Shown here: one piece after another, positions 1 to 64,000 of the stretch
Layout: the number at the start of each line of letters is the position of its first letter
How positions within the stretch are numbered: position 1 is the stretch's first letter
Source of the DNA: Planctomycetota bacterium
GTDB lineage: Bacteria; Planctomycetota; JAJSAM01
Direction: 5' to 3'
DNA length: 64,000 nucleotides
Assembly: GCA_024274785.1 (NCBI GenBank)
Contig: JAJSAM010000035.1
Location: forward strand, 85,613-149,612
The notes under the pieces: generated by a model
Seen by the model: only the letters and a program-made list of their open reading frames with translations
Databases searched by the model: none
Told to the model about the DNA's origin: nothing
Translations under genes and position numbers: made by a program

Positions 1-1628
1 GGCCAGAAGAAGATCAGCACCCCGGCGGAGCGGATCGCGGTGAGCAGCCCGGTCAGGCTCTCGCCCTCCATCCGCGCGAGGACGAGGAGGTTTCGGAAGA
101 AGGTCTGCGGGCGCTCCCTGGTGCTGACGAGATCCCGGCGCTCCTCTGCCCTGATGCCACCGTAGGTTTCACGGACGAACCGCACCCGGCGGGGTTCGAG
201 CAGGAGGTGGAGTCGCTCCGGTTCCAGGCGGGGGGGATCCGGCGCGATGCGTTGAAGCCGCTCGGCGAGGAGGCCGGGGTCGGTCGAGGCCGTCTCGCCC
301 GCGAGAAACCACGAGCGCTCCCCGGGAGAGACCAGCACCCGCGTGAATTCCGTCGAAAGCGTCGCCAGCACCGAGGTCCCGTAGCGGGTCAGCTCGGAGC
401 CGAAGTAGTTCTCGGCGGACGTGATCGCCGTGGCGAACGTTCCTCCCGGCCCGAGGCGGGTCCGGATCCAATCGTAGAATTCCCGCGTGAAAAAGCGTCC
501 GGCGAGAGCGGTGTCCGGATCGCCGACATCCACGACGATCAGGTCGAAGGGGGGCTCGGCCGGGAGTTTTTCGAGGGCGCCGGACACCACCCGCAGCCGA
601 TCGTCCTCGAGCGCCTTGCGCTCCTCCTCCGGCATCGCGGCGAGCAGGAAGTCGCGGCCGGCTCTGTCGGGGACGTAGCGGACGACCTCCCGGACCGGGT
701 AGCGCAGGAGCTCCCTTGCCAGCGTGTCGGTTCCGGAGCCGATGAGCAGGGCGCGCTGCGGATGCGTGCCCTGCGTGAGCAGCAGCGCGGCGTCCATCAC
801 GGCGGCGTCAAAGGAGGGCCAGGTGGCGAGGATCGAGCCGTTCTCGACGGCGATGGTCCGGTCGTCGATCCGTCCGATCTCGAGCCTCCGGTAGGGCGTT
901 TCGGTCCGGGCGACCGGCTCCGCGCCCGGATAGAGGCTCTGCCATTGACGCCGGGCGAGGCGATCCTCGAGCTGCGCTCCGACGGGGGTGAAGAGCAGCA
1001 CCAGGGAGCCGGCGAGCAGCATCGCATGGGCCCGGGCGGCGTGTTTCTGCTTCCCGTTCACGGCGGCGGCGAGGCCCGCGAACGCCAGCAGCGCGGTGAG
1101 GACCGGCAGCGCGGGCAGGGCGCCGTGTCCGAGCAGCAGGAAGGCGGTGATCGCCGCCGCTCCCAGGGCCGCGCCGGCGCATTCGCAGAGGTAGACGAAC
1201 GACACCGCCCCCCTGCTCTTCCGATGCCCCCTGCCCTTTCGAAACCACGCCACCGCCAGCGGGAACAGCGCCCCGGTGACGAAGCTCACCGGGGAGTTCG
1301 TGAGGAAAGTGGCGAGAAACAGGTCGCGGGTCCCGAAGAGGTCGGTGGGGGCCACGCCGGCCAGCGACCGGAGCTGCCGGATCAGGAGGAGCTGGAAGAG
1401 CAGGGCGACCGGGTAGAGCGCGAGCGCACTCGGAAACCACCGATGCCTTCTGCGCAGGCGCAGCGCGACCAGCGCCCCGACCCCGACCCAGAGGAGCCAG
1501 GAGGAGAAGAAGATCCCCGCACCCAGTTCGTTCCCCTCGTAGACGACCAGGTATTCGCGGAAGAGAGCGGTCTGCGCCGCGAGGGCGAAGGCGCCCATGA
1601 GCGCGAAGATCAGTGCGCGCCTACTCAT
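1..1628 (-). CDS. Polyamine aminopropyltransferase (spermidine-synthase/PABS family)-like membrane protein; 3' end lies beyond window start
   Basis: Not in ORF track (no stop in window). Reverse-complement translation from ATG (rc of 1626-1628) gives a continuous protein with an N-terminal hydrophobic region (MSRRALIFALMGAFALAAQTALFREYLVVYEG...) and PABS-like motifs (LLIGSGTDTLARELLRYP; DLIVVDVGDPDTALAGRFFTREFYDWIRTRLGPGGTFA). 8-bp overlap with upstream Memo/AMMECR1 gene end. Translated by eye, so exact frame continuity not machine-verified. Confidence 0.55.
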   Translation of the reverse strand, partial: MSRRALIFALMGAFALAAQTALFREYLVVYEGNELGAGIFFSSWLLWVGVGALVALRLRRRHRWFPSALALYPVALLFQLLLIRQLRSLAGVAPTDLFGTRDLFLATFLTNSPVSFVTGALFPLAVAWFRKGRGHRKSRGAVSFVYLCECAGAALGAAAITAFLLLGHGALPALPVLTALLAFAGLAAAVNGKQKHAARAHAMLLAGSLVLLFTPVGAQLEDRLARRQWQSLYPGAEPVARTETPYRRLEIGRIDDRTIAVENGSILATWPSFDAAVMDAALLLTQGTHPQRALLIGSGTDTLARELLRYPVREVVRYVPDRAGRDFLLAAMPEEERKALEDDRLRVVSGALEKLPAEPPFDLIVVDVGDPDTALAGRFFTREFYDWIRTRLGPGGTFATAITSAENYFGSELTRYGTSVLATLSTEFTRVLVSPGERSWFLAGETASTDPGLLAERLQRIAPDPPRLEPERLHLLLEPRRVRFVRETYGGIRAEERRDLVSTRERPQTFFRNLLVLARMEGESLTGLLTAIRSAGVLIFFW

Positions 1629-3168
1629 CCTCTCCGAATACCTGTGCGGTAAAGACCTCGAAGCTCGCGCGGGGGGAGGTGAAGGCGTCGGAGGCCAGCC
1701 CGCCCTTTCGCGAGAGGTGGATCAGCGTCTCTTCGAGGTCCCAGCCCTGCTCCGGGGCGACCTGGGGCAGGTAGACGGAGCGCCTTCGCCCGTCATAGGA
1801 GAGCAGGATGCCGTGCCTGCCGATCTCGATCTCCCGGAAGGACCCGATCTTCACCGGCGGCGTCAGGACCGAGATCTCGATGTGGATCTTCTCGAGTTCA
1901 TCCTCCTGGACGCGAGGGAAACGGCGGTCCTCCGCGGCCGAGGAGATGGCGCGTTTCAGAATCGACCTGTAGAGCGGGCGGACCGGGAGGATGTCGCCGA
2001 TGCATCCGCGCAGGCGGCTGTCGATCGTGAGGGTCACGAAGGACCCCGCGTCCGGGCGGAGGCCTTCGGGGATCGATACGCCCTCTTTCTCCAGGTCGTA
2101 GACTTCGCCCTCGCGGATGAATCGCTCCATGCTCTCCCGGGCGATCTCGAGCGCGAACTGCTGCTCCGCTTCGGTGAGTGCGCGGAACTTCGTCTCTTCA
2201 GGCGCCTCCCGGGCCGGACCGGTGAAGGCGATTCCGACGTAGGAGACGGAGTTGGTGTAGTCGCCGCCGCCCGCGCCGGAGGTGTCGTAGCCGGTGAGCT
2301 TCGCTTCGGTCTCCGGCGGGAGCAGGGAGAGCAGCACGCAGATCGGGGCGAAACCGCAGATGGTGATCCCGGTGTCGCGCTTGAAGTCGACGAAACCGTC
2401 GAAGTCGAGATCGAGGAGGTGCTTTGCGGCGCCGAGATCGAGTTTTCTCAGGTTCTCGGCGATGTGGTCGTCAACGGGGAACGGCTGGTAGCCGAACCGG
2501 GGGCCGTAGTGGGCGCTGTCGGAGGAAGCGATCACCAGGTCGCCCGGGCGAAGCTCTTTTTTCAGGGCCGCGGCCACCGCGCGGGAGGCTTCCGGACTCG
2601 TGCCGACGAGCATCGGAACGAGGAAGAAATCGCCGAGGATCCGCTGCAGGAACGGGAGCTGGATTTCCACCGAGTGCTCGGTCTGGTGGGCGGTGGGATG
2701 GACGCTGAACGGGCCGCCGGAAGCAAGGAGTCGGTCCGCCGCGGCCCGGTCGAGCGGGACTTTGCCGAGGGGCGTTTCGTAGTGCGTGACCGCGGGGATG
2801 GAGACGCCGTCCACCGCGGCGCGATGGGGAACCGCCAGGATGAAGACCCGGGTGTAGGAACGCCCGCGGATGGCTGCGTAGACCGCGGCCTGCATCGGGC
2901 CGGCAAAGTTGTACCCGGCGTGCGGGACGATCAGGGCGGTGGGGGCCCCGCCGTCCCACTTCGGGGCGTTGGCGAGGAGAGAGTCGACCTTCTTCGCCAG
3001 CTCTTTCGCGGTGCCCGGGTACCAGCCGCGTCCGGCGAGCGCGGCCTTCCGCACGAGGTGGGGTTCGGGCGCCTCGACCGGTTGCGGGACTGGATTCCCG
3101 GTCGGCGGCGGATCCTGGTCGCAGGCCGGCAGGGCCAGCAGGACGAGGAGCAGGGAGATCGATTTCAT
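1621..3168 (-). CDS. AmmeMemoRadiSam system protein B (Memo1-like) fused to protein A (AMMECR1 domain); predicted lipoprotein
   Basis: 515-aa ORF. N-terminal lipobox MKSISLLLVLLALPAC. Memo-like region (ALIVPHAGYNFAGPMQAAVYAAI...). C-terminal AMMECR1-like region (GSFVTLTI...LRGCIG). Directly downstream of the partner radical SAM gene. Confidence 0.8.
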   Translation of the reverse strand: MKSISLLLVLLALPACDQDPPPTGNPVPQPVEAPEPHLVRKAALAGRGWYPGTAKELAKKVDSLLANAPKWDGGAPTALIVPHAGYNFAGPMQAAVYAAIRGRSYTRVFILAVPHRAAVDGVSIPAVTHYETPLGKVPLDRAAADRLLASGGPFSVHPTAHQTEHSVEIQLPFLQRILGDFFLVPMLVGTSPEASRAVAAALKKELRPGDLVIASSDSAHYGPRFGYQPFPVDDHIAENLRKLDLGAAKHLLDLDFDGFVDFKRDTGITICGFAPICVLLSLLPPETEAKLTGYDTSGAGGGDYTNSVSYVGIAFTGPAREAPEETKFRALTEAEQQFALEIARESMERFIREGEVYDLEKEGVSIPEGLRPDAGSFVTLTIDSRLRGCIGDILPVRPLYRSILKRAISSAAEDRRFPRVQEDELEKIHIEISVLTPPVKIGSFREIEIGRHGILLSYDGRRRSVYLPQVAPEQGWDLEETLIHLSRKGGLASDAFTSPRASFEVFTAQVFGEDE

Positions 3169-3172
3169 GGCA

Positions 3173-3340
3173 TTACCCCGCGAGGTCGTTTCTATCTCTC
3201 AGGCGCCGCCGGTCGAGGGGCTTCACCGGGATCAGGATCCGCCTCCCGGTCCTGGCAAGCAGGCCGAGGGCGGTGAGCGCGGCGGCGCCGGACAGCGTCA
3301 GGGCGGAGAGCAGGAAGCCGCGCCGGGTCGGGCCGTTCAT
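3173..3340 (-). CDS. Small ORF (55 aa) with twin-arginine-like N-terminus
   Basis: MNGPTRRGFLLSALTLSGAAALTALGLLA... Its ATG overlaps the TGA stop of the rSAM gene (ATGA at 3337-3340). Stop TAA at 3173-3175, 5 nt upstream of the Memo/AMMECR1 start. Short ORFs are common by chance in GC-rich DNA. Confidence 0.2.
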   Translation of the reverse strand: MNGPTRRGFLLSALTLSGAAALTALGLLARTGRRILIPVKPLDRRRLRDRNDLAG

Positions 3341-4311
3341 TCAAAGACTCCTTCCGTCGGACGGTCGCAGGAGAGGCAGCGTCCTTCGCGTATCCGGATT
3401 TCGCCGAGCCGGTAACCGACGCGCGGGATCAGCTCCGCACCGCACCCGGGACAGCGGGTGGTCTCTCCGCCGGAACCCGGGACGTTACCGACATAGACGT
3501 AGTGCAGGCCGACCTCGCGGGCGATCTCCCTGGCGCGGAGGAGCCGCTTCGGGGAGGTCGGCGGGAGGTTTTTCAGTCGGTAACGCGGGAAGAAACGGGA
3601 GAAGTGGAGGGGTGTCTCGGGACCCAGGTGGTCATGCACGAAGCGCGCGAGGCATCGGATGCTCCTCTCGTCGTCGTTCAGCGTCGGAATGACGAGGTTG
3701 GTGACCTCCACCCAGACGCCCTCCTCCTTCGCGATCACGAGGGCGTCCTGCACCGGCTTCAAGGTCGCTCCGCACACTTCCCGGTAGAGGCGGTCGGAGA
3801 AGAACTTCAGGTCGATGTTGGCGGCGTCGGTCACCCTGCAGAGGCGGCGCCAGGGATCCTCGTTCACGTAGCCGGCGGTGACGAGGACGTTGCGGAGTCC
3901 CGCTGCGCGCGCCTGCAGGGAGGTCTCGAGCGCGAATTCGTAGAAGACCACCGGGTCGGTGTAGGTGAAGGCCACCGAGCGGCAACCCTCCTCTCCGGCG
4001 AGCGCGATCACCTGCTCCGGGGGGCAGAGGTAGGCCGGCTCCTCTTCCGGGTTGGCCTGCGAGATCTCCCAGTTCTGGCAGTTGGTGCAGTGCAGGTTGC
4101 AGCCGACGGTGGCGATGGAGAAGATCGCCGACCCCGGCAGGAAGTGGAAGAGGGGTTTCTTCTCGATGGGATCGACGTGGAGCGAGCAGGGCCGCCCGTA
4201 GGTGACCGCGCGAAGCCTGCCGTCCAGGTTGATCCGGATCCGGCACTCCCCACTCTGCCCCGGAGCAATCCGGCATTGCTTCGGACACAACTGGCAGGTC
4301 ACGAAGCTCAT
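3337..4311 (-). CDS. AmmeMemoRadiSam system radical SAM enzyme (PFL-activating-enzyme-like)
   Basis: 324 aa. CNLHCTNCQNW radical-SAM CxxxCxxC motif. C-terminal CPGCGAEL...CLSC cysteine cluster. Operon with the Memo/AMMECR1 gene. Confidence 0.85.
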   Translation of the reverse strand: MSFVTCQLCPKQCRIAPGQSGECRIRINLDGRLRAVTYGRPCSLHVDPIEKKPLFHFLPGSAIFSIATVGCNLHCTNCQNWEISQANPEEEPAYLCPPEQVIALAGEEGCRSVAFTYTDPVVFYEFALETSLQARAAGLRNVLVTAGYVNEDPWRRLCRVTDAANIDLKFFSDRLYREVCGATLKPVQDALVIAKEEGVWVEVTNLVIPTLNDDERSIRCLARFVHDHLGPETPLHFSRFFPRYRLKNLPPTSPKRLLRAREIAREVGLHYVYVGNVPGSGGETTRCPGCGAELIPRVGYRLGEIRIREGRCLSCDRPTEGVFE

Positions 4312-4354
4312 TGCCGGATTCTACACGACGAGGCCCTTCGGCGACATTGGACAA

Positions 4355-4364
4355 GGGGGGGGGG
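4355..4364. repeat. G10 homopolymeric tract 44 bp upstream of AmmeMemoRadiSam operon start
   Basis: acaaGGGGGGGGGGcggg read directly in the sequence. Confidence 0.9.
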
Positions 4365-4647
4365 CGGGATGTCCCCATCGACCACTGGGGTGAGTTGGGA
4401 CTGCTTGATCGGAGGGCGGTGCGCCTGCGCCACCACGATGGTCCTGGTGCGTTCGCGTTCTCCGTTGCGCGGACGAGGCGGCCGACCTCTCTGCCGGATT
4501 GCTCGCAGGATCCAGGGCGAGTCGCTGCCGGTCACCAACCTGTCCGGCTGGCTGAGGAGCTTGCGTACCTGACGGTCTTCTGCCTCACTGCTTCACCGAC
4601 CTGTCCGCTCTGCCATTTTTGTCACCATCGTCCGGTAACCTCTTCGC

Positions 4648-6345
4648 ATGGAAGGACGGACTCTCCACATCCACGAGGCGCGGATCGGGATCGGTCTGCC
4701 TACCCGCACCGTTCGGCCGCACGGGCGGAAGGGCGATGAGATTCTGGCGGCGCTGCACACGGCGCTCGGGGAACCGGCGGACCGGATCGTTCTCACCGGC
4801 CGGTTGTTCGAGCGGCCGGATCCGGCGGCCCACCTGGTGGACCGGGTCGTGGCGCCGCTCGCGGATCTCGTCGCTCGGGGTATTGCGGTCACCGCTCCGT
4901 CCCACACGTCTCGTGCCCTGCTGTTCCTCGCGGCCGGAATCGGCCTCGCCGACGTGGACCTCCCGGGTCCTCCGGTCGAGTTCTGGCGGGTGGGGCGGTT
5001 TCGGGTGCTCAGCGGGGGGGAATCGGAGGTGCGCCAGGTCCGCCTTCCCGGCATCGCCGAAGTGACGATCGACCTGACCGGTCTGGCCATCGGTGAGGCT
5101 CTCGAGGCCATCCGCACCCGGCTGCGCCCGATTCAGGCGGTGCGGATGGTTCGGCTCACGCTTCACGGCCGGACCGCCGAGCGGGAACTGCTCACCTTCG
5201 GGCATCGGGAGATCCGCCACTACCTGCCGGGCGGCGTGGACGGCGCGGTGGTGAACGAACTGACCGGCCGCCGACCCGGAAACGGGCAGTTCGAGAGTGA
5301 CGACGCGCGGAAGGCCGCGCTCGCCGAGCGCCGGAAGCGCCTGCCGGACCTCCCCGAGACCACCGGGGTCTACGAGTTTCAGGACGATCGCGGTCGGCCG
5401 CTCTATGTCGGCAAGGCCGTGAACATCCGCCGGAGGGTAGCCTCGCACTTCACCGCCGAGGCCCGGGAGGAATCGCCGCGCGGCCCCATGCTTCTCGCTG
5501 CCCGGAACCTGGTCTTCTCCGAAATGCCGACCGAGGTGGAGGCCCTCCTCCGGGAGGCGGAGCGGATCCGGGAAGCCCGCCCCCCGTACAACCGGCAGAT
5601 GCGTGAGACCGAGAACTACCGGTATCTTCGCGCCGATGTCGACGCCGTTGTGCCGGGCATCACCTCGGTTCCGGAGACGAAGAAGGACGGCGCGGTCTAC
5701 ATCGGCCCGTTTCCAAAACGCTGGCCGGTGGAACGGTCCATCCGGACGCTGATGGTGATCTACGGCCTGAAGTCGTGCAAATGGAAGCCTTCGGAAGAGG
5801 CGCCCCCGATCTGCACCGATCGCGACCTCGACCTCTGCACCGCGCCATGTACCGGCCGGGTATCGCTCCCGGAGTATCGCGAGCGGGTGATGATGGCCCT
5901 CGACGACCTGCTCGGCACCGGACTCGGCGAGCCTGCGTTCGGTGCCCTGAACTCGCCGTCGGCCGGCCTGTTGGCCACCGGGGATCTGCGCATTCTGGAC
6001 AGGTTCCGGGGCAGTGTCCGCTACCTGCTCGACAACCTGCGCTCCGCCTGCGGGACCCTGCCGCTTTCCGATGGCCGAACGCTCCTCGTGCTGGGAGGCC
6101 TGCGTGCCGGCGTTCGGCGGGTGAGCGAAACCGAAGCTGACGAATGGCGCCGCCGGTCCCTCAGGGCCTTCTCCCGTCATCCGCCCCGCACCGCCGTCTC
6201 GGTATCGCGGGTGAACGAGGTGCGCATCCTCTCCCGGGCGCTGCGGGAGCAGGGGGCTTGCATCGTTCCCTCCACCGAGCGGCCCTGCCGCAATGGAGGG
6301 TCGACCTCCGGGCGACTGTGCTGGCAGTCCGGCAGCGTCATGTAG
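4648..6345 (+). CDS. GIY-YIG nuclease (Cho/UvrC N-terminal-half-like) with N-terminal degenerate calcineurin-like (SbcD/Mre11-like) region
   Basis: 565 aa. GIY-YIG motif TGVYEFQDDRGRPLYVGKAVNIRRRVASHF. UvrC-like Cys-rich segment (EAPPICTDRDLDLCTAPCTGRVSLPEYRERVMMALDDLL). N-terminus TLHIHEARIG / RIVLTGRLFERPD resembles the SbcD phosphoesterase motifs (LHTSDWHLG / VLIAGDLFD) with metal ligands substituted. The last 19 codons are supplied by repeat copy A. Confidence 0.6.
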   Translation: MEGRTLHIHEARIGIGLPTRTVRPHGRKGDEILAALHTALGEPADRIVLTGRLFERPDPAAHLVDRVVAPLADLVARGIAVTAPSHTSRALLFLAAGIGLADVDLPGPPVEFWRVGRFRVLSGGESEVRQVRLPGIAEVTIDLTGLAIGEALEAIRTRLRPIQAVRMVRLTLHGRTAERELLTFGHREIRHYLPGGVDGAVVNELTGRRPGNGQFESDDARKAALAERRKRLPDLPETTGVYEFQDDRGRPLYVGKAVNIRRRVASHFTAEAREESPRGPMLLAARNLVFSEMPTEVEALLREAERIREARPPYNRQMRETENYRYLRADVDAVVPGITSVPETKKDGAVYIGPFPKRWPVERSIRTLMVIYGLKSCKWKPSEEAPPICTDRDLDLCTAPCTGRVSLPEYRERVMMALDDLLGTGLGEPAFGALNSPSAGLLATGDLRILDRFRGSVRYLLDNLRSACGTLPLSDGRTLLVLGGLRAGVRRVSETEADEWRRRSLRAFSRHPPRTAVSVSRVNEVRILSRALREQGACIVPSTERPCRNGGSTSGRLCWQSGSVM

Positions 6346-6377
6346 AATCTGCGACCGCCGCGAAGATTTCGAACGTC
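6278..6377 (+). repeat. Dispersed ~100-bp intergenic repeat, copy A
   Basis: gcggccctgccgcaATGGAGGGTCGACCTCCGGGCGACtGTGCTGGCAGTCCGGcagCGTCAtgtagaatctgcgaccgccgcgaagatttcgaacgtc. Near-identical to copies at 8083, 48887 and (reverse complement) 32390. Contains a GGAGG-GTCGAC-CTCC hairpin. Confidence 0.85.
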
Positions 6378-6419
6378 AGTCGTTCCGAGGCCGATGATCA
6401 TGATATGGATTAGGTCCAT

Positions 6420-7076
6420 ATGAAGATCGAGTCAGTGACAGAGCTCGCGCTCCCCGAGGTCAAGATCCTCCGCTTCGCACGTTTCCCCGATGAGCGGGGA
6501 TACTTCACGGAGGTCTTCCGGAGCACGCAGGTGGCCGAAGCCCTGGGGATGGACGTCTTCGAAGTCGTCCAGGTGAACGAGAGTTCTTCCCATGCGGGAG
6601 TGGTCCGCGGCCTGCACGCGCAGTGGAATCCCTGGCAGGGGAAGCTGGTCCGGCCCCTGCACGGGAAGTTCATCGATCTCGCGGCCGACATCCGCAAGGG
6701 TTCTCCGAGCTTCGGGAAGGTCGTGGCCTGCCAGTTGCGCCAGGATCCCGCCGCGATGGCGGACGAGTGGATCTGGGTGCCGCCGGGGTTCGCCCACGGG
6801 GTGGTGTTCAACGACCGGGGGACGATTCAGTACGTCTGCACGTCCGCCTGGAGCCCCGGCTGTGAACTGTCCATCAGGCCGGATTCCGGGGATCTCGACT
6901 GGTCTTCCTGCGATCCGGAGCTTCGCGAGGAGATCCAGGGGTTCCTTTCACTCGAGGTCGTGGTGAACGAGAAGGACCAGGCCGGTCTGACGCTCGAGGG
7001 CTGGGCGGCCGACCCGCGATCCGGCGCCTTCACCTACGCCCCCGGCGAGCCCTTCGAGGTCCGCACCGCATTCTGA
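6420..7076 (+). CDS. dTDP-4-dehydrorhamnose 3,5-epimerase (RmlC)-like cupin
   Basis: 218 aa. ILRFARFPDERGYFTEVFR ... GLHAQW ... WVPPGFAHGV: the RmlC cupin signature. Confidence 0.7.
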   Translation: MKIESVTELALPEVKILRFARFPDERGYFTEVFRSTQVAEALGMDVFEVVQVNESSSHAGVVRGLHAQWNPWQGKLVRPLHGKFIDLAADIRKGSPSFGKVVACQLRQDPAAMADEWIWVPPGFAHGVVFNDRGTIQYVCTSAWSPGCELSIRPDSGDLDWSSCDPELREEIQGFLSLEVVVNEKDQAGLTLEGWAADPRSGAFTYAPGEPFEVRTAF

Positions 7077-7107
7077 GCGCAACCCGACAGATCAACGGAG
7101 GAATCCG

Positions 7108-8076
7108 ATGCAATACACGCACCTCGGCCGTACCGGCCTTTCCGTTTCCCGCTTGTGCCTCGGCACCATGAACTTCGGCCCCCTGACGACGGGGGAGGAC
7201 AGCTTCGCGATCATGGACCGGGCCCGCGAAGAGGGGCTCAACTTCTTCGACACCGCGAACGTCTACGGGCGGGAGATGGGCGTCGGCGCCACGGAAGAGA
7301 TCGTCGGCAACTGGTTCGCCGAGGGTGGCGGGCGCCGTGAGGACACCGTGCTGGCGACCAAGGTCTACGGCCAGATGGGGGAGAAACCGAACGAGAGCCG
7401 GCTCTCCGCGCTGCACATCCGCCGTGCCTGCGAGGAGAGCCTGCGGCGCCTGAAGACGGACACCATCGACCTCTACCAGATGCACCACGTCGACCGGAAC
7501 ACTCCCTGGGAGGAGATCTGGCAGGCGATGGAGCGGCTCGTCGCGGAGGGCAAGGTTCTCTATGTCGGCAGCAGCAACTTCGCCGGCTGGCACATCGCCA
7601 CCGCCAACCAGGTGGCCGCGAAGCGCAACTTCCTCGGGCTGGTCTGCGAGCAGAGCAAGTACCACCTCGCCGAGCGGAGGATCGAGATGGAGGTCATCCC
7701 GGCCTGCGAGGAGTACGGTCTGGGCGTCATCCCCTGGAGCCCGCTGGCCGGCGGCGCCCTCGGCGGTGTCCTCGGAAAGCTCGAAGAGGGCCGCCGTGTC
7801 TCGGAGTGGACGCAGAAGACGGTGGAGAAGCTCCGCCCGCAGATCGAACGCTACGAGGCGCTCTGCGAGAAGATCGGCGAGTCCCCGGCCATCGTGGCCA
7901 CGGCCTGGCTTCTCTCCCGCCCGGCGGTCACCGCTCCGATCATCGGTCCGCGAACGATGGAGCAACTCGAGGACGCGATCCACGCGCTCGAGGTGACGCT
8001 GACCGAGGAGCACCTGGCCGCGCTGGATGAGATCTGGCCGGGCCCGGGCACGGCGCCGGAGGCGTACGCCTGGTAA
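7108..8076 (+). CDS. Aldo/keto reductase (AKR, Tas/YajO-like)
   Basis: 322 aa. GTMNFG...FFDTANVYG...IDLYQMHHVD...GSSNFAGW. Good RBS (caacGGAGGaatccgATG). Confidence 0.85.
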   Translation: MQYTHLGRTGLSVSRLCLGTMNFGPLTTGEDSFAIMDRAREEGLNFFDTANVYGREMGVGATEEIVGNWFAEGGGRREDTVLATKVYGQMGEKPNESRLSALHIRRACEESLRRLKTDTIDLYQMHHVDRNTPWEEIWQAMERLVAEGKVLYVGSSNFAGWHIATANQVAAKRNFLGLVCEQSKYHLAERRIEMEVIPACEEYGLGVIPWSPLAGGALGGVLGKLEEGRRVSEWTQKTVEKLRPQIERYEALCEKIGESPAIVATAWLLSRPAVTAPIIGPRTMEQLEDAIHALEVTLTEEHLAALDEIWPGPGTAPEAYAW

Positions 8077-8082
8077 ACGGAG

Positions 8083-8152
8083 CAGCGCTCTCCAGCCGCA
8101 ATGGAGGGTCGACCTCCGGGCGACCGTGCCGGCGGTCCGGGAGCGTCACGTG
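8083..8152 (+). repeat. Dispersed intergenic repeat, copy B (shorter)
   Basis: agcgctctccagccgcaATGGAGGGTCGACCTCCGGGCGACCGTGCcGGCgGTCCGGgagCGTCAcgtgg, beginning 7 bp after the AKR stop. Confidence 0.8.
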
Positions 8153-8292
8153 GACGATCACTCGTTCCGGCCCCCTGGACTGGACCGCATCGGCCATGGT
8201 GCGGGCGCCGTCGAGAGGGCCGGCGAGGTCCGGAGGATCCGGCCGCCGCCCTCGCCCCTGGAGCCGTCGATCGTGATCATCGGTCGCGCCTC

Positions 8293-8896
8293 CTCATCCC
8301 TTGACGCAGATGACCTGGCGAAGCTCGTGCACGCCGGCCTGGTTCCCATCGACCTCGAGGGGATCGTGCTGGTGGCCGACTCCGGAGCCGAGGTCGCGTT
8401 GCCGGTGGAGGCGAGCCCTCTGCAGCCGCGGAGATACCTGGCCATCACGATTCCGCTGCTCGCGAGCGCGGCCCCCGGGCCGCTCTTCAACCGGAGCTAT
8501 GGCATCACGACTCTCGGAACCTGGCGCATCCAGCCGGTGTCCACTCGGGAGCGAAGAACAAGGATCCGGTGCACGAATTCCACCTGAACGAGGTCTGCGC
8601 GGACAACGATACGAGCTGGGAGAATCCCGACATTCCCGGGAGCTACGACGACTGGATCGAAATCCACAACCCCGGCCTGGCCGATGACGCAGCGGATTCT
8701 CGACCTGAACGAACTGCTCGCGCCCGATGTGATCGGTCTGAACGGAGAGCGTGCCCCGTATACCCTGCTCCTGAATGCGGGGGATTTCGACCGCGGGGTC
8801 ACCAACCTCGTGAGCTATGCCCCGGGGGTGACGATCCCCGGCCTGTTCCCGTTCCTGTCCTCCCGTCGGTTGTACATCGAGGCGACCCTGAAGTAG
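8293..8896 (+). pseudogene. Possible degraded lamin-tail-domain (LTD)-like gene remnant; reading frame switches 2->1->2
   Basis: Protein-like segments in three consecutive frame pieces: ...VHEFHLNEVCADNDTSWENPDIPGSYDDWIEIHNPG (frame 1) and RILDLNELLAPDVIGLNGERAPYTLLLNAGDFDRGVTNLVSY (frame 2). They recall the LTD pattern xINEv...eWIELyNPg..vDLsgw. No intact ORF with a plausible start. Confidence 0.25.
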
Positions 8897-9016
8897 AGCC
8901 GGCCGTCTCCCGGAGGTCGTTCGCCGCCGGATGGTGCGCCTGCGCGGCCACGATGGATCGAGCGCGCCTCCTCCGGGATTCGCGGGCACGGTCGGAATCG
9001 CTGGTGATGGAACAAT

Positions 9017-10375
<1,359 letters not shown>

Positions 10376-10387
10376 GGGCGCCCTTCG

Positions 10388-11343
10388 CTATGGACGCCGC
10401 AGCACGCTCACCAGGCACCGCAGGCTTCCGAAACTCCGGTAGGTATCGGTGCAGTCCACCCGGCTGACCTCGAAGCCCATGCTCTGCCAGACTCGTTCAG
10501 CCTGGTCGTTCAACCCCGGGACCGGGCGGTAGACCGGCATGTAGACCACCTTCCGGTCGCCCTCGTGATCGATGACGACGTTGACGAACGTCATCCAGGT
10601 GCGGCCGTCCCGGCCCGGAACCACCTTGATTCTGCGCACCTCGCAGCCCTCTTCGATCGGGCGTTTCGCCACCGCGTCGAAGGGCGCCCGGTCGGTGTCT
10701 TCGCTGCCTTGAACGGGATCCGCGACGGGTTCTCCGACGATGGCGGTGCGGTGGCCGGTCAGCATCATGAACATGCCCGCGTGGTAGGGGGGCGCCTCCT
10801 CGAGGAGCACCGCCTTGCGTCCGAGCAGCCTCTCGAACTCCGCTTCCAGGGCGGCCCTCGTCTCGGGCGTCGTGGCCCCGTTTCGCTTCGCCACCCGGGG
10901 GGTGATGAAGACGGTCTCGCGGTCCGCCACGAAGTCGCCGCCGTCGAATCCAAGCCGGCTCCGGATCTGCGTGACGAACCGCGTGGATTCCGCGAGGTCG
11001 CGGCCGACTCGTCCATCGCCCGCCCGGTTCGGCCAGACCTCGCCGCCGCGAGCTCGTCGAAAGCGTTTCGGTCCGGGCAGATGACGTGGACCGTGCGACC
11101 CGCCGGAAGCTGTCGCAGGAAGTCGCGATAGGCCGGCATGACGAGCGGCGCCGCCGGGGCGGGAAACTGAATGACGTAGTCCCAGACCGCTCCCTCCGCG
11201 GCGGAGAGCAGGGTGGGGACGGCGCCCCCGGTATCAGAGCGAGATGCTCCACCCCACACGCCGGCGGCCCCTCCGCGTTGGAGGAGCCAGAGCGTTGCGG
11301 TGAGTCCGAGGGCGACCCCGATCAGGATCCGCCGATCCCTCAC
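10388..11343 (-). pseudogene. Secreted agmatine-deiminase / Porphyromonas-type peptidylarginine-deiminase family protein, frameshifted
   Basis: N-terminal part with signal peptide (MRDRRILIGVALGLTATLWLL...VIQFPAPAAPLVMPAYRDFLRQLPAGRTVHVICPDRNAFDELAA) is in one frame. The rest (GGEVWPNRAGDGRVGRDLAESTRFVTQIRSRLGFDGGDFVADRETVFITPRV...FGSLRCLVSVL, guanidino-group-modifying-enzyme-like C-terminus with Cys) is in the -1 frame. Switch at a gcggcggcg run near 11040-11060. Confidence 0.5.
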
Positions 11344-11608
11344 TTTTCGGTGACCCGCGTGGTCTTGACCGCTTCATCGGCCGGAACCGCTGCGGCCATG
11401 GCGAAGAAACCGGCGTGCTGGAAGAGCTTGCCGACGGAGATCGTCAGGTTGAAGGTGCTGCCCGCGGTGACGGCGATCCGGTCTCGAGCGGGAGCTTCCG
11501 GGTCTTGCCCGGCTCGACCTCGGAGCGGGCGTGTTCATCTCGGTCGCCGGATCGTTCCGAATGTTCACAAACCTGGACGGCGATCGGCTGCAAGTGCCCG
11601 AAAACGGG

Positions 11609-11625
11609 TTGGCACATGTTGTGCG
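11609..11625 (+). promoter_or_regulatory. Candidate sigma-54 (-24/-12) promoter
   Basis: tTGGCACatgttGTGCg: GG and GC at canonical spacing, one mismatch to TGGCAC-N5-TTGC. 55 bp upstream of small ORF 11680 and about 1.2 kb from the sigma54 activator gene. Confidence 0.3.
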
Positions 11626-11679
11626 AATACCCCTAGCGTTGGCAATGAGTTGGATGAACGCGATGCGAGGGGCCTGATC

Positions 11680-11862
11680 ATGAGCAAGGCGGTTGTTTTC
11701 CTGCTGGCGTCACTGGCGATCCTGATGGTCTATGCCTGTGCCACCGGGAACACGGTCCTCGACCACGACATCCCCCGCGGTGCGGTGGGTAACCTGGCCT
11801 TCCTGGGGTCGCTCGGCCTCCTCCACCGGTCCCGGAGGCTGAGGCACAACCAGGCGATCTGA
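11680..11862 (+). CDS. Small hypothetical membrane/lipoprotein-like protein (60 aa)
   Basis: MSKAVVFLLASLAILMVYACATGNTVLDHD... RBS GAGGGG 7 nt upstream. Confidence 0.3.
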   Translation: MSKAVVFLLASLAILMVYACATGNTVLDHDIPRGAVGNLAFLGSLGLLHRSRRLRHNQAI

Positions 11863-12005
11863 TCAGGCGAGCCGATTGCTCGCGTTTCACATAGAGATGG
11901 CCGCTCCCGCGCAAGCGGGGGCGGCCTTCTTCGCTTGCGGGTCCCGACGCCAGATTCCCATTCCACCGGGTAGGATAGCTGCGTCATCGAGTGAGGAGCA
12001 CGGTC

Positions 12006-12692
12006 ATGAGTCTCATTGCCAATCTGATCATCGACGAGAAGGCCGGGGCGCGGTTCGACGAGGTCGTCGTCCCGAGGCTGGCCGGATTCAGCGAAGGGCC
12101 GGTTTCGGTGGTGCACCTTTCCGATCCGGCGCCGCTCCCCGATCCCTCCGGACACCGTCATGTGGTCTTGTCCGGATCGGAGCTTTCCGCCGCGGCCGGC
12201 GCCCCGCGGGATGCGGAACTGGTTCGTTTCATCCGCCGGGCGGCCTTCTCCGGAGCGGCGATCCTCGGCATTTGCTACGGCCACCAGATGATCGCTCGGG
12301 CGCTCGCTGCGGATACCGCCTGCCGGAAGGCCGAAACGCCGGAGTTCGGCTGGCGCCGGTTGACCCTCCTGCCAAACCCGCTGTTCGACGGCATCGACGA
12401 ATTGGTTTCCGCCCAATTCCATCACGACGAGGTGGTGGACCTCCCCGAGGGGTTCGAGGTGATCGCCAGCACGCCCGGCTGTGCGGTCCAGGGTTTTCAG
12501 GTCAGCGACCGGCCGATCTGGGGGGTCCAGTTTCACCCCGAAGTGACCTTCGACCGCGGGGAGGGGATGTTCGCTCGGAACGTGGCCCGGGACGAACGAG
12601 CGCGGGCGAACTTCGCCAATGAGCTCGAGGACCCGGCGGCCCTCGAGAAGAACGATCTCATCTTCAGGAACTTCTTCGCACCAGCCGGGTGA
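12006..12692 (+). CDS. Class I glutamine amidotransferase-like protein (GATase1)
   Basis: ILGICYGHQMIARAL ... GVQFHPE: catalytic Cys-His signature. RBS GAGGAG upstream of ATG 12006. Confidence 0.75.
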   Translation: MSLIANLIIDEKAGARFDEVVVPRLAGFSEGPVSVVHLSDPAPLPDPSGHRHVVLSGSELSAAAGAPRDAELVRFIRRAAFSGAAILGICYGHQMIARALAADTACRKAETPEFGWRRLTLLPNPLFDGIDELVSAQFHHDEVVDLPEGFEVIASTPGCAVQGFQVSDRPIWGVQFHPEVTFDRGEGMFARNVARDERARANFANELEDPAALEKNDLIFRNFFAPAG

Positions 12693-13585
12693 CTTTCAGC
12701 GCCGACGCTATTTCAAGCCTGGATGGCTTGTCGGTGCACGGGTGGCCGCCTATGATGTCCGCTCGTCGAGAGGGGCTGCCGCAAGCTCGCGCACTACCCG
12801 GGGTGTCTGGAGGGACTGTTGTGAAGAGGCTCTTGCAGGTCGAAGCAGGCGAGATCATCATCAAGGAAGGCGATGTCGGTGAGTCGGCCTACCTGATCGA
12901 GGATGGCGAGGTTGAAGTCAGCCGGACGAAGGACGATCAGGTGGTCGTGCTGGCCACGCTCGGCGAGGGTGAGATCTTCGGTGAGATGAGCATGATCGAT
13001 GATTGCCCCCGGGGCGCGACGATCACCGCGACGACCGCGACGACCTTGTCCGAACTCCATCGCGACGAGTTCCTCGACAACCTGAAGACCGAGCCCGAAT
13101 TCGCCATTCGCTTTCTGCGCACGATCTTCGAGCGGCTTCGCGACGCCAACGTCAAGGTCCTGCAACTCGAGCAGGCCGGCACGGCCACGGCCTCCGCCCC
13201 GGCTGCGGATCGGAAACTCGTGATCACCCTGACCGGCGAGACGCCGGAGGCCCGGGACTCACTTCCTTCGAACCCCTACCGCGTCGAACACCTGCCGCTC
13301 CTGATCGGGCGCAGGACGGACGACCCGCTGGTCAACAATCACTGGAACATCGCCGATGACCGTCCCTGGCAGATCTCCCGCCATCACCTGAAGCTGGTGA
13401 AGGAGGCGGGCCGCGTCTGCGCGGTGGACCGGGGCAGCACTCTCGGCTCGCTGGTGGATGGCAAGGTGATGGGCGGTCGCAGCGGTCCTCCCGGGCCGAT
13501 CGAATGCAAGGAGCCGGAGGGTTTTCTGGTGCTCGGCAACGACTCCTCGCCGTACCGCTACCAGGTGACCATCGAGGAGGTGTAG
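12689..13585 (+). CDS. Cyclic-nucleotide-binding domain plus FHA domain protein
   Basis: cNMP-binding (IIIKEGDVGESAYLIEDGEVEV...GEGEIFGEMSMIDDCPRGATITA). C-terminal FHA (LLIGRRTDDPLVNNHWNIADDRPWQISRHHLKLVKEAGRVCAVDRGSTLGSLVDGKVM). GTG start overlaps GATase stop (GTGA). ATG at 12752 is an alternative start. Confidence 0.8.
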   Translation: MTFSADAISSLDGLSVHGWPPMMSARREGLPQARALPGVSGGTVVKRLLQVEAGEIIIKEGDVGESAYLIEDGEVEVSRTKDDQVVVLATLGEGEIFGEMSMIDDCPRGATITATTATTLSELHRDEFLDNLKTEPEFAIRFLRTIFERLRDANVKVLQLEQAGTATASAPAADRKLVITLTGETPEARDSLPSNPYRVEHLPLLIGRRTDDPLVNNHWNIADDRPWQISRHHLKLVKEAGRVCAVDRGSTLGSLVDGKVMGGRSGPPGPIECKEPEGFLVLGNDSSPYRYQVTIEEV

Positions 13586-13635
13586 GCCGCCCCGCTGGTC
13601 CGGAAGCCGTTCGCCTCTGGTGATCCGCGGCGCCC

Positions 13636-14967
13636 CTACCTCTCCCAGGTGATGTCTCCGGTGGCGTAGCGATCTTTCCGACCATCCGTGCCCTGGTCGT
13701 CTCCCCGGTTCGGGCCGACGCTGAAGATGATGTAACCGCCAGCCTCGGTTCTCCGGAAGCGGTAGTCCCGGCCCGAGAACGGGTCGATCGAGCCGCGTTT
13801 GCTCTCGGTTCCCGGGATGAGGATGGTATCGGGAAACTGTCCCGTGACTTTCTTCGCGTGCTCGAGATCGAGGGCGATCCGGGCGAGGTCCAGGCGGGCC
13901 CGGTGCGCTTCGACGGCCTCGTGCGTCTTCCGCATGTGGACGAGCGAGAACCCGCTCAGGAGGGCGTACCACGGTTTGTCATCGAGATCCCGCTCGAGCG
14001 CTTCCCAGTCGTCCTCCGTCTCGAAGGGAGGCCGGCCGGAGAGGTCGATCATCTCGCTCATCAGGCTCAGGTAGCGGGCCTGGTCCAGGCGGATAAACGG
14101 TGTGGGGGCGAGATGGATCCAGAGCATCTGAAGTCCAGCGCCGGCGGAGGACATCGCTCCGGTGAAGCCCCCCGTATCCCGGTCGTCCGGGAACAACTCG
14201 AACATCGAGTTACCGAAGCACCGTTCCCCGAGCAGGGCCTGGCGGAAAACCCCGCGGATGTCGATGGAGTCCAGCGCGGCGAGGAGCTTCTCGCGCCGCT
14301 CCTGGTCGGGCGCTTCCCGCTCGAGGGCGGCATGGAGGAGGGTCAGCGCCTTCTCTTCACACGCAGTTCGCACCATGGCATGAAGCAGCATGGGGTCGGA
14401 ACTCGCGAACCGGGCCAGCCGGAGCGTGTGGAGCACGTCATCGAAGGCGGCGGGCACCTCGCTGTCCCGGACGGAGAGGCTCCCGCGTGTGGTCAGGAGG
14501 TCGGCGCATCTCAGAAAGTCGGAGGCGCCGAAATCGCTCTCCTGGAGCAGGCCGACCGCGGATGAGTAGTCATGGTCGAACCGGCAACCCGGACGTTGCA
14601 GGGCCGCTTCGATGGCCTCGAGCGCGGGCTGCCCGCGGGTAATCCAGTTCCGTGCGATCTCCGCAGCCTCATCACTGCAACCCCGGGGATCCTCCCGGAG
14701 GCTCTCCATCGAGGTGGATTCTTCATCGGTCTCGTCCACGAGAAGCCCTGAAGCTCTCTGGAGGGGTTCCGCGGCGTTCTGCTCGCCGGGCACCGGCGGC
14801 GGCGCCATCTCGGTCAGGAAAAGCGGTTCACCCTTCTCACGAATTGCTGCGAGTTCGGTCTCGAGCCGCCGGTTCGCCACCCGCCCGATGATGGTGAGCG
14901 AGATGAAGGTGAACGCTCCCAGCGAGAGCAATCCGACGGCAATCCTGATCAGCCACTTTCTAGCCAT
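13636..14967 (-). CDS. Hypothetical membrane-anchored protein (443 aa), last gene of ECF sigma operon
   Basis: N-terminal TM (LIRIAVGLLSLGAFTFISLTIIG). Coding-like composition throughout. 8-bp overlap with the upstream anti-sigma-like gene. Confidence 0.6.
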   Translation of the reverse strand: MARKWLIRIAVGLLSLGAFTFISLTIIGRVANRRLETELAAIREKGEPLFLTEMAPPPVPGEQNAAEPLQRASGLLVDETDEESTSMESLREDPRGCSDEAAEIARNWITRGQPALEAIEAALQRPGCRFDHDYSSAVGLLQESDFGASDFLRCADLLTTRGSLSVRDSEVPAAFDDVLHTLRLARFASSDPMLLHAMVRTACEEKALTLLHAALEREAPDQERREKLLAALDSIDIRGVFRQALLGERCFGNSMFELFPDDRDTGGFTGAMSSAGAGLQMLWIHLAPTPFIRLDQARYLSLMSEMIDLSGRPPFETEDDWEALERDLDDKPWYALLSGFSLVHMRKTHEAVEAHRARLDLARIALDLEHAKKVTGQFPDTILIPGTESKRGSIDPFSGRDYRFRRTEAGGYIIFSVGPNRGDDQGTDGRKDRYATGDITWER

Positions 14968-15343
14968 GGTCTTCTCCCGCCCTGAACCGCGCCATCATGT
15001 ACCGGGCCCATCTCTGGTCGGACTTTCGCCGGGTTTCGAGTCGAAGCCGGGCCTGGAGTTGCTCGGATGCCGGGTAGGGTGACAATTCCCGCATGACCCG
15101 TTCGATCCGCGGATTGGATCCTCTGGCGAGGATGGCCTCCACCCGCCGACGATGACCGAACTCTTCGAACCGGCTCGCGAGGAGCGCGGCGATCAGCAGG
15201 CCGGCCGCCACGGCGAACCGGGCCAGGGGGACTGCCCGAAGCCGATCGTGGACCCTCCCGAGAAGCTCGTCGCGGAGGTCGGACCGCGGGACCGAGGGGA
15301 TCTGGCGGGCCAACCTGTCTTCGAGATCCCTGTATTCACTCAT
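14960..15343 (-). CDS. Putative anti-sigma factor (single-pass membrane protein)
   Basis: 127 aa, one TM (FAVAAGLLIAALLA). Overlaps the ECF sigma gene end by 8 nt. Confidence 0.5.
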   Translation of the reverse strand: MSEYRDLEDRLARQIPSVPRSDLRDELLGRVHDRLRAVPLARFAVAAGLLIAALLASRFEEFGHRRRVEAILARGSNPRIERVMRELSPYPASEQLQARLRLETRRKSDQRWARYMMARFRAGEDHG

Positions 15344-15868
15344 TCGAACCCTCCGCGCCCTGCAACTTCCCCCTGAGATCTTGCAGGGCGTCCCGATACC
15401 GGCTCGCCGCAGTGTTCCGCGAGATGCCGAGCACCTCGCCGATCTCCGAGAACGTGAGCCGCTGCCAGGTCTTGAGCGAGATCACCTCGTGGTGTTCCGG
15501 AGAGAGCCGGGCAACGGCCCGGCGGAGCGCCTCGCCGTCCTCCGTCTCCTGGTCCGGTGGCGCCGCGAGCAGCAGCGGATCCACCGCGGCCGATTCCGGC
15601 AGGCCGGTCTTCCCGTGTTGCCGCCTCGTCTCGTTTCGAGCCAGGGTGAACAGCCAGGCGCGCAGGTTGTCGATGCTCCGGAGCTTCCGTCGATACCGGA
15701 CCACCCGCAGCATCACCGTCTGCAGGAGGTTCTCCGCGGCGTCGGCCCGCCTGGTCCGGGAGAGCAGGTAGGCGTACAACCGCCCGCCGTACTCGTCGTA
15801 GAGTTCGGCAAAGGCCTGCTCCTCGCCCTTCGCCAGCCGGGCCGCCAGTTTCGCGCCCACCGCACTCA
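15336..15868 (-). CDS. ECF (sigma-70 family group 4) RNA polymerase sigma factor
   Basis: Region 2 (LLQTVMLRVVRYRRKL...LRAWLFTLARN). Region 4 (LSPEHHEVISLKTWQRLTFSEIGEVLGISRNTAASRYRDALQDLR). Start taken at MSAVGAK (ATG rc 15866-15868). The longer track ORF upstream looks non-coding. Confidence 0.8.
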
Positions 15869-16212
15869 TGCCGGTGTCTCGTCGATCACAGCGCGGTTGA
15901 GGGGAAGCCACGCTTGGAGGGCCGGGCGCCGTCCGGAGCAGACCCAACGCCGCATCAGCTCCGGGAGTTCCGCCTGTGCCTGGCAATCGTTCACCTTTCC
16001 TGGCGCCGGAGAGCATCGGTCGCCCCGGCCCCGGGTCGAGTGCCGCGGAGAATCTGCAAACGCCGCGAGGATCCCGGAGGTCAGTGGCAAAAAGGTCGAT
16101 GGCACAGCCGAGTAGATTCCGGCACCGCCATGGATTTGTCTCGAAATCTCGATAAATCGGAAGTGGCTCATCGCCGGCCGTCCTAAGCTCTTCACCTCTG
16201 AAGGGAGAAACC

Positions 16213-17886
<1,674 letters not shown>

Positions 17887-18163
17887 TTCACCCGGCCCGA
17901 ACGCCGTCCATTCAATCTGTGGTTTCGAAAGTGAATGGGGGGCGCCGCTCCGTCGGCACCGCGGTTGCGCATCTGCGCCGACGTCAGCCGGCAGGCCTTA
18001 TCCTACGCGTAGAGGTTGCCCTTGCCACAGTCGTGGGTGAATTCCACCCACTGCGGGTTCACCACCTTGTCGAAGGCGTAGTCGAAGCCGGCAGAGATGC
18101 TCGAGCCGGAGTTCTCGTGGTCGATTCTTGTCCGGGCACCAGGGCTGTCGGTGCTCCTTTATG

Positions 18164-18961
18164 CTACGGGAGATGAATCTGTTTTGGCGGCCAGGCGGGT
18201 GAGGGGCTTCGGGACTGGATCGGCTCGCCGGCCCGGCCGCGCCTCGCCAGCAGGAACGCCAGCGGCAGCGGGAGGAGCGACAGCAGCAGCATCGGGATCG
18301 CCACCGTCGCCAGCTTCAGGTCCAGGTGCGCGGCCACCCGCAGGAGGTCGTTGACCATCCCGAAGGAGCCGCCCCTCGCATAGGCCTGCCTTCCGGCCTC
18401 GGTGAAGACCAGACTGCCGAAGAGGATCATGCACCGGCCCATCAGGAGCCAGGCCCAGGCGGAGTAGAAGGGGCGTTCCCCCTCCTTCTGCACGAACCCG
18501 CCGGTCAGCGCCCGCCAGAAGAAGATCGTGGCGAAGACCAGCTCGGCCAGGTGTCCGGCGAGAAGGTGGAAGACCTCCTTCGCGTCGGTGAACGCGAGAG
18601 CCGGGTAGAGGAGCAGCATGGGGCTCAGGACGCTGAGCACCAGTCTGTTCGTGCGGAAGCGCCAGGCCGCCGCGCCGATGCCCGCAAAGGCGAGCAGGCA
18701 GAGGAAGAAGACCTGGTCCTGGTGGAACGCCGCAGCGTGGCCGGAGAGCTTGATGGCCGGGTAGGCCGGGCAGCCGAGGAACCAGGCGGCGACGGTGTGG
18801 CCGAGCTCGTGGACGAGGGCCGAGAGGAACCGACCCATGAATCCGATCGGCCCCCACGAGAGGATGAGGGCAATGGGGAGGCCGACGGCGAGGAAGATCC
18901 AGGCACGGGGAATGCCGTGGAACTCCGCCTCTGCGGATGATGAGTGGGCCGTGAATCGCAC
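18164..18961 (-). CDS. M50-like (HExxH) integral membrane metalloprotease family protein
   Basis: Multiple TM segments and LVHELGHTVAAWFLG motif. Start uncertain (internal M at MGRFLS possible). Confidence 0.5.
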   Translation of the reverse strand: MRFTAHSSSAEAEFHGIPRAWIFLAVGLPIALILSWGPIGFMGRFLSALVHELGHTVAAWFLGCPAYPAIKLSGHAAAFHQDQVFFLCLLAFAGIGAAAWRFRTNRLVLSVLSPMLLLYPALAFTDAKEVFHLLAGHLAELVFATIFFWRALTGGFVQKEGERPFYSAWAWLLMGRCMILFGSLVFTEAGRQAYARGGSFGMVNDLLRVAAHLDLKLATVAIPMLLLSLLPLPLAFLLARRGRAGEPIQSRSPSPAWPPKQIHLP

Positions 18962-19256
18962 GGTCTTCTATCGGCAAGTCGGCCGGGGAGAAGTGAGTGC
19001 TCTTCGCTCATCCGGCAGGAGTTCGCGCAGTGCCGTGCTCGCCACCGCCGCGACCCGCCCCGCTCCGGCGGCCACATCGCTCCCGAGAATCGGAGTCGCC
19101 GGGAAGCTGCCGAGTGGCTCGATGCTCCTGACCTCGAGGCCAAGATCGATCTTCCGCTCGCTCGTCGTGCTCTCACGAACCAGCACATCCCGCCCGGCCA
19201 CATCTTTCCACCCCGCGAAACTTGCGGGGCTCCCCGGCATGCTGTCTGCTTCCGCC

Positions 19257-19511
19257 ATGAGCTGTCAATTCACCATCGACGTGGACGGAGATCCCGCGGA
19301 CCTGATCGCGAAGGCGCGGGAGGCCCTCGCCGGCATCGGGGGAAAGATGATCGGGGACGACCAGGCGGGGGAGGTCGAGGCGGATTCGCCTTTCGGCCGC
19401 ATCGAGGGAAGCTACTCGGTTTCCGGCCAGGCGGTCAGCTTTGTCATCACGAAGAAGCCGATGCTCGTTTCCTGCTCGATGATCGAGTCACAGCTCCGCC
19501 AGCTCGTCTGA
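19257..19511 (+). CDS. Small hypothetical protein (84 aa)
   Basis: MSCQFTIDVDGDPADLIAKAREALAGIGGKMIGDDQAGEVEADSPFGRIEGSYSVSGQAVSFVITKKPMLVSCSMIESQLRQLV: globular-looking. 3' end overlaps the convergent TPR gene by 24 nt. Confidence 0.4.
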   Translation: MSCQFTIDVDGDPADLIAKAREALAGIGGKMIGDDQAGEVEADSPFGRIEGSYSVSGQAVSFVITKKPMLVSCSMIESQLRQLV

Positions 19512-21767
19512 GCCCATCGCGACCGAGTGGTTGTCGGCCGCCGTCTTGAGCTGTTCTCCCAGGAGTCGGTACTCCGTCTCGAGGGCCTGCTTCGCCGGGG
19601 CATGGCCGGGCTCGATGTGCAGGACGCGCAGTGCCACGTCGAGGGCGCCGATGTGGTCGCCCCTGGCGCGTAGCTTGGTCAACAGATTGTCGTAGATATC
19701 GATCGACTTTCTCGTCCGGAGAACGCGGGCGAGGCAGTCGGCCAGCGCCCGGAAATGCCGGGGATTGGCGGGATCCAGCCGGCAGGCCTCATCCAGGCTC
19801 TCCACGGCCCCATCCAGGTTTCCGGAGGCGAGGTGCAGGTAGCCCAGGCGGTGCAGCAGCTCCGCCGCCTCTGTGGACTTCCCGAGGTCGGACTTGAGCC
19901 GGGCGAGCTCCCGGAGCGCGTCGGGGGAGTAGGGGTTCAGGCCGAGGATTTCGCGAATGGCTTTCTCCGCCCGCGCCAGCTCGCCGTTCTCGATCAGAAG
20001 CTGAGCGATGGCGGTGAGCCGGGCGATGGCGTGGCCGCGGTCGCCCAGCCGGGCGTGGATCAGGGCGAGCGTCTCCGAGAGGTCGACGTCATCCGGCTGG
20101 AGATCGGTTGCCTGGGTGAATGCCTTGCGCGCCTCGGCCCACATCCCCGCCGCGATTCGCGCCTCACCCGTGCGTACGAAGGTGGCGAGGGCGCGCTTCT
20201 TCTCCCCCAGTGCGAGGTAGTGCTCTCCGATGCGGTCCATCGCCGCCGAGGGGACCGCGCCCATGCCGGCCAGCCTCTCGACGAGAGAGTCGAGGACCAG
20301 GTTGGCGCGAGACGGCCGGTCCCGCAGCCGCCGGAAGGCCACGTCGCTCAGTGCCCCGACCTCGGAAGAGGCCGTGCTCCGGTCACCCATGCGGAGCAGA
20401 AGATCGATGTGGGCGGTGCGGGCCCGAAAGGATTCCGGCGCAATTCCCACCGCTCGACGGATGGCGGTGAGTGCGCCCTCGGGGTTGCGAAGCTGTTCCT
20501 GGCGCCGGGCCAGGGCGATTGCGGAAGAGGAGGCGAGGCGTTTCTTGCCGAGGTTTCGCAGAATGTCGATCCGTGCCAGGAGCAGGTCCTCGTTTCCGGG
20601 GACCCTGGCGAGGGCCGCTCTGAGCAGGCGGTCCGATTCCTCCGGACGACCGGCCTTGGCGTGGAGCGCAGCGGTGGCGAGCACCTCGGCGACCATCTCC
20701 TCGTCGGCGTCGTTCTCGGAGAGCAGGCGGGCCCGGAACTCCCGAACGACGGTGTTCGCGGGATCCGCGTGCACCGCGCGAGTGGCGGATTGGCAGGCGG
20801 CGCTGTGGTTGCCCCGGCGGATCATGTCCCGGGCGGATTCGATGAACCGGGCCGCCGCTCGCGGGCCGTCGCCCATCTCCTCGTAGATCTCCGCGAGCCG
20901 GTGGGCCAGGTCGAAGCCTTCCACGCCGAGTTCCATCGCCCGCTCGAGCAAGCGGACCCGCTTGGTCGGGGAGAGCGCACTCTGCTGATTCTCTGCGAGC
21001 ATGAGCAGCTCGAAGGCGTTCTTGGAGCGGATGATGCCCGCGCTCTTCAGGCGATAGAAGAGCCCCCGTACCTCGAACCGGGTCATCCGGGCGTCCCGCA
21101 CCACTTCGGATAGATCCCGTACGCCGTCCAGGAGGAGAGTCGTTTCCCTCTCGCGGGCCGGTGCGCCCTCCTCCTGAAGGTAGACCACCGGATCGCCGAC
21201 CGATTCGTAGACGTCGTGCATGGAAGGGGTGGCCGACCGGTACTTGTCCGTCTCGTCGAGAACCCGGGTAACTTCGAGCAGGAGGCCCTGGGCGTCGCGC
21301 GGGCCGCCGACCGGGGTCAGACTATCCTTGTCCTTCAGGATCTCCCGCTCGGCATCGCCCTCGAAGAAATCGAACTTGGGATCTTTCCAGTGGAAGACGT
21401 CCAGCAGTTCCTCCACCATCTGGAACTCGAGGGCCGCCTCCAGTTCCGAGCGGGTGATGAGGTCACGTTCGAGGAGCGCCTCTCCGATGCGCACGCCGAT
21501 GTCTTCGACCTCCGCCAGCACCCTCTTCAGGTCCACAATCTCCAGTGCACCCAGGTTGTAGAGGATCCGGCCGATTCGAAACCGGGATCGGGGCGTGAGA
21601 ATCCGGGTGATTCGCCCTTTCTCGAGCGAGATGAGTTTCAGGCGTGATCCGCTCGACACCGCAAGCGTACCCACCCGGTTGGTCTGGGCCAGAACCTGCA
21701 GCAGCGTGCCGAACTCGAGCACGTCGAGGGACTGGCTGCTCTCCTGAGATACGGTGGTGGACGCCAT
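19488..21767 (-). CDS. DUF4388-like N-terminal domain protein with long TPR-repeat region
   Basis: About 760 aa. N-terminal LLQVLAQTNRVGTLAV... (DUF4388-like) followed by many TPR-like helical repeats. Start at MASTTVSQ. Confidence 0.7.
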   Translation of the reverse strand: MASTTVSQESSQSLDVLEFGTLLQVLAQTNRVGTLAVSSGSRLKLISLEKGRITRILTPRSRFRIGRILYNLGALEIVDLKRVLAEVEDIGVRIGEALLERDLITRSELEAALEFQMVEELLDVFHWKDPKFDFFEGDAEREILKDKDSLTPVGGPRDAQGLLLEVTRVLDETDKYRSATPSMHDVYESVGDPVVYLQEEGAPARERETTLLLDGVRDLSEVVRDARMTRFEVRGLFYRLKSAGIIRSKNAFELLMLAENQQSALSPTKRVRLLERAMELGVEGFDLAHRLAEIYEEMGDGPRAAARFIESARDMIRRGNHSAACQSATRAVHADPANTVVREFRARLLSENDADEEMVAEVLATAALHAKAGRPEESDRLLRAALARVPGNEDLLLARIDILRNLGKKRLASSSAIALARRQEQLRNPEGALTAIRRAVGIAPESFRARTAHIDLLLRMGDRSTASSEVGALSDVAFRRLRDRPSRANLVLDSLVERLAGMGAVPSAAMDRIGEHYLALGEKKRALATFVRTGEARIAAGMWAEARKAFTQATDLQPDDVDLSETLALIHARLGDRGHAIARLTAIAQLLIENGELARAEKAIREILGLNPYSPDALRELARLKSDLGKSTEAAELLHRLGYLHLASGNLDGAVESLDEACRLDPANPRHFRALADCLARVLRTRKSIDIYDNLLTKLRARGDHIGALDVALRVLHIEPGHAPAKQALETEYRLLGEQLKTAADNHSVAMGSDELAEL

Positions 21768-22012
21768 CGAGTCTCTATCGGCTTGCCGATGCTCCGGGCT
21801 GAGCCGATTCCCGCACCTCCCGGGCCAGTTCATTCGATCAGTGGATTGCGGCTGTTGAGATTGAGGTGAGACGAGGCTCGGTGCATTCGCCGGTGGTGAT
21901 GCGCGGACGCTCGGAGGGCGGCGCTCCGGTGGCGGATGAAGAACAAGGCGCCGAAGCCCATGGCTTCGACGCCCTGTGAAAAAACAGCTTGAGGAACGGT
22001 CCGCGGGTCGGG

Positions 22013-22981
22013 CTAGTCGCCGCCCTCGGCCCGGGCCTTCAAGTCCGCCAGTTGCTTCTCCTTCGCTTCGAAGAAACGAGCAGCCTGCGGCTTCTCCCCG
22101 AAGACCGCCTTCATCTTGGCGAGTCCCTTCTCGTAGAGCGCGACATTGTTCGTCTGGAAGGCGTGCTCCATGATCAGGATGTAGAACATCTGGAACGACC
22201 GCGTTTCGCCTTCCGCGGGCTCGCGGCCGTTCGCCATCATCTCCGCGTAGGCTTTGCCGGAAGCCGCGGCAGCTTCGGGGCCGCGGGATTTCGGCGCCAG
22301 GCTCGCGATCTCCATGCCGAGCAGCGCATCGTCGATCTTCGCCTGGTCTTCGTCAGAGACCTCGGTGAGCTTCGCCGCTTCGGCCTTGGCCTGCTCGAAG
22401 TCGTACCTGCCCATGCCGAGCTTGATCAGGAAGAGCTTCGAGGCTTCCGCCGGAGTCAGATCTTCCTTGTTCGCCAGAGCCTGAAAGTCCGCGGCGTCTT
22501 GCATCGTGGCCGCGAAGCCCTCGGTGGTTCTGGGTCCTTTGTGGACGGCGATGACTTCGCCTTCGGCGTCCATTGCCACGAGATATGGAAATCCTGTGCC
22601 GCCTTTTTCCTGAAGGAGCTTACCGTACTTCTCACCCTCCACCCTGCTGGTGATGTGGCAGAAGAGAATGTACTCCTTCGCGAACTCCCTGAACTCCGCT
22701 GTGGAAAGCGCACCGCGCTCCATTTGGATGCAGGGGGGTCAGGGCGTGTAGGTCCGGGTGAAGTACGCGAAGATGAGCTTGCCGCTCTCTTTCGCCTTCT
22801 CCCGGGCCACGTCGTAGTCGTCGATCCAGCCGGCATCGGTGAACCATTCCTCGGCCACCTTGTCCGCTCGGTTCTGCTTCAACGTCTCCTGGCTCGGCGG
22901 GGTTCTGCCCTGCGCCAGAGCCGAAGTCGCGAAGAGAACGGCGATCAGACCGGCCAGGATCACAGTCCTGGCAATCTTCAT
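22013..22981 (-). pseudogene. Secreted thioredoxin-fold protein, interrupted by a 1-nt frameshift (or sequence error) near 22740
   Basis: Signal peptide (MKIARTVILAGLIAVLFATSALAQG) and ...GKLIFAYFTRTYTP* in one frame. Continuation ...DPPCIQMERGALSTAEFREFAKEYILFCHITSRVEG...GFPYLVAMDAEGEVIAV in the adjacent frame. Together they align as a Trx-like fold (xFxAxWCxxC-FSxPEVxxLxxNFVxxKVD pattern) with a non-canonical active site. Confidence 0.45.
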
Positions 22982-23060
22982 ACTGCCTCCTTGATGTGAA
23001 TCGCTGCGATCACGAAGCGAGGAGTATATACGGATGCGGTTCGAAACCTCTGAAACTCAA

Positions 23061-24278
23061 TCACCCGATGCGTCCGTACTCCAGCACCAGGATGCTGACG
23101 TCGTCCTCCGGGCGGCGGCGGCGGCCGAAGGTCTGGACGGCCTCCCAGACGCCATCGGCGGTGTCCTGCACCGATCGTCCGTCGTGGGCGGTCAGCACCT
23201 CAATCAGCCTCTCTTCACCGAAGAACTCTCCGTCCGGGCTTCGGGTGTCGAGGATGCCGTCGGTGTAGAGCACCACCCGGTCGCCGTCGCGGAGCAGGAT
23301 CTCGTCTTCGGTAAAGCCCTGCGCGGCGCCGAGGCCGATGATCGGGCCGTGGTGGGAGAGAGGCGAAACCGATCCGTCCGCCTCGATCAGGATCGGCGGT
23401 GGATGGCCGGCGCAGGCGTAGGTGAACTTCCCCTCGCCGAGTTCGAGAGTAGCGCACGCGATGGTCATGTAGCTGCCGAACCGCTCGAACGGGAATGCGG
23501 CCTCCAGGCTGTTCAACACGCTTGCCGGAGCACGCACGCCGCCGCCCCGGCCCATGATGCCCTGCCGGGAGAGCAGGAACTGGGACGCGGTGGTGGCCAT
23601 GAACGCGGCCGAGACGCCGTGCCCGCAGACATCGAGCATGTACAGGCCGAGTCGTTCGTGGTCGGGGCAGTGGAAGTTGAAGAAGTCGCCGCCGATCTGC
23701 CCGGAGGGGCGGAATCGCCAGGCGAGTCGCACGGAGTCGAGGTCGAGGCGGTCCTTCGGCAGGAGATTTCGCTGGATGCCGGCCGCGGCGGCCAGGTCGT
23801 CGTTGATCTGACGGCTCTTTCTCTCGAGCTCTTCCCGCTGGGTGACCTCTCCGGTGACGTCGTGGATGATCACCAGCACCATGTCCCGGCCCTTGAAGGC
23901 GAGCTTGCGGGTGCTGAGTTCGAGGTGCCGGGTGCTGGCCTGGCCCCCTCGGAAGAACTCCCGGGTGAGTGGCTGCCTGTCCACCGGAACGTCCTTCGTG
24001 AGCGTCTCGACGAGGGTTTGCCGGAGCACGCAGTTTCCGCAGTGGGTCGTCTCCCCGCACGGCCGTCCCTCCTCGCCGTGGTATCGGCAGCGCATGGCTT
24101 CGCCGAACCGGGTTTCGGTGGGATCGCGCTGGGGACTGTCGAAGAGGTCGAGGAACGATCGGTTGAAGCGGTGGATGCGCCCGCCCCCGTCGGCGATCAG
24201 CACCGCGGCGGTGATGTTGTCGAGGAGGAGGTTCAGGAAGTCGTTCGACTCGTGCAGGTCTTCGAGATCCGTGAACAT
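23061..24278 (-). CDS. PP2C-type Ser/Thr phosphatase (SpoIIE/RsbU-like) with N-terminal Cys-rich PAS-like sensor
   Basis: 405 aa. C-terminal PPM motifs (GGDFFNF...LGLYMLDVCGHGVSAAFM...LYTDGILD). N-terminal HGEEGRPCGETTHCGNC. Confidence 0.8.
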   Translation of the reverse strand: MFTDLEDLHESNDFLNLLLDNITAAVLIADGGGRIHRFNRSFLDLFDSPQRDPTETRFGEAMRCRYHGEEGRPCGETTHCGNCVLRQTLVETLTKDVPVDRQPLTREFFRGGQASTRHLELSTRKLAFKGRDMVLVIIHDVTGEVTQREELERKSRQINDDLAAAAGIQRNLLPKDRLDLDSVRLAWRFRPSGQIGGDFFNFHCPDHERLGLYMLDVCGHGVSAAFMATTASQFLLSRQGIMGRGGGVRAPASVLNSLEAAFPFERFGSYMTIACATLELGEGKFTYACAGHPPPILIEADGSVSPLSHHGPIIGLGAAQGFTEDEILLRDGDRVVLYTDGILDTRSPDGEFFGEERLIEVLTAHDGRSVQDTADGVWEAVQTFGRRRRPEDDVSILVLEYGRIG

Positions 24279-24492
24279 GACGGGCCAAGGTTACCATCCA
24301 GAGCCGGGGAACCGGCATCGCCCCCCGGGCGGGGCTCGCCCGGCCGACAAGCAACCCGACGCGCACTGTTACCTCTCGAGCAGGCAAAGCCACTCCCCTG
24401 AAGCAGGTGGAAACGGTGGCGGTCTCCTGCGAGACTGCTCTGTGGCTGAGCCGGATGGACTTGCGGAGGGAAGGGATGGGAGGATCCTGGAA

Positions 24493-27400
24493 GTGCCACT
24501 GACCAAGAAGTTGCTCTTCGACCTCGAGATCGACCGGAGGGGAGGGATTCGGCAGATCGGTGCGGTGCTCGACCGGGTGGAGTTCTATCGTGAGGTGTCC
24601 GGTAGCCCCGGGGCGGCGCTCGCGGAGTTGGATGCCTTCGCCCGGGGGGCGGCGTGCGTGCTCGGGCACAACGTCCTCGCGCACGATCTCCCGCATCTTC
24701 TGCGGGTGGCGCCGAACCTTCGGCTTCTGAAGCTGCCGGTGGTCGATACCCTTTTTCTCTCCCCTCTGGCCTTTCCCGAGAACCCCTATCACAGCCTGGT
24801 GAAGGACTACAAGCTGCTCTCCGCCTCGCTGAACGACCCCGTGGCGGATGCGCGGCTCGCCGGTCGGGCATTCTCCGAGCAATGGGAGGCCCTGGCCCTT
24901 GTCGCGACGGGTACTCCTCCGCTCATGGATCTCCTGCAGTTCTGTTTCCAGGGCGTCTCCTTCGTGGAGGGCGGCAGCGGGGACGGCATCGCCCGGGTCT
25001 TCTGCTCCCTCGCTGGCAGGCAGCCCCACGACGCGATCAATGCCGACAAAGCACATCAGATCTTCGCCGACCAGGCGCGGGATCTGTGTTGCCGGAGTGC
25101 GATCAACGAAGTTGGACGGGAGCTGATCGACGACGCCGTCCGGCGGCCCGAACTCGCCTTCATCGCCAGTTGGCTCCGGGTGGCCGGTGCGAAGTCGGTG
25201 TTACCGTCGTGGGTGCGGCATCGGTTCCCCGGTATCCGGACTGCCATCCACCGACTTCGCGATGCTCCCTGCGGCAACTCGGAGTGTTGCTACTGCAAGG
25301 GCACCCAGGATCCCGAGGAGCAGCTGAGACGGTTCTTCAAGTTCGACGGCTTCCGCTTGACCGGGGGCAAGCCGCTCCAACGGAAGATTGTGCTTGCGGG
25401 AATGCGCAACGAATCGCTGGTCGCCCTTCTGCCCACCGGTGGAGGCAAGTCCCTCAGCTTTCAACTCCCCGCCCTCGTGCGATACGTCCGACGCGGTGCG
25501 CTGACCGTCGTGATCTCGCCGCTGCAGGCGCTGATGAAGGACCAGGTGGAAGGTCTCGTCAAACGAACCGGCTCGCCCCACGCCGGTGCGATCTACGGGA
25601 TGCTCACCCCTCCTGAACGCCGCGAGCAACTTGAGCGCATCCGGCTCGGGGACACCGCGATCGTCTACGTCTCCCCGGAACAACTGCGCAACCGTTCGTT
25701 CCGGCAGACCATCCTCTCCCGAGAGATCGGTTGCTTCGTCTTCGATGAAGCCCACTGCATTTCGAAGTGGGGCCACGACTTCCGGCCGGACTACTTCTAT
25801 GCTTCCCGCTTCGTCCGTGAACTGGCCTCCGAGCAGGGCACGGAGATCCCGCCCGTGGCCTGTTTCACCGCCACGGGAAAACCGGACGTGATCGAGGAGA
25901 TCAAGGACCACTTCCGCACCGTCCTCGGCCACGAACTGGAGGAGTTCCGGGGACCCATCGCCCGTGAGGAGCTCGTCTACTCGGTGCGGGACACCACCGG
26001 GCCGCAGAAACTCGAGCAGGTGGCCGGCGTGCTTCGCGAGAAGCTCTTTTCGAACGGAGGTGGCGCGGGGATCGTGTACCGGGCCACCCGGAAGCGGACG
26101 GAGGAGACCGCCGAGTACCTGAAGAAGCGCGGGATCGTCGCCCGGGCGTTCCACGCCGGTCTCCGGGCGCCGACGAAACGCGAAGTCCAGGACGAGTTTC
26201 TCGCGGGAAAGGTGCCGGTGATCTGCGCCACCAACGCATTCGGCATGGGGATCGACAAGTCCGATGTCCGGGTGGTGGTGCATGCGGACATCCCGAGGTC
26301 GATCGAGAGTTACCTGCAGGAGGCTGGCCGCGCCGGCCGCGACCGCAAGCGGGCCGACTGCATCCTGCTCTTTGATGAGCACGACGTCGAGACGCAGTTC
26401 CGCCTGGCAGCTTTCGGAAAGATCACCCGGCACGATATCGTGCAGATCCGCCGCGCCGTGAAACGTGCCACTGATCGGCAGAAGGGGGCGGCCGTGATCA
26501 CTACCGGGGAGCTTCTGCGGGATCAGTATCTTGAGACTTCCATCGACGCGGAGGATCGCTCCGCGGACACCAAGGTAAAGATGGCGCTGTCCTGGCTCGA
26601 GCGGGCCGGATTCCTCGAGCGTAACGAGAACCGAACGACTGTTTTCCAGGGTGTGCCCCGGGTGAAGGACCTGGAGGAGGCCCGGTTGAAGATCAGCAGC
26701 AAGCAGGTTCCGGAGCAGACGGCGAGGCGGTGGATCGCCGTCCTCGAAGCGCTCCTCAACGCCGACCCGGATCAGGCGTTGACCTTTGACCAACTCGCGG
26801 GGCACCGGGCCTACGAGCATTTCTGGGCGACCTGTGACGGCACGATCGTGACCCGCCAGGTCCGCAAGGATCTCCATGAGATGGCTGAGGTCGGGCTGAT
26901 CGACCAGGGGCTCGTCTTCAGTGCGTTCGTCCGTCCCAGAGGGCAGAGGACTTCGAAGCGTCTCTTCGAGCAGGCGAGGGATAGCGAGGTCAGTCTGCTC
27001 GACCTGATCAGGAAGACCGCTCCCGACGCGGAACAGGGACAGTGGCAACTCCTCGAATTAAACAAGCTGCATCAGAGGCTCAAGTCCGGTGATACCGACT
27101 GCAGTCCGGAATCGATCCGGCTCCTCCTGAAGAGCTTGAGCATGGATGGGCGGGGCCTGGCCGGGAGCGGAGGCAGCCTGGAACTGGCGCAGACCTCACG
27201 GTTTCGCTATCGCGTGAAGGTCTCCCGAAAGTGGGACGCCCTCGAGGCGACCGCGAAGATCCGCCGTGAGGTCGCGTGGAAGGCACTGGCGGTGATGCTT
27301 GAAAAAGCGAAGCACGTTGGGGAGGAGGAGCAGCTCGTCTCGTTCACCGCGGCAGAGGTCGTGGCGGCAATTCACAAGGATCCCGCACTCGCCCGCAAGG

Positions 27401-29676
27401 TGAAGAGCCCCTTGGATGCCGTCGACCGCGGGCTGATGTTTCTCCACGAGCAGGGTTCGATCATCCTGCGCCAGGGCCTTGCGGTGTTCCGGCAGGCCAT
27501 GACCATCGAACTCTCGAAGGAGATGAGGGGGAGAACCTACTCGAAGAAGCACTACGACGCCCTCGATCGCCATTACGGAGAGCGCGTCGCGCAGGTCCAT
27601 GCCATGAACGAGTACGCCCGCCTGGCGCTGAAAGAACAGCGGGCGGCCGATCGATTCGTCAACGACTGCTTCAGCCTTGAGCGCGATGCGTTCTTCACGA
27701 AGTACTTCGGGGATCGGCAGGAGGTGCTGCGTCGGGCGACGGGGGTTGAGTCCTACCACCGGATCGTCACCGGGCTCGAGAACGACCACCAGATCGAGGT
27801 GGTGACCGCTCCCCTCGAGGGGAACATGCTGGTCCTGGCGGGACCGGGTTCCGGCAAGACCCGCGTGGTGGTGCACCGCTGCGCCTTCCTGCTCAGAGTT
27901 CAGAGAGTGCGTCCGGAGGAAGTGCTGATCCTCTGCTTCAATCACAACGCCGCGGTGGAGCTCCGAAAGAGGCTTGGCGACCTGATCGGCATGGACGCGC
28001 GAGGTGTCACCGCGCTGACCTACCACGGCCTGGCCATGCGGATCACCGGGACCTCGTTTGCGGAAAGGGCGGAATGCGATCAGGACGGGGAGATCAAGTT
28101 CGATGAGATCCTGCAGGACGCGGTGCGGCTGATCCGGGGGGATGTCGAGATCCCCGGGATCGAGCCCGACCAGGTGCGGGAGCGCCTGCTGGCCGGGTAC
28201 CGCTACCTGCTGGTGGACGAGTATCAGGATATCGACGAAGTGCAGTACGAGTTGGTCTCGGCGATCGCCGGCCGAACAGAGCAGGACGGGGAGAACAGAC
28301 TCCGGATTCTCGCGGTGGGGGACGACGACCAGAACATCTACACCTGGCGCGGCGCGGACGTGAGCTTCCTTCGGCGGTTCGAGGAGGACTATCAGGCCAG
28401 ACGGTTCCGACTGCTCCACAACTACCGCTCCTCGAAGAACATCATCGAAGTGTCCAACCGCTTCATCGCCACGAACCCTGGTCGCTTGAAAGTTTCCGAT
28501 CCCATCCGGGTCAACGAGCAGCGGGTGCTCTACGCGGCGGGGGGGCGCTGGGAGGGCCTGGATCCGGTCTCGCGGGGCCGGGTGAGGCAGATCATCATTT
28601 CGAGTCCGGCGGAAGAGGCTTCGGCGATCGTGGCAGAACTGCGTCGGGTGAAGGAGTTGGACTCCAATACCTCCTGGCATGAATTCGCCGTCCTGGCCCG
28701 GACCCGGAATACCCTGCAGCCGATCCGGTCGCTCCTCACGCACTACGGGATCCCCGTCTCGCTGGTGGTGCCGCGCGAGCAGGCCCCGCCCCTCAACCGC
28801 ATCCGCGAGATCGAGACATTGCTCAATTCGCTGAGGGAGAAGGCGGAGCAGAGTGTCCGGCCGACGGAGCTGCTGAAAGATGTCCACCGCGATCTCAAGA
28901 TGCGGCCCGGGCACTACTGGCTCGACCTCCTTCGCGAACTGCTGACGGCGTTCAAGGAGGAAACCTCGAACGCGGATCAGCCCCGCGGCCATGCGGTGGA
29001 GTATCTGTACGAGGCCCTCGTGCAGCGGCGCCGCGAGAGCCGGATCGGCGCGGGTGTCTACCTCGGGACCGTGCACTCGGCCAAGGGGATGGAGTTTCAG
29101 CACGTGATCATCCCCGCGACCGGTTGGGCGGAGTTGCGGGAAGATGCCACCGTGGGCGAGGAGCGCCGGACCTTCTATGTCGGCATGACTCGCGCGAGGG
29201 AGATGCTGACCGTGATCCACTGCCCCGGACTGTCTCCGTCCCACGTCGGACTGGTGGATGGCAAGGAGATCCTGTCCACCGGGCCGGCGGAGCAAGCGGC
29301 GGTGCCCGAGGGGATCCTCACGCGCCGGTACGAGGCCCTCGGCCTTTCCGACCTCTTCATCGACCTCGCCGGGCAGCGGGCCGCGTCGGACCCCATACAC
29401 AACGCGCTGATGCACCTGGATTGCGGATCGAGACTCACCGTGCGGGAGCAGTCCGGGAACGTGGTGCTCCTCGATGGGGGTGGATGCCCGGTCGCCAGGC
29501 TTTCGGCCTCGGCGAAGGAGCGCTGGCTGGCCCGGCTTCGGGATGTCGAATCAGTGTGCGTGCTGGCGATGATCAAGCGGCGACGTGGGGACACCGGTGA
29601 GGAGTACGAGGACCGCATGCGCGTCGATGCGTGGGAAGTCCCGTTCTGCGAGCTGATCTACCGGGAGCAGTGCTGA
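24493..29676 (+). CDS. Three-module DNA helicase/nuclease: DnaQ-like 3'-5' exonuclease, RecQ-family helicase, long linker, UvrD/PcrA-family helicase (1727 aa)
   Basis: Exo I motif (LLFDLEID) at N-terminus. RecQ motifs (LLPTGGGKSLSFQLPAL, VVISPLQALMKDQV, FVFDEAHCISKWGHDFRPDY, ATNAFGMGIDKSDVRVVVH, QEAGRAGRD). UvrD motifs (LVLAGPGSGKTRVVVHRCAFLL, LLVDEYQDIDEVQYELV, VGDDDQNIYTWRGADV, HNYRSSKNIIE, GTVHSAKGMEFQHVII, VGMTRAREML). GTG start at 24493 preceded by GGGAGGA RBS. The track ORF extends upstream without support. Confidence 0.85.
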   Translation: MPLTKKLLFDLEIDRRGGIRQIGAVLDRVEFYREVSGSPGAALAELDAFARGAACVLGHNVLAHDLPHLLRVAPNLRLLKLPVVDTLFLSPLAFPENPYHSLVKDYKLLSASLNDPVADARLAGRAFSEQWEALALVATGTPPLMDLLQFCFQGVSFVEGGSGDGIARVFCSLAGRQPHDAINADKAHQIFADQARDLCCRSAINEVGRELIDDAVRRPELAFIASWLRVAGAKSVLPSWVRHRFPGIRTAIHRLRDAPCGNSECCYCKGTQDPEEQLRRFFKFDGFRLTGGKPLQRKIVLAGMRNESLVALLPTGGGKSLSFQLPALVRYVRRGALTVVISPLQALMKDQVEGLVKRTGSPHAGAIYGMLTPPERREQLERIRLGDTAIVYVSPEQLRNRSFRQTILSREIGCFVFDEAHCISKWGHDFRPDYFYASRFVRELASEQGTEIPPVACFTATGKPDVIEEIKDHFRTVLGHELEEFRGPIAREELVYSVRDTTGPQKLEQVAGVLREKLFSNGGGAGIVYRATRKRTEETAEYLKKRGIVARAFHAGLRAPTKREVQDEFLAGKVPVICATNAFGMGIDKSDVRVVVHADIPRSIESYLQEAGRAGRDRKRADCILLFDEHDVETQFRLAAFGKITRHDIVQIRRAVKRATDRQKGAAVITTGELLRDQYLETSIDAEDRSADTKVKMALSWLERAGFLERNENRTTVFQGVPRVKDLEEARLKISSKQVPEQTARRWIAVLEALLNADPDQALTFDQLAGHRAYEHFWATCDGTIVTRQVRKDLHEMAEVGLIDQGLVFSAFVRPRGQRTSKRLFEQARDSEVSLLDLIRKTAPDAEQGQWQLLELNKLHQRLKSGDTDCSPESIRLLLKSLSMDGRGLAGSGGSLELAQTSRFRYRVKVSRKWDALEATAKIRREVAWKALAVMLEKAKHVGEEEQLVSFTAAEVVAAIHKDPALARKVKSPLDAVDRGLMFLHEQGSIILRQGLAVFRQAMTIELSKEMRGRTYSKKHYDALDRHYGERVAQVHAMNEYARLALKEQRAADRFVNDCFSLERDAFFTKYFGDRQEVLRRATGVESYHRIVTGLENDHQIEVVTAPLEGNMLVLAGPGSGKTRVVVHRCAFLLRVQRVRPEEVLILCFNHNAAVELRKRLGDLIGMDARGVTALTYHGLAMRITGTSFAERAECDQDGEIKFDEILQDAVRLIRGDVEIPGIEPDQVRERLLAGYRYLLVDEYQDIDEVQYELVSAIAGRTEQDGENRLRILAVGDDDQNIYTWRGADVSFLRRFEEDYQARRFRLLHNYRSSKNIIEVSNRFIATNPGRLKVSDPIRVNEQRVLYAAGGRWEGLDPVSRGRVRQIIISSPAEEASAIVAELRRVKELDSNTSWHEFAVLARTRNTLQPIRSLLTHYGIPVSLVVPREQAPPLNRIREIETLLNSLREKAEQSVRPTELLKDVHRDLKMRPGHYWLDLLRELLTAFKEETSNADQPRGHAVEYLYEALVQRRRESRIGAGVYLGTVHSAKGMEFQHVIIPATGWAELREDATVGEERRTFYVGMTRAREMLTVIHCPGLSPSHVGLVDGKEILSTGPAEQAAVPEGILTRRYEALGLSDLFIDLAGQRAASDPIHNALMHLDCGSRLTVREQSGNVVLLDGGGCPVARLSASAKERWLARLRDVESVCVLAMIKRRRGDTGEEYEDRMRVDAWEVPFCELIYREQC

Positions 29677-29751
29677 GTTCACCCTGATCCCATTCCTTCG
29701 GGTTCTGCCCAATCGAAAGGCTCCCGCTCATCAGGGCGTTCCGGGGAGCGA

Positions 29752-30675
29752 CTACGATCCCTTCGGAACGGCGGGCCGTGCCTGAACCACCCTCGGCTGG
29801 GTGTCCTTACCAAGTTGGACCAGTACGTTCGCGCTATCTGGCAGGATGTCGACCGTGGGGCGGGCCGAGAGCAGTTCCTCCGCCTCCAGGACTTCGAGCA
29901 CCGCGCCGAGCAGCTCGGGATCTTCCCCGGAGATCTCGTTCAGGGCGCGGCCGACGACCGTGGGGCGTGTCGAGTTCGCCTCGGCCATGGTCTGCGAGAC
30001 CTTGTTGGCCGTTTCGCTCCGGATCAGGCCCACGCGGTTCTCACCATCCTGCTTCATCGCACTCGTGACCTGCACCAGGCGCTTTACCACCTTTTCGGTG
30101 ATGTTTCTCACCATCTGTACGTCGGTGAAGAAGACCTTGCGGATGTAGACCGACCCCAGCCGATAGCCCCACTTCTCGGACATCGGCGATACGGCCCGGC
30201 GCACCGTGCGACTCAGGCTGTGGCGGTCCTCCAGCATCTTGTCCATCTCGAGGTTGCTGAGCGTGGAGATCGCCGAACTGGCCACGTTCGCCTGGAGCGA
30301 CCCTTCGGGATTGGTGTTGATGAACAGGTAGGCGACCGGGTCGTTGACCTGCATCTCGTACCAGATGCCGACTCCCATGGGTGTGCCTTCCTCGGAGTTG
30401 ATCATCTGGCCGCGCAGGTAGTGCTGCCGGAGCGCGGTGCGCACCATCTGCCGCTTTCCGAAGAATGGCAGCAGGAGGGCGCGGGGTCCGAACTCGACGA
30501 TGGGAAAGCCTATGCCGGGTTCGTCCATGGTGCCGATGACCTTGCCGAACAGGGTGAAGACCATCGCCCTGCACTCGGGAATGATGGCGTAGAGCCCCAG
30601 GCCACGGGAGATCGCGAGCACGAGCGGGATGGTGGCCAGACCGACGACCGCAGCGACGATGCATTCAGGTTTCAT
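29752..30675 (-). CDS. SPFH/band-7 (stomatin/HflK/C-like) domain protein
   Basis: N-terminal TM then SPFH-like core. RBS GGAGGA before ATG at MKPECIV. Confidence 0.75.
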   Translation of the reverse strand: MKPECIVAAVVGLATIPLVLAISRGLGLYAIIPECRAMVFTLFGKVIGTMDEPGIGFPIVEFGPRALLLPFFGKRQMVRTALRQHYLRGQMINSEEGTPMGVGIWYEMQVNDPVAYLFINTNPEGSLQANVASSAISTLSNLEMDKMLEDRHSLSRTVRRAVSPMSEKWGYRLGSVYIRKVFFTDVQMVRNITEKVVKRLVQVTSAMKQDGENRVGLIRSETANKVSQTMAEANSTRPTVVGRALNEISGEDPELLGAVLEVLEAEELLSARPTVDILPDSANVLVQLGKDTQPRVVQARPAVPKGS

Positions 30676-30700
30676 GATCCAATCCTCCACTGGTTCGGTC

Positions 30701-31690
30701 TCAGGAGTCCTCGGAGACGAGAATCAACCGCCGGGTTCGCGCGAGCAGCGGAACCCGCATGTTGCGGATGTAGGCCACGAGTGCCTCTTTGCCTCCCGCC
30801 GCCTTGATGGTCCGTAGCGAAGTCGCCAGTTCCCGCAAGGGGGCGACCTCGGCCTCCGCGTTGTTGATCGCGATCTCGATGGCTCGCTTGCTCATCGTGA
30901 TCTGTTGCTCGGAGTCGGCCCGGGCCGTGCTGATATCCGCCGCCACCTGGTTGCGCGTGCTGTTGATCGCCGAGAGGGCCCGATCGACATCCTCCGGCGG
31001 ATCGATCGTCGTGATCAGGGCCGCATCGAGTTCGATCCCGTAGCGCCCCGCGGTCGAAGCGCACTGTTGTTCCATGAAGGTGTTCAGCGTCGGGAGGTTA
31101 TTTCGAAGGTCGTTGATCGAGACTCCCTCGGAGAGTCCGACGGCAGATCCCGTGGGGTCCGCTTCGATCTCGGTGTCGTCGATCAGGCTCGGGCCTCTCG
31201 GATCGACGAAATTGGCGATCCGCTCTCGAAGCACGGAGACGAAATAGCCCATCACGTGCTCCAGCGGGCTGACAACTCCGAACAGGTAGGGGTAGAGGTT
31301 GTCCTCGCAGACCCGGAAGCGGATCTGCCCATTGACCCCGATGGTCAGGTTGTCCTTGGTGACCGCCTCGACCGTCGACTGGTCCTTGGTCGGGTCCCAG
31401 GCGAGATCGACCGCCTGCGTCGCGACGCTCACCTTGTGGACCTGCTGCCACGGCCACTTGAAGTAGGGGCCACCGGGACCGATCACGCGCACCGCCGGGT
31501 ATTGGTAGCGTTCGTGCTCCTCCTCGCTCATGGGCGGTCCGGCGGACTCCTGAAGCGGAAGCCGATCGGCGCGGCCGAAACTCGTGAGCACCGCACGCTG
31601 GTCGGGGCGAACGGTATAGAAGCCGGTCATGAGCACGCGGATCACGGCAAAGACGCCGAGTCCGGACAGGAAGAAAATGGCCATCGTCAT
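30701..31690 (-). CDS. SPFH/band-7 domain protein (second paralogue)
   Basis: TM (MAIFFLSGLGVFAVIRVLMTGF) then SPFH-like region with coiled-coil tail. RBS GGAGGG before ATG. Confidence 0.75.
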   Translation of the reverse strand: MTMAIFFLSGLGVFAVIRVLMTGFYTVRPDQRAVLTSFGRADRLPLQESAGPPMSEEEHERYQYPAVRVIGPGGPYFKWPWQQVHKVSVATQAVDLAWDPTKDQSTVEAVTKDNLTIGVNGQIRFRVCEDNLYPYLFGVVSPLEHVMGYFVSVLRERIANFVDPRGPSLIDDTEIEADPTGSAVGLSEGVSINDLRNNLPTLNTFMEQQCASTAGRYGIELDAALITTIDPPEDVDRALSAINSTRNQVAADISTARADSEQQITMSKRAIEIAINNAEAEVAPLRELATSLRTIKAAGGKEALVAYIRNMRVPLLARTRRLILVSEDS

Positions 31691-31844
31691 CGTTCTACCC
31701 TCCGTTACCTGCAACACTGCCGGTTGTTGCGAATCGTCAGCCTACACGGCGCGTCGCCTTGCGCAAGGCGCGATACGCTTTGAATAGCCACCTTGGCAGG
31801 AGCGTACACTGGGGAGCATCCATCCTGCTGAGATCTAGGAAGCC

Positions 31845-32330
31845 ATGCTCTACCGCGTCAAGGAGAAGTTCTGGTCCTGGGGAAACGACTTTTCGATCAC
31901 GGACGCCGACGGCAAACCCTGCTTCCTGGTCGACGGCGCCGCGTTCTCCTGGGGCGACGACCTTTCGGTGCAGGATCCCGACGGGCGCGAGCTGGCCCGG
32001 ATCACTCAGAAGCTGTTCTCCTTCATGCCTCGCTACCGCATCTACATCGGTGGAGAGTTTTTCGCGGAGGTCATCAAGGAGTGGACCTGGTTCAAGAAGA
32101 ACTTCACTCTGGATGTTCCGGGCCCGAACGATTACGCGATCGAGGGCTCGTTCTGGGAGCACGAGTTCGAGTTCGTGCGCGGCCGCCACGTGGTCGCTCG
32201 AGTGAGCAAGGACTACTGGAACTGGACGGACAGCTACGGCGTTTCGATCGAGGAAGGCGAAGACGACATCTCGATCATCTGCGCCTGCATCGTCATCGAC
32301 CAGGTCCTGCACGACGACAAGAACGACTGA
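31845..32330 (+). CDS. LURP-one-related (LOR/DUF567) tubby-C-terminal-like protein
   Basis: 161 aa. MLYRVKEKFWSWGNDFSITDADGKPCFLVDG...YRIYIGGEFFAEVIKEWTWFKKNFTLD: typical LOR/scramblase-like beta-barrel pattern. Confidence 0.6.
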   Translation: MLYRVKEKFWSWGNDFSITDADGKPCFLVDGAAFSWGDDLSVQDPDGRELARITQKLFSFMPRYRIYIGGEFFAEVIKEWTWFKKNFTLDVPGPNDYAIEGSFWEHEFEFVRGRHVVARVSKDYWNWTDSYGVSIEEGEDDISIICACIVIDQVLHDDKND

Positions 32331-32350
32331 TCACGTTACTCCGCCCCTGT

Positions 32351-32379
32351 GCAATCTGAATTCCACATATTCAGATTGC
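32351..32379 (+). terminator. Perfect 11-bp AT-rich inverted repeat (hairpin) downstream of the LOR gene
   Basis: GCAATCTGAAT-tccacat-ATTCAGATTGC. No U-tract follows. Lies at the left edge of the lower-GC island. Confidence 0.3.
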
Positions 32380-32389
32380 GGAGAGCCAT

Positions 32390-32497
32390 CATCAAATCGC
32401 CGTGCACGCCGCCGTCACAGAAATACATCTGACGCTCCCGGACCGCCAGCACGGTCGCCCAGAGATCGACCCTCCATTGCGGCTGGGCCGCGCTGTG
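32390..32497 (-). repeat. Dispersed intergenic repeat, copy D (reverse orientation)
   Basis: Reverse complement of ...gccagcacggtcgcccagagatcgaccctccattgcggctgggccgcgctgtg matches copies A-C, including the tail (gtcacagaaatacatctgacgctcccggaccgcc vs rc of copy A). Confidence 0.8.
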
Positions 32498-32623
32498 GCG
32501 GTAGGAATCTGATCACGGCGAGCTTCACCCGGTCGGTCCCAACTCCGGGTCTTGGTCGCATCCATACGATCGCTTGACACGGTCCCATGCTGTGCTCCAA
32601 TGAGAGATGAGAGGAGCATTGGG

Positions 32624-33649
32624 ATGAGTGTCGGACCGAGGGTGCCTCCGGAAGTTTGCGGACTTCTCCGGGCGATCGAATGTTCTCTGGCCGGGAACGA
32701 GACGTACCTTGATGCCTGGTACCGAACGAAGCGTGTAAGCCTCGGGCGTACGCTCTATTCCTGGACGAGAAAAAGCCAATCTGCAGATGAGATCCTTCAG
32801 GCCATCCTGATCGCTGCGCTGCACGCGTCACGCGCGCGGACCACCGTGAAAAACGAGGCGGGGTGGATGTCTCGCGTCGCCGCGAATACCCTCGCAGACA
32901 TCAGGCGCGAGGATCGCCTTCGCAGATGCCAGTCCCATGAATTGTGCGACCTGCCCGATGAATCGAGTCTGGCCGACCCTTTCCGGGTCATCGCCGCAAA
33001 GGACGCCTTGTGCCGTATGATCATCATTGCCGCAACTTTCGGATCACCGGAGCGCGAAGCACTTCTGCTTCGTCTCAAATACCGTTGGGACCAGGGAGAG
33101 ATCGACCTATGGCTCACGAACTGGCTCGGGATAGGCAAAGACCGGGCTCGCAAGATCAGACGGAGTGGCCGGAAACTGCTGCGGAAGGTGGTTTCCGGCA
33201 AGTGCGCTGGGCGGGTTGGTCCTCGGCACAGAGTTTTGACGCCCCCCCCCCCCGTTTTCCTGACTAATACTACAGTCAAGCCGCGACCTCATGAAACGCC
33301 GAAGTCTCGGCAGATCGCAGAGGCCGCAAACCAAAGGAGGAAGGGATGGGAGTCTCCGTCAAGTCTGTATTGCTCGCCGCATTGCTCTACGTGTGCATCT
33401 TTGCGCTCGCCCAGCAGGTTGAGGCGACGGAATGCACCGGGGTTGGGCAAAACCGCAAGAGTTCCTTGGACCAATTCGGCAGTTGTCCCTCCAACGAAGA
33501 CTGGTGCTGCACCTTTGCACGCTTCGAGGGCCTCGGTGTCCCGGACAGTGCGAGTTGCGACCCGGTGGAGCGGTCAGCGACTCTGGATAATCCTGATCCC
33601 AACCAGAACAGCATTGACCCGATGCTTTCCAACGAGGTACCTACCGTGA
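32624..33649 (+). CDS. Divergent ECF-like sigma-70 family protein; true 3' end uncertain (C12 tract at 33242-33253)
   Basis: Strong RBS (GAGGAG) before ATG 32624. Region-2-like (ADEILQAILIAALHASRAR) and region-4-like (SPEREALLLRLKYRWDQGEIDLWLTNWLGIGKDRARKIRRSGRKLLRKV) segments. Several Cys (CGLLRAIEC, CQSHELC). After the polyC (PPPP) the frame runs a further about 130 codons overlapping the next gene and looks non-coding. A tract of C11 or C13 would terminate within 5 codons. Confidence 0.5.
   Translation: MSVGPRVPPEVCGLLRAIECSLAGNETYLDAWYRTKRVSLGRTLYSWTRKSQSADEILQAILIAALHASRARTTVKNEAGWMSRVAANTLADIRREDRLRRCQSHELCDLPDESSLADPFRVIAAKDALCRMIIIAATFGSPEREALLLRLKYRWDQGEIDLWLTNWLGIGKDRARKIRRSGRKLLRKVVSGKCAGRVGPRHRVLTPPPPVFLTNTTVKPRPHETPKSRQIAEAANQRRKGWESPSSLYCSPHCSTCASLRSPSRLRRRNAPGLGKTARVPWTNSAVVPPTKTGAAPLHASRASVSRTVRVATRWSGQRLWIILIPTRTALTRCFPTRYLP
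33242..33253. repeat. C12 homopolymeric tract inside the 3' end of the ECF-like sigma ORF
   Basis: gaCCCCCCCCCCCCgttttcc read directly in the sequence. Confidence 0.9.
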
Positions 33650-33798
33650 TTACACACTACGGTTCAGGGATCGGCCACCAGTGGGTCGTTAAGGTGTGCG
33701 GACCGGCGGGAATCCCAGTCCACATCACCGTTTCGTTCCGCAATTCGTTCGGACTATCGACAGCCTCTTGGGCGATCATTATTAAACCAGAGTGCTGA
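33346..33798 (+). CDS. Secreted cysteine-rich small protein (150 aa)
   Basis: Strong RBS (AAAGGAGGAAGGGATG). Signal peptide (MGVSVKSVLLAALLYVCIFALAQQVEA). Mature part has 8 Cys (TECTG...GSCPSNEDWCCTFARF...SCDP...VCGP...PEC). Lower-GC region. Confidence 0.65.
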   Translation: MGVSVKSVLLAALLYVCIFALAQQVEATECTGVGQNRKSSLDQFGSCPSNEDWCCTFARFEGLGVPDSASCDPVERSATLDNPDPNQNSIDPMLSNEVPTVITHYGSGIGHQWVVKVCGPAGIPVHITVSFRNSFGLSTASWAIIIKPEC

Positions 33799-33864
33799 GC
33801 ATTTTCATGGCGATTGAAGATGTGCCATTCCCCGGCCATTTGCATTCCCGGAAGGTCGCCTCAA

Positions 33865-36339
33865 ATGACGAATTCGAGATGGCTGCTATTGGTGATCTCA
33901 ATCGCCATAGTTTGCGCGGCAGTTGGCGCACTATCCGTCGATAATGAAGCCAAACCGCCGCACCAGGTGGTCGAAAGCTACGCCTCGTCTGAGGTCAAGG
34001 AACTCCCAACTGTCGAGAGGGCGCAGGCTGCAAATGGCGTGGGGATTGATGTCCAGCCACCACTGCAGCACGGCGAAGAAATCAAGGCAACCTGGCTGAT
34101 CGGGGGTGTAGATCGCCAGGTTGCCGCAGTGCCCTCTGTTGCTGGGCTGGATCACATCGATCTACCGTATCCTTCAGAAACGCCAGAGTCGCTGACTCTC
34201 GCGCGGGATGGATTCGCTTCCGCCCGGATCGATCACACGGTGAACGGTGGGCGGTACGCTGTTGAGTTCGTACGCTGCGGTTCGGCGTTGGTCTGCGTAG
34301 AATCCACCACTGGAGCATACGACCCGGAAACTGCCGCCGTTCGCCTCGAGTGCAATGGCCTTCGCCATTCCCCGGTTGAACAGCATGGTGGGGAGTTCAG
34401 GTTTGAAGATCTGTCTCCCGGTCGATATGGGGTCGATCTCGACCCGGACGGTTCTGGCTTCATCACTTTCGGGTATCTCCCCGTTAACGCAGGACAGCCA
34501 TCGAGATTCGGCATCGACCTCCGGGGGCAGTCTGACATTGCCGGGCGGATCCTCATGCACGGTAGACCGCTTGCGGATTCCAGCGCGCTTACCGTGAGGA
34601 TGACGGAAGCTCAACTGAAGGTGGCAAGGCCCCAGTATGTACTCCCCGTGAATCCGGATGGGTCGTTTCAGGGCCAGGTGCGGCGGGGCGACTACTCGGT
34701 CACGGTGGTGAGAGGCGAGCAACTGGTCGGGACTTTCGCCTGGATGGTGTCAACCAGGGAGGAGAGCCGGGACTTTGACCTGGCGGAGGTTCTCCGGGTC
34801 TCGGGGCGAATTCTGGATGCCGAGGGGCAAACACTTCCGAACGTGGACCTGGTCTTCGCGGAGCCCCGAGAGGGTGGAGGAGTTCACAGCTGTCGGAGCG
34901 ATGATTCGGGCGAGTTCAGAGCACTTCTTCCCGCTGGAGTGCGCCACAGTGTTCAGATTCGGGGGAAGTCTTTCGGAGTGATGACCCTGGGTTCCATCAC
35001 TCTCACCGAGGACACGACGATCGACTTTCAGATTCCATGCGGAAGCAAGGTGCATGGCCGGATTTCTTCCGCAAATGGTGAACCTCTGGCCGGTGTCATC
35101 ATCAGTCTGATGAACTGGCGGGTGCGTACGGGAGATTCTGGTGAGTTCGAGATTGCGGATGTGCCCGCCGGTCGATTCAAGATCTACGCCTACAGACAAC
35201 CTGGCAACATTCTCATCAATTTCAGTGATCTGATTGTAGTGGGTGGGGAAGACCTTTGGTTGGAACTCGTGGAGGATCTTCCCCCAGCGGGGTTTGTCGC
35301 CGGGAAGGTGGTTTCTGCCGACGGAAAGCCGATATCGGGTATCCGAGTTCAGGCCGCGGGTGTCGCCGGCGGGCTGACCGGATGCATCACGAAGCGCGAC
35401 GGGAAGTTCAAGTTCAAGGTTCACGGTGATGTGGTCAATGTGTGGGCAAATGGCCCGGAGGAGAAGGGGCTTTGCAGGGCGGTGGCCAAGGTACCGCTCG
35501 GGACTCAGGATATCGTTCTGGTTCTCCTGGCCCCGGTCGAGTTGAAATTCGTGTTCATGCTGGATCAGAAGCGATTCTTGGGCCCGATTGACGGTCTGTT
35601 GGCGCTCAAGGATGAGAGTGGTAAGTCAACTGCGTTGGGAGTGGGCTCATCTGCGAGGGCCATGGAACGTTTCCGGCGCATACCCGCAGGTCGCTATAGG
35701 ATGATGTTCCTGTTCAGTCAGTCATTTGCGAACACCGACTGGTTCGAGGTCGACCTCCGGGAGAGTCAACGCTCGGAGGTGCAGGTTGAACTGGTGGCCG
35801 GTTCGCAGCCTGCGCTTGATTTCGATTCGCCATTCTCCGGCAGGTTCGCCGTGCGGTCCGGAGATGGGCGGATTGTGTACGCCGTGGATCTGCTCAACGC
35901 CAGGTCATCATTCCGGATTGGCCGGATCCTCCCGGCCGGGAGCTACGAGGTGCTTGCGTTCTCCCGATACGGTGAGGTTGCAGTGGGTCAGCTCGAGGTT
36001 CTCGCCGACCACTCTGAACCGGTCTCCTGGGAGGTCTTTCGGGGCAGTATCCAGATCAAGGTGATGGATGCGGCCGGGAACCCCGTGGTCGGTCGGCGGA
36101 TCCGGGTCTGTGCGGCTGAGAACTGCCGGGACGTGCCCCTGGGCATCGCTGTGGAGAAGTTGCAGATGGGCTCCGTCCTTACGGAGCGACAAGCACTGAC
36201 CGACGATGGAGGACGATGTTGTTTCGCGGGGCTGCTTCCGGCGAGCTACGTCCTTACCGGCCATGGAGGAGATGCGGTAACCGTCATCGTTGGCGAGGGA
36301 GATGCCAGCCACCCTGCGGTACTCCTCACATGCGAATGA
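33865..36339 (+). CDS. N-terminally anchored 824-aa protein made of carboxypeptidase-regulatory-like (CarbopepD_reg/Ig-like) beta-sandwich repeats
   Basis: TM/signal anchor (WLLLVISIAIVCAAVGALSV). Repeated about 80-90-aa units with G-x-hydrophobic motifs, e.g. GRISSANGEPLAGVIISLMNWRVRTGDSGEFEIADVPAGRFKIYA and GKVVSADGKPISGIRVQAAG...DGKFKFKV. ATG 33865 has GGAAGG RBS. The track ORF start at 33814 is TTG. Confidence 0.65.
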   Translation: MTNSRWLLLVISIAIVCAAVGALSVDNEAKPPHQVVESYASSEVKELPTVERAQAANGVGIDVQPPLQHGEEIKATWLIGGVDRQVAAVPSVAGLDHIDLPYPSETPESLTLARDGFASARIDHTVNGGRYAVEFVRCGSALVCVESTTGAYDPETAAVRLECNGLRHSPVEQHGGEFRFEDLSPGRYGVDLDPDGSGFITFGYLPVNAGQPSRFGIDLRGQSDIAGRILMHGRPLADSSALTVRMTEAQLKVARPQYVLPVNPDGSFQGQVRRGDYSVTVVRGEQLVGTFAWMVSTREESRDFDLAEVLRVSGRILDAEGQTLPNVDLVFAEPREGGGVHSCRSDDSGEFRALLPAGVRHSVQIRGKSFGVMTLGSITLTEDTTIDFQIPCGSKVHGRISSANGEPLAGVIISLMNWRVRTGDSGEFEIADVPAGRFKIYAYRQPGNILINFSDLIVVGGEDLWLELVEDLPPAGFVAGKVVSADGKPISGIRVQAAGVAGGLTGCITKRDGKFKFKVHGDVVNVWANGPEEKGLCRAVAKVPLGTQDIVLVLLAPVELKFVFMLDQKRFLGPIDGLLALKDESGKSTALGVGSSARAMERFRRIPAGRYRMMFLFSQSFANTDWFEVDLRESQRSEVQVELVAGSQPALDFDSPFSGRFAVRSGDGRIVYAVDLLNARSSFRIGRILPAGSYEVLAFSRYGEVAVGQLEVLADHSEPVSWEVFRGSIQIKVMDAAGNPVVGRRIRVCAAENCRDVPLGIAVEKLQMGSVLTERQALTDDGGRCCFAGLLPASYVLTGHGGDAVTVIVGEGDASHPAVLLTCE

Positions 36340-36788
36340 GCAGGAGCATCCACCTGGCGATTTCGTTGACCCAGAGAGTGGTTGGAGTCCTTCTGATCTA
36401 CTCGGGTGTCGCCAAGACGGTCCTGCCGGAAGCCAGGTGTGGATTCGGCGCGGTCGTCCGCTCGCTCAATCTTCCGGACTCCATGCGGGCCGTGCTGCAG
36501 AGCGGACTCGGGCCCCTCGAGGTTGCCGTCGGGATCTGCCTGCTGGTCGGTTTCCTGCGCAAGGTCCATCTGAGTGTGAGCGTCTGCCTCATGGCCGCCT
36601 TCGTGGGCGCTACTGCCATGCAGAGCGCTTCGGGCTTCCAGGACAGGGCGTGCGGGTGCGGGCTGGGCATTGCGGTGAGTGTCGGCGCAGCTCTGGTACG
36701 CAACTCGATCCTGCTTGCGCTACTCTGCGGCTGCCTGCTGCACGAGTTCTGGGCGGGGAGGTCTCCGGTGCAGCTTTCAGGATCTTGA
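36330..36788 (+). CDS. MauE/DoxX-family membrane protein
   Basis: About 150 aa, 4 predicted TM. LTQRVVGVLLIYSGVAKTVLPE matches the MauE/DoxX N-terminal helix pattern. Overlaps the stop of the upstream gene (ATGA at 36336). Confidence 0.55.
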   Translation: MRMSRSIHLAISLTQRVVGVLLIYSGVAKTVLPEARCGFGAVVRSLNLPDSMRAVLQSGLGPLEVAVGICLLVGFLRKVHLSVSVCLMAAFVGATAMQSASGFQDRACGCGLGIAVSVGAALVRNSILLALLCGCLLHEFWAGRSPVQLSGS

Positions 36789-36813
36789 GGAGGCGCTTGA
36801 CGGACCTGGCCAC

Positions 36814-37716
36814 TCAGGCCGACATTTTCGCCATCATCGCTTCGAAGTTCTCATCCACACCGCGCTGGATTTCGGCGATGGCCTCTTCGTCGCCGATGAC
36901 GTGCTTGAAGCGCGACTGGTACTTGAGGTACTCCCCGATCGGCTTGCGCTTGCTGACCTTCTTCGTCACCTTGCGGACGCCGTCGACCATCTCGTAGAGG
37001 ACGATGCAGCCGGTGGTGACCGCCAGCTTCGCGACCTTGACGATGTCCCTGGTGTCGATCCCCCAACCCGTCGGGCAGGGGCTGTGGCAGTGGATGTAGC
37101 TCGGGCCCCGGACCGCCGCGGCCTTCTGTACCTTCTCCATCAGGTCGAGGGGGTAGCCGATGGAGGCCGACGCGGCGTAGGGGATGTGGTGGGCGGCGAC
37201 GATCTCCACCATGTCCTTCTTGAGTTCAGGGGGGCGGTCCTCGCCTTTGGTCACCGAGCCGATCGGCGTCGTGGAGGTGCGGGCGCCGAAGGAAGTGGTG
37301 CCGCTCCGCTGCCCTCCGGTGTTCATGTAGGACTCGTTGTCGTAGCAGAGGTAGATGAAGTCCTGGTTGCGCTCGATGGCGCCGGAGAGCGACGACAATC
37401 CGATGTCCGCGGTTCCGCCATCGCCCGCGACCACGAGCAGGTTCATGTCCTCGCGTTTGCCCATCGCTTTCAGGGCGTCGTCGATGCCGGAGATCACCGC
37501 CGGCGCGTTCTCGAAGAGCACGTGGAAGTGAGGGACCTTCGGAACCCCCATCTGCATCACCACCGCCAGGCAGCCGGTGGCGTTGATGACGATGGTGTTT
37601 TTCCCGAGCACCTTCAGGGTGTGCCGGAAGCCGAGCATCTCCGGGCAGCCGGCGCAGGCGAGGTTGCCGAGGGAGAGGTGCTCTTCTCGCGAGACGTCTT
37701 TGAGTTTCATGGCCAT
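36814..37716 (-). CDS. porB: 2-oxoacid (pyruvate):ferredoxin oxidoreductase beta subunit (TPP-binding)
   Basis: GNLACAGCPE...VVAGDGGTADIGLSSL...ESYMNTGGQRS: TPP-binding PorB signature. Start MAMKLKDV. The track ORF upstream extension looks non-coding. Confidence 0.85.
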   Translation of the reverse strand: MAMKLKDVSREEHLSLGNLACAGCPEMLGFRHTLKVLGKNTIVINATGCLAVVMQMGVPKVPHFHVLFENAPAVISGIDDALKAMGKREDMNLLVVAGDGGTADIGLSSLSGAIERNQDFIYLCYDNESYMNTGGQRSGTTSFGARTSTTPIGSVTKGEDRPPELKKDMVEIVAAHHIPYAASASIGYPLDLMEKVQKAAAVRGPSYIHCHSPCPTGWGIDTRDIVKVAKLAVTTGCIVLYEMVDGVRKVTKKVSKRKPIGEYLKYQSRFKHVIGDEEAIAEIQRGVDENFEAMMAKMSA

Positions 37717-38921
37717 TACGCTGTCAGTCCTTCGGAGTAGGGAATGCCCTCTTTCGGTCCTCGCGCATCCGGCCAGAAGACGCTCTGCCCGGTGAAGCCC
37801 GGTTTGCCGAGTTCCAGGCAGCGCTCGATCGTCTTCGGCGTGATGTCCTTCCCGCCGAGCCCGATGATGAAGTTGAGAAGCTCCGGGCGCTGCTCCTGGT
37901 GATAGAAGGTGCGGGTCACGTCCTGGTAGACCATGCCGGAGGTGCCGTAGCCGATGTCCCGGTCGAGGACGAGGACCGTCTTCGCGTGGCCGACCGCCTT
38001 GACCAGTTCTTCCTCCGGGAACGGCCGGAAAGTCCGCAGGTTCGCGACGCCCACCTTCTCGCCCCGCTTGCGCATTTCCGACGCCGCATACCGGGCGGTT
38101 TGCATCATCGAGCCGATGCCGATGATGACCACTTCGGCGTCCCCGGTGCCTTCGGTCTCGACGACGTGGTACTCGCGTCCGAACTGCTCCTTGAACTTCC
38201 GGAACGTCCGATCGATGACCGTGAGGGAGTCCGCGAGCGCCCGGTGCTTCTTGTACTCGTAGTCCGGGTACCACTCCGGGAAGAGCACCTCGCCGAACTG
38301 CAGCGGGTTCTCCGGGTCGAGAATGGCGCGGTCGGTCTGCCCCGGCGGTTGGATGAACTGGTCCGCTTCTTCCTGGGTGATGGTCACCACCGGCTCCGAG
38401 GCGTGGGAGAGGATGAACCCGTCGTAGGAGATCAGCAGCGGCAGGTTCACTTCCGGATCCTCGGCGATGGGGTAGGCCATCAGCATCAGGTCGTAGACTT
38501 CCTGCACGCTCACCGCGTAGATCTGTAGCCAGCACGAGTCGCGGTTGACCAGCGTGTCCTGGTGATCCGGCCAGATGTTCACCGGGACGGAGAGCGTCCG
38601 GTTGGCGATCGCCATCACCACCGGGAAGCGCATCCCGGAGGTGAAGTACATCACCTCGCTCATGAGCTGGATGCCCTGCGAGCAACTCGCGGTGAACGAC
38701 CGGGCGCCGACCGCGGCGGCTCCGGCGCAGGCGGAGAGCGCGGAGTGTTCGGACTCCACCTTCACCATTCGCGCGTCGAGTTCCCCGTCGTTCACGAACT
38801 GGGAGAGATACTCCACGGTGTGCGTCTGCGGAGTGATCGGGTAGGCGGCGATGAGCTGGACCCGGGCGCGCTTCACCGCCTGGGCGGCGGCCATGTTGCC
38901 GTTCCAGAATTCGGTGGTCAT
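37716..38921 (-). CDS. porA: 2-oxoacid:ferredoxin oxidoreductase alpha subunit
   Basis: 401 aa. MTTEFWNGNMAAAQAVKRARVQLIAAYPITPQT...: typical PorA N-terminus and length. Confidence 0.85.
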   Translation of the reverse strand: MTTEFWNGNMAAAQAVKRARVQLIAAYPITPQTHTVEYLSQFVNDGELDARMVKVESEHSALSACAGAAAVGARSFTASCSQGIQLMSEVMYFTSGMRFPVVMAIANRTLSVPVNIWPDHQDTLVNRDSCWLQIYAVSVQEVYDLMLMAYPIAEDPEVNLPLLISYDGFILSHASEPVVTITQEEADQFIQPPGQTDRAILDPENPLQFGEVLFPEWYPDYEYKKHRALADSLTVIDRTFRKFKEQFGREYHVVETEGTGDAEVVIIGIGSMMQTARYAASEMRKRGEKVGVANLRTFRPFPEEELVKAVGHAKTVLVLDRDIGYGTSGMVYQDVTRTFYHQEQRPELLNFIIGLGGKDITPKTIERCLELGKPGFTGQSVFWPDARGPKEGIPYSEGLTA

Positions 38922-39211
38922 GCCCCCTCCCCCGTCTCTTCACGCTGCATCTCGATCGCGCCGGGACGGCACTCCTCGGCGCAGATCCCGCAGCCCTTGC
39001 AGTAGTCGTAGTCGATGTCGAAGGATTCGGAGTCGATGCACGCCTCCGGGCAGTAGAGCCAGCAGAGCCCGCACTCGGTGCAGCGCTCGTGGTCGAGGAC
39101 CGGCTTCGTCGCCCGCCAGGCGCCGGTCTTGTTGTCCAGCGACCAGCCGGGGGGATAGGTCAGGACATCCTTTGCATCTTTGACGAACTTCTCGTACTTC
39201 TCCATGCCCAT
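38918..39211 (-). CDS. porD: 2-oxoacid:ferredoxin oxidoreductase delta subunit (2x[4Fe-4S] ferredoxin)
   Basis: 97 aa with CTECGLCWLYCPE and CKGCGICAEECRP cluster motifs. Confidence 0.85.
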   Translation of the reverse strand: MGMEKYEKFVKDAKDVLTYPPGWSLDNKTGAWRATKPVLDHERCTECGLCWLYCPEACIDSESFDIDYDYCKGCGICAEECRPGAIEMQREETGEGA

Positions 39212-39215
39212 GCCG

Positions 39216-39845
39216 TCAGTCTCCGATCTTCCGGATGCCTGCTGCCGCCGCCTTCGCCGCCTGGATGTTCAGGGCCGCCTTCTCGCCGAAGCGCTCCTCG
39301 AGCACCCTGGCCAGGGAGTCCATCGAGATGATTCCGGTGGCTCCGACGAACGCTCCCATCATCGAGGTGTTGGTGATGGGCCGGCCGAGGATCTCCATCG
39401 CGATCGAGGTGGCGTCCACGGTGAGGACCTCAAAGTCATCGATTCCGGGCTGGTAGCCGTACTTTCCACCGCGGAGTTCCGCGTCGATCTCCGCGGGAGG
39501 CCGGGTGGAGTTGAAGATCAGGCGGCCCCCCGGTACCAGCCCGAGCGTGATGGGCGCGAAGTGCCAGATGCTCGAATCGAGGACGACCAGCACCCCGGGA
39601 CTCGTGGACGAGCACTTCAGCAGGATCTCGTCCTTGCTGACCCGGACCGTGCATTGCGAGAGGGCGCCGCGTCGTTCCGGCCCGAAGGTGGGAATCGACT
39701 GCGCGTAGCGCCCCTCGAGGACGGCGGCCTTCCCGAGGAGATCCCCGGCGGTGACGACTCCCTGGCCGCCCCGGCCGACGAGACGAACCTCGTGCATGTC
39801 CGTACCGGTCACGCCGGGGGCGAGATTGATCGATGTTGAATCCAT
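39216..39845 (-). CDS. porG: 2-oxoacid:ferredoxin oxidoreductase gamma subunit
   Basis: VRLVGRGGQGVVTAGDLLGKAA: PorG signature. Start at 39845 (MDSTSI) or 39797 (MHEVRLVG). Track ORF start 39899 is unlikely. Confidence 0.8.
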   Translation of the reverse strand: MDSTSINLAPGVTGTDMHEVRLVGRGGQGVVTAGDLLGKAAVLEGRYAQSIPTFGPERRGALSQCTVRVSKDEILLKCSSTSPGVLVVLDSSIWHFAPITLGLVPGGRLIFNSTRPPAEIDAELRGGKYGYQPGIDDFEVLTVDATSIAMEILGRPITNTSMMGAFVGATGIISMDSLARVLEERFGEKAALNIQAAKAAAAGIRKIGD

Positions 39846-40365
39846 ATGGGCTCCGTGCGGCGACTCCCCCATTGTCTTCGAACGGTCGTTCGGAATCAAT
39901 GTAAGGGGCCGCGCAAGAATACTTCGCAGGACGGAGAGCGCTGATGCGTCCGCCCGGCAAGACGCGAGGAGGGCGCAACCATACTGGTTTCAACAGACGA
40001 GCAACGCGGCTCAAGGGGATGCGGCTGTCCGTGATCTGAGGGGCGGCTGCGGTGCATCGAGGCGGGTCCGGCCGTCACCGTCGATCCGGGTGCGGAAAGC
40101 GAGGATGATTCCGGAATCCGAAGTTCTCAGAAAAACTCCGGAATCTGTGCAACCCACCCACCCGGTTTAACGACTTCTGGGGTGACGGAGCAGAGTTCCG
40201 CTGGATGAAGGGTTACCCGGCGGGGGGGAAGAAGCTCTGTCATCGACCCGGAGGCAAGGGGAGATTGGGCCTTAGGGCCTCCGAAGCGGGCGAGTGTGGC
40301 CGACCCTGACGCCGAGCCGGCGTGCCACCTCGCACCGGACCGGATTACCCGGTATCCTCACCCCC

Positions 40366-41925
40366 ATGTCCACCTGGCAAAAGGACATCCGTGTGCCCCT
40401 TCCGGACGGGACCTGGCTGGCGGGGGATCTCGCCCTGCCCGACGGGGACGGTCCGTTTCCATCGGTCCTCATCCAGAGCCCCTACGGCAAGGAGCGGCTC
40501 GGGGCGGCCCTGCCACGCGAGTCGGCGCGGACCTGGCTCGACTTCTGGGATCGGGATCGGTACGCGCTGCTGATCGTCGACTGGCGAGGGTTTCATGGTT
40601 CGGCTCCGGCCGGTGGATCCGGGGCACGGAAGCCGGCGCATCGGGGTGAGGACGGCGTGGCGGTCCTGTCGTGGATGGCGTTGCAACCGTGGAGCAACGA
40701 GCGAGTGGCCGCCTGGGGACCGTCGGCACTCGGTCGGGCGGTCCTTCGCACCGCGGCGCAGCAGCCCTTGCCCCTCGTCTGCGGGATCCCGCTCGTCTGC
40801 CACATGGGGCACTTCTACGATGACCTCTACGAGGGAGGCGTGCTCGAGGAATCCCACGATCGATCGATCCGCGCACTCGGCTTCGGCCTCCCCGACTCCG
40901 TCCGGGACGAGCCGTATTCCGGGACGCCCTTCTGGCGGGAGGGCGAGAAGGAGTGTCGGCCGGAGGACATCAACATCCCCCTCCTGCTGGTCACCGGATG
41001 GTTCGATCTCGTTACGGCCCGGACGCTTCGCTTCTTCTCGATGCTCCAGACGGTCGGCGGCCAGCGCGCGATGGCCCACTCGCGGCTCCTGGTCGGGCCC
41101 TGGCATCACACCGCCATCGACCACCGCCGCCAGGGCGGAATGAAGTTCCCCGGAGCGGCCGGGGCGGGCGCGAAGGAGATGCGCGACTTTCTCGCCCACT
41201 GGGTGCTCCGCGAGCAGGACCGCGGGTGGCCGGAGTTCACCGGAGTCCGGTACTGGCAGATGGGGGAGGAACGGTGGGTGGATGTGCCGAGTTGGCCGCC
41301 GAGAACGACCGACCGGACGCTACACCTCACTCCCGATGGCGGCCTGGCCGACGATCCGTCCGGGCGGGGCGAACTCTCCTTTACCGCCGACCCGGAGAAC
41401 CCGGTTCCCACCCGCGGCGGCGCGAACCTGCCCATGGGGCTGAAGGCCGGTCCCATCGACCAGCGTCCGCTCGAGGAGAGGGAAGACGTCCTGGTCTTCT
41501 CAACCGGACCGCTCGAAGAACCCGTCGCCATCACCGGCGCGGCGCGCGTCACCCTGACCGTGGTGACCGACGCCCCCGACTGCGACATCGCCGTTCGCCT
41601 GACCGACGTTCACGAAGACGGCCGGAGTATGCTCCTCGCCGACTCGATCCGCCGGGCGAAGCTCCGCGGCGGAACCGATCGTCCGATGCCGGTCACACCG
41701 GGGTTGCCGTTCGAGATCACGGTCACCCTGCCGCCCCTGGCCCAGACCTTCCTCCCCGGCCACCGCATTCGCATCTCGGTGGCGGGCTCCAACTGGCCGC
41801 GCTACGAGCGGAACGCCCACACCGGGGCGGATCACTTCGACGGGGGCGAGGCCTTCCCGGCGCAGATCACCCTGCGCTTCGGAACCGGTTCTCCCGCTCG
41901 CCTGGTCCTGCCCATCAAGCGCTGA
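40366..41925 (+). CDS. CocE/NonD-family (X-Pro dipeptidyl-peptidase S15-like) alpha/beta hydrolase
   Basis: IRVPLPDGTWLAGDLALPDG...PSVLIQSPYGKE...LLIVDWRGFHGS. C-terminal beta-sandwich domain. Start taken at MSTWQKD. Confidence 0.75.
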   Translation: MSTWQKDIRVPLPDGTWLAGDLALPDGDGPFPSVLIQSPYGKERLGAALPRESARTWLDFWDRDRYALLIVDWRGFHGSAPAGGSGARKPAHRGEDGVAVLSWMALQPWSNERVAAWGPSALGRAVLRTAAQQPLPLVCGIPLVCHMGHFYDDLYEGGVLEESHDRSIRALGFGLPDSVRDEPYSGTPFWREGEKECRPEDINIPLLLVTGWFDLVTARTLRFFSMLQTVGGQRAMAHSRLLVGPWHHTAIDHRRQGGMKFPGAAGAGAKEMRDFLAHWVLREQDRGWPEFTGVRYWQMGEERWVDVPSWPPRTTDRTLHLTPDGGLADDPSGRGELSFTADPENPVPTRGGANLPMGLKAGPIDQRPLEEREDVLVFSTGPLEEPVAITGAARVTLTVVTDAPDCDIAVRLTDVHEDGRSMLLADSIRRAKLRGGTDRPMPVTPGLPFEITVTLPPLAQTFLPGHRIRISVAGSNWPRYERNAHTGADHFDGGEAFPAQITLRFGTGSPARLVLPIKR

Positions 41926-42320
41926 GGATCTCCAGCCGGCGCCCGGCATGATGCGGTGCAGGAAGCAGTCCACTCCCCTGAAGACGCGGATCTCCTCCCC
42001 GCCCGCTCGGAGGGTCGAGCACCGTCTCGAGCAGTCACAACGCCGCACTGTTCGCGGCAGTTACGCCTGTGCCGGAGAACCTCGATCTCCTGAAGGTCGC
42101 TCCCAAAGCTGCTGCAACCGGCCAGGGTCCGGAGGGCGCGCCTTGCCGGACGGACGCAGCGGCGCTCTCCGTCCCGCGAGCTGTTTCCTGTGCGAGCCCG
42201 GAGCGGGATCATGTGGGCCGAGTCGCCTCAAACATTTGTTTGAATTTCGCCCGGATTTCCCGGCCGCTTGCCCCGGAGTGTGATAAACAGTTGTTTGAAA
42301 CGATCGATTGAGAGGTGGCG

Positions 42321-42971
42321 ATGGCACCGACCGACCCGAGGGACACGAAGGAGAGGCTGATCGACGCGGCGGAGTCGCTTTTCGGCGATCGCGGGATCGC
42401 GGCGGTCTCCGTCCGGGACATCACCGCCAGGGCCGAGGCGAACATCGCGGCGGTGAACTACCACTTCGGGAGCAAGGATGCGCTTTTTCTCGCCGTGCTG
42501 AAGCGCCGGATGGAGCCTCTGAACGCCGAGCGCCTGCGTCTGCTCGATATCGTCGAAGAGACGGCCGGAGGCGAACCGCCCGCCCTCGAAGAGATCCTGA
42601 GCGCTTTCGTCGAGCCGACCTTCCGGGTGTTTCGCAGCAATCCCGACTTCATGAAGTTCGTCGGCCAGTTGCACCACGAGTGTGGAAGTCTGGCCGACAG
42701 CCTGCTGGCCACGTCCCGGTTCGGGGAGCTGATTGCCAGGCTCCGTATCGCGCTCCTCCGGGCATTGCCCGGTTCACAGCCGGCCTCCTCCTGGTGGGGC
42801 ATGAACTTTCTCATGGGGGCGATGATCCACACCTGGATGGGGGGGCACGAGATCGAGGCCATCTCGGGTGGAGAAGCGGTCTACGGCAGCGATGAGATCA
42901 TGGTGGAACGTCTGACGAAGTTCGCCGCCGCCGGACTTCGCGCCATCGCCGATGTCGGAGAGGAGGAGTGA
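42321..42971 (+). CDS. TetR/AcrR-family transcriptional regulator
   Basis: N-terminal HTH (KERLIDAAESLFGDRGIAAVSVRDITARAEANIAAVNYHFGSKDALF). First gene of the efflux operon. Confidence 0.85.
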   Translation: MAPTDPRDTKERLIDAAESLFGDRGIAAVSVRDITARAEANIAAVNYHFGSKDALFLAVLKRRMEPLNAERLRLLDIVEETAGGEPPALEEILSAFVEPTFRVFRSNPDFMKFVGQLHHECGSLADSLLATSRFGELIARLRIALLRALPGSQPASSWWGMNFLMGAMIHTWMGGHEIEAISGGEAVYGSDEIMVERLTKFAAAGLRAIADVGEEE

Positions 42972-44374
42972 TGAGCCCCTGGCCGTCCCTTCTTCTGCTG
43001 GTCTTTCTGATCGGCTGCAGGAGCGTGGCCGAGCCGGAACTTCCGGCGCTGCCGGTCACACCCCCGGACGCATTTGCCGGCGGCGCCGCCGAGGATGCCT
43101 TCCCGCTGCGCGAGGACTGGTGGATGGACTTCGGCGACCCCCGCATCGACGAACTGGTCCGCGAGGCCATTCTCGGAAACCCGGGCCTCGATGAGGCGGA
43201 GGCGCGGCTCCGCTCCGCGTTCGCGCTCGCCGACATCGCCGGGGCTCCGCTCGCTCCGTGGCTCTCCGCCGGCCTCGTCACCTCCCGCGACAATCGCTAT
43301 ATCGGCGGGACCAGCTCTCTCTTTCCCGCCACCAACACCAGCAACGCCTTCGGCGCCTCCCTGAACCTCTCCTGGGAGGCCGACCTCTGGGCCCGGATCC
43401 GCTCCGGCCAGGCCGCGGCGATCGCGGATGTCGAGTTGCAGGACGCGCTCGTTCGCGGCGCCTATCTGTCCCTCGCGGTGCAGACCGCCAAGGTGGCCCT
43501 GACCGCTACCGAGGCGGGGCAGCAGGCGGAGGTGGCCCGGCAGAATCTCCAGAGCGCCAAACGGCTCGCGGCGCGAATAGAGGAGCGCTACGAGTTGGGC
43601 CTTCGCCAGATCCTCGAGGTCAAACTCGCCCGCACCGAGGTGGCCGACGCGAAGGCGCAGGTCTATTTCTGGGAGCGGGTGCGCGATGCGACGCGCCGAC
43701 AGCTCGAGAGTCTCCTCGGCCGCTACGCTACCGGCACGGTCGAGGTCTCCGCCGAGCTTCCGGAGTTGCCCGGGGCGGTCGAGGCGGGGATCCCGGCGGA
43801 CCTGATCGCTCGCCGTCCGGACCTGGTCGCCGCCGAAAAGGCCTACGTCTCCGCGTTCTACCGCGAAGAGGAGGCCGATGCTTCGCTCTACCCGCGGCTC
43901 TCTCTCACCGCCTCCGGAGGCGTGGCGAGTTCCGAACTCTCGGACCTGGCGATGGGGAACTTCGCCATCTGGTCGATCGGGGCGAACCTGTTGGCCCCCA
44001 TCACCGAGGGTGGCCGGCTCCGCGCCAATGTGGCGTTCTCCGCCGCCAACAAGGAGCAGGCCGGCGCGGCGTTCGCCTCCGCGGTGCTGCGCGCCTTCAC
44101 CGAGGTGGAGACGACGCTGGCCGCGGAGGGGTTCCTGAACCATCGCGAGGCCGCGCTGGCCGAACTCGTCGCCGAGGCCGGAGACAGCGCGGCCATCTCC
44201 GAGGATCGCTTTCTGGCCGGGCTTCTCGACATCCTGACGGTGCTCGAAGCCCGCCGCCGGCACTTCGGCGCCAGGGCGCAACTCCTCCGAGTGCAGTTGG
44301 AACGACTGACCAACCGTATCGACTTCTACGCCGCTCTGGGGGGGGGCATACCAGTTCGGCCGGATGCCGACTGA
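42971..44374 (+). CDS. RND efflux outer-membrane factor lipoprotein (TolC/NodT family)
   Basis: Lipobox (LLVFLIGC). Two OEP repeats. RBS AGGAGGAG. Overlaps TetR stop. Confidence 0.85.
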   Translation: MSPWPSLLLLVFLIGCRSVAEPELPALPVTPPDAFAGGAAEDAFPLREDWWMDFGDPRIDELVREAILGNPGLDEAEARLRSAFALADIAGAPLAPWLSAGLVTSRDNRYIGGTSSLFPATNTSNAFGASLNLSWEADLWARIRSGQAAAIADVELQDALVRGAYLSLAVQTAKVALTATEAGQQAEVARQNLQSAKRLAARIEERYELGLRQILEVKLARTEVADAKAQVYFWERVRDATRRQLESLLGRYATGTVEVSAELPELPGAVEAGIPADLIARRPDLVAAEKAYVSAFYREEEADASLYPRLSLTASGGVASSELSDLAMGNFAIWSIGANLLAPITEGGRLRANVAFSAANKEQAGAAFASAVLRAFTEVETTLAAEGFLNHREAALAELVAEAGDSAAISEDRFLAGLLDILTVLEARRRHFGARAQLLRVQLERLTNRIDFYAALGGGIPVRPDAD

Positions 44375-44386
44375 CGAGGTAGGGAC

Positions 44387-45559
44387 ATGCCGAGCACCAT
44401 CTTGAAAATCCTGCTTCCGCTGGTCGTACTGGCCGGCGGAGGCTTCGCCGCACTGAAGATCAGGCAGAGCGAGAAGATGCCGGAACCGCGGGAGACGACC
44501 GTGCACGATCCCGTGGTCCGCGTCGTGCCGGTGCGGAGGGACGACGTGACGCTCGACGTCACGACCTATGGCACGGTGCGCTCCCGAACCGAGATCCAGG
44601 TGGTCCCGCGCGTCACCGGCCGCGTCGAATACGTCGCCCCCGGGTTCCGGGACGGCGGTTTCTTCAAGAAGGGCGAGGTCCTGGTCCGGATCGAGAGAGA
44701 GGACTACGAGCTGGCGAAGACGCGTGCCGGAGCTTTCGTCTCCCAGGCTGAAGCGCGGCTCGAGCGGGAACTCGCCGAGGCCGAAGTCGCGAAGAAGGAG
44801 TGGGATGAGTTCGGCAAGGGCGAAGCACCCGCACTGGTCCTGCGGGAGCCGCAACTCGCCGAGGCCCGCGCCGCTCTCTCCTCCGCCAAAGCGACTCTCG
44901 CCGCGGCGGAACTGGACCTCGGTCGGACCGAGATCCGGGCCTGGTTCGATGGCCGTGTCCGGCAGGAGAGCGTGGAAGTCGGCCAGTTCCTGATGGCGGG
45001 CTCCCGCATCGCCACGGTCTACGGCACCGACTTCGCCGAAGTGAGGCTCTCCATTCCCGACGACCAGCTCGGCTACCTGGATCTCCCCGTATTGCGCGAC
45101 ATCGCGGCCGGCTCCCACGCCGGCAACCTGATTCCGGTGCGACTCTCAACGACCATGTCCGGCACCCGGTTTCAGTGGGACGGCGAGATCGCCCGCACCG
45201 AGGCCGAGGTGGATCCGAGGACGCGAGTCATCTACTGCGTGGCCCGGGTTCGGGATCCCTACGCTGTCGGCGAGAATGGGCGTCCACCGCTGATGATCGG
45301 CATGTACCTGAAGGCGGTGATCCCCGGTCGAAGGGTCGAGGGAGTGGCGTCGGTGCCGCGCTCCGCCCTTCGCGGCCGCAACCGGGTCCTGGTGGTGGAC
45401 GCGGATGACCGGATTCGCTGGCGCACCGTCGAAATCCTCCGCAAGCAGAGTGCGCGGGTCCTGATCAAGTCCGGACTCGAAGTCGGCGAGCGGGTCTGCC
45501 TGACCGATCTCGAGACGCCGATCGAGGGGATGAAGGTTCGCGTCGAGACCAGGCGATGA
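44387..45559 (+). CDS. RND efflux periplasmic adaptor (membrane fusion protein, HlyD family)
   Basis: N-terminal TM, coiled-coil hairpin, beta-barrel pattern. RBS before ATG. Confidence 0.85.
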   Translation: MPSTILKILLPLVVLAGGGFAALKIRQSEKMPEPRETTVHDPVVRVVPVRRDDVTLDVTTYGTVRSRTEIQVVPRVTGRVEYVAPGFRDGGFFKKGEVLVRIEREDYELAKTRAGAFVSQAEARLERELAEAEVAKKEWDEFGKGEAPALVLREPQLAEARAALSSAKATLAAAELDLGRTEIRAWFDGRVRQESVEVGQFLMAGSRIATVYGTDFAEVRLSIPDDQLGYLDLPVLRDIAAGSHAGNLIPVRLSTTMSGTRFQWDGEIARTEAEVDPRTRVIYCVARVRDPYAVGENGRPPLMIGMYLKAVIPGRRVEGVASVPRSALRGRNRVLVVDADDRIRWRTVEILRKQSARVLIKSGLEVGERVCLTDLETPIEGMKVRVETRR

Positions 45560-48500
45560 GAGCCCTGATCGACTGGTTCATCGAGAGCAAGGTCGCCGCG
45601 AACCTGCTGATGCTGTTCATCCTGGTCGGTGGCGGCATCACCATGATGGGACTCAAGCAGGAGGTCTTCCCCAACGTCGACCCCGACATGATCACCGTCT
45701 CCGTGATCTACCCCGGTGCCACTCCGGAAGAGATCGAGGAGGGAATCTGCATCAAGATCGAGGAGGAAGTGGAGGGGCTCGACGGCGTGAAGAAAGTCAC
45801 CTCCAACGCTTCCGAGAACGTCGGGGTGGTCTCCATCGAGTTGTTCGAGGGGGAGGACAAGCAGGCGGTGCTGGACGACGTGAAGGTCAAGGTGGACGCC
45901 ATCTCGACTTTTCCGGAAGACGCCGAGAAGCCGGTCATCCAGGCGCTCGAGATGATGAAGCAGGCCATCAACCTGATCCTCTCCGGCCCGGCCGATCCGC
46001 TGACGCTGCGCAAGCTGGCCCAGGAGATCCGCGACGACATCGCCGACCTGCCCGAGGTCTCCCGCGTCGAGCTGACGAATGCCGTCGACTACGAAATCTC
46101 CATCGAGGTCGCCGAGGATGCCCTGCGACGGTACGGCCTGACCTTCGACGATGTCAGCCGTGCGGTCCGCCAGAGCTCGCTGAATCTCTCGGGGGGCACG
46201 GTGAAGACCAGAGGCGGGGAGATCCTGCTGCGCTCCGACACCCAGGCCTACGTCGGGGAGGACTTCGAGGAGATCCTGCTGATTCGCTCTCCGGACGGCA
46301 CCCGCGTCAAGCTCGGTGATGTGGCCACGGTCCGGGATGAGTTCGAGGACGTGGACCTGTGGAGTACCGAGGACGGCCGGCCGGCGATGACCCTGACCGT
46401 CTATCGCATCGGGGACCAGAGCGCTCCCACCGTGGCCGGCGCGGTCTACGATTACCTGGACGAAGTGCGACCCACACTCCCGGAAGGCATCACCCTGGGA
46501 ATCGGCAACAACTGGGAGGACATGCTTCGCCAGCGCCGCACGCTGCTGCTGAACAGCGGCGCCTGGGGCCTTGGGCTGATCTTCATCCTGCTGTTGCTGT
46601 TCCTGAGATTCCGGTTGGCGTTCTGGGTCTCCCTCGGCATCCCCACTGCTCTGATGGGTGCGGTCTGGCTGCTCCCCTCCACCGGAGCGACCATCAACAT
46701 GATGTCCCTCTTCGGGTTTATCACCGTGCTCGGGATTCTGGTGGATGACGCCATCGTCGTGGCCGAGAACATCCACTACCAGACCAGGCTCGGGATCGGC
46801 GGCATCCTGGCGGCGAAGCGCGGAACCCGCGAGGTGATGGTGCCGGTCGTGCTCGCCGTCCTGACCACGGTGGCCGCTTTCATTCCGATGCTGAGTTTGC
46901 CGGGCTGGATGGGCAAGTTCGCGCAGGTGATCCCCATCGTGGTGATCTGCGCACTGACCTTCTCGCTCGTGGAGTCCCTCCTGATCCTGCCGCATCACCT
47001 TTCGCGCCTGACCGCGGAGGTCCCGGGGAGGAAGGGGAAGTTCAGGATCATCGGGAGCCTCTCCCTCGTCCTCTTCTGGTGGGTGGACCACGTCTATCGC
47101 CCCATTCTGAGGCTCGCTCTCCAATGGCGATACCTCACTTTCTCCGCGGGCCTGGCAATTCTCATCGTCACCGCGAGCCTCTTCGGCCCGGTGATCAAGT
47201 TCGTCTTCATGCCGGTCATCGAGGGGGACCAGATCATCGTCTCGCTGACGATGCCGGAGGGGACCCCGGTCGCGGATACCACGGCGGCGTTGAAGCGCAT
47301 CAGCGATGGCGTCGAGATGCTCTCGAAGAAGTACGAAGGGGACCAGCCCGGCAGCGTGTTCATCCGGACGCTCGTGTCCGTGGGCAGCCAGCCGCAGTCC
47401 GGGCAGGATCCCACCAGTTTCGGCCTGGGCCGCATCAACAGCCCGAACATCGGCGAGGTCTTCGTGCAGCTTCGCCCCCCCGAGGAGCGGGGGGAGATCC
47501 ACTCGGAGGCGCTGATGCATGAACTTCGGGGCCTGGTGGGGGATGTGCCGGGGGCCCGGGAACTCCGTTACGACGTGGCGATCAACCGCAGCGACTCCCC
47601 GATCAGCCTGGAACTCAAATCCGGAGACCTCGCCGCATTGCGCGGCGCCGCGGACAAGGTCAAGGCGCGCCTGGCGGAGTTCAACGGGACGTATGACATC
47701 GCCGACGACCTGGTGGCCGGCAAGCGGGAGATCCGGCTCTTCGTCACTCCGCAGGCGGAAGCGCTCGGCATCACCCAGGCCGATCTCGCCCGGCAGGTAC
47801 GCCAGGCGTTCTACGGCGACGAGGCCCAGCGCATCCAACGCGGTCGCGACGACGTCAAGGTGATGGTCCGCTATCCGGAGGAGGCCCGCCGATCCCTGGC
47901 CGACCTCGAGGACATGCGGATCCGCATGCCCGGCGGGGGAGAGGTTCCCTTTTCGACGGTGGCCCGGGTTACGGAGGGGCGGGGGCCTTCGGTGATCCGC
48001 CGGACCGATGGCCGCCGCACCGTGACTGTGACCGCCGAACTCGACCTGGCCGTGGCCAACGCCAACGACATCGTGACCGAGCTGAAGAAGCCCGGCGGTT
48101 TCCTCGCGGAGCTCAAGACGGAGTTTCCGCAGGTGGACTGGTCCTTCGAGGGGGAGCAGCGGGAGCAGGCCGAGACCCTCTCCGGGTTGTTCAAGGGCGC
48201 GGTGATCGCACTGCTGCTGATCTTCACGCTCCTCGCGCTGGTCTTCGGCTCCTTCAGCCAGCCGCTCATCGTGCTGCTGGCCATCCCCTTCGGATTCGTC
48301 GGCGCGGTGCTGGGGCATGTGCTGATGGGGCTCGACTTCACCATGCTCTCGGCTATCGGTGTGCTGGCCATGGCCGGCGTGGTGGTGAACGACTCGATGA
48401 TCCTGATCGACTTCGTGAACCGCCGGAGAGCCGAGGGAGCCACCGCCTGGGAGGCGGTGTTGGAATCCGGTCCGAGGCGTTTCCGCGCGATCCTGCTGAC

Positions 48501-48690
48501 CTCCCTGACGACCTTCGCCGGTCTGACGCCCCTCCTGCTGGAGAAGGCCGTCCACGCCCAATTTCTGATCCCGATGGCCACCTCCCTCAGCTTCGGAGTG
48601 ATCTTCTCGACGGCGGTGATCCTGCTGGTGGTCCCCGCGACCTACCTGATCTTCGATGATGTGGCGAAGCTGTTTCGGGGGGCGCGGTGA
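45556..48690 (+). CDS. RND multidrug/heavy-metal efflux permease (AcrB/CzcA-type, 1044 aa)
   Basis: 12-TM topology with two large periplasmic loops. Typical AcrB-family length. ATGA overlap with the MFP gene. Confidence 0.9.
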   Translation: MRALIDWFIESKVAANLLMLFILVGGGITMMGLKQEVFPNVDPDMITVSVIYPGATPEEIEEGICIKIEEEVEGLDGVKKVTSNASENVGVVSIELFEGEDKQAVLDDVKVKVDAISTFPEDAEKPVIQALEMMKQAINLILSGPADPLTLRKLAQEIRDDIADLPEVSRVELTNAVDYEISIEVAEDALRRYGLTFDDVSRAVRQSSLNLSGGTVKTRGGEILLRSDTQAYVGEDFEEILLIRSPDGTRVKLGDVATVRDEFEDVDLWSTEDGRPAMTLTVYRIGDQSAPTVAGAVYDYLDEVRPTLPEGITLGIGNNWEDMLRQRRTLLLNSGAWGLGLIFILLLLFLRFRLAFWVSLGIPTALMGAVWLLPSTGATINMMSLFGFITVLGILVDDAIVVAENIHYQTRLGIGGILAAKRGTREVMVPVVLAVLTTVAAFIPMLSLPGWMGKFAQVIPIVVICALTFSLVESLLILPHHLSRLTAEVPGRKGKFRIIGSLSLVLFWWVDHVYRPILRLALQWRYLTFSAGLAILIVTASLFGPVIKFVFMPVIEGDQIIVSLTMPEGTPVADTTAALKRISDGVEMLSKKYEGDQPGSVFIRTLVSVGSQPQSGQDPTSFGLGRINSPNIGEVFVQLRPPEERGEIHSEALMHELRGLVGDVPGARELRYDVAINRSDSPISLELKSGDLAALRGAADKVKARLAEFNGTYDIADDLVAGKREIRLFVTPQAEALGITQADLARQVRQAFYGDEAQRIQRGRDDVKVMVRYPEEARRSLADLEDMRIRMPGGGEVPFSTVARVTEGRGPSVIRRTDGRRTVTVTAELDLAVANANDIVTELKKPGGFLAELKTEFPQVDWSFEGEQREQAETLSGLFKGAVIALLLIFTLLALVFGSFSQPLIVLLAIPFGFVGAVLGHVLMGLDFTMLSAIGVLAMAGVVVNDSMILIDFVNRRRAEGATAWEAVLESGPRRFRAILLTSLTTFAGLTPLLLEKAVHAQFLIPMATSLSFGVIFSTAVILLVVPATYLIFDDVAKLFRGAR

Positions 48691-48886
48691 CGATACGGAG
48701 CGACGAACGCATGAACGAGGAGCCTCTCACGGTGGTGTTCCCGGGCGAGATGAGACCGGTTGAACCGCACTCCGCCTGGTTCGTCTTCGCGGTTCCTTCG
48801 GCGCATGATCACCTCCCGGGAGAGGAAGACGCATGAGATCAGCATGGGGCGCGGTAAAACCGGGGGAGAAGTGCCCTCGACTGTTC

Positions 48887-48990
48887 ACAGCGCGGCCCTG
48901 CCGCGATGGAGGGTCGATCTCCGGGCGACCGTGCTGGCAGTCCGGGAACGTCACGCAGGTTCTGCGAGTGCCGCGAAGGTTTTGAACGTC
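48887..48990 (+). repeat. Dispersed intergenic repeat, copy C
   Basis: acagcgcggccctgccgcgATGGAGGGTCGAtCTCCGGGCGACCGTGCTGGCAGTCCGGgaaCGTCAcgcaggttctgcgagtgccgcgaaggttttgaacgtc: full-length match to copy A. Confidence 0.85.
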
Positions 48991-49031
48991 CATGGTACAG
49001 AGGCCAGCCGAGCCAGGGGAGCGGGAGCGAG

Positions 49032-50048
49032 TTGAGGACGAATTGCCCTGACACCGTATCGGTCATCCTGTGCATCGCCGCCATTCTGCTCGCGTCCTGC
49101 AACGGTCCCCCGATATCGGATTCTCCGGTGAGTCTCGACGGTGTCGCGACCTGGGCCATCCAGCTCCAGGGGCTCGACCGCGCCGGCGCTATCGACCGCC
49201 TGGCCCGGGCGGACGTCGACCTGGTGGTGATCGAATCGATGAACACCATGCGTGACCACGCTGACTTCCCCATCGTCCCCGTGGTCCGCCAGGTGAAGGC
49301 CACTCCGGGCGCCATGCTTCCGCGAAAGCTCTGCCTGGCCTATCTGAACGTCGGGCAGGCCGAGGACTACCGGGAGTACTGGGGCGAAGACTGGGTTTCA
49401 CCACGCTCCGATGCGCCGGGGTCTCCCGCGTTCCTGCTCGCCGCGGACCCGGATGGGTGGGCCGGCAACTGGCCGGTGGCGTACTGGGACCGGAGGTGGC
49501 GGGCGATTCTCTTCGGTTCCCCGGAGGCGCTCCTCGAACGCGCGATCGAGCAAGGTTTCGACGGGGTGATGCTCGACTGGGTGGCGGGTTGGTCGCGCCC
49601 GCTCGTCTCCGCCGCCGCCCGAGAGGCCGGAGTCGATCCGGCGGCGGCGATGGCCGACCTGATTCGCGAACTCGGCCGCCGCGCGCGGACCCTGCGGCCG
49701 GGCTTCCTGCTGCTCCTGAACGACGGCGCCCCCCTGCTCGAGCGCATCCCGTCCCTTTCGGAGTGCGTGGACGGAGTCGTACGGGAATCGGTCTGGTTCA
49801 CCGGCCGGTCATCGGACCGTTGGGATGACCCCGCCAACGCGGATGTCCGAGTCGCGGACCCGGAACCCGTGATCCGAAGCCTGGCCCACGCGCGGCGTCT
49901 CGGCGTGCGGGTCTTCACTCTCGACTATGCATCCCGACCTTCACGGCGCGAGGAAGCGGTCCGGCGCGCTCATCGAAACGGCTTCGTGCCCTTCGTCAGC
50001 CGCACTCCCCTGGACCGCCTGCCAAAGTACGGGGCCGCGCAAGAATAA
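49032..50048 (+). CDS. GH114-like (endo-alpha-1,4-polygalactosaminidase / TM1410-family TIM-barrel) lipoprotein
   Basis: Lipobox (VILCIAAILLASC). WAIQLQGLD...DLVVIE...CLAYLNVGQAEDYREYW...GFDGVMLDW matches the GH114/TM1410 pattern (the PelA hydrolase-domain family). TTG start 49032 inferred. Convergent with pelG. Confidence 0.55.
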   Translation: MRTNCPDTVSVILCIAAILLASCNGPPISDSPVSLDGVATWAIQLQGLDRAGAIDRLARADVDLVVIESMNTMRDHADFPIVPVVRQVKATPGAMLPRKLCLAYLNVGQAEDYREYWGEDWVSPRSDAPGSPAFLLAADPDGWAGNWPVAYWDRRWRAILFGSPEALLERAIEQGFDGVMLDWVAGWSRPLVSAAAREAGVDPAAAMADLIRELGRRARTLRPGFLLLLNDGAPLLERIPSLSECVDGVVRESVWFTGRSSDRWDDPANADVRVADPEPVIRSLAHARRLGVRVFTLDYASRPSRREEAVRRAHRNGFVPFVSRTPLDRLPKYGAAQE

Positions 50049-50195
50049 CCTCGCCCCTCCGGAGGGAATTCCGGCACTCAGCCCGAGTTGGCTCGATACC
50101 CCTCTTCACCGCAGCGACCCGCCAGGACACCACACATCCTCTGATGGTTTCCACGGTTACGGAAACGCGGCGTGCGCCCTCACGAGAAAGGCGGG

Positions 50196-51572
50196 CTAGT
50201 CCGAGGTGATGGGCTGTCCGGTGAACACGTAGTAGTCGAGGTGCCGGGTAGCTCGAGCCAACAGTACGTATCCGGTGATCAGCGAGAGCATGGCGGCAAT
50301 TGCATAGCCGAAACCGTAGGTCGCCGGACCGAGCCACACACTCGCCAGGGCCAGGCCGCCGTTCAGGACCAGGAAGAGGAGTGACGTGGTGAACGCCTGC
50401 CAGCGCAGGTCGAAGTATAGCTGCATCAGAATGGTGATGAGCAGCATCACGTGGCAGAAAGCACCGATACAGACCGCACGAAAGACCCTCACCGCCGTCG
50501 GGGGCAAACCCAGCTTCTCCAGCAGAACGGGAGCGAAGATCAGGGCCAGGGCCGTGATGGCTCCCTGGATGCGCAGGAGCCGGATCATGCCCTCCTTCAG
50601 GTTGCCGAGCATGGCCATCCGCTTCTGTTCGATGATCGCGAGCGGACGTCCGCCGAGGATCGCACCGAAGTACGATCGATAGCAATCGTAGAAGCCGGTC
50701 TCCACCCGCACCAGGTTCACTGCCAGAGCGGGGATGACCGTCAGGTAGGCGAGGAAGCAGCAGGTGTCGTAGAGCGGATGGTAGAGGATCAACGGGTGCG
50801 GGCCGATGCCGTCCGCCACCCAGAAGATGATCTTGTCGATCCAGATCCCGGCGTTGTAGGCCACCCCCACGACCAGCAGGCGCGGAAACTCGGAAACGCT
50901 CGCCAGAACCGCGAAATCGCGGTCTCCTTCGGTGTGGAGGCCCCGGACGATGGCTCGCACCAGGTAGACCAGGGCCAACCCCTGTCCGGCGGTGTAGGCG
51001 GCCATCAGGCCGAGGGTGCCACAGGGTCTCTCGAGGGCGGCGACCAGGCCGAAGACCAGGAGAGCGCCCAGGCCGTAGCCTTTCAGCACCGTGTCGAACT
51101 CCCGCGTCACACCGAGCCAGATCAGTGCCAGCCAGGTGATCCCGAGCACCATGAACAGCGTCACCGCGACGAGAGAGAGGGCCGCCGGAAGACCGGCCGC
51201 GATGCAGAAGATGCTCCCCACCACGAGGTGCGCGACTCCGACGACGAGAAAGCACGCATTGAAGGCCGGGAGGATCTCCCGGTACTGTTTGGTGTAGAGC
51301 CAGTCCGCGACCTTGCGCGTCACCGTGAGTTGCAGCACGCCGACCAGGATCAGGCTGAACGCGAAGGCGTAGGTCACCATGGCCCGGAAGAGATCGTAGG
51401 CCGGGGCGGTGGTCAGGTACGGCGCGAATCCGCTCAGAATCCCCAGCGTGAAGATGGTCACGAGCCAGGGACCTGAGGAGATCAGTCCGGCGCAGGCGTA
51501 CCCGCGGACCCGCGAGATCAGTCCTCGCCGCGTATCGATCATCCGCCGGAGTTCGAACCCGATGCCGGCCAT
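50196..51572 (-). CDS. pelG: Pel polysaccharide exporter PelG (MATE-like, 12 TM)
   Basis: 458 aa. N-terminus MAGIGFELRRMI matches the PelG signature start. Polytopic membrane protein. Confidence 0.85.
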   Translation of the reverse strand: MAGIGFELRRMIDTRRGLISRVRGYACAGLISSGPWLVTIFTLGILSGFAPYLTTAPAYDLFRAMVTYAFAFSLILVGVLQLTVTRKVADWLYTKQYREILPAFNACFLVVGVAHLVVGSIFCIAAGLPAALSLVAVTLFMVLGITWLALIWLGVTREFDTVLKGYGLGALLVFGLVAALERPCGTLGLMAAYTAGQGLALVYLVRAIVRGLHTEGDRDFAVLASVSEFPRLLVVGVAYNAGIWIDKIIFWVADGIGPHPLILYHPLYDTCCFLAYLTVIPALAVNLVRVETGFYDCYRSYFGAILGGRPLAIIEQKRMAMLGNLKEGMIRLLRIQGAITALALIFAPVLLEKLGLPPTAVRVFRAVCIGAFCHVMLLITILMQLYFDLRWQAFTTSLLFLVLNGGLALASVWLGPATYGFGYAIAAMLSLITGYVLLARATRHLDYYVFTGQPITSD

Positions 51573-51573
51573 G

Positions 51574-53079
51574 TCAGACTCCCACTCCGGTGGACGTCAG
51601 GTGTTTGGTGTAGATCTCCCGATAGGCGCCGATCATGTCCTCCTGGTCGTAGAAGCGATTCACGCGCTTCATCAGATTGCGGCCGAGCTGCTTGCGGCGC
51701 TCCGGATCCCGGTAGAGCTTCAAGAGCGCCTCCGCCGTCGCCCCCGGACTCGCGATCGGAGTGATGAGCCCGCCTCCGCCGATCATCTTGTCCTCGGGCA
51801 GGCGTCCGAAGAGCAGCTCGGAGCAGGAGCCCACATCGGTCGCGACATTCGCCAGACCCATGGCCCCCGCTTCGAGGATCACCAGCGGCTGGGCCTCCGA
51901 GATGCTGGTCAACACCACCACATCGACCTTCGGCACTTCCTCGAGGACGTTGACGGCTCCCTCGAGGATCACGTTGTCGTCGAGATCGAGCAGGGAGATC
52001 AGCTCGTGGCATTCCCGGGCATAATCGGGATCCTCATCCGCGGGCCCCATGACCCGCACCAGGACGTCCGGGACCTCCTCCGCCACGAGGCGGCTGGCGT
52101 AGATCAGGGTCTTGACGTCCTTGATGGGACAGACGCGGCCCACGAAACCGATGGTGTATCGATCATTCTCCGGCCGGCCGAAGTACGCTTTGGAAGCCTC
52201 TCCGAATCGTTTCAGGTCGATGCCGTTCGGCACGACATGCACCTTCTGGCGGTCGGCGCCGTCCCTCACCTGCATCTCCCGGTTCCCCTCGTAGAGGGTG
52301 AAGATCTCATCCGCCAGCTAGTAGCAGACCCCGGCCATCATCTGGAACTGGCGGACCCAGAACCGCTTGAAGTAGGGAGCGGTGCGCTCCGCGACGAGTT
52401 CCCCCGATTCCCAGTCCTCGATCCAATCCGCGCGGTTGATCTCGATGCGCCGTTCCTTGGTGTAGATCCCGTGCTCGGTCAGCAGCATCGGCCTCTGATG
52501 ACGGACCTTGCACGCCGCGGCGAGGATTCCGGCGTAGCCCGTGGAGATGGTGTGGTAGAGACCCGCCGCGGGCGCATTTGCGGCCAGCACGTTGAAGAGC
52601 GGCATATTCGAGTAGCGCCAGGTCCAGAAGAAGTTCAGGAAGCTCTCCTCCTCCGCCTCCGCCCGGTACGTATCCACCAGCACTTCCCAGCTCTCCCGGG
52701 TCTGGAGGAGGTCGTAGGAGTTCATCCCCGCGCCGCCGTCCTCCTCGAGCGATCGGATGAAGTCGGCGAACGCTCCGATCCTGCCCGCGCACATGTCCTC
52801 GACCAGGTCCCGGAACCGATCCACCTTCTCCCGGTTGTCGCCCTCTCCCCGATTCTCGGACATCGTGTACTCGTGCAGGCAGACCTCCTCCAACCCCACG
52901 ACGTTCTTCGGCATTTCGTAGGCCGGCCCCTTCGGGTAGTACCCGCGCTTGGGGCTGACGTGCATGATCGTGAAGGTGAGCTCCGGCAGTTGCCGGATGA
53001 TCTGGTGCACCCAGGAGGAAACTCCTCCCTTCACGAACGGATAGGTGCCCTCCAGGAGCAGGCAGATATCGGGGGTCAT
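51574..53079 (-). CDS. pelF: Pel glycosyltransferase PelF (GT4), interrupted by an in-frame TAG at 52318-52320 (possible pseudogene)
   Basis: N-terminal part (52318..53079) and GT4 C-terminal part (51574..52275, ...FVGRVCPIKDV...EAQPLVILEAGAMG) are in the same frame. Reading through gives ...FQMMAGVCY*LADEIFTLYEGNREMQVRD... continuous with PelF. Confidence 0.8.
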
Positions 53080-54188
53080 GGTCTCGCTCCCGCGGGCACG
53101 CCGTCTCCGGCCCGCTCTGTTTCTTCCGTCACCTCGTCCCCGTCCCCGTCTTCACCTTCATCCTCGCCCGTGTCCCGCAACGCCTCGAGCCAGCCGGGCA
53201 GCTCGACCCCCCGCTCGGCGAGTTGTTCCGCCTCCTCGCGGGCGTGTGCGAAGTCCCGATCGACAAAGGCGATCTCGGCCGTGGTCAGGTGGATCTCCGT
53301 CATCGTCCGGATCTCCTCCGGGAGAGAGAGGAGACAGTCGTAGGCCTTCGCGAACTCGCCGATCTTCGCGTGTGACCTGGCTTCGAGCGTGGCGCCCTCG
53401 ACGCTCTCCGGGTCAATCTTCCTCGCGTCACCGGCGGAACCGGCCGCCGCCCTCAGGTGGAATCCGGCCGTCGCCTGATCCAGGACGCCGCTGCTGGCCA
53501 GATCGAAATGGGCCCCGGCCAGCTCGAGATGGGAATCCGCGTCTCCCGGGGCTTCCCGCACCCGTACCCGTCCTCCGGCCACCCGGTCCTCGTGTTCTCG
53601 CACCAGCCGCTCCAGCTCGCCGTAGGCATACAGGCGCACTTCCTGGTCATCATCCTCGAGGCAGTTTCGAATCAGCATCAGGTGGTGCGGTTGCCCCAGC
53701 TCCGCCAAACGGACCAGGGCGCTCCGCTTCTGGTCGGTGCCGCCGTGCCGCAGCACATCCCGGTAACTCTCCAGGTCCAGCTTGCGGGCGAGATCCCGAT
53801 CGAAGTTCCCGGTGAACAGACTCCGCTCGTACTCCGGAATCCTGGGCTTGACATGGTTCTTGTAACGCTCCATGGCCTGGTGGGAGTTCTCCACTCCTTC
53901 CCCCCGGCCCTTGCGGGGCAGTCCAACCGACAAGGCCGGGCCCATGAAGGGCAGGAGCACCGCGATGAGCATCATGGCGTCGCGTTCCGCCGGAGCCAGC
54001 GGTTCGCCACGACGGTGGCGGGCCGCGAAAGTCGCGGGCAGGACGGCCGTGAAATGGCAGAGGAGCCCCCCCATGAACGCGAGGAAACCCGTGCCGAAGA
54101 ACATGAAGCGTGCCCCGGCCGCACCAAGGGCCATGGACAGAAGCGTCAGAGCGATGACGATCAGCCCTCTCCTCGACAATCTCTTCAT
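53076..54188 (-). CDS. pelE: Pel biosynthesis inner-membrane TPR protein PelE
   Basis: 370 aa. Two N-terminal TM segments then TPR-like helical region. Positioned between pelD and pelF. Confidence 0.7.
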   Translation of the reverse strand: MKRLSRRGLIVIALTLLSMALGAAGARFMFFGTGFLAFMGGLLCHFTAVLPATFAARHRRGEPLAPAERDAMMLIAVLLPFMGPALSVGLPRKGRGEGVENSHQAMERYKNHVKPRIPEYERSLFTGNFDRDLARKLDLESYRDVLRHGGTDQKRSALVRLAELGQPHHLMLIRNCLEDDDQEVRLYAYGELERLVREHEDRVAGGRVRVREAPGDADSHLELAGAHFDLASSGVLDQATAGFHLRAAAGSAGDARKIDPESVEGATLEARSHAKIGEFAKAYDCLLSLPEEIRTMTEIHLTTAEIAFVDRDFAHAREEAEQLAERGVELPGWLEALRDTGEDEGEDGDGDEVTEETERAGDGVPAGARP

Positions 54189-56098
54189 CGATAGCCTCCC
54201 GCCACCGGGATGTCCCGCAGCGGCCGAATGTCGGAAAGTGCGTCGATAAACGGCACGTAGTAGGGGAAGTCGGGACCGAAGCTCAGGATCTCGGTCGCCA
54301 ACGGGCCATAGGGCGGATCCGCCTCCGCTTCACCGACCAGGGCCAGCAGACGTTCGGAGATCTCTGTTCCCTGTTCCGGATCGGTCTTGGGGAGAACGGC
54401 CACCACGTGCCCCTCTCCCAGGGCGAAGAGGCTGTCGGTCTGTCGCAGCCCACCCTCCGTCGCCTGCCGGATGTGGAATGCCAGAAGTCCCGGCTCGACT
54501 CCGACGGTCTCTTCGCTCCGGATGGAGATCACCTGCAAGGGGTATTCGTTTCGCATCGCGAGGCCGATCTCCCCGATCAGAGTTCGGAGGAACTCCCGGA
54601 TCGTGCCGATGTGGCGGCCCGCCGGAAGCTCGAAGGCCCGGCCGGGGCCGCAGACGCCTTCGCCGCCCGCAAACAGTCCGGTCATCTGCTCCACCAGGCT
54701 GTCCGGGTCCGGCGTTCCGGGGGCCGGCTCGAAAACGTCGACCTCGATCTCCCCCGGGACCTCCCACTCCTCCCGCTGTTCGGGCACCAGGCGTCGCCGC
54801 AGGGCCTGAGCCCCGTCGGCCGGCGTACCGGGCAGGACCATCAGGTAGCAGCCGGCCTGGGGGAAGCGATAGAGAGCGTCGGAGGCGCGCGTGCGCGTGG
54901 CGAAGCGGTCCACCATGAACTCGTCCACCTCCGCCATGCGCGGAGCGGGGAGGCCGACGGTCCCCCGGATGCGGATCGCGAGGAAGGACAACGGCAACCC
55001 ATGGCGGACCGTTCGGTCGTATTCCAACCCGAGACGCACGCCCAGATCCCCGGCGCTGCCGATCCACTTCGGAGAGGGTTCGAGGTGCGAGAACTCATCG
55101 CTTCCACCCGAGACCGGCGCCCCGTCCTGGTAGGACCGCGTGAGCAGCGCGGAAGTCCACCTGGCAATCGCCTTGAAGGTGCGGATCGTGGATCCGTTGA
55201 GGACCGAAGCCGGAACATCATCCAGACAGAGCAGTGCATCGATGACACCCGGAGCGCCGGTCAGGGGAGTCACGACGAGGGGCCCATTCTCGGGCGGTTC
55301 CTCGGCGGACGAGAATCCGTTGATCTCACGTCCCTCGCGGATCGCGCGTTGTACGTATTCGCTTTCTCGCGAAACCTCGAGCCGGGCCTCCGTCTCCCCG
55401 GCGGGCCAGCCCCGCTGGCACAGAAGCTCGAGCTGTCCATCCAGCCGGGGCATCAGGACCGAGGCGGACGCGCCGCAGTACTCCTCCACCAGTTCGAGGG
55501 CGATCTCACGGATCTCCGCGGGCGAGGCCAGCTCGGTCCGGCTGGCGGTCTCGATCAGGTTGCCGAAGTGACTGTTCTGATCCACGAGCCGGCGCTCCAG
55601 GACCCGGCCGGCCGCGGAGAGCACATCCCGCTGCTGCCGGACCCGTTCGTATTCGGTGCCGGCCTTGGCCAGTTCATCGGTGAGCACTGAAAGCCGATCC
55701 CGCGCGATGTCCCTGAACTCCCCGATCAGGAAGCTCACCGCAAAGAACAGGATCGGCTCCAGCATGATCTTGAAAGTCAGGAGCTCGCGAAGATCCTCGA
55801 TGCCTGATTCCCGCTGCGCGCCGAAAACGACAAGCAGAGTGGCGCAGGCCGCGGCGGTGAGGCCGGCGGTGAGACCCCGACCCGCGGCCATGGGCAGGAT
55901 CACCAGCCAGTAGGGGTGGGGATGCACGCCGAAGGCGCCGATGCGGCCGTCTCCGGTGAAGAACTCGATGAGAACGATCACTCCGTAGAGCGCGGCGACT
56001 TCGGCAAGGACGAGGAACCACCCTCCCCGGCGGCTCATGGCCTCGGGCGGGCTTTCGTTCCCGGCGGTTCCCTGCTTGTCTTGCACCGAAGTTACCAT
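54185..56098 (-). CDS. pelD: Pel c-di-GMP receptor PelD-like (TM region, GAF and degenerate GGDEF-like domains)
   Basis: 637 aa (longer than P. aeruginosa PelD). 4 N-terminal TM segments, coiled coil, then cytosolic domains. Operon context. Confidence 0.65.
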   Translation of the reverse strand: MVTSVQDKQGTAGNESPPEAMSRRGGWFLVLAEVAALYGVIVLIEFFTGDGRIGAFGVHPHPYWLVILPMAAGRGLTAGLTAAACATLLVVFGAQRESGIEDLRELLTFKIMLEPILFFAVSFLIGEFRDIARDRLSVLTDELAKAGTEYERVRQQRDVLSAAGRVLERRLVDQNSHFGNLIETASRTELASPAEIREIALELVEEYCGASASVLMPRLDGQLELLCQRGWPAGETEARLEVSRESEYVQRAIREGREINGFSSAEEPPENGPLVVTPLTGAPGVIDALLCLDDVPASVLNGSTIRTFKAIARWTSALLTRSYQDGAPVSGGSDEFSHLEPSPKWIGSAGDLGVRLGLEYDRTVRHGLPLSFLAIRIRGTVGLPAPRMAEVDEFMVDRFATRTRASDALYRFPQAGCYLMVLPGTPADGAQALRRRLVPEQREEWEVPGEIEVDVFEPAPGTPDPDSLVEQMTGLFAGGEGVCGPGRAFELPAGRHIGTIREFLRTLIGEIGLAMRNEYPLQVISIRSEETVGVEPGLLAFHIRQATEGGLRQTDSLFALGEGHVVAVLPKTDPEQGTEISERLLALVGEAEADPPYGPLATEILSFGPDFPYYVPFIDALSDIRPLRDIPVAGGYR

Positions 56099-59000
56099 CT
56101 CAATGTGAATCTCAGCTCGAGGCTGGATGCTCCTTTCCCCACGTCCGCTCTTCCGAACGCATAGCCGTAGGTCCCACGGAATCCGACCTCGAAGTCGGGA
56201 CCGGGCCGCCAGGAGAGCCCCAGCAGGGCGCCGCCGAAGGGGCCGGGGTCGGCCAGGTCGGTGCCGAGATAGGTCTCCACCTCGACGACCAGCCCCGGAC
56301 CCAGGCTCTCCTCGAGGCGGCCGGTCGCGGTCACGTAGTGCGCCACATCCCGAATGGGCAGAGAGTCGGCGAGTTCCGCGCCGTCGAGGAGCGCCATGCC
56401 CGTGTATCCCAGCCAGGCGCCGATGCGGGGGCCTCGCGATTCGGGAGGCTCACCGGCGACCGTCGATCCGGCTCGCGCCGGCTCGGCTCGGCGGGCCAGG
56501 AGCCCTTCCTGCACCTGCGGCCCCTCGCCACGGAACCACGTACCGAAGGACCCCTCGAGGATGACCATGTCGTCGGAGAGCCGGCCATCCCGTGCCGTTT
56601 CGATGGAGAGGTTCGAGTATCGCAATCGGCCATAGGCCCACCAGTCGGCCTCCTTGCCCGACCGGTAGCCGGTGAGTTCAACTCCGCTGCTGCGTCCGGC
56701 CAGACCCGCCGCCGCCGCGGGATAGGCCAGGGTTTCCAGAACATGCAACCGCAGCTCGTATCGGGCGTACGGGTTCTGCTCCCGCTTCGACACCTCGATC
56801 CAGCCGCCCAGAGGATCGCCGCCCGGGCGGTCCGGATAGAAGTCCGTCCCCAGAGCCAGCTCCCAGTCTCGGCTGAGACGCCGGGACACCGACAGCCCGA
56901 GGCTGGTCAGTTCGGTGTCGAGAAGCTCGAGACCAGATCGGTAGGCCTGGGCCCGTCCCCGGTACGACCCACGCTCCAGGTAGCCGGAAACCCTCGTCTC
57001 CTCCACATCGAGGAGGAGAGAGCCCGAAAGGAGCATCCGGGTGATCCGGTCATCCGCCGCGGTCTCCGTACGGACCAGGAGATTCGCCACCGGAGACGCA
57101 AGCTGGTCGCAAAGGACCCTGCGGGTCTCCCGTGCGGTTCGGTTTTCGGGTTGGAGCGAGAGCAACTCGTCGAATGCGTCCCGCGCCCGGGCCAGGCGCC
57201 CCAGGCCCAGGAACGCTTCGGCACTGGACGCGGCATAGCCGGGATCCTCGCCGTAGAGTTCGATGGCCCGTTCGATGCCGGCGAGGGCTTCTTCATAACG
57301 CCCCTCGAGAATCTTCAACTGCGCGTCCATCCGCAGGGCGCGGGGACTCTCCGCTCCGAGCAACCGGGCCTGTTCCACGACCCGCCTCGCCGCCTCCCCG
57401 CGGTTGAGAATCACCAGGGCGTCGGCGTAGTCGAGCAGCAGATCCTGGTTTCCGGGAACGAGCGCGAGCAGGCGGTCGAAGATCGCCCGGGATTCTTCCT
57501 CCCGACCGAAACGAGCCAGGATCCTGGCCTCCATGGAGCTTCGCGGAACGCTGGCGAAGCCGGCCTCCCGCAACAACACCAGAGCCTGCTCATGCACGGT
57601 CCGGCCCAGATCCTCCTGCCGGCAGGACCAGTAGGCCTCGCCGAGGTAGAAGAGAAGTTCTCCCTCACCGTCCCCTCCCACCGCCAGGGCCCGCTCGAAG
57701 CTGACGATGGCGCCATAGGGGTCGTTGCTCCAGGAGGCGATCTGTCCGATCCTGGTCCAGGATTTCGCCTCTTCGGGATTCTACTCGGCCAGGGACTCGT
57801 AGAGCACCAGCGACAGATCCAGCCAACCTGCCGCGAAGAACCGGTCCGCGAGCCAGGGGACCCAGTCGTTCTTCACATCCGGCCCTTCGAATTCTCCGAG
57901 CGCGACCGGCGCGGGCCTCTCGTAAAGGGCGGGGAAACGCTGCATGAGATCCGCAGCGATCGCTTCGTAGCCCGGATAGCGGTCCATTCCCGCGACCACC
58001 GCCAGGATCTCCGCCGCCTCCTTCGCATCCAGTTCGGGAGATTTCGAGAGCAGGGTGGCCTTGTCGAGGAGCCCTTCGATTCCGGCGCCGGCGTATCCCT
58101 TCAGGCCGCGGAAGAAGAGCAGCGGGTCTTTCGCCCGTTCGACCCTCCTGACCATCAGGGTTCGCACCTGGTCGATTCGCCCGAGAGAGATGCAGAGGGC
58201 CATCGCCTCGGCTTCCAGCTCCGGATCCGGATCCGTTTGCAGCCGCAGGAGCAGGATTTCCGCCAGTTCATCCTGCCGGTTCGCCCGTTTGAGCAGGTCG
58301 TACCGGCGATCGTCGTAGCCGCCCTCCGGCCAGCGCTTCGCGAGATTTTTCAGTTCGGCCAGCGCCGCGTCCACCTGCAGATCCTGGAGGTAGAACTCCA
58401 CGAGCCGTTCGCGCCAGGGACGTGGGTCGTCGGCGACGGTGGAGGCTTCCTCGAAGAGCTCGGCGGCCCGTTCGAGATCCCCTCCCGACAGCGCCAGGTC
58501 CGCCGCCTCTCCGAGACCAGTGGCGTCCCCGGCGGCGCGGGCCAGCTCCGCGACGTGCAGCGACGCTTCGTCGGGCCGACCGAGGTAGCGATACAGTTCG
58601 ATCAGGCGCCGGCGCACCGTGAGCGGCTCTTCCTCGTCCTCGAGCACCCCCTCCAGAGCCTCCAGCTCCTCTTCGTACCGTGACAGCCACGCGGCGATCT
58701 CGGCCCGGCGCTTCTGCACGGTGATGTCGCCGGCGCCGGCCCGGGCGGCGGCGGAGAGCACCAGCAGCGCCCCCTCGCGGAGGCCGGCATCGAGACAACC
58801 CTCCGAGAGGGCGAGAGCGCTCTCGGACGAGGTCGGATCGGCTTCGAAAGCACGGAGCAGCCATCGCATCCGGGCTCGCGGCCGGTAGGCCAGGCGGAAG
58901 TGCTCGGCCAGGATCAGACCGTCTTCGGGATCCACGGCCCCGGCCTGGCCGCCCGCCGAAACCATCGCCACCGCCGCCAGGCGATCAGGAGCGCAATCGG

Positions 59001-59565
59001 CCCCGCAGAGCGCTCCGAGATCGACCACCTTCCGGCTCTTCCCTCCCAGGTGCAGGAAGAACGCCTCCAACTCCCTTGCCCCTCGTTCGTTCATCTCGAT
59101 GGTGCGCAACAGGCGAACCGCCTCGTGTGGCCCCATCGTCCCGCCCCGGTCGTCGGCGAGGGTGGCGAGGGCGCTTCGGCGTGCGACCAGTGCGGGGATG
59201 GTCGCACCGATCAACTCCAGCCTCTTTGCGGCTTCCGCCGGTGAGTAGAGCTCCTCTTCCAGGAGGAAGGCCACGCGGGCCAGGTTCGCCGGATCGCGCA
59301 CCTGCACCTGTTTCGCCCGGAGCAGATCGAGCGCCAGTCTCGCATCTCCGAGATTCCGAGCCTGCTCGATCAGGAATCTGCTCGCCATCGACGGATCCGT
59401 CGCACTCCCCTCCGACGACGGCTCGCTCGGAATGAAGGGTTCGGATCCCGCGGCGGGCAGCGAACTCAGGATCTGCCCGGGGGGCTCGTAGCAGACCGCG
59501 ATCAGGGTGAGCGCCGAACTGGCGATGAGCGTGAAGACGATGATGCCGCTCCAGGAAACCGTCAT
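56092..59565 (-). CDS. pelB: Pel outer-membrane export/scaffold protein PelB (N-terminal TPR array plus C-terminal beta-barrel), with an in-frame TAG at 57781-57783
   Basis: Two track ORFs (57781..59565 TPR part with signal/TM; 56092..57681 TPR plus C-terminal beta-barrel ending ...LELRFTLRW) share one frame. Read-through: ...LYESLAE*NPEEAKSWTRIGQIASWSNDPYGAIVSFERALAVGG... Confidence 0.8.
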
Positions 59566-61676
59566 GGCCGCCTCACTTCCACCCGGTTCGGTCCGGCCGG
59601 GGGCAGCTCGAGGCGAAACTCGCCGTTCTCATCGGCGGCGACTTCCTGCTGCACTGAATCGAGGCGGAGGATCAAGGGCCCGTCCGGTGGGAAGCCGGCA
59701 AAGACGATCAGTCGAGGGGCGAGGGAGGTGGAGGTCACCGCCACACCGGTCGCATCGCGCGAGGCTTTCGTGAGAACGTGGTTCGCCTCGAGGACATGCG
59801 GCGCCGGCGTGGCCTTTTTCACGAGCGTCACCTCCGCATCCGGCTTTGCCAGGTGAAGGTGAAGCGATCCCTGAAGGACGCGCGCGCCGAGGATCCCCGG
59901 GCTGCGGCTCCAGTCGATTTCTCCGGCGGGATCGTCGAGTCGAACGGTGCGGCAGTCGCCGAAATCGCGGAAGGCCCAACCGTTCGGGGTCCGGAGGATT
60001 CGGGCGGTGCCGAGGGCGGAACGAACCGATCGAATGTAGGTGGAAGCGAAGACCGGGGCGGTCGGCTCCGACTTGCCCCAGCGATCGAGCAGCCGCCGGA
60101 AGACCCGGATCCGCCCGCGTCGCTCCACGCTGAAGAGGTGGACGTAGACGTTTGCGGGTTTGAGGATCTTCCCGCGTCCGGTCCGCTCGATGGTGGTGTC
60201 CACGTGGCGGAACGAGAGAGGGTTCGTTGTGAAATAGCCATCGTAGACGACTTCGTTCGACGACCCGCAGTAGACCTGCACGTGTCCGTTGACGATCCGG
60301 CCCAGGGGCGGAACGTAGCTGACGGAGTCGTTCAGGGCATCCCACCGATAGATCCCACCGTTCAGATTCAGGAGTCCGAGCCGGTCGGCCTCGGCAATGG
60401 CGTCCACCTGGGGGCACGCATTGCCGCTCCAGAGCATGACCTCACACCGCTTGGTGGGAGGAAGCAGGTAGTCATTGATGAACCGGATGCTGTCCCGCAC
60501 TTCCCCGACCAGGGTCTTGTCGAAGTGCTTCGGACCAGGGAAGACGAAAGTCGCCGAACTCCGCTCCGGCGATTCGCCCACCATTCCCCAGTTCAGCGGG
60601 TGGCGGACCGAGTGGGAAGCGGCTTCGACCCGGGGATGACGGAGCAGGCGGGATGCCGCTTCGATCATCGGGGTGCGGACCGTCGGCTTCAGGTCGTCCG
60701 TGATGGAGTTGGCGATGATGCTGACGGTGAACGGGAGTTCGTACTTCTCTATGATCTCATCGAGGAACACCTCCCCGCAATTGGCGCCGCGCCGGATTGT
60801 GGACAGGCTTTCGAATCCGTCTCCGTCCACGTGGCAGAAGAACATCCGGCGCCCGTTGATGACGCAAGGTTGGGGCGCCGGTACTCCGGTGAGACCGAGT
60901 GCGGTTCGCAGGAAAGCGAACAGGTCGAGGTACAACCGTCGACCGCCTTCCCCGGCTCCCTCGCGATAGACGTAGGGAGCCAGGGCGATCCCCCCCCAGG
61001 GACCGGTCACGATGGGCGTACGTGCACGCCCCGGATCGGCCGAGCTCCGGGTGGAGATCCAGGCGGTGTTTGCGCCAGACTCGATCCAGGGCCCACGGTG
61101 GATGGAATGCCCGGTGGGATCGGCCTCGATGGCGCAGGGAAGTCGGTCTGAGAGAGTCACCTTCACGCCGAGTGGTATGTCGACGTAGGCAGGATCGAAA
61201 CCCAGACCGAAGGAGGCGAGCCAGCGGGCCAGTCGGCCCGTGTTCTCGCGACGGTTGACAAAACGGAGGGGACCCCATTCGCCGAAGTGCACGAAGCGGA
61301 TGCCGCCTTCACGGCGGCGGGCTTCGAGCCAGGGCCACAGCCACTCGACCGGATCATCAGTGTACTCGAATGCAGTGAGTACCGCTCTGAGGTCGGTGAG
61401 CAGGCGTGCGGGAGGAGGTCCATCGCGCACATCGTGGCGTAGGACGACCATACCCAGGTAGTTCAGCGGAAGCTCGTAGAGCTGGTGGACGGGATCCTCG
61501 ATGCCGAGGGATTGGCTGCCTGCGCCGCCGTCATAGAGGGCGAGCACGTGTCGTGCGACGGGCTCCTGACCTTCGCTCCCGGAGCCGGCCGGTGATCGGC
61601 CGACCAGCATTCCGAGAAGAGCGATTGTCAGCAGGAGCACCAGCCGCTTTGCAGCCGGGGTCCTTCCATCCACCAT
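59562..61676 (-). CDS. PelA-like secreted polysaccharide-modifying protein (putative deacetylase-type domain; lacks recognisable GH114 hydrolase domain)
   Basis: 704 aa, signal peptide. Central ...VINGRRMFFCHVDGDGFESL... segment resembling polysaccharide deacetylase/PelA-type folds. First gene of the pel operon (ATGA overlap with pelB). Domain assignment by eye only. Confidence 0.45.
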   Translation of the reverse strand: MVDGRTPAAKRLVLLLTIALLGMLVGRSPAGSGSEGQEPVARHVLALYDGGAGSQSLGIEDPVHQLYELPLNYLGMVVLRHDVRDGPPPARLLTDLRAVLTAFEYTDDPVEWLWPWLEARRREGGIRFVHFGEWGPLRFVNRRENTGRLARWLASFGLGFDPAYVDIPLGVKVTLSDRLPCAIEADPTGHSIHRGPWIESGANTAWISTRSSADPGRARTPIVTGPWGGIALAPYVYREGAGEGGRRLYLDLFAFLRTALGLTGVPAPQPCVINGRRMFFCHVDGDGFESLSTIRRGANCGEVFLDEIIEKYELPFTVSIIANSITDDLKPTVRTPMIEAASRLLRHPRVEAASHSVRHPLNWGMVGESPERSSATFVFPGPKHFDKTLVGEVRDSIRFINDYLLPPTKRCEVMLWSGNACPQVDAIAEADRLGLLNLNGGIYRWDALNDSVSYVPPLGRIVNGHVQVYCGSSNEVVYDGYFTTNPLSFRHVDTTIERTGRGKILKPANVYVHLFSVERRGRIRVFRRLLDRWGKSEPTAPVFASTYIRSVRSALGTARILRTPNGWAFRDFGDCRTVRLDDPAGEIDWSRSPGILGARVLQGSLHLHLAKPDAEVTLVKKATPAPHVLEANHVLTKASRDATGVAVTSTSLAPRLIVFAGFPPDGPLILRLDSVQQEVAADENGEFRLELPPAGPNRVEVRRP

Positions 61677-61761
61677 GTTTCAAAAATCGAACATTCCGGG
61701 CCTGGAACTTGACCCTAAACCGATTTCCTGAAGTGAAATGGGAGGCGCTCCCGGGAGGAAA

Positions 61762-63126
61762 CTACGCGTTTATGGATTTCGACAGGGCCTTCCGGGAATT
61801 GGCCACTCCGGCGAGGATCTCTCTCATGGCCACGGCCAACTTCAGACTGTCGTGTCGGACCAGCGAGGCTTCCGAAGCCACATCCGCCCGTACGATCCTG
61901 GCGCGTGTGAGTTCAGAGAGCCGCTCTCCCGCCCGCTCGATGACCGGAAACTGACCCCGCTTCGAGTAGTACCGCAGCGCATCCGCGGAGAAGTCCGTCA
62001 GCGAGGTGAGGATGAAGTCCAGGCAGTCTCCCCCCAGGTACCCGACCATCTCCCGCACGTGCTCGTAGACCGAGAATCCGCAGGTTTCGCCGGGTTCGGT
62101 CATCACGTTGCAGACGAAAACTTTCGCCGCCCTGCTCGACCGGATCGCCTCCGGGATGCCGCCGATGACCAGATTCGAGATCAAGCTGGTGAAGAGATCT
62201 CCGGGGCCGAGGACGATCAGTTCGGCATCGCCGAGCGCTCGAAGGGCGTCCTCATTCGCCACGGCCGGTGGAGCGCACCACAGGTGCTCGATGCGCCCGT
62301 CCCGATCTGCCGCCTCGTAAACGTCGATCCGGTTCTCACCCTCGATGGTTCTACCGTTTCCGAGACGCGCAAAGAGGGTCGTATCGGTGTCGGTCACGGG
62401 AATGACTTCCCCCTGGATGCTCAGGATCTCTCCGAGCGCTCCGACCGCCGCCGCCATGGACCCGCGCATTTCGGAGAGGGCGGTGAGAATCAGGTTCCCG
62501 AGGTTGTGGCCCTCGAGCTCCTCGCCGCGGACGAACCGGTATTGCATGAGCTGGTTCAGGAGGTGGGGCGCACCGGAAAGTGCGATCAGGCTGCGGCGCA
62601 CGTCGCCGGGCGGGAGAATGCCGAACCGATCCCGCAATCGACCGGTGGAACCTCCATCGTCACTCATGCTTACGATCGAGGAAAGATGCAGCCCGGGTAT
62701 GGTCTTCAGCCCCGAGAGGAGGGTGAAGAGACCCGTACCGCCGCCGAGGCACACCACCCGCGTCGGCTTCTTCAGGACCCGCACCATCTTTTCGACCAGG
62801 ACGCGTGGCTGAACCGGAACGGGCAGCACATCGACATTTCTGAGCTCCGCGGCCTCCATCTGGGTGCGCTGGCGATCTGAATGGGTGAGAACGATCGCCG
62901 GAGGCATCTCGACGGAACGCAGTCCGAAGATTCGTTGCAGAAGGTCCGGCGCGGTCGTGGGGGGAAGGTCGAAGTCGATGAGCACGAGATCGAACGGTCC
63001 CTGCATCAGGAGGTGGAAGGCGGTCAATCCGTCTTCCGCAACCGCGAAAGAAAACCCGAAACGGCTCGTGGACTCCCGGATCAGCGATCGGAGGGCCGCA
63101 TCGGCGGTGCCGAGGAGAATCTTCAT
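61762..63126 (-). CDS. Response-regulator receiver domain fused to YvcK/GlmR (UPF0052, CofD-like) gluconeogenesis-factor domain
   Basis: REC-like N-terminus (DLVLIDFDLP). YvcK signature (VVCLGGGTGLFTLLSGLK...IVSMSDDGGSTGRLR). ATGA overlap with the upstream kinase gene. Confidence 0.8.
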   Translation of the reverse strand: MKILLGTADAALRSLIRESTSRFGFSFAVAEDGLTAFHLLMQGPFDLVLIDFDLPPTTAPDLLQRIFGLRSVEMPPAIVLTHSDRQRTQMEAAELRNVDVLPVPVQPRVLVEKMVRVLKKPTRVVCLGGGTGLFTLLSGLKTIPGLHLSSIVSMSDDGGSTGRLRDRFGILPPGDVRRSLIALSGAPHLLNQLMQYRFVRGEELEGHNLGNLILTALSEMRGSMAAAVGALGEILSIQGEVIPVTDTDTTLFARLGNGRTIEGENRIDVYEAADRDGRIEHLWCAPPAVANEDALRALGDAELIVLGPGDLFTSLISNLVIGGIPEAIRSSRAAKVFVCNVMTEPGETCGFSVYEHVREMVGYLGGDCLDFILTSLTDFSADALRYYSKRGQFPVIERAGERLSELTRARIVRADVASEASLVRHDSLKLAVAMREILAGVANSRKALSKSINA

Positions 63127-63986
63127 TCGAACGACTCGTCCGGAAGCGATGCGAGGTCGTCCAGCAGTTCCCGGGCGTCCCGATGCCGCCCGCTCGGTTT
63201 CTTGGCCAGAAGCCGCATGATGATCCCGTTGAGCTCCTCCCCGAGGGTCGGAACCAGTTCCATCGGCGGCACCGGAGACTCCGTCAGGTGCTTCACCAGG
63301 ATCTCCGCGGGAGTGGAGCCTTCGAACGGCCGCCGCCCGGTGAGCGCGAAGTAGAGCGTCACTCCGAGCGAGTACAGGTCCGCCCGCTCATCGACCACTC
63401 CACCCGAGATCTGCTCCGGGGGGATGTAGAAGGGCGTGCCGGCGATTTCGGAGCGGCCGCTGGACTGCCGGGCTTCGCTCAATTGGAGCGCCAGGCCGAA
63501 GTCGGCGACCTTCACGCGGTTTCGGGAGTCGAGCAGCAGGTTCGAGGGCTTGATGTCACGGTGCACGATGCCGGCGTCATGAGCCTCAGCGAGCGCCGCG
63601 GCCGTCTCGATGGTGATCCGCACCGCTTCTCGTGCGTCGATTTGCCCCTCCCGCTCGATCAGATCCCCCACCGTCTCTCCCTCGACGTACTGCATGACGA
63701 GGTAGTAGAGCCCCCGCTCCTGGCCCACGTCGTGGACCGCCACCACACCGGGATGTTCCAGACAGGCCGCGGAACGGGCTTCCCGAAAGAACTGTTCCAC
63801 GTGCCGGCGCAGGTAGAAGAGCGCCGGATTCAGGATCTTGACCGCAACATCCTTTTGCAGGGCCAGGTGGCGGGCCAGGAAAACGGACCCCACCGCTCCC
63901 CTGCCCAGGCGCGCATCCATCAGGCATCCCGCCAACGTGCTCCCCAGAATCCCCCGCTCGAAGTTGAGCGTCTGCTCCGGTGTCAT
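63123..63986 (-). CDS. Hanks-type Ser/Thr protein kinase (kinase domain only, 287 aa)
   Basis: GRGAVGSVFLARH...VAVK (G-loop/VAIK), HRDIKPSNLLL, DFGLA, GTPFYIPPE motifs. Start ATG at 63984-63986 near window end. Confidence 0.8.
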   Translation of the reverse strand: MTPEQTLNFERGILGSTLAGCLMDARLGRGAVGSVFLARHLALQKDVAVKILNPALFYLRRHVEQFFREARSAACLEHPGVVAVHDVGQERGLYYLVMQYVEGETVGDLIEREGQIDAREAVRITIETAAALAEAHDAGIVHRDIKPSNLLLDSRNRVKVADFGLALQLSEARQSSGRSEIAGTPFYIPPEQISGGVVDERADLYSLGVTLYFALTGRRPFEGSTPAEILVKHLTESPVPPMELVPTLGEELNGIIMRLLAKKPSGRHRDARELLDDLASLPDESFE

Positions 63987-64000
63987 GCAGGGAGGGGGCA

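What the first reader, a model, noticed from the sequence alone, without database searches (positions are those of the whole stretch)
1..4400. Atypical AmmeMemoRadiSam locus: fused B-A protein with lipobox, tiny twin-arginine-like ORF, PABS partner, G10 tract
The three AmmeMemoRadiSam functions are here encoded as a radical SAM enzyme plus a single 515-aa Memo-like/AMMECR1 fusion. The fusion carries a lipoprotein signal (LLVLLALPAC) although the rSAM partner must be cytoplasmic. A 55-codon ORF with an RRGFLL motif is wedged between the two genes with an ATGA overlap to the rSAM stop. A membrane-type spermidine-synthase-family gene follows with an 8-bp overlap, suggesting a functional link between this enigmatic system and an aminopropyl transfer. 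A G10 tract sits 44 bp upstream of the operon.
Basis: partly seen in the sequence, partly recalled or inferred. Interest (0 to 1): 0.55.

Follow-up and report, generated by a model that had tools for sequence, protein, structure and literature searches.

The report
Exported radical-SAM/Memo/AMMECR1 membrane system
This operon is one copy of a widespread four-gene cassette in which an enigmatic radical-SAM/Memo/AMMECR1 enzyme set looks built to work outside the cytoplasm, with a conserved, unannotated 55-residue twin-arginine protein probably carrying the iron-sulfur enzyme across the membrane.

Summary
On the minus strand the operon reads: radical SAM enzyme (rSAM, 4311..3337), a 55-aa ORF (3340..3173), a Memo-AMMECR1 fusion (3168..1621), then a PABS-like membrane gene (from 1628) that the window edge cuts.

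None of it is a local oddity. The B-A fusion has thousands of homologues, and 102 of 111 with complete N-termini carry a signal, lipobox or membrane anchor. The small ORF sits in 51-52 of 53 rSAM-to-fusion gaps across phyla. It has an RRxF(L/I) motif, usually the same ATGA overlap, and a C-terminal Gly (51/53). It matches no Pfam or NCBIfam family.

In relatives the PABS gene encodes a 1180-1370-aa protein: 7 TM, SpeE-like domain, 8 TM, FMN_bind with a TGAT flavinylation motif, then a NapH/NosR-like Fe-S module.

Five sister loci carry the twin-arginine signal on the rSAM itself. The rSAM here lacks its first ~11 canonical residues. That missing motif (EAxFYKKLE) lies at the predicted periplasmic C-terminal tail of the giant protein.

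Best reading (about 0.55): an exported AmmeMemoRadiSam system using Tat hitchhiking. The G10 tract is at chance level. The chemistry remains unknown.

The parts
3337..4311 (-). AmmeMemoRadiSam radical SAM enzyme, N-terminally short form (324 aa). It starts 5 residues before the first Cys and carries no signal peptide.
   Evidence: TIGR04337 scores 377 bits (cutoff 220), aligned to HMM positions 12-334 of 349, so canonical positions 1-11 are missing. PF04055 scores 66.9 bits. All but one (a fragment) of the 120 best homologues start 4-48 residues before the CxxCPxxC motif, mostly 323-327 aa long. The only solved relative found is PFL-activating enzyme.
3173..3340 (-). S1: a conserved 55-aa twin-arginine protein. 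It has a Tat-like signal (T5-R-R-G-F-L-L11, uncharged stretch to A29) followed by a basic tail ending ...RLRDRNDLAG-stop. It is the predicted Tat escort or anchor of the rSAM.
   Evidence: An equivalent ORF sits in 51-52 of 53 rSAM-to-fusion gaps. Of 53 members, 52 have RRx[hydrophobic]2, 37 have [STN]RRxF[LIVMF] and 51 end in Gly. The ATGA overlap with the rSAM stop occurs in most loci. phmmer finds 5 small homologues of 55-60 aa. There is no Pfam or NCBIfam family. TIGR01409 is above cutoff for three orthologues but gives no hit for the window copy.
3308..3328 (-). Twin-arginine motif T-R-R-G-F-L-L of S1
   Evidence: Read directly from the sequence. It matches 6 of 7 positions of the S/T-R-R-x-F-L-K consensus. 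The family HMM also matches the Tat signals of neighbouring DUF362 proteins.
1621..3168 (-). Memo-like (protein B) / AMMECR1 (protein A) fusion, 515 aa, a predicted exported lipoprotein.
   Evidence: Searches give the domains. Metal-site and active-site residues are invariant in 37 homologues: H83, H115, D217, H220, C271, R387-G-C-I-G391 and D414-x-R-F417. Thousands of fused homologues exist.
3121..3168 (-). Signal peptide with lipobox L-P-A-C16, then Asp at +2 and a Pro-rich linker up to residue 39
   Evidence: Sequence. 102 of 111 homologues with complete N-termini have a hydrophobic N-terminal segment, and 54 have a lipobox-like Cys. Unfused Memo proteins in L012, L013 and L017-L019 have none.
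2224..3051 (-). Memo domain (residues 40-315)
   Evidence: PF01875 178.6 bits; TIGR04336 204.9 bits
1636..2157 (-). AMMECR1 domain (residues 338-511)
   Evidence: PF01871 160.5 bits; TIGR04335 150 bits
1..1628 (-). First 542 codons of the giant membrane protein: a 7-TM block (about 993-1628), then a SpeE/PABS-like domain (about 9-941). The gene continues beyond the window start.
   Evidence: It is 52-57% identical to the N-terminal part of the equivalent protein in L020, L022 and L023; the L020 (1213 aa) and L023 (1245 aa) copies are full-length and carry Spermine_synth + FMN_bind + Fer4_5.
4312..4647 (.). Divergent intergenic region upstream of the operon. It contains the G10 tract at 4355-4364, which is probably incidental.

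Best explanation
The locus encodes an extracytoplasmic version of the AmmeMemoRadiSam system, assembled on the outer face of the cytoplasmic membrane.

Shown:
- A four-gene cassette (rSAM, S1, Memo-AMMECR1 fusion, giant membrane protein) is conserved and tightly coupled across many phyla.
- The fusion carries Sec-type signals, lipoboxes or N-terminal anchors family-wide.
- S1 is a conserved small protein with a twin-arginine motif.
- The giant protein combines a SpeE-like domain, an FMN_bind domain with a conserved TGAT flavinylation motif, and a NapH/NosR-like module with two CX3CP motifs.
- Sister loci carry a twin-arginine signal on the rSAM itself.
- The rSAM of this clade lacks canonical residues 1-11. 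That motif (EAxFYKKLE) is found at the C-terminal tail of the giant protein, on a separate 71-aa anchor-plus-tail ORF ('S2'), and in some S1 proteins.

Inferred:
1. The rSAM receives its Fe-S clusters in the cytoplasm. It binds the tail of S1 and crosses the membrane by the Tat pathway as a hitchhiker. S1 may stay as an uncleaved signal anchor.
2. The fusion is exported by Sec, lipidated and kept at the inner membrane. The window copy has Asp at +2; other clades use a TM anchor.
3. The rSAM docks on the periplasmic tail of the giant protein, which supplies the missing N-terminal segment.
4. The NapH-like Fe-S module passes electrons from the cytoplasmic side to the covalently bound periplasmic FMN. 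That FMN replaces flavodoxin as reductant of the rSAM and/or the Memo metal site.
5. The substrate is an envelope molecule, not RNA.

Most speculative: the transporter-like TM blocks and the SpeE-like domain, which has a SAM-binding fold, may supply or handle SAM. The reaction chemistry is not known.
For: - Domain assignments.
- Recurrence of the cassette: of fused loci with enough flank, 42/62 have the rSAM directly upstream and 41/73 have the PABS-like gene directly downstream. 51-52/53 have S1. Independent assemblies include L020, L022, L023, L104 (Omnitrophica), L105 (vent metagenome; fusion protein named Sedimenticola sp. by NCBI), L004 (Lentisphaerae) and L007 (Fermentibacteraceae). No other gene is conserved across the loci.
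- Export signals on the fusion.
- S1 features. TIGR01409 is above cutoff for three orthologues. The S1 profile matches the Tat signals of neighbouring DUF362 proteins.
- Tat signal fused to the rSAM: seen in L074, L078, L082, L084 and L101. In the four complete copies TIGR04337 aligns from HMM position 1-2 only after a 40-80-aa RR-bearing extension; L074, L078 and L082 show AxA-type cleavage sites.
- The rSAM here starts at HMM position 11-12.
- Giant-tail motif: present in 21/32 full-length giants, with separate S2 ORFs in L020, L028, L031 and L104. Background is about 2 in 1900 ORFs.
- Virtual fusions: joining tail or S2 to the rSAM extends the TIGR04337 alignment to HMM position 2-5 and adds 1.2-4.0 bits in 3 of 4 loci.
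- Topology: K+R counts over 32 giants alternate cleanly. They place the SpeE-like domain, FMN_bind and the final tail outside, and the CX3CP/Fe-S loops inside.
- Precedent: hitchhiker export of Fe-S enzymes is established (PMC10924467). NapH-like flavinylated conduits serve periplasmic enzymes, and most of their partners are unknown (PMC8238504).
Against: - No signal-peptide predictor could be run. The window's own S1 gets no TIGR01409 or PF10518 hit.
- The S1 tail is very basic (median 9 K/R against 2 D/E). By the positive-inside rule that favours a cytoplasmic location.
- Profile tests do not show that the S1 tail is homologous to the rSAM N-terminus. Tat-DUF362 controls score the same as Tat-rSAMs. 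S1+rSAM virtual fusions gain nothing for the window, L027 or L087, and only 1.8-3.1 bits for L086 and L056.
- No charge complementarity between the rSAM and the tail was found.
- SAM is not known to be available in the periplasm.
- The sister clade with Tat-fused rSAM mostly lacks the giant protein (only L074 has a partial PABS-like hit). The giant therefore cannot be the universal SAM or electron supplier.
- The topology rests on hydropathy and charge only. Two of the TM hairpins are inferred from long hydrophobic stretches.
- In the window itself the FMN_bind, NapH-like part and tail lie beyond the edge.
Confidence: 0.55

Rival explanations
1. Cytoplasmic rSAM tethered to the membrane. S1 is a monotopic or hairpin membrane tether with both charged ends in the cytoplasm, and its RR is simply positive-inside residues. 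The rSAM docks on the cytoplasmic side of the giant protein next to its Fe-S clusters and modifies a lipid-linked or membrane substrate. The transporter-like TM blocks then flip the substrate, and the exported Memo-AMMECR1 lipoprotein finishes the reaction in the periplasm.
For: - The S1 tail is strongly basic and its uncharged stretch is short (median 16 residues).
- SAM and low-potential reductant are available in the cytoplasm.
- The NapH-like Fe-S domain is cytoplasmic.
- The window S1 is not called by Tat HMMs.
Against: - Five sister loci carry Tat signals on the rSAM itself, three of them with clear AxA sites.
- The EAxFYKKLE docking-type tail follows the most hydrophobic segment of the giant (TM21). 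By alternation from the cytoplasmic Fe-S loop it lies outside.
- The stand-alone S2 of L104 starts MKDKFLK followed by a TM, which reads as N-in, C-out.
- [ST]RRxF[LI] is conserved far beyond what a generic positive patch needs (37/53).
Confidence: 0.25
2. S1 is a ribosomal precursor peptide and the substrate of the PFL-activase-like rSAM. The rSAM acts at or near the invariant C-terminal Gly. The peptide is then exported by Tat and processed by Memo-AMMECR1 into a periplasmic cofactor or signal.
For: - Conserved C-terminal [WL]-x-Gly-stop (51/53).
- The rSAM is closest to glycyl-radical-enzyme activases.
- Translational coupling to the rSAM.
Against: - The tail sequence differs strongly between clades (KWSG, HDLAG, FYRxx). 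No conserved core residue other than Gly was found.
- The sister clade and the canonical systems have the same three enzymes without any such peptide.
- The rSAM has no RiPP recognition domain (324 aa, Radical_SAM only).
- The related EAxFY tail is part of a 1200-aa membrane protein.
Confidence: 0.07
3. One reading: an otherwise ordinary cytoplasmic AmmeMemoRadiSam system functionally coupled to an aminopropyl transfer (polyamine synthesis or polyamine modification of the product) by a membrane spermidine synthase.
For: - PF01564 is above cutoff, and the window copy keeps D-V-G-D-P and the LFT.EFY motif of aminopropyltransferases.
- The adjacency recurs.
Against: - All spermidine synthase equivalog models are far below cutoff.
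- The Gly-rich loop is degenerate (GSGTDT), and the catalytic DxxDP reads NLPD in most homologues.
- The domain is embedded in a 21-TM redox protein and is predicted to face the periplasm.
- The system is clearly not an ordinary cytoplasmic one.
Confidence: 0.1

Closest known systems
AmmeMemoRadiSam system (TIGR04335 protein A / TIGR04336 protein B / TIGR04337 radical SAM; Memo-AMMECR1-rSAM neighbourhood of Balaji & Aravind 2007, PMC2034487)
   Same: All three families are present above their curated cutoffs and are co-transcribed. The Memo metal-site residues and the AMMECR1 RGCIG/DxRF motifs are kept. B-A fusions were already noted in 2007.
   Different: - The fusion carries an export signal.
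- The rSAM lacks its first ~11 residues and is paired with a small twin-arginine protein.
- A giant SpeE-like/FMN_bind/NapH-like membrane protein is a constant fourth partner.
- The published prediction (an RNA base modification in the cytoplasm) does not fit an exported system.
- I recall that Burroughs et al. 2019 (JBC 294:10211) extended the Memo gene contexts towards 'aliphatic isoprenoid modification'. That paper could not be read here, so it may already cover part of this.
Tat 'hitchhiker' export of cofactor-containing enzymes (for example [NiFe] hydrogenase HybO/HybC; reviewed in PMC10924467)
   Same: An Fe-S enzyme without a signal is encoded next to, and translationally coupled with, a partner that carries the twin-arginine signal. 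The partner may remain as a membrane anchor.
   Different: Here the signal-bearing partner is only 50-70 aa, essentially a signal plus a ~25-35-aa tail. The passenger would be a radical SAM enzyme. A phrase search of the held open-access library found no paper describing an exported one. Export is inferred, not shown.
NosR / NapH / PceC-type flavinylated membrane electron conduits (Meheust et al. 2021, PMC8238504)
   Same: A periplasmic FMN_bind domain with a [ST]GAT motif, then TM helices with two CX3CP motifs and a cytoplasmic Cys cluster. Such conduits are encoded next to a periplasmic enzyme that needs electrons.
   Different: Here it is fused behind a 7TM / SpeE-like / 8TM module and ends in an extra TM plus an rSAM-N-terminus-like tail. 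The partner is Memo-AMMECR1 plus rSAM rather than a respiratory reductase. The terms Memo, AMMECR1, radical SAM and spermidine do not occur in the main text of that survey.
Membrane-bound spermidine-synthase-like proteins (PRK03612; NF037959 'fused MFS/spermidine synthase')
   Same: N-terminal multi-TM block followed by a SpeE-fold domain. NF037959 is above its cutoff for the window fragment.
   Different: It is far below every spermidine synthase equivalog cutoff and has a degenerate Gly loop. A second TM block and redox domains follow. The catalytic domain is predicted to face the periplasm.
Pyruvate formate-lyase activating enzyme and other glycyl-radical-enzyme activases
   Same: This is the closest characterised rSAM family by sequence and the only solved relative found. 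Like these enzymes, the rSAM here may act on a partner protein.
   Different: Scores are far below those families' cutoffs. The protein has extra N- and C-terminal Cys motifs. No glycyl-radical enzyme is in the cassette.

Membership tests
AmmeMemoRadiSam system | Radical SAM enzyme matching TIGR04337 above cutoff, with a CX3CX2C cluster motif | tested here: met
   377 bits against a cutoff of 220; C71-x3-C75-x2-C78
AmmeMemoRadiSam system | Protein B (Memo-like, TIGR04336) and protein A (AMMECR1, TIGR04335) above cutoff | tested here: met
   204.9 bits (cutoff 26) and 150 bits (cutoff 99), both in one 515-aa polypeptide
AmmeMemoRadiSam system | The three functions encoded together in one locus | tested here: met
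   Same strand with 4-bp and 8-bp overlaps or a 4-nt gap. The arrangement recurs in 42/62 related loci.
AmmeMemoRadiSam system | Full-length canonical rSAM (HMM positions 1-349) | tested here: not met
   The alignment starts at HMM position 12 at residue 4. The same holds for all but one (a fragment) of the 120 best homologues. Tat-fused sister forms align from position 1-2.
Tat substrate / Tat signal-bearing escort (S1) | Twin-arginine motif S/T-R-R-x-F-L-K followed by an uncharged h-region | tested here: met
   The window has T-R-R-G-F-L-L followed by 22 uncharged residues. 52/53 family members have RRx[hydrophobic]2; the median uncharged run is 16.
Tat substrate / Tat signal-bearing escort (S1) | Recognition by curated Tat-signal models (TIGR01409 / PF10518) | tested here: inconclusive
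   No hit for the window S1, L022 or the KWSG-type members. Hits of 17.1-20.2 bits (cutoff 16.7) for L066, L087 and L095; 13.5 bits for L020.
Tat substrate / Tat signal-bearing escort (S1) | tatC-dependent export, and a physical complex with a signal-less passenger | not testable with these tools
   Needs reporter fusions, fractionation or a multimer structure prediction.
Bacterial lipoprotein (fusion N-terminus) | Positively charged n-region, hydrophobic core, lipobox [LVI][ASTVI][GAS]C within the first ~35 residues | tested here: inconclusive
   The window has K2, L6-L13 and L-P-A-C16. Pro at -2 falls outside the consensus. The closest homologues have LLAC, LAAC, LAGC or LTSC, and 37 of 111 pass a PROSITE-PS51257-like rule. 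LipoP and SignalP were not available.
NapH/NosR-like flavinylated conduit (giant protein) | FMN_bind domain with a [ST]GA[ST] flavinylation motif, multi-TM region with two CX3CP motifs, cytoplasmic Cys cluster | tested here: met
   Met in relatives only. PF04205 and PF12801 are above cutoff in L020 and L023. 'tGATvSS', 'YCGYiCPFG' and 'RFWCRYlCPvG' are conserved in 32 giants. The corresponding part of the window's gene lies beyond coordinate 1 and cannot be seen.
Spermidine synthase / polyamine aminopropyltransferase | Match to equivalog models; GGGDGG dcSAM loop; catalytic D-x-x-D-P | tested here: not met
   TIGR00417 scores 30.2 against 249.55, PRK00811 40.2 against 260 and PRK03612 79.3 against 472. 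The loop is GSGTDT. D-V-G-D-P is kept in the window but is N-L-P-D in the family consensus. Only the fold-level Pfam domain passes (27.9 against 22.9).

The most novel reading that the evidence does not exclude
A complete radical SAM enzyme system works in the periplasm. The Fe-S enzyme is carried out by Tat on a 55-aa signal-only subunit. It then docks by fragment complementation onto the periplasmic tail of a giant membrane protein. That protein feeds it electrons through covalently bound FMN, acting as a flavodoxin substitute, and possibly SAM through its transporter-like and SpeE-like module. The exported Memo-AMMECR1 lipoprotein is the rSAM's partner or target. This would place the conserved Memo/AMMECR1 chemistry on a cell-envelope substrate.
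Probability: 0.35. Interest if true: 0.9.

Novelty: new variant of a known kind. Interest (0 to 1): 0.72.

Why it matters
Memo and AMMECR1 are conserved from archaea to humans and are linked to disease, yet their biochemical function is unknown. The only standing prediction for the prokaryotic three-gene system is a cytoplasmic RNA-base modification.

A large, multi-phylum clade shows a different arrangement:
- the Memo-AMMECR1 pair is exported;
- the radical SAM partner carries, or is escorted by, a Tat signal;
- a dedicated flavinylated Fe-S membrane conduit is attached.

This points to a redox reaction on an envelope molecule and gives concrete experiments to run.

It would also be, as far as I could find, the first case of a radical SAM enzyme working outside the cytoplasm. 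That raises the question of how SAM and a low-potential electron reach it.

Two unannotated small-protein families come out of this work: S1, and the S2/giant tail. So does an apparent split of the rSAM N-terminus onto a partner protein.

Tried and rejected
1. **Is the S1 tail homologous to the canonical rSAM N-terminus?** An HMM of 58 S1 proteins matched only the Tat-signal part of the Tat-fused rSAMs. It scored the Tat-DUF362 controls equally. S1+rSAM virtual fusions gave no TIGR04337 gain for the window, L027 or L087, and only +1.8 and +3.1 bits for L086 and L056. The idea is kept only as a motif-level resemblance in the gamma-type loci ('EAxFY').
2. **Charge complementarity between the rSAM and the basic S1 tail.** None was found. 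The median net charge of 108 rSAMs is +2.
3. **G10 tract as a regulatory or phase-variation element.** Rejected: it is at chance level and not conserved.
4. **phmmer of the 55-aa ORF against 1.84 billion representatives.** It found only 5 true small homologues. The family was recovered by genome context instead.
5. **Word-index search with the truncated PABS fragment.** It returned only 8 weak hits and not the source protein.
6. **Source contig.** It could not be retrieved, so the rest of the window's giant gene was not seen.
7. **Other conserved cassette genes.** All-against-all clustering of 1928 ORFs found none beyond the four, plus DUF362 in the sister clade.
8. **Rfam scan of the window.** No matches.
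9. **Literature.** Burroughs et al. 2019 is not held. No paper in the library uses phrases such as 'periplasmic radical SAM'. The flavinylation surveys do not mention Memo, AMMECR1 or radical SAM.
10. **Structure prediction.** Not used.

Full report
**1. What is in the window**

Four genes lie head to tail on the minus strand.

- **Radical SAM enzyme (rSAM), 4311..3337, 324 aa.** TIGR04337 scores 377 bits against a cutoff of 220. The cluster motif is C71-x3-C75-x2-C78.
- **Small ORF, 3340..3173, 55 aa.** The sequence is MNGPTRRGFLLSALTLSGAAALTALGLLARTGRRILIPVKPLDRRRLRDRNDLAG. Its ATG overlaps the rSAM stop codon as ATGA.
- **Memo-AMMECR1 fusion, 3168..1621, 515 aa.** TIGR04336 scores 204.9 and TIGR04335 scores 150. 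The N-terminus is MKSISLLLVLLALPAC-DQD, followed by a Pro-rich linker.
- **PABS-like membrane gene.** It starts at 1628, overlapping the fusion stop by 8 bp, and runs off the window start after 542 codons. PF01564 scores 27.9 bits. NF037959 'fused MFS/spermidine synthase' scores 43.9 against a cutoff of 40.

A G10 run lies at 4355-4364. The last gene is truncated by the window edge. The lipobox has an atypical Pro at -2. The G10 run is what composition predicts: 2 runs of 10 or more in the window against 1.3 expected. It is also absent upstream of the rSAM in L020, L022 and L023.

**2. The locus is the standard form of a large family**

The fusion protein has thousands of fused homologues in Planctomycetota, Verrucomicrobiota and Lentisphaerae, Hydrogenedentes, Omnitrophica, Desulfobacterota, Gammaproteobacteria and others. 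Balaji and Aravind noted such fusions in 2007 (PMC2034487).

Export signals are a family trait. Of 111 homologues with a complete N-terminus, 102 have a strongly hydrophobic N-terminal segment. These are lipoboxes in the window's clade (LLAC, LAAC, LAGC), signal-peptidase-I type signals, or a charged N-terminus plus a long TM anchor. Unfused Memo proteins fetched in the same scan have none.

I collected 107 loci from genomes and metagenomes and mapped the window's proteins onto them. Among fused loci with enough flank:

| Feature | Count |
|---|---|
| rSAM directly upstream of the fusion | 42 of 62 |
| PABS-like gene directly downstream | 41 of 73 |
| Small twin-arginine ORF in the rSAM-to-fusion gap | 51-52 of 53 |

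An alternative gene order also occurs, with the giant gene upstream and then rSAM, small ORF and fusion in a row (L056, L086, L087, L090, L105). All-against-all clustering of the ORFs found no further conserved partner.

**3. The small ORF (S1) is a real, unannotated gene family**

Its members are 50-70 aa long. Of 53, 52 have RRx[hydrophobic]2 and 37 have [STN]RRxF[LIVMF]. An uncharged stretch follows (median 16 residues), then a basic tail, and 51 of 53 end in Gly-stop. Two main C-terminal types exist...KWSG, and ...HDLAG as in the window.

The ATGA overlap with the rSAM stop is present in most loci. Gene callers do call the ORF in NCBI, JGI and ENA records, without any family assignment. 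phmmer finds five close small homologues.

Neither Pfam nor NCBIfam has a family for it. The generic Tat-signal model TIGR01409 passes its cutoff for three orthologues but reports nothing for the window copy.

**4. The 'PABS partner' is the front end of a giant redox membrane protein**

In the window's nearest relatives with a complete copy of this gene (L020 and L023, 54% and 52% identical over the visible part) and in about 30 other loci, the gene encodes 1180-1370 aa. Pfam finds Spermine_synth, FMN_bind and Fer4_5.

An alignment of 32 full-length proteins gives this order:

1. 7 TM helices
2. SpeE-like domain
3. 8 TM helices, sharing motifs with the first block and so an internal duplication
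4. FMN_bind with a conserved T-G-A-T-V-S-S flavinylation-type motif
5. 5 TM helices carrying two CX3CP motifs and a Cys cluster, as in NapH and NosR
6. a last, very hydrophobic TM helix
7. a ~38-aa tail

K+R counts per loop alternate cleanly across the whole protein. They place the N-terminus and the Fe-S loops inside. They place the SpeE-like domain, FMN_bind and the tail outside.

This topology is predicted, not shown. Two hairpins are inferred from long hydrophobic stretches, and the flanks of the SpeE-like domain are themselves positively charged.

The SpeE-like domain is not a bona fide spermidine synthase. Every equivalog model is far below cutoff, the Gly loop is degenerate, and DxxDP is kept in the window copy but reads NLPD in the family consensus.

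**5. Two observations that change the interpretation**

*The rSAM can carry its own Tat signal.* In a sister set of loci (L074, L078, L082, L084, L101) the order is: fusion with signal, then a DUF362 protein with a twin-arginine signal, then the rSAM. There the rSAM itself carries a 40-80-aa N-terminal extension holding the twin-arginine signal. Examples are MTVLSRRGFFL...RAFA-G...ITRRDLLK...SYA-Q...PSRRDLLRLG...VLA-Q and MKISRRELL.... In the four complete copies TIGR04337 then aligns from HMM position 1-2, at a motif such as KEAKFYKKLEGKRVEC. The rSAM of this system can therefore be an apparent Tat substrate in its own right.

*The rSAM here has lost its N-terminus, and a partner has it.* The rSAM of the window's clade always begins 4-5 residues before the first Cys (MSFVTC.., MKVQC..), which is HMM position 11-12. 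It lacks that N-terminal motif.

[quoted passage not shown] It is present in 21 of 32 full-length giants, with two near-misses.

Where the giant ends earlier, the last TM plus tail is a separate ~71-aa ORF ('S2'). This is seen in L020, L028, L031 and L104; L105 has an S2-like ORF overlapping the rSAM start. The gammaproteobacterial-type S1 proteins also carry EA.FY. Background for the motif at ORF ends is about 2 in 1900.

Joining tail or S2 to the rSAM in silico extends the TIGR04337 alignment to position 2-5 and adds 1.2-4.0 bits in three of four loci. This is modest but consistent support. The same test for the S1 tail was negative or marginal, so I do not claim that homology.

**6. Most likely mechanism (confidence about 0.55)**

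[quoted passage not shown] All steps below are inferred.

1. The rSAM folds and receives its clusters in the cytoplasm. It is exported by Tat as a hitchhiker on S1. This route is established for other Fe-S enzymes (PMC10924467).
2. The Memo-AMMECR1 fusion goes through Sec and is lipid-anchored or TM-anchored.
3. The rSAM docks on the giant's periplasmic tail, which supplies its missing N-terminal segment.
4. The NapH-like module and its covalently bound FMN deliver electrons. NapH-like flavinylated conduits are known to serve periplasmic enzymes, and most of their partners are unassigned (PMC8238504).

Because the partner protein is exported unfolded, any rSAM action on or with it has to happen after export. 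That would explain why the rSAM must follow it out.

Whether the transporter-like blocks and the SpeE-like domain provide SAM is speculation. The sister clade has no giant protein in L101, so this cannot be the universal solution.

**7. Rivals**

- **(a) Cytoplasmic rSAM tethered by S1 and the giant (0.25).** Only Memo-AMMECR1 would be outside. This is favoured by the very basic S1 tail and by SAM availability. It is disfavoured by the Tat-fused sister forms and by the TM helix that precedes the docking tail.
- **(b) S1 as a precursor-peptide substrate (0.07).**
This could be an add-on to any of the models.

**8. Comparison with known systems and novelty**

By its three defining families this is a member of the AmmeMemoRadiSam system. 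It is a variant in which one defining protein is N-terminally split and the whole system appears to be exported. It also has two extra constant components: S1, and the giant conduit with its tail or S2.

I found nothing in the searchable literature on exported radical SAM enzymes or on this cassette. Burroughs et al. 2019 extended the Memo gene contexts, but I could not read that paper.

I file this as a new variant of a known kind. Interest is high because it redirects the search for the function of Memo and AMMECR1, and because a periplasmic radical SAM enzyme would be unexpected.

Noticed in passing
L074:2639-3700, L078:8624-9622, L082:9281-10276, L101:8427-9353: In the sister clade a 308-353-aa DUF362 protein (PF04015, 66-85 bits) with its own twin-arginine signal sits between the exported fusion and the Tat-signal rSAM. 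It seems to take the place of the giant conduit. In L101 an AAT/Ntn-hydrolase family gene follows.
   Followed up: partly
L020:7397-7612, L104:8621-8836, L105:5586-5831, L028:8898-9149, L031:11945-12304: Small 'S2' ORFs: a TM anchor plus a tail ending in LSD.EA.FY.... They correspond to the last TM and tail of the giant protein when that part is encoded separately. Gene callers assign them no family.
   Followed up: partly
L040, L054, L059, L068, L088, L093 (second AMMECR1 match just downstream of the fusion): Some exported B-A fusions are followed by an extra stand-alone AMMECR1 gene and have no rSAM within the flank held.
   Followed up: no
alignment of 32 giant proteins: The two TM blocks flanking the SpeE-like domain share motifs (iTG.lFP.AC / cGlctG.yFP.aA and VYi.EAaG..GG / LE.ADHlGaa.Gg). 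This indicates an internal duplication, as in two-half transporters. L105's giant also gives a weak MFS_1 hit.
   Followed up: partly
   Followed up: no
window 23842-29676 (+): A 1944-aa ORF that combines DEAD/Helicase_C with UvrD-helicase/UvrD_C domains in one reading frame. It is either an unusual double-helicase fusion or two genes read through in this list of mechanical ORFs.
   Followed up: no
window 4648-6345 (+): The divergent neighbour of the operon is a 565-aa protein with only a marginal GIY-YIG match (23 bits). The syntenic gene in L022 has a weak UvrC_M hit. A dTDP-sugar epimerase gene follows in both loci, so the flank is syntenic with GCA_016277765.1.
   Followed up: partly
window 3121-3123 and following codon (fusion Cys16-Asp17): Asp at +2 after the lipobox Cys is shared by P0002, P0010 and P0014 (Cys-Asp visible in the listing). 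In the E. coli sorting rule this is the inner-membrane retention signal. It fits a partner of an inner-membrane protein, but the rule is not established for this phylum.
   Followed up: no

What the first reader, a model, noticed from the sequence alone, without database searches (positions are those of the whole stretch)
6278..6377. Dispersed ~100-bp intergenic repeat family (4 copies in 64 kb) with GGAGG-GTCGAC-CTCC hairpin core
Copies at 6278-6377, 8083-8152 (truncated), 48887-48990 and 32390-32497 (inverted) share GCAATGGAGGGTCGACCTCCGGGCGACCGTGCTGGCAGTCCGG..CGTCA. Three of them share a further 40-bp tail (tctgcgaSYgccgcgaagRtttYgaacgtc). All are intergenic or at gene ends: one forms a gene's 3' end, one begins 7 bp after a stop, two lie 40-130 bp upstream of + strand genes. 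One reading frame is stop-free in all four copies (LPQWRVDLRATVLAVRERH...). This looks like a REP/MITE-like mobile or regulatory element, possibly a small-RNA or promoter cassette.
Basis: seen in the sequence. Interest (0 to 1): 0.6.

Follow-up and report, generated by a model that had tools for sequence, protein, structure and literature searches.

The report
Small mobile intergenic DNA repeat family
A non-coding sequence of about 110 bases that occurs four times in this window is a small piece of mobile DNA: one copy is a clean insertion missing from two close relatives. This is an ordinary kind of genomic passenger, although the family is rare, undescribed and lacks the usual inverted ends.

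Summary
The repeat family is real. There are four copies in 64 kb (nhmmer E 1e-21 to 1e-32), sharing a 54-nt core that differs at only 1-6 positions.

Copy 1 is a precise 110-bp insertion (6280-6389). Two related metagenome contigs have the uninterrupted site. The insertion replaced the last codons of a UvrC-like gene. Copy 2 is a 68-bp relic truncated at both ends, inside a decayed gene. Copy 3 is full length. Copy 4 is inverted and has a degenerate tail.

Scans of 185,579 species genomes, 241 million metagenome contigs and IMG/VR found only one further full copy, in a Myxococcota MAG.

The element is not coding and matches no Rfam family. Its fold is not unusually stable and it shows no compensatory covariation. 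It has no terminal inverted repeats, and its target duplication is at best ambiguous (CCGAG). No transposase is encoded in the window. A sigma-70-like promoter exists only in copy 1.

Best reading: a non-autonomous, TIR-less miniature insertion element, mobilised in trans by an unknown enzyme. "MITE", "REP", "sRNA" and "promoter cassette" are each unsupported as stated. A CRISPR-repeat-like look on the bottom strand was tested and not supported. Interest is modest: a new member of a known kind.

The parts
6280..6389 (+). Copy 1, full length (110 bp). It is an insertion relative to related contigs and supplies the last 21 codons and the stop of ORF 4648-6345.
   Evidence: Removing 6280-6389 restores a colinear alignment with L023 and L025. 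nhmmer E 2.6e-32. The 565-aa read-through protein is the one on record for the source contig.
6275..6279 (+). CCGAG on the left flank of copy 1. It is repeated as the last 5 nt of the insertion (6385-6389), so it is either a possible 5-bp target duplication or microhomology.
   Evidence: Direct reading. Not significant against shuffles.
6287..6340 (+). 54-nt conserved core of copy 1. It holds two adjacent top-strand hairpins: GGAGG-N5-CCTCC (6295-6309) and CCGGGC-N13-GTCCGG (6308-6332).
   Evidence: The core differs at 1-6 of 54 positions among five copies. Both hairpins are 100% paired in all copies, and the only changes turn G-C into G-U.
6321..6348 (+). Sigma-70-like promoter match CTGGCA-16-TAGAAT, specific to copy 1 and facing the RmlC-like gene at 6420.
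   Evidence: There is no such match in c3 or c4.
8084..8151 (+). Copy 2, a 68-bp relic lacking both ends. It replaces about 170 bp of native sequence, and remnants of a lost minus-strand gene follow it (8152-8171 and 8178-8215).
   Evidence: blastn against L021. nhmmer E 2.3e-21.
48893..49002 (+). Copy 3, full length, in the same 110-bp register as copy 1. It lies between the AcrB stop (48690) and the TTG start of the GH114 lipoprotein (49032).
   Evidence: The start at 49032 is confirmed by the identical 338-aa database protein P0121.
32391..32490 (-). Copy 4, inverted, with an intact core (32430-32483) and a degenerate tail. It lies between the LURP-like gene (stop 32330) and the sigma70_r2-like gene (start 32624).

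Best explanation
The repeats are copies of a non-autonomous miniature insertion element of about 105-110 bp. It carries no gene and no terminal inverted repeats.

Shown:
- The element inserts into new sites. Copy 1 landed in the last codons of a UvrC-like gene, about 30 nt before the next gene's start.
- Copies then decay. Copy 2 is truncated at both ends, and copy 4 has a degenerate tail.
- A near-identical copy exists in another Myxococcota genome.

Inferred:
- Movement depends on an enzyme encoded elsewhere in the genome.
- That enzyme recognises the strongly conserved 54-nt core. The core can form two adjacent hairpins on the top strand only, so a single-strand-specific enzyme (HUH/Y1 type) or a site-specific recombinase is more likely than a classical DDE transposase.
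- Insertion prefers sites following a CAC(A/C)G-like motif.

Effects on the host look like by-products of insertion. They are a new C-terminus for the upstream protein, loss of the close spacing or overlap between the upstream stop and the RmlC-like start seen in the relatives, and, in copy 1 only, a promoter-like sequence facing the downstream gene.
For: - Family membership: four copies, with E-values from 1e-21 to 1e-32, and the core 22-mer occurs 4 times against 0.03 expected.
- Empty sites: L023 (82.5% nt identity over 1.7 kb) and L025 (its AKR is in the same 90% cluster as the window's own) both run from the UvrC-like gene straight into the RmlC-like gene. Deleting window 6280-6389 gives an essentially gap-free alignment (one 1-nt gap downstream of the junction) with both contigs.
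- Copy 2: it interrupts a sequence that is continuous in L021 (91.7% nt identity), and short remnants of the L021 gene remain beside it.
- Distribution: patchy and rare. No copy was found in about 16 kb of contigs from the closest relatives, nor in L024 or L026. Only one other full copy was found in all collection scans.
- Not coding and no Rfam family.
- Hairpin arms are intact in all five copies. Their only changes are top-strand C-to-T changes that keep G-T pairing.
- All four copies with a left end are preceded by CAC(A/C)G, and the empty site in L023 reads CACAGA at that position.
Against: - No terminal inverted repeats and no significant flanking direct repeats. The ends cannot be fixed to the base.
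- No transposase, integrase or RAYT domain in any sizeable ORF of the window.
- Only one empty site could be obtained. For c3 and c4 the relatives differ in gene content right after the neighbouring stop codon.
- The genome-wide copy number is unknown. The other genome yielded only one exact-core match in the collection scan, so the element may be low-copy rather than a typical high-copy repeat.
- The core is more conserved than the tail, which a purely neutral parasite model does not predict.
Confidence: 0.6

Rival explanations
1. The element is a host regulatory module, such as a promoter or operator cassette, a 5' leader or a small RNA gene. It was duplicated in front of several genes and is kept by selection, and the 54-nt core is the functional part.
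For: The core differs at only 1-6 of 54 positions among copies, including one in another genome, while the tails differ more. In c1 and c3 the GAACGTC tail motif ends 41-42 nt (the 110-bp unit about 30 nt) before a start codon in the same orientation. c1 carries CTGGCA-16-TAGAAT. The hairpin arms are intact.
Against: The promoter match is in c1 only. c4 points at the 3' end of a convergent gene, and c2 lies in a gene remnant. The neighbouring genes are functionally unrelated. Close relatives manage without the element at the c1 site. There is no Rfam hit and no compensatory change, and the fold z-scores are about 0. The element is absent from nearly all genomes searched.
Confidence: 0.15
2. 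The copies are recombination scars, or att-like sites of a site-specific recombinase, marking junctions where larger mobile or variable segments were gained or lost. They would not be copies of a self-contained mini-transposon.
For: For c2, c3 and c4, gene order in the nearest relatives changes right beside the copy. c4 sits at the start of a low-GC stretch. Native target sequences resemble the element's own ends at c1 and c2, as att cores do. The only outside copy lies in a defence-island setting next to a type III-D CRISPR-Cas locus.
Against: c1 is a clean 110-bp insertion with nothing else gained or lost. The window encodes no integrase or recombinase. The relatives used for c3 and c4 are distant or have very short contigs, so synteny breaks there are weak evidence. 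The flank similarities are not significant in shuffle tests.
Confidence: 0.15
3. The bottom strand carries a solitary CRISPR-repeat-like unit: the hairpin GGAGGTCGACCCTCC followed by an 8-nt handle-like ATTGCGGC. The element would therefore be a dispersed crRNA-like or anti-CRISPR-like RNA gene.
For: There are weak Rfam CRISPR-DR20 matches on the bottom strand of c1 and c2 whose 3' end, CAUUGCGGC, is identical to the model consensus. The only outside copy lies 2.4 kb beyond a type III-D cas operon. Solitary repeat units and cr-like RNAs are known (PMC10651486; bioRxiv 10.1101/2023.03.03.530964).
Against: The Rfam scores are 12.5-13.3 bits against a gathering score of 42, with E 4-6, and c3 gives no such hit. 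The 21-repeat array beside the outside copy has an unrelated repeat, GTCCAAAGGGGAGCCCCGTTCAGGAGGGGATTGAGAC, which shares only ATTG.G.C. The window has no cas gene or array. No array with a similar repeat was found in plasmids or IMG/VR. The genome scan for the core 22-mer on both strands found no array.
Confidence: 0.05
4. The copies are duplicated fragments of a protein-coding gene.
For: Several frames are open through the copies. One frame is used as the C-terminus of the 565-aa protein.
Against: Non-synonymous codon differences outnumber synonymous ones in all six frames, and variable sites show no period-3 pattern. Open frames are expected at 66% GC. The relatives' versions of the 565-aa protein end without this sequence.
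Confidence: 0.02

Closest known systems
MITEs of bacteria (for example Correia in Neisseria, RUP, ERIC, Nezha)
   Same: Size of about 100-150 bp and no coding capacity. Dispersed in intergenic regions and at gene ends. Presence/absence polymorphism between relatives. Occasional read-through into neighbouring ORFs and occasional outward promoters.
   Different: MITEs are defined by terminal inverted repeats matching a parent IS and by a fixed-length target duplication. No TIRs are present here, and the duplication is ambiguous.
IS200/IS605-derived PATEs and REP/REPIN elements mobilised by HUH (Y1) transposases
   Same: No TIRs and no clear target duplication. Strand-specific hairpins. A short conserved motif, CAC(A/C)G, on the left flank of every copy.
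   Different: The hairpins at the left and right ends are not alike. There is no long REPIN-type hairpin. No TnpA, RAYT or TnpB is encoded nearby. Copy number appears low, and the GTAG-type REP head is absent.
Solitary CRISPR repeat units / cr-like RNAs (Racr, CreA, CreR)
   Same: A hairpin followed directly by an 8-nt handle-like ATTGCGGC on the bottom strand. One copy lies near a type III-D locus.
   Different: There is no similarity to the adjacent array's repeat beyond ATTG.G.C. The four window copies are far from any cas gene, and the statistical support is insignificant.
Integron attC sites / CALINs
   Same: About 100-bp repeats at the 3' ends of genes. Two direct copies flank a two-gene unit (c1 and c2).
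   Different: There are no R''/R' cores (RYYYAAC ... GTTRRRY) and no overall imperfect palindrome. The flanked RmlC-AKR pair is present in relatives without the repeats.

Membership tests
MITE | Terminal inverted repeats | tested here: not met
   Local alignment of the left halves against the reverse-complemented right halves of c1, c3, c4 and L002 gives only 8-18-nt chance-level matches, at different places in each copy.
MITE | Target-site duplication of fixed length | tested here: inconclusive
   c1 has CCGAG/CCGAG. c3 has CAGCG/CAGAG. L002 has none. The shuffle test gives P 0.04-0.45.
MITE | Small, non-coding, multicopy, with presence/absence polymorphism | tested here: met
MITE | Parent IS with the same ends in the genome | not testable with these tools
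No transposase domain was found in the window.
REP/REPIN | 20-40-nt imperfect palindrome, usually in inverted pairs forming a long hairpin | tested here: not met
   Only two short hairpins (5 and 6 bp) are present. Whole-element fold z-scores range from -1.5 to +0.4.
REP/REPIN | RAYT gene and high copy number | not testable with these tools
   There is no Y1_Tnp hit in the window. The rest of the genome is unavailable.
IS200/IS605-type PATE | No TIR and no TSD, with insertion 3' of a short conserved target | tested here: inconclusive
   No TIRs. The left flank reads CAC(A/C)G in 4 of 4 copies, and the empty site reads CACAGA. With five copies this cannot be told apart from part of the element.
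IS200/IS605-type PATE | Similar subterminal hairpins at both ends | tested here: not met
   There is no significant direct similarity between the left and right halves.
Structured RNA family (Rfam) | Match to a covariance model at gathering score, or covariation support | tested here: not met
   No hit at gathering score. Only E>2 noise at the permissive threshold. The RNAalifold covariation term is unfavourable on both strands. No two-sided changes were seen.
Solitary CRISPR repeat unit | Close similarity to the repeat of a resident CRISPR array | tested here: not met
   The array in L035 has an unrelated repeat. The window has no array. The arrays of the source genome could not be examined.
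Integron attC | R''-L''/L'-R' imperfect palindrome with a GTTRRRY core | tested here: not met
   Direct reading of the sequence.

The most novel reading that the evidence does not exclude
The element is a mobile solitary CRISPR-repeat-like unit. Transcription of its bottom strand would give a hairpin plus an AUUGCGGC handle, followed by 14 nt of element and then whatever genomic sequence flanks the insertion. Each insertion would therefore create a cr-like RNA whose 'spacer' is complementary to the transcript of the neighbouring gene (or acts as a Cas decoy). A milder version of this reading is a new class of TIR-less, target-motif-specific mini-transposon moved by an uncharacterised recombinase.
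Probability: 0.05. Interest if true: 0.75.

Novelty: new member of a known kind. Interest (0 to 1): 0.3.

Why it matters
The element is a documented case of a very small, TIR-less insertion in an uncultured lineage, probably Myxococcota. It rewrites a gene's C-terminus and separates two closely spaced (overlapping in one relative) genes, so annotators should not read the 21 element-derived codons as native protein. If a full-genome census fixed its ends and identified the enzyme that moves it, the element could point to a mobilisation mechanism other than the classical DDE/TIR one. As it stands it is mainly of local value, for annotation and for understanding genome plasticity in this lineage.

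Tried and rejected
- **Rfam:** nothing at gathering score over the whole window. Permissive scans of c1, c2 and c3 gave only noise.
- **Folding:** single-sequence folds of both strands were not more stable than shuffles. RNAalifold on both strands showed no covariation.
- **Sigma-54 promoter:** the core has TGGCAG-N5-GAGC with GG-N10-GC spacing. I rejected this by reading the sequence, because the -12 TGC is absent, c3 loses the GC, and c2 and L002 lose the T of TGGC.
- **Coding fragment:** rejected.
- **Collection scans:** the core 22-mer in genome contigs gave one true copy and one 27-nt partial match. Two patterns in metagenome contigs gave 0 hits and 18 chance hits; the chance hits fell in an FtsY gene and a tandem-repeat protein, among others. 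Four viral scans gave only chance hits. Plasmid BLAST found nothing.
- **Source contig:** the attempt to reach it failed, because exact proteins are not in the gene-position index.
- **Empty sites for c3 and c4:** the nearest relatives (L026, L032, L033, L034) diverge in gene content right after the neighbouring stop codon, so no comparison was possible.
- **Repeat structure:** no TIRs, internal direct repeats or long target duplications above chance.
- **CRISPR lead:** I fetched the cas locus beside the outside copy and read its array. The repeat is unrelated.
- **tRNA-like origin:** ARAGORN found nothing in the window.

Full report
**Observation.**
The core 22-mer GGAGGGTCGAYCTCYGGGCGAC occurs four times, against 0.03 expected from shuffles. 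A profile built from the copies recovers only those four (E 2.6e-32, 6e-32, 1.1e-29, 2.3e-21), and the next hit has E 0.47.

Every copy holds a 54-nt core, from GCCGCAATGG to GCGTCA. The cores lie at 6287-6340, 8095-8148, 48900-48953 and 32430-32483 (minus strand). Pairwise they differ at only 1-6 positions.

The roughly 40-nt tail (TCTGCGA..GCCGCGAAGRTTTYGAACGTC) is well kept in c1 and c3. In c4 it is barely recognisable, and in c2 it is absent.

**Genes around the copies.**
- c1 supplies the last 21 codons and the stop of a 565-aa GIY-YIG/UvrC-like ORF (4648-6345). It ends about 30 nt before the ATG of an RmlC-like gene (6420).
- c2 follows the stop of an aldo/keto reductase (AKR) gene (8076).
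- c3 lies between an AcrB gene (stop 48690) and the TTG start (49032) of a GH114 lipoprotein. An identical 338-aa database protein confirms that start.
- c4 is inverted. It lies between a LURP-like gene (stop 32330) and a sigma70_r2-like gene (start 32624).
- The neighbouring genes are functionally unrelated, and the copies are not consistently oriented towards them.

**Key result: c1 is an insertion.**
A homology search with the AKR found close relatives on short metagenome contigs. L023 is 82.5% identical in nucleotides over 1.7 kb. The AKR of L025 falls in the same 90% cluster as the window's own.

In both contigs the UvrC-like gene runs directly into the RmlC-like gene. In L023 its stop lies 7 nt before the ATG. 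In L025 the two genes overlap by 4 nt. Deleting window 6280-6389 (110 bp) restores an essentially gap-free alignment with both contigs across the junction; the one 1-nt gap lies downstream of it.

The insertion is bounded by CCGAG (6275-6279 and 6385-6389). It replaced the native C-terminus (…PSTEPDDRGME in L023) with 21 element-derived residues.

**Copy 2 is a relic.**
L021 is 91.7% identical in nucleotides to the window across the AKR. Against L021, native sequence runs to 8083. A 68-bp piece of the element lacking both ends then replaces about 170 bp. Two short remnants of a minus-strand gene that is intact in L021 follow, at 8152-8171 and 8178-8215.

**No empty site could be obtained for c3 or c4.**
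The nearest relatives have different genes immediately after the neighbouring stop codon. For c3 these are L026 (77% nucleotide identity over the efflux operon) and L032. For c4 they are L033 and L034.

**Distribution.**
- The scan of 185,579 species-representative genomes found one further full-length copy, in a Myxococcota MAG (JAJRTE010000113; L002 290-390). Its core is 98% identical to that of c2, and overall it is 89% identical to c1.
- The same scan found a 27-nt identity in an Opitutales MAG, which then continues into its own perfect hairpin.
- Two metagenome scans and four IMG/VR scans gave no true member. Plasmid BLAST also gave nothing.
- No copy occurs in about 16 kb of contigs from the closest relatives. 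None occurs in the more distant L024 and L026, or elsewhere in 17 kb of the Myxococcota contig.
- The family is therefore rare and patchy, which fits a lineage-restricted selfish element better than a conserved regulatory RNA.

**What it is not.**
- *Not coding.* In all six frames non-synonymous differences dominate, and variable sites show no period-3 pattern. Open frames are expected at 66% GC.
- *Not a known RNA family*.
- *No structural support.* The folds are no more stable than shuffles. RNAalifold finds no covariation on either strand.
- *Hairpins are consistent with a top-strand fold but do not prove one.* Two short top-strand hairpins, GGAGG-N5-CCTCC and CCGGGC-N13-GTCCGG, are fully paired in all five copies. 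Their only changes are C-to-T changes that keep G-T(U) pairs, and these would be A-C mismatches on the other strand.
- *Not a promoter cassette.* A sigma-70-like promoter (CTGGCA-16-TAGAAT, 6321-6348) exists in c1 only. It rests on three c1-specific substitutions, so promoter activity is at most a secondary acquisition.

**Class of element.**
There are no terminal inverted repeats, no internal direct repeats and no flanking duplication beyond chance. Pfam detects no transposase, integrase or RAYT in the window's ORFs. The defining features of MITEs and REPs are therefore not met.

All four copies with a left end are preceded by CAC(A/C)G, and the empty site reads CACAGA at that position. Native sequences at the c1 and c2 junctions resemble the element's own ends. 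This hints at target preference or homology-guided insertion, as seen with HUH transposases or site-specific recombinases. With five copies I cannot separate flank from element.

**The CRISPR lead.**
The bottom strand reads as a hairpin followed by ATTGCGGC, and it gives weak CRISPR-DR20 hits (12.5-13.3 bits, E 4-6). The outside copy lies 2.4 kb beyond a type III-D cas operon.

I fetched that locus. Its 21-repeat array has an unrelated repeat, GTCCAAAGGGGAGCCCCGTTCAGGAGGGGATTGAGAC, which shares only ATTG.G.C with the element. The window has no array or cas gene. This reading is not excluded for the unseen rest of the source genome, but it is unsupported.

**Verdict.**
The best-supported explanation is a non-autonomous, TIR-less miniature insertion element that is mobilised in trans. 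Insertion and decay are shown. The enzyme and the role of the core are inferred.

This is a new member of the broad, well-known class of small dispersed bacterial repeats. It is of modest interest unless a whole-genome census reveals an unusual mobilising enzyme or a CRISPR connection.

Noticed in passing
window 51574-53079 (-): The PelF homologue is interrupted by an in-frame stop at 52318-52320 (…AGVCY*LADEIF…). This splits it into a DUF3492 part and a GT1 part. A relative (L024) has a single 501-aa PelF. The cause could be a nonsense mutation, a pseudogene or an assembly error.
   Followed up: partly
window 49032-61676: A Pel-type exopolysaccharide locus (PelG, the split PelF, a TPR protein and several proteins with no Pfam hit) lies on the minus strand, next to a GH114 lipoprotein gene on the plus strand.
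   Followed up: partly
window 32000-36000: A low-GC stretch (0.58-0.59 against about 0.66) begins at copy 4. It encodes a 341-aa protein with a weak Sigma70_r2 match and an 841-aa ORF (33814-36339) with three CarboxypepD_reg domains. It may be an acquired island.
   Followed up: no
window 32352-32378: A perfect 10-bp inverted repeat, CAATCTGAAT-N7-ATTCAGATTG, lies 21 nt after the stop of the LURP-like gene and just beyond the tail of copy 4. No T tract follows it.
   Followed up: no
window 23842-29676 (+): A very long ORF (1944 aa) combines DEAD/Helicase_C and UvrD-helicase/UvrD_C domains. Its listed start overlaps the SpoIIE phosphatase gene on the other strand, so the true start is probably later.
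   Followed up: no
window 8152-8215: Two short remnants (20 and 38 nt, 92-95% identical) of a 262-aa minus-strand gene that is intact in relative L021. The gene has been lost in the window's lineage next to copy 2.
   Followed up: yes
L035 1-14518 (Myxococcota MAG JAJRTE010000113): A type III-D CRISPR-Cas locus with a Cas02710 protein, an AEP-TOTE primase-like gene directly upstream of cas1-cas2, a 21-repeat array (4748-6258), Cas10 and fused Cas7 proteins. The pairing of the primase-like gene with the adaptation genes is unusual.
   Followed up: partly
L001 2543-2738 (Opitutales MAG JBNPEH010000008): A 27-nt identity to the element core (TGGAGGGTCGACCTCCGGGCGACCGT) lies between two 51-nt direct repeats that are 98% identical, and a third copy of that repeat lies 3.6 kb away. 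It may be a distantly related element or a chance match.
   Followed up: partly
L026 3313-6491: In the relative GCA_029935835.1 the AcrB homologue is called as two overlapping ORFs (691 and 381 aa). This suggests a frameshift or an assembly error.
   Followed up: no

Follow-up and report, generated by a model that had tools for sequence, protein, structure and literature searches.

The locus studied here raises the question of whether a DnaQ-like exonuclease, a RecQ helicase and a UvrD helicase, which the original prediction had read in one open reading frame, are indeed joined in a single polypeptide and, if so, what such an enzyme would do. We addressed it for the gene concerned, its family and its surroundings, the starting material being a stretch of DNA of 64,000 nucleotides (the window).

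A single gene encodes a six-module enzyme

The helicase gene was confirmed as one real gene for a protein of 1727 aa (Table 1), identical to a protein of the public collection (P0001). The open reading frame ends at 29676 and, according to the ORF list of the window, could reach back to 23842 at most; this extension overlaps the PAS-SpoIIE gene of the opposite strand, and the homologues start at the position equivalent to the GTG at 24493. Since a protein search returned more than 100 full-length homologous proteins at E = 0, a chance open reading frame is ruled out, and an assembly or fusion artefact was likewise rejected as the origin of the gene. Two antisense open reading frames of 739 and 615 aa within it are artefacts of the 65% G+C content. 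A promoter and terminator scan gave counts that were not above those of shuffled sequence.

Table 1. Features of the helicase gene and its surroundings (positions in the window).
Feature	Residues	Position	Strand	Basis or remark
PAS-SpoIIE gene		23061..24278	-	
12.5-kb segment missing in a collinear close relative		24270..36821		blastn of L093 against the window
Shine-Dalgarno-like GGGAGG		24478..24483	+	9 nt upstream of the GTG at 24493; from sequence
Whole helicase gene	1-1727	24493..29676	+	1727 codons plus stop; 100% identity to P0001
Predicted DEDD (DnaQ-like) 3'-5' exonuclease fold	1-135	24493..24897	+	AF2, Foldseek, motifs, weak profile match
All-helical domain with four invariant cysteines	140-275	24910..25317	+	predicted secondary structure; directly before RecQ motif 0
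RecQ-type SF2 helicase core	276-640	25318..26412	+	motifs 0-VI and aromatic-rich loop; Pfam, NCBIfam, PDB
Conserved middle region	641-1095	26413..27777	+	known only from this architecture; no Pfam/PDB match
UvrD/Rep/PcrA-type SF1A helicase core	1096-1580	27778..29232	+	Q motif and motifs I-VI; Pfam, NCBIfam, PDB
C-terminal beta-rich HIRAN-like domain	1605-1727	29305..29673	+	AF2 and Foldseek; putative DNA 3'-end binder
SPFH gene		29752..30690	-	
SPFH gene		30701..31717	-	

The product is a single six-module enzyme in which a DEDD-fold exonuclease domain, a four-cysteine helical domain, a RecQ-type SF2 motor, a region of ~455 aa, a UvrD-type SF1A motor and a domain with a predicted HIRAN-like fold follow one another from the N to the C terminus. 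The claim that three enzymatic modules share a single chain was borne out, and the residue conservation among 76 family representatives (33-47% identity) indicates strong purifying selection on all three. An HMM domain scan placed the RecQ and UvrD cores above the Pfam cut-offs but gave no sequence-model match for the exonuclease domain, which is considered separately below. In both motors the Walker A lysines, the DExx boxes and the motif VI arginines are invariant (76/76), and two different DNA helicase motors are apparently active in one chain. Full-text literature searching found no characterisation of an exonuclease-RecQ-UvrD architecture, in keeping with the suggestion that no described repair enzyme has it, and a PDB search found no solved structure carrying both motors.

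The first motor contains the DEAD (294-468) and Helicase_C (516-617) domains of Pfam, well over their cut-offs, scores 279 bits against the NCBIfam model TIGR00614 (recQ_fam, cut-off 219.8) and finds its best PDB matches in RecQ, RECQ5 and BLM (E 1e-53 to 3e-60). Its motifs could be read by eye: motif 0 (F282, R288, Q296), I (PTGGGKS), II (DEAH), the aromatic-rich loop (SKWGHDFRPDY), III (FTAT), V (ATNAFGMGIDK) and VI (QEAGRAGRD), and the catalytic residues checked are present in all 76 representatives. It does not belong to the bacterial RecQ equivalogs, as it reaches 319 bits against a cut-off of 640 for TIGR01389 and 235 against 1015 for PRK11057, and the equivalog match is confined to model positions 4-339 of 591. 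In the RecQ family the motor is followed by the RQC, a four-cysteine zinc-binding subdomain plus a winged helix, and many members, although not all, carry an HRDC domain. The Pfam models of RQC and of the RecQ zinc-binding domain (RecQ_Zn_bind) had no match in the helicase protein, and HRDC had none at E up to 5. No cysteine cluster follows motif VI; instead, four invariant cysteines (C200, C260, C265 and C268, in 75-76 of the 76 representatives) precede motif 0, and these presumably bind zinc.

The second motor contains UvrD-helicase/AAA_19 (1103-1301) and UvrD_C (1455-1577), again well over the cut-offs, with scores of 148 bits for PF00580, 85 for PF13245 and 83 for PF13361. The Q motif and motifs I (AGPGSGKT), Ia, II (DEYQD), III (GDDDQNIY), IV (NYRS), V/Va (TVHSAKGMEF) and VI (VGMTRAR) were recognised by eye, and every representative (76/76) keeps the catalytic residues checked. 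This core is not orthologous to UvrD, PcrA or Rep, with 183 bits against a cut-off of 1144 for uvrD, 176 against 911 for pcrA and 168 against 951 for rep.

Between the motors, the original prediction had seen a linker of about 550 aa. The gap measures about 455-490 aa and its sequence is conserved; being also exclusive to this architecture, the ~455-aa region is not a linker. It had no Pfam or PDB match either as a single sequence or as a profile. The profile retrieved 1115 cluster representatives; of the best 150, those that are full-length have the region at about aa 640-1110 in chains of 1700-1900 aa. At E ≤ 1e-30 the profile matches 368 clusters formed at 50% identity. Its segments display a weak in-register self-similarity (hhalign probability 64% for segments 1 and 2), and the region probably consists of tandem repeats of ~95 aa resembling winged helices.

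The C-terminal domain was modelled by AF2 with a mean pLDDT of 89.9. Its Foldseek matches in the PDB are lp_0118 (3k2y), Rad5, the HIRAN domain of HLTF and HamB, at weak E-values (0.015-0.5); for the first three the probability is 0.9-1.0, with E of 0.015-0.3 and TM-scores of about 0.35-0.6. Matches in BFVD have E-values of 3e-4 to 0.03 and include a phage protein named 'HIRAN domain' (0.028). At the sequence level, the HIRAN signature (PF08797) was absent from 17 members at E up to 1, the domain had no Pfam or PDB match as a single sequence or as a profile, and its profile recovered two fragments only in a word-indexed protein search. HIRAN domains bind DNA 3'-OH ends, and from the predicted fold we propose a putative binding of DNA 3' ends for this domain also.

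Distribution of the family and setting of the gene

The family is large, fixed in its architecture and horizontally scattered, with a patchy spread across phyla and onto plasmids. Members occur in Desulfobacterota, Alpha- and Gammaproteobacteria, Acidobacteriota, Chloroflexota, Actinomycetota, Verrucomicrobiota and Bacteroidota, with 33-50% identity across unrelated phyla, and 20 plasmid records hold a full-length copy. Cultured, tractable hosts include Allochromatium vinosum DSM 180 (on plasmid pALVIN01), Cereibacter sphaeroides, Rhizobium leguminosarum and Geopsychrobacter electrodiphilus; WP_223295316 is a member from A. vinosum. The databases name the family only as "RecQ family ATP-dependent DNA helicase", and in the preprint of Millman et al. 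2022 the words RecQ and HIRAN appear in the reference list only.

In the window, the PAS-SpoIIE gene lies divergent from the helicase gene at a distance of 214 bp, as had been described for a PAS-PP2C phosphatase gene. The two SPFH genes, which had been taken to follow the helicase gene, are on the minus strand and hence converge on it and do not share its transcript. Flanking ORFs from 32 loci, compared all against all, yielded no partner gene that is conserved, and a functional connection with the PAS-PP2C or SPFH neighbours was therefore rejected. The top cluster in this comparison was an artefact, consisting of an antisense ORF that lies within the helicase gene.

The gene belongs to a 12.5-kb segment that also contains the SPFH genes, the gene for a protein of 841 aa with CarboxypepD_reg repeats and several ORFs without assignment, and which a collinear close relative (L093) does not have. 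Positions 7830-9023 of L093 align to 23076-24269 of the window and 9031-12109 to 36822-39899, at 82-83% identity by blastn; the flanks are 77-85% identical in nucleotides, and the helicase gene is absent. The G+C content is lower at 30-36 kb of the window. Neither att-like flanking repeats at the borders of the segment nor tRNA genes were detected, and no defence or mobility gene lies within about 10 kb of the helicase gene in the window.

Across the loci, the immediate neighbours are mostly ordinary genes of metabolism or regulation. Restriction, CRISPR, Hachiman-like or other defence genes adjoin a minority of the copies and are to be read as individual instances. At one locus the family gene and a HamB-like helicase gene are inserted as a pair between ispD and ispF; PDC-S37/Hhe, HmaC and a type I restriction enzyme are further neighbours, the pALVIN01 copy has a type I R-M system and an HNH nuclease as neighbours, and another lies 4 kb from a type I-D CRISPR. 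At a further locus a block of methyltransferase, SMC-like ATPase, UvrD and DUF429 genes overlaps the start of the family gene, and the 112 immediate neighbours of family members include McrBC, integrases and transposases.

This gene context, with defence neighbours, plasmid copies and a segment absent from a relative, makes the nucleic-acid defence role that had been proposed plausible. Our leading explanation, to which we give somewhat less than an even chance, is that the protein would be a stand-alone accessory enzyme that unwinds and degrades DNA at 3' ends or forks, most likely acting against phage or plasmid DNA as a one-protein defence enzyme; the accessory, island-associated distribution makes phage or plasmid DNA the likeliest targets. 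The main competitor is a host genome-maintenance enzyme for reversal or restart of stalled forks or for anti-recombination, which would combine the tasks of RecQ, UvrD and a 3' exonuclease in one chain and have no part in defence. Roles at forks and in repair are common to RecQ, UvrD and the HIRAN-bearing proteins HLTF and Rad5, and the fold matches, the prevalence of housekeeping neighbours, the lack of defence genes at the window locus and the lack of a toxin or partner gene would all suit such an enzyme. It is harder to reconcile with the patchy distribution at such identities across unrelated phyla, with plasmid copies beside R-M and CRISPR systems, with the absence of the gene from a relative whose flanks are otherwise so similar and with the insertion between ispD and ispF beside a HamB-like gene, and we consider it a substantial but minority possibility.

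The exonuclease fold and the polarity of the motors

The N-terminus is confidently predicted to fold as a DEDD 3'-5' exonuclease, on the basis of its acidic motifs, a weak profile match and the modelled structure, an RNase H-like alpha/beta fold (AF2, mean pLDDT 90.5 for aa 1-135). The motifs read from the sequence are D10-x-E12 (Exo I), H59-N60...D65 (Exo II) and the aspartate D119 of Exo III, and the family alignment showed D10, E12, D65 and D119 kept in 72-75 of the 76 representatives. As a profile, aa 1-135 weakly match a solved exonuclease of 196 aa (E 0.07), with the Exo I and Exo II stretches aligned; as a single sequence, the domain had no Pfam or PDB match. Foldseek returned as leading PDB matches the exonuclease domains of S. 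aureus DinG, E. coli Pol II, T7 polymerase, TREX1 and Rrp6, at weak E-values (0.015-0.6), the best being that of S. aureus DinG (9ii8).

A fairly improbable alternative is that this domain has the DEDD fold and is not a nuclease, serving as a catalytically altered module that binds ends or metal, so that the protein would be a double helicase only. The fifth catalytic residue of Exo III (His in H-x4-D or Tyr in Y-x3-D) is indeed absent: the canonical position is N114 in the window protein, and the residue five before D119 is N in 57 of the 76 representatives, otherwise S, P or others, and H in none. In addition, the Pfam models RNase_T and DNA_pol_A_exo1 did not match the N-terminus even at E up to 5. 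Nevertheless, the four metal-ligand acids are essentially invariant, which would be unusual for a dead nuclease, and the nearest fold is the exonuclease domain of DinG. The missing general base could moreover be supplied by H100, Y99 or H59, conserved in 75, 72 and 76 of the 76 representatives, respectively.

The original prediction had also considered a dual-polarity machine. RecQ helicases and SF1A helicases of the UvrD/Rep/PcrA/RecB type both translocate 3'-to-5'. The second motor matches the UvrD, PcrA, Rep, helicase IV, RecB and AddA models, all of them SF1A, and has no significant match to an SF1B family in Pfam or NCBIfam; from this membership it is inferred to move 3'-to-5'. Both motor families having this direction, a dual polarity is unsupported. 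A RecBCD-like bipolar machine, with two motors of opposite polarity on the two strands of a DNA end, is suggested by the superficial likeness of two motors and a nuclease to RecBCD or AddAB, but it conflicts with the shared polarity and with the lack of a PD-(D/E)xK nuclease domain detectable by Pfam, and is in our judgement highly improbable.

Least probable of all is that the protein is part of a named system, whether as DpdF of the Dpd cluster (7-deazaguanine), as the toxin PsyrT or as GajB of Gabija, as the PADLOC models of these match its RecQ or UvrD parts at E 1e-105 to 1e-50 but only over the helicase cores and parts of the models, DpdF of NCBIfam (NF041063) scores 199.5 bits against a cut-off of 550, and neither dpd, psyrA or gajA beside the gene in the window nor a recurrent neighbour family in the 32 loci was found, so that Dpd, PsyrTA and Gabija membership was rejected. 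No PADLOC model spans the whole protein.

A possible mechanism and comparison with known systems

DEDD nucleases degrade from the 3' end, and taking the domains together we infer that all recognisable modules of the protein are directed to DNA 3' ends. For an accessory enzyme acting on phage or plasmid DNA, the C-terminal domain would capture a free 3' end of the kind offered by a nick, by a rolling-circle or linear genome, or by the nascent leading strand of a fork. Onto the strand of this captured end the UvrD motor would then load, and the RecQ motor would take the other arm, which might be the lagging-strand template. Placed in this way, two 3'-to-5' motors would move in the same spatial direction, away from the junction, and could peel off both nascent strands, while the exonuclease would trim the released 3' end; the net outcome would be that replication or recombination intermediates are dismantled and degraded. 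The geometry of this cooperation is purely conjectural. On balance unlikely, although in line with such a scheme, is that the family represents a new class of single-protein immunity or anti-plasmid enzyme, in which HIRAN-like recognition of 3' ends or forks, stripping of nascent strands by RecQ and UvrD motors of the same polarity and their destruction by a non-canonical DEDD nuclease would be combined. If true, this would be a mechanistically new way of coupling two motors within one chain.

Machines that couple helicase and nuclease, among them RecBCD, AddAB, WRN, Cas3, Hachiman and Gabija, have a central place in repair and immunity, and in these we found no precedent for an SF2 RecQ and an SF1A UvrD motor in one polypeptide. 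How two motors of the same polarity cooperate, and whether the enzyme serves in defence, thus bears on helicase mechanics as well as on the range of defence systems that consist of one gene.

The arrangement had been called WRN-like, which holds as an analogy: WRN (human, Xenopus) also has a DEDD-superfamily 3'-5' exonuclease N-terminal to a RecQ-type motor in one chain, and its RecQ core can be aligned to that of the window protein (E about 1e-43). The likeness goes no further, since WRN has an exonuclease of RNase D/DEDDy type as well as RQC and HRDC domains, whereas the window protein matches none of the RQC, RecQ zinc-binding, HRDC and RNase D-type models, has no usual exonuclease His/Tyr and adds an SF1A motor and a HIRAN-like domain. 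Orthology with WRN was rejected on these missing matches, and an independent fusion is most likely. DinG of the S. aureus type is a bacterial protein with a DEDD exonuclease N-terminal to an SF2 helicase, but this helicase is XPD-like and its only motor, and DinG lacks both the UvrD module and the HIRAN-like domain.

RecBCD and AddAB unite two motor modules and a nuclease in one machine for processing DNA ends, and the second motor of the window protein has RecB and AddA among its relatives. Nevertheless, they are multi-subunit enzymes with two SF1 motors and a PD-(D/E)xK nuclease, while here SF2 and SF1A motors and a DEDD domain lie in one chain; the motors of RecBCD have opposite polarities and one of those of AddAB is inactive, whereas the same polarity is predicted for both motors of the window protein. 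HLTF and Rad5 join a HIRAN domain to an ATP-driven DNA motor, which the predicted HIRAN-like fold of the window protein would parallel; that of HLTF holds on to the nascent 3' end to drive fork remodelling. The likeness is at fold level only, and HLTF and Rad5 are double-strand translocases of the Snf2 type that carry a RING domain and have their HIRAN domain at the N terminus.

Finally, Hachiman HamAB, Gabija GajAB, Nhi, Hna and Hhe resemble the family as large helicase and nuclease proteins of the accessory genome, with DNA ends or intermediates of replication as their substrates. In the window protein the UvrD part matches the GajB models of PADLOC, the C-terminal domain weakly resembles part of HamB, and some family members adjoin HamB-like or Hhe/PDC-S37 genes. 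The window protein differs from the helicase-based defence systems in having no separate nuclease partner gene, and we know of no Hachiman, Gabija, Nhi, Hna or Hhe system with two motors of different superfamilies. Nhi, Hna and Hhe are themselves single-protein helicase-nucleases of the accessory genome.

Coding extent and helicase motors

The plus-strand reading frame with its stop at 29676 extends upstream as far as 23842; its first 217 codons lie opposite the PAS-SpoIIE gene, which runs the other way, and resemble non-coding translation. A GTG start at 24493 follows GGGAGG with a 9-nt spacer; the product is identical to a public-collection protein (P0001) and shares its start position with over 100 full-length homologues (1710-1830 aa), bearing out the single 1727-aa polypeptide at 24493-29676 of the original prediction. 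Two minus-strand antisense ORFs inside the gene (25201-27048, 615 aa; 27196-29415, 739 aa) are of the kind that a G+C content of 65% commonly produces. A shorter one (about 90 aa) recurs some 1.3 kb into the helicase gene in 7 loci carrying family members (L002, L006, L010, L011, L018, L021 and L035); we rejected it as a gene, its recurrence being most simply put down to the conserved RecQ codons opposite it.

HMM scans confirmed both proposed motors as real helicase domains (Table). The protein passed the NCBIfam recQ_fam threshold (279 bits vs 219.8) without reaching the RecQ equivalog thresholds, and scored far under the equivalog thresholds for UvrD, PcrA and Rep. Its RecQ part has the RecQ-specific motif 0 and an aromatic-rich loop (SKWGHDFRPDY). 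It lacks the canonical RQC zinc site, since no cysteine cluster follows RecQ motif VI, and neither RQC nor HRDC models matched. PDB matches spanned aa 276-647 or aa 1097-1577, none both, and no solved structure with both motors was found. We aligned 76 full-length proteins (33-47% identical to ours), each representing a cluster at 50% identity. All 76 keep the two Walker A lysines (K319, K1122), the two DExx boxes, the arginines of motif VI, the aromatic-rich loop and UvrD motifs III and IV, and this conservation makes both motors very likely active.

Probable exonuclease and accessory domains

Residues 1-135 gave no family match at sequence level. Their AlphaFold2 model (20-sequence alignment; mean pLDDT 90.5) had DEDD exonuclease domains as top Foldseek PDB matches (S. 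aureus DinG, E. coli Pol II, T7 polymerase, TREX1, Rrp6), with weak E values of 0.015-0.6, and a profile search aligned the D-L-E-T and G-H-N...D motifs with a solved 196-aa exonuclease (E 0.07). In the same 76 representatives, the acids D10, E12, D65 and D119 are kept in 72-75, exceptions being mostly N-terminal gaps, and the general-base histidine position of DEDDh enzymes holds N, S or P, never H. Exo I and the helicase catalytic residues checked thus agree with the motif sets originally read as intact. With the DEDD acids kept and this histidine absent, the domain is probably an active nuclease of a non-canonical kind. Nearby conserved residues are H100 (75/76), Y99 (72/76) and H59 (76/76).

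The helical aa 140-275 contains four invariant cysteines (C200, C260, C265, C268). Residues 641-1095, previously taken as part of a linker of about 550 aa, are instead about as conserved as the remainder of the protein and have no Pfam or PDB relative. Run exhaustively against 1.84 billion cluster representatives, a profile of this region gave 1115 matches at E ≤ 0.001 (810 at E ≤ 1e-10, 368 at E ≤ 1e-30); among the best 150 of these 1115, the full-length proteins (1700-1900 aa) have the region at about aa 640-1110, and the shorter ones look like fragments. Segments of about 95 aa align weakly with one another in register (hhalign 64%, 17%, 10%), and each may carry a winged-helix-like sequence pattern.

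The C-terminal domain (aa 1605-1727; mean pLDDT 89.9) matched lp_0118 (3k2y), Rad5, the HLTF HIRAN domain and part of HamB with weak fold-search statistics, as well as BFVD phage proteins, one named "HIRAN domain". The Pfam HIRAN model did not match it; we consider it HIRAN-like with moderate confidence.

Genomic setting and distribution

The window aligns collinearly, at 72-86% nucleotide identity, with a contig of a close relative (L093), in which the TPP/POR oxidoreductase genes come straight after the PAS-SpoIIE gene (L093 7830-9023 corresponds to 23076-24269, and L093 9031-12109 to 36822-39899), so that the relative lacks 12.5 kb. In L093 the genes on either side of the junction overlap by 4 nt, like genes of a native operon, which favours insertion in the window's lineage; neither an integrase nor a tRNA gene nor flanking repeats mark the segment. 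G+C is 58-59% at 32000-36000 vs 64-69% elsewhere. The nearest helicase homologue is only 57% identical, vs 91%-identical relatives for EttA of this uncultured bacterium (16213-17886; 89-91% to metagenomic proteins, 76% to a Planctomycetes MAG protein), and the helicase gene is accessory in the window. The SPFH genes and the ORF following them resemble an SPFH-NfeD-type operon. Positions 13586-16202 and 21809-23076 likewise lack a counterpart in L093, and small insertions and deletions make a patchwork of this part of the window.

Features of the window and of loci carrying or lacking the helicase family
Feature	Position	Remark
RecQ core	aa 294-617	Pfam DEAD + Helicase_C
UvrD core	aa 1103-1577	Pfam UvrD-helicase/AAA_19 + UvrD_C
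ORF	13636-14967	within 13586-16202
Sigma-70-family gene	15336-16214	within 13586-16202
336-aa ORF	21989-22999	no Pfam match; within 21809-23076
Segment missing in L093	24270-36821	helicase gene, two SPFH genes, unassigned ORFs, CarboxypepD_reg-repeat protein; G+C lower in part
Two tandem SPFH/Band 7 genes, then 191-aa ORF	29752-32312	minus strand; convergent with helicase gene; absent from L093; ORF without Pfam match
365-aa ORF	32552-33649	no Pfam match; within 12.5-kb segment
841-aa protein	33814-36339	repeated CarboxypepD_reg domains; within 12.5-kb segment
AbiEii-like (toxin) gene	L093 12209-12829	just past POR operon
Five-gene block	L001 1-10014	Geopsychrobacter electrodiphilus; N6/N4 methyltransferase, 582-aa protein, 1027-aa SMC/AAA_15-like ATPase, 693-aa UvrD helicase, DUF429 protein (PADLOC PDC-S44)
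HamB-like helicase, 1510 aa	L002 15310-19839	Ca. Vecturithrix granuli; directly after RecQ-UvrD gene
Defence candidate	L020 3966-9854	Tritonibacter scottomollicae
Defence candidate	L026 6431-9766	
Plasmid member	A. vinosum pALVIN01	adjoins hsdRMS + HNH nuclease
Plasmid member	Thiothrix pTfr153	4 kb from type I-D CRISPR locus
Plasmid member	C. sphaeroides p.A	toxin-antitoxin modules nearby

Full-length members occur in Desulfobacterota, Alpha- and Gammaproteobacteria, Acidobacteriota, Chloroflexota, Actinomycetota, Verrucomicrobiota, Bacteroidota and candidate phyla, and on plasmids (20 records, all annotated "RecQ family ATP-dependent DNA helicase"); no phage record held a full-length copy. 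All-against-all comparison of flanking ORFs from 32 loci found no conserved neighbour, and the PAS-PP2C and SPFH genes to which attention had been drawn are therefore incidental. Ordinary genes form the majority of 112 immediate neighbours (31 loci), and a minority are defence genes (HamB-like helicase, PDC-S37/Hhe, HmaC, type I restriction enzyme, McrBC, PDC-S01, PDC-M21A/B, PbeA) or mobility genes (two integrases, two transposases); these raw counts are suggestive of enrichment for defence neighbours. The closest relative of the helicase (57% identity) lies 6-8 kb from ScoMcrA-like HNH genes.

The co-directional L001 block, whose last gene overlaps the helicase start by 14 nt, has the look of a defence cassette not yet characterised; downstream come a resolvase gene and a gene for an Apyc1-like (anti-Pycsar) beta-lactamase fold. 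In L002, the RecQ-UvrD and HamB-like pair is inserted between ispD and ispF, and no obvious HamA adjoins the latter helicase. The L020 and L026 candidates are very large, same-strand and directly upstream of the family member (PDC-S37/Hhe 1200 bits, HmaC 1187 bits). Other giant helicase or ATPase genes may repeatedly have been transferred together with family members.

Proposed mechanism and known systems

HIRAN domains are binders of 3'-OH ends, both RecQ and SF1A helicases move 3'-to-5', and DEDD nucleases digest from the 3' end, from which we infer that all assignable modules are 3'-directed. One motor would enter at the 3' end of the nascent leading strand at a fork and ride it, and the other would ride the lagging-strand template, both moving in the same spatial direction and jointly peeling off both nascent strands; the protein would thus be a machine dismantling and resecting forks or 3' ends. 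Phage or plasmid replication intermediates are its tentatively favoured targets because of the accessory distribution of the family; the main rival, a role in host fork repair, is somewhat less likely. The dual polarity first suggested is not supported, both motor families moving 3'-to-5', and a RecBCD-like bipolar model would fail because, from a blunt end, two motors of one polarity could not both move off.

The gene's architecture is real and conserved, and a literature search found no characterisation of it. The protein can be likened to WRN and S. aureus DinG (exonuclease plus SF2 helicase), to RecBCD and AddAB (two motors plus nuclease), to HLTF and Rad5 (HIRAN plus motor) and to the helicase-based defence systems Hachiman and Gabija. 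It is a member of none, because it failed the NCBIfam equivalog threshold of DpdF as well as those of RecQ, UvrD, PcrA and Rep, PADLOC models cover its helicase cores only, and partner genes are absent from the 32 loci; it would work like a blend of these four groups. Among helicase-nucleases, its pairing of motors from two superfamilies is unusual, and three of its domains had gone unnoticed before.
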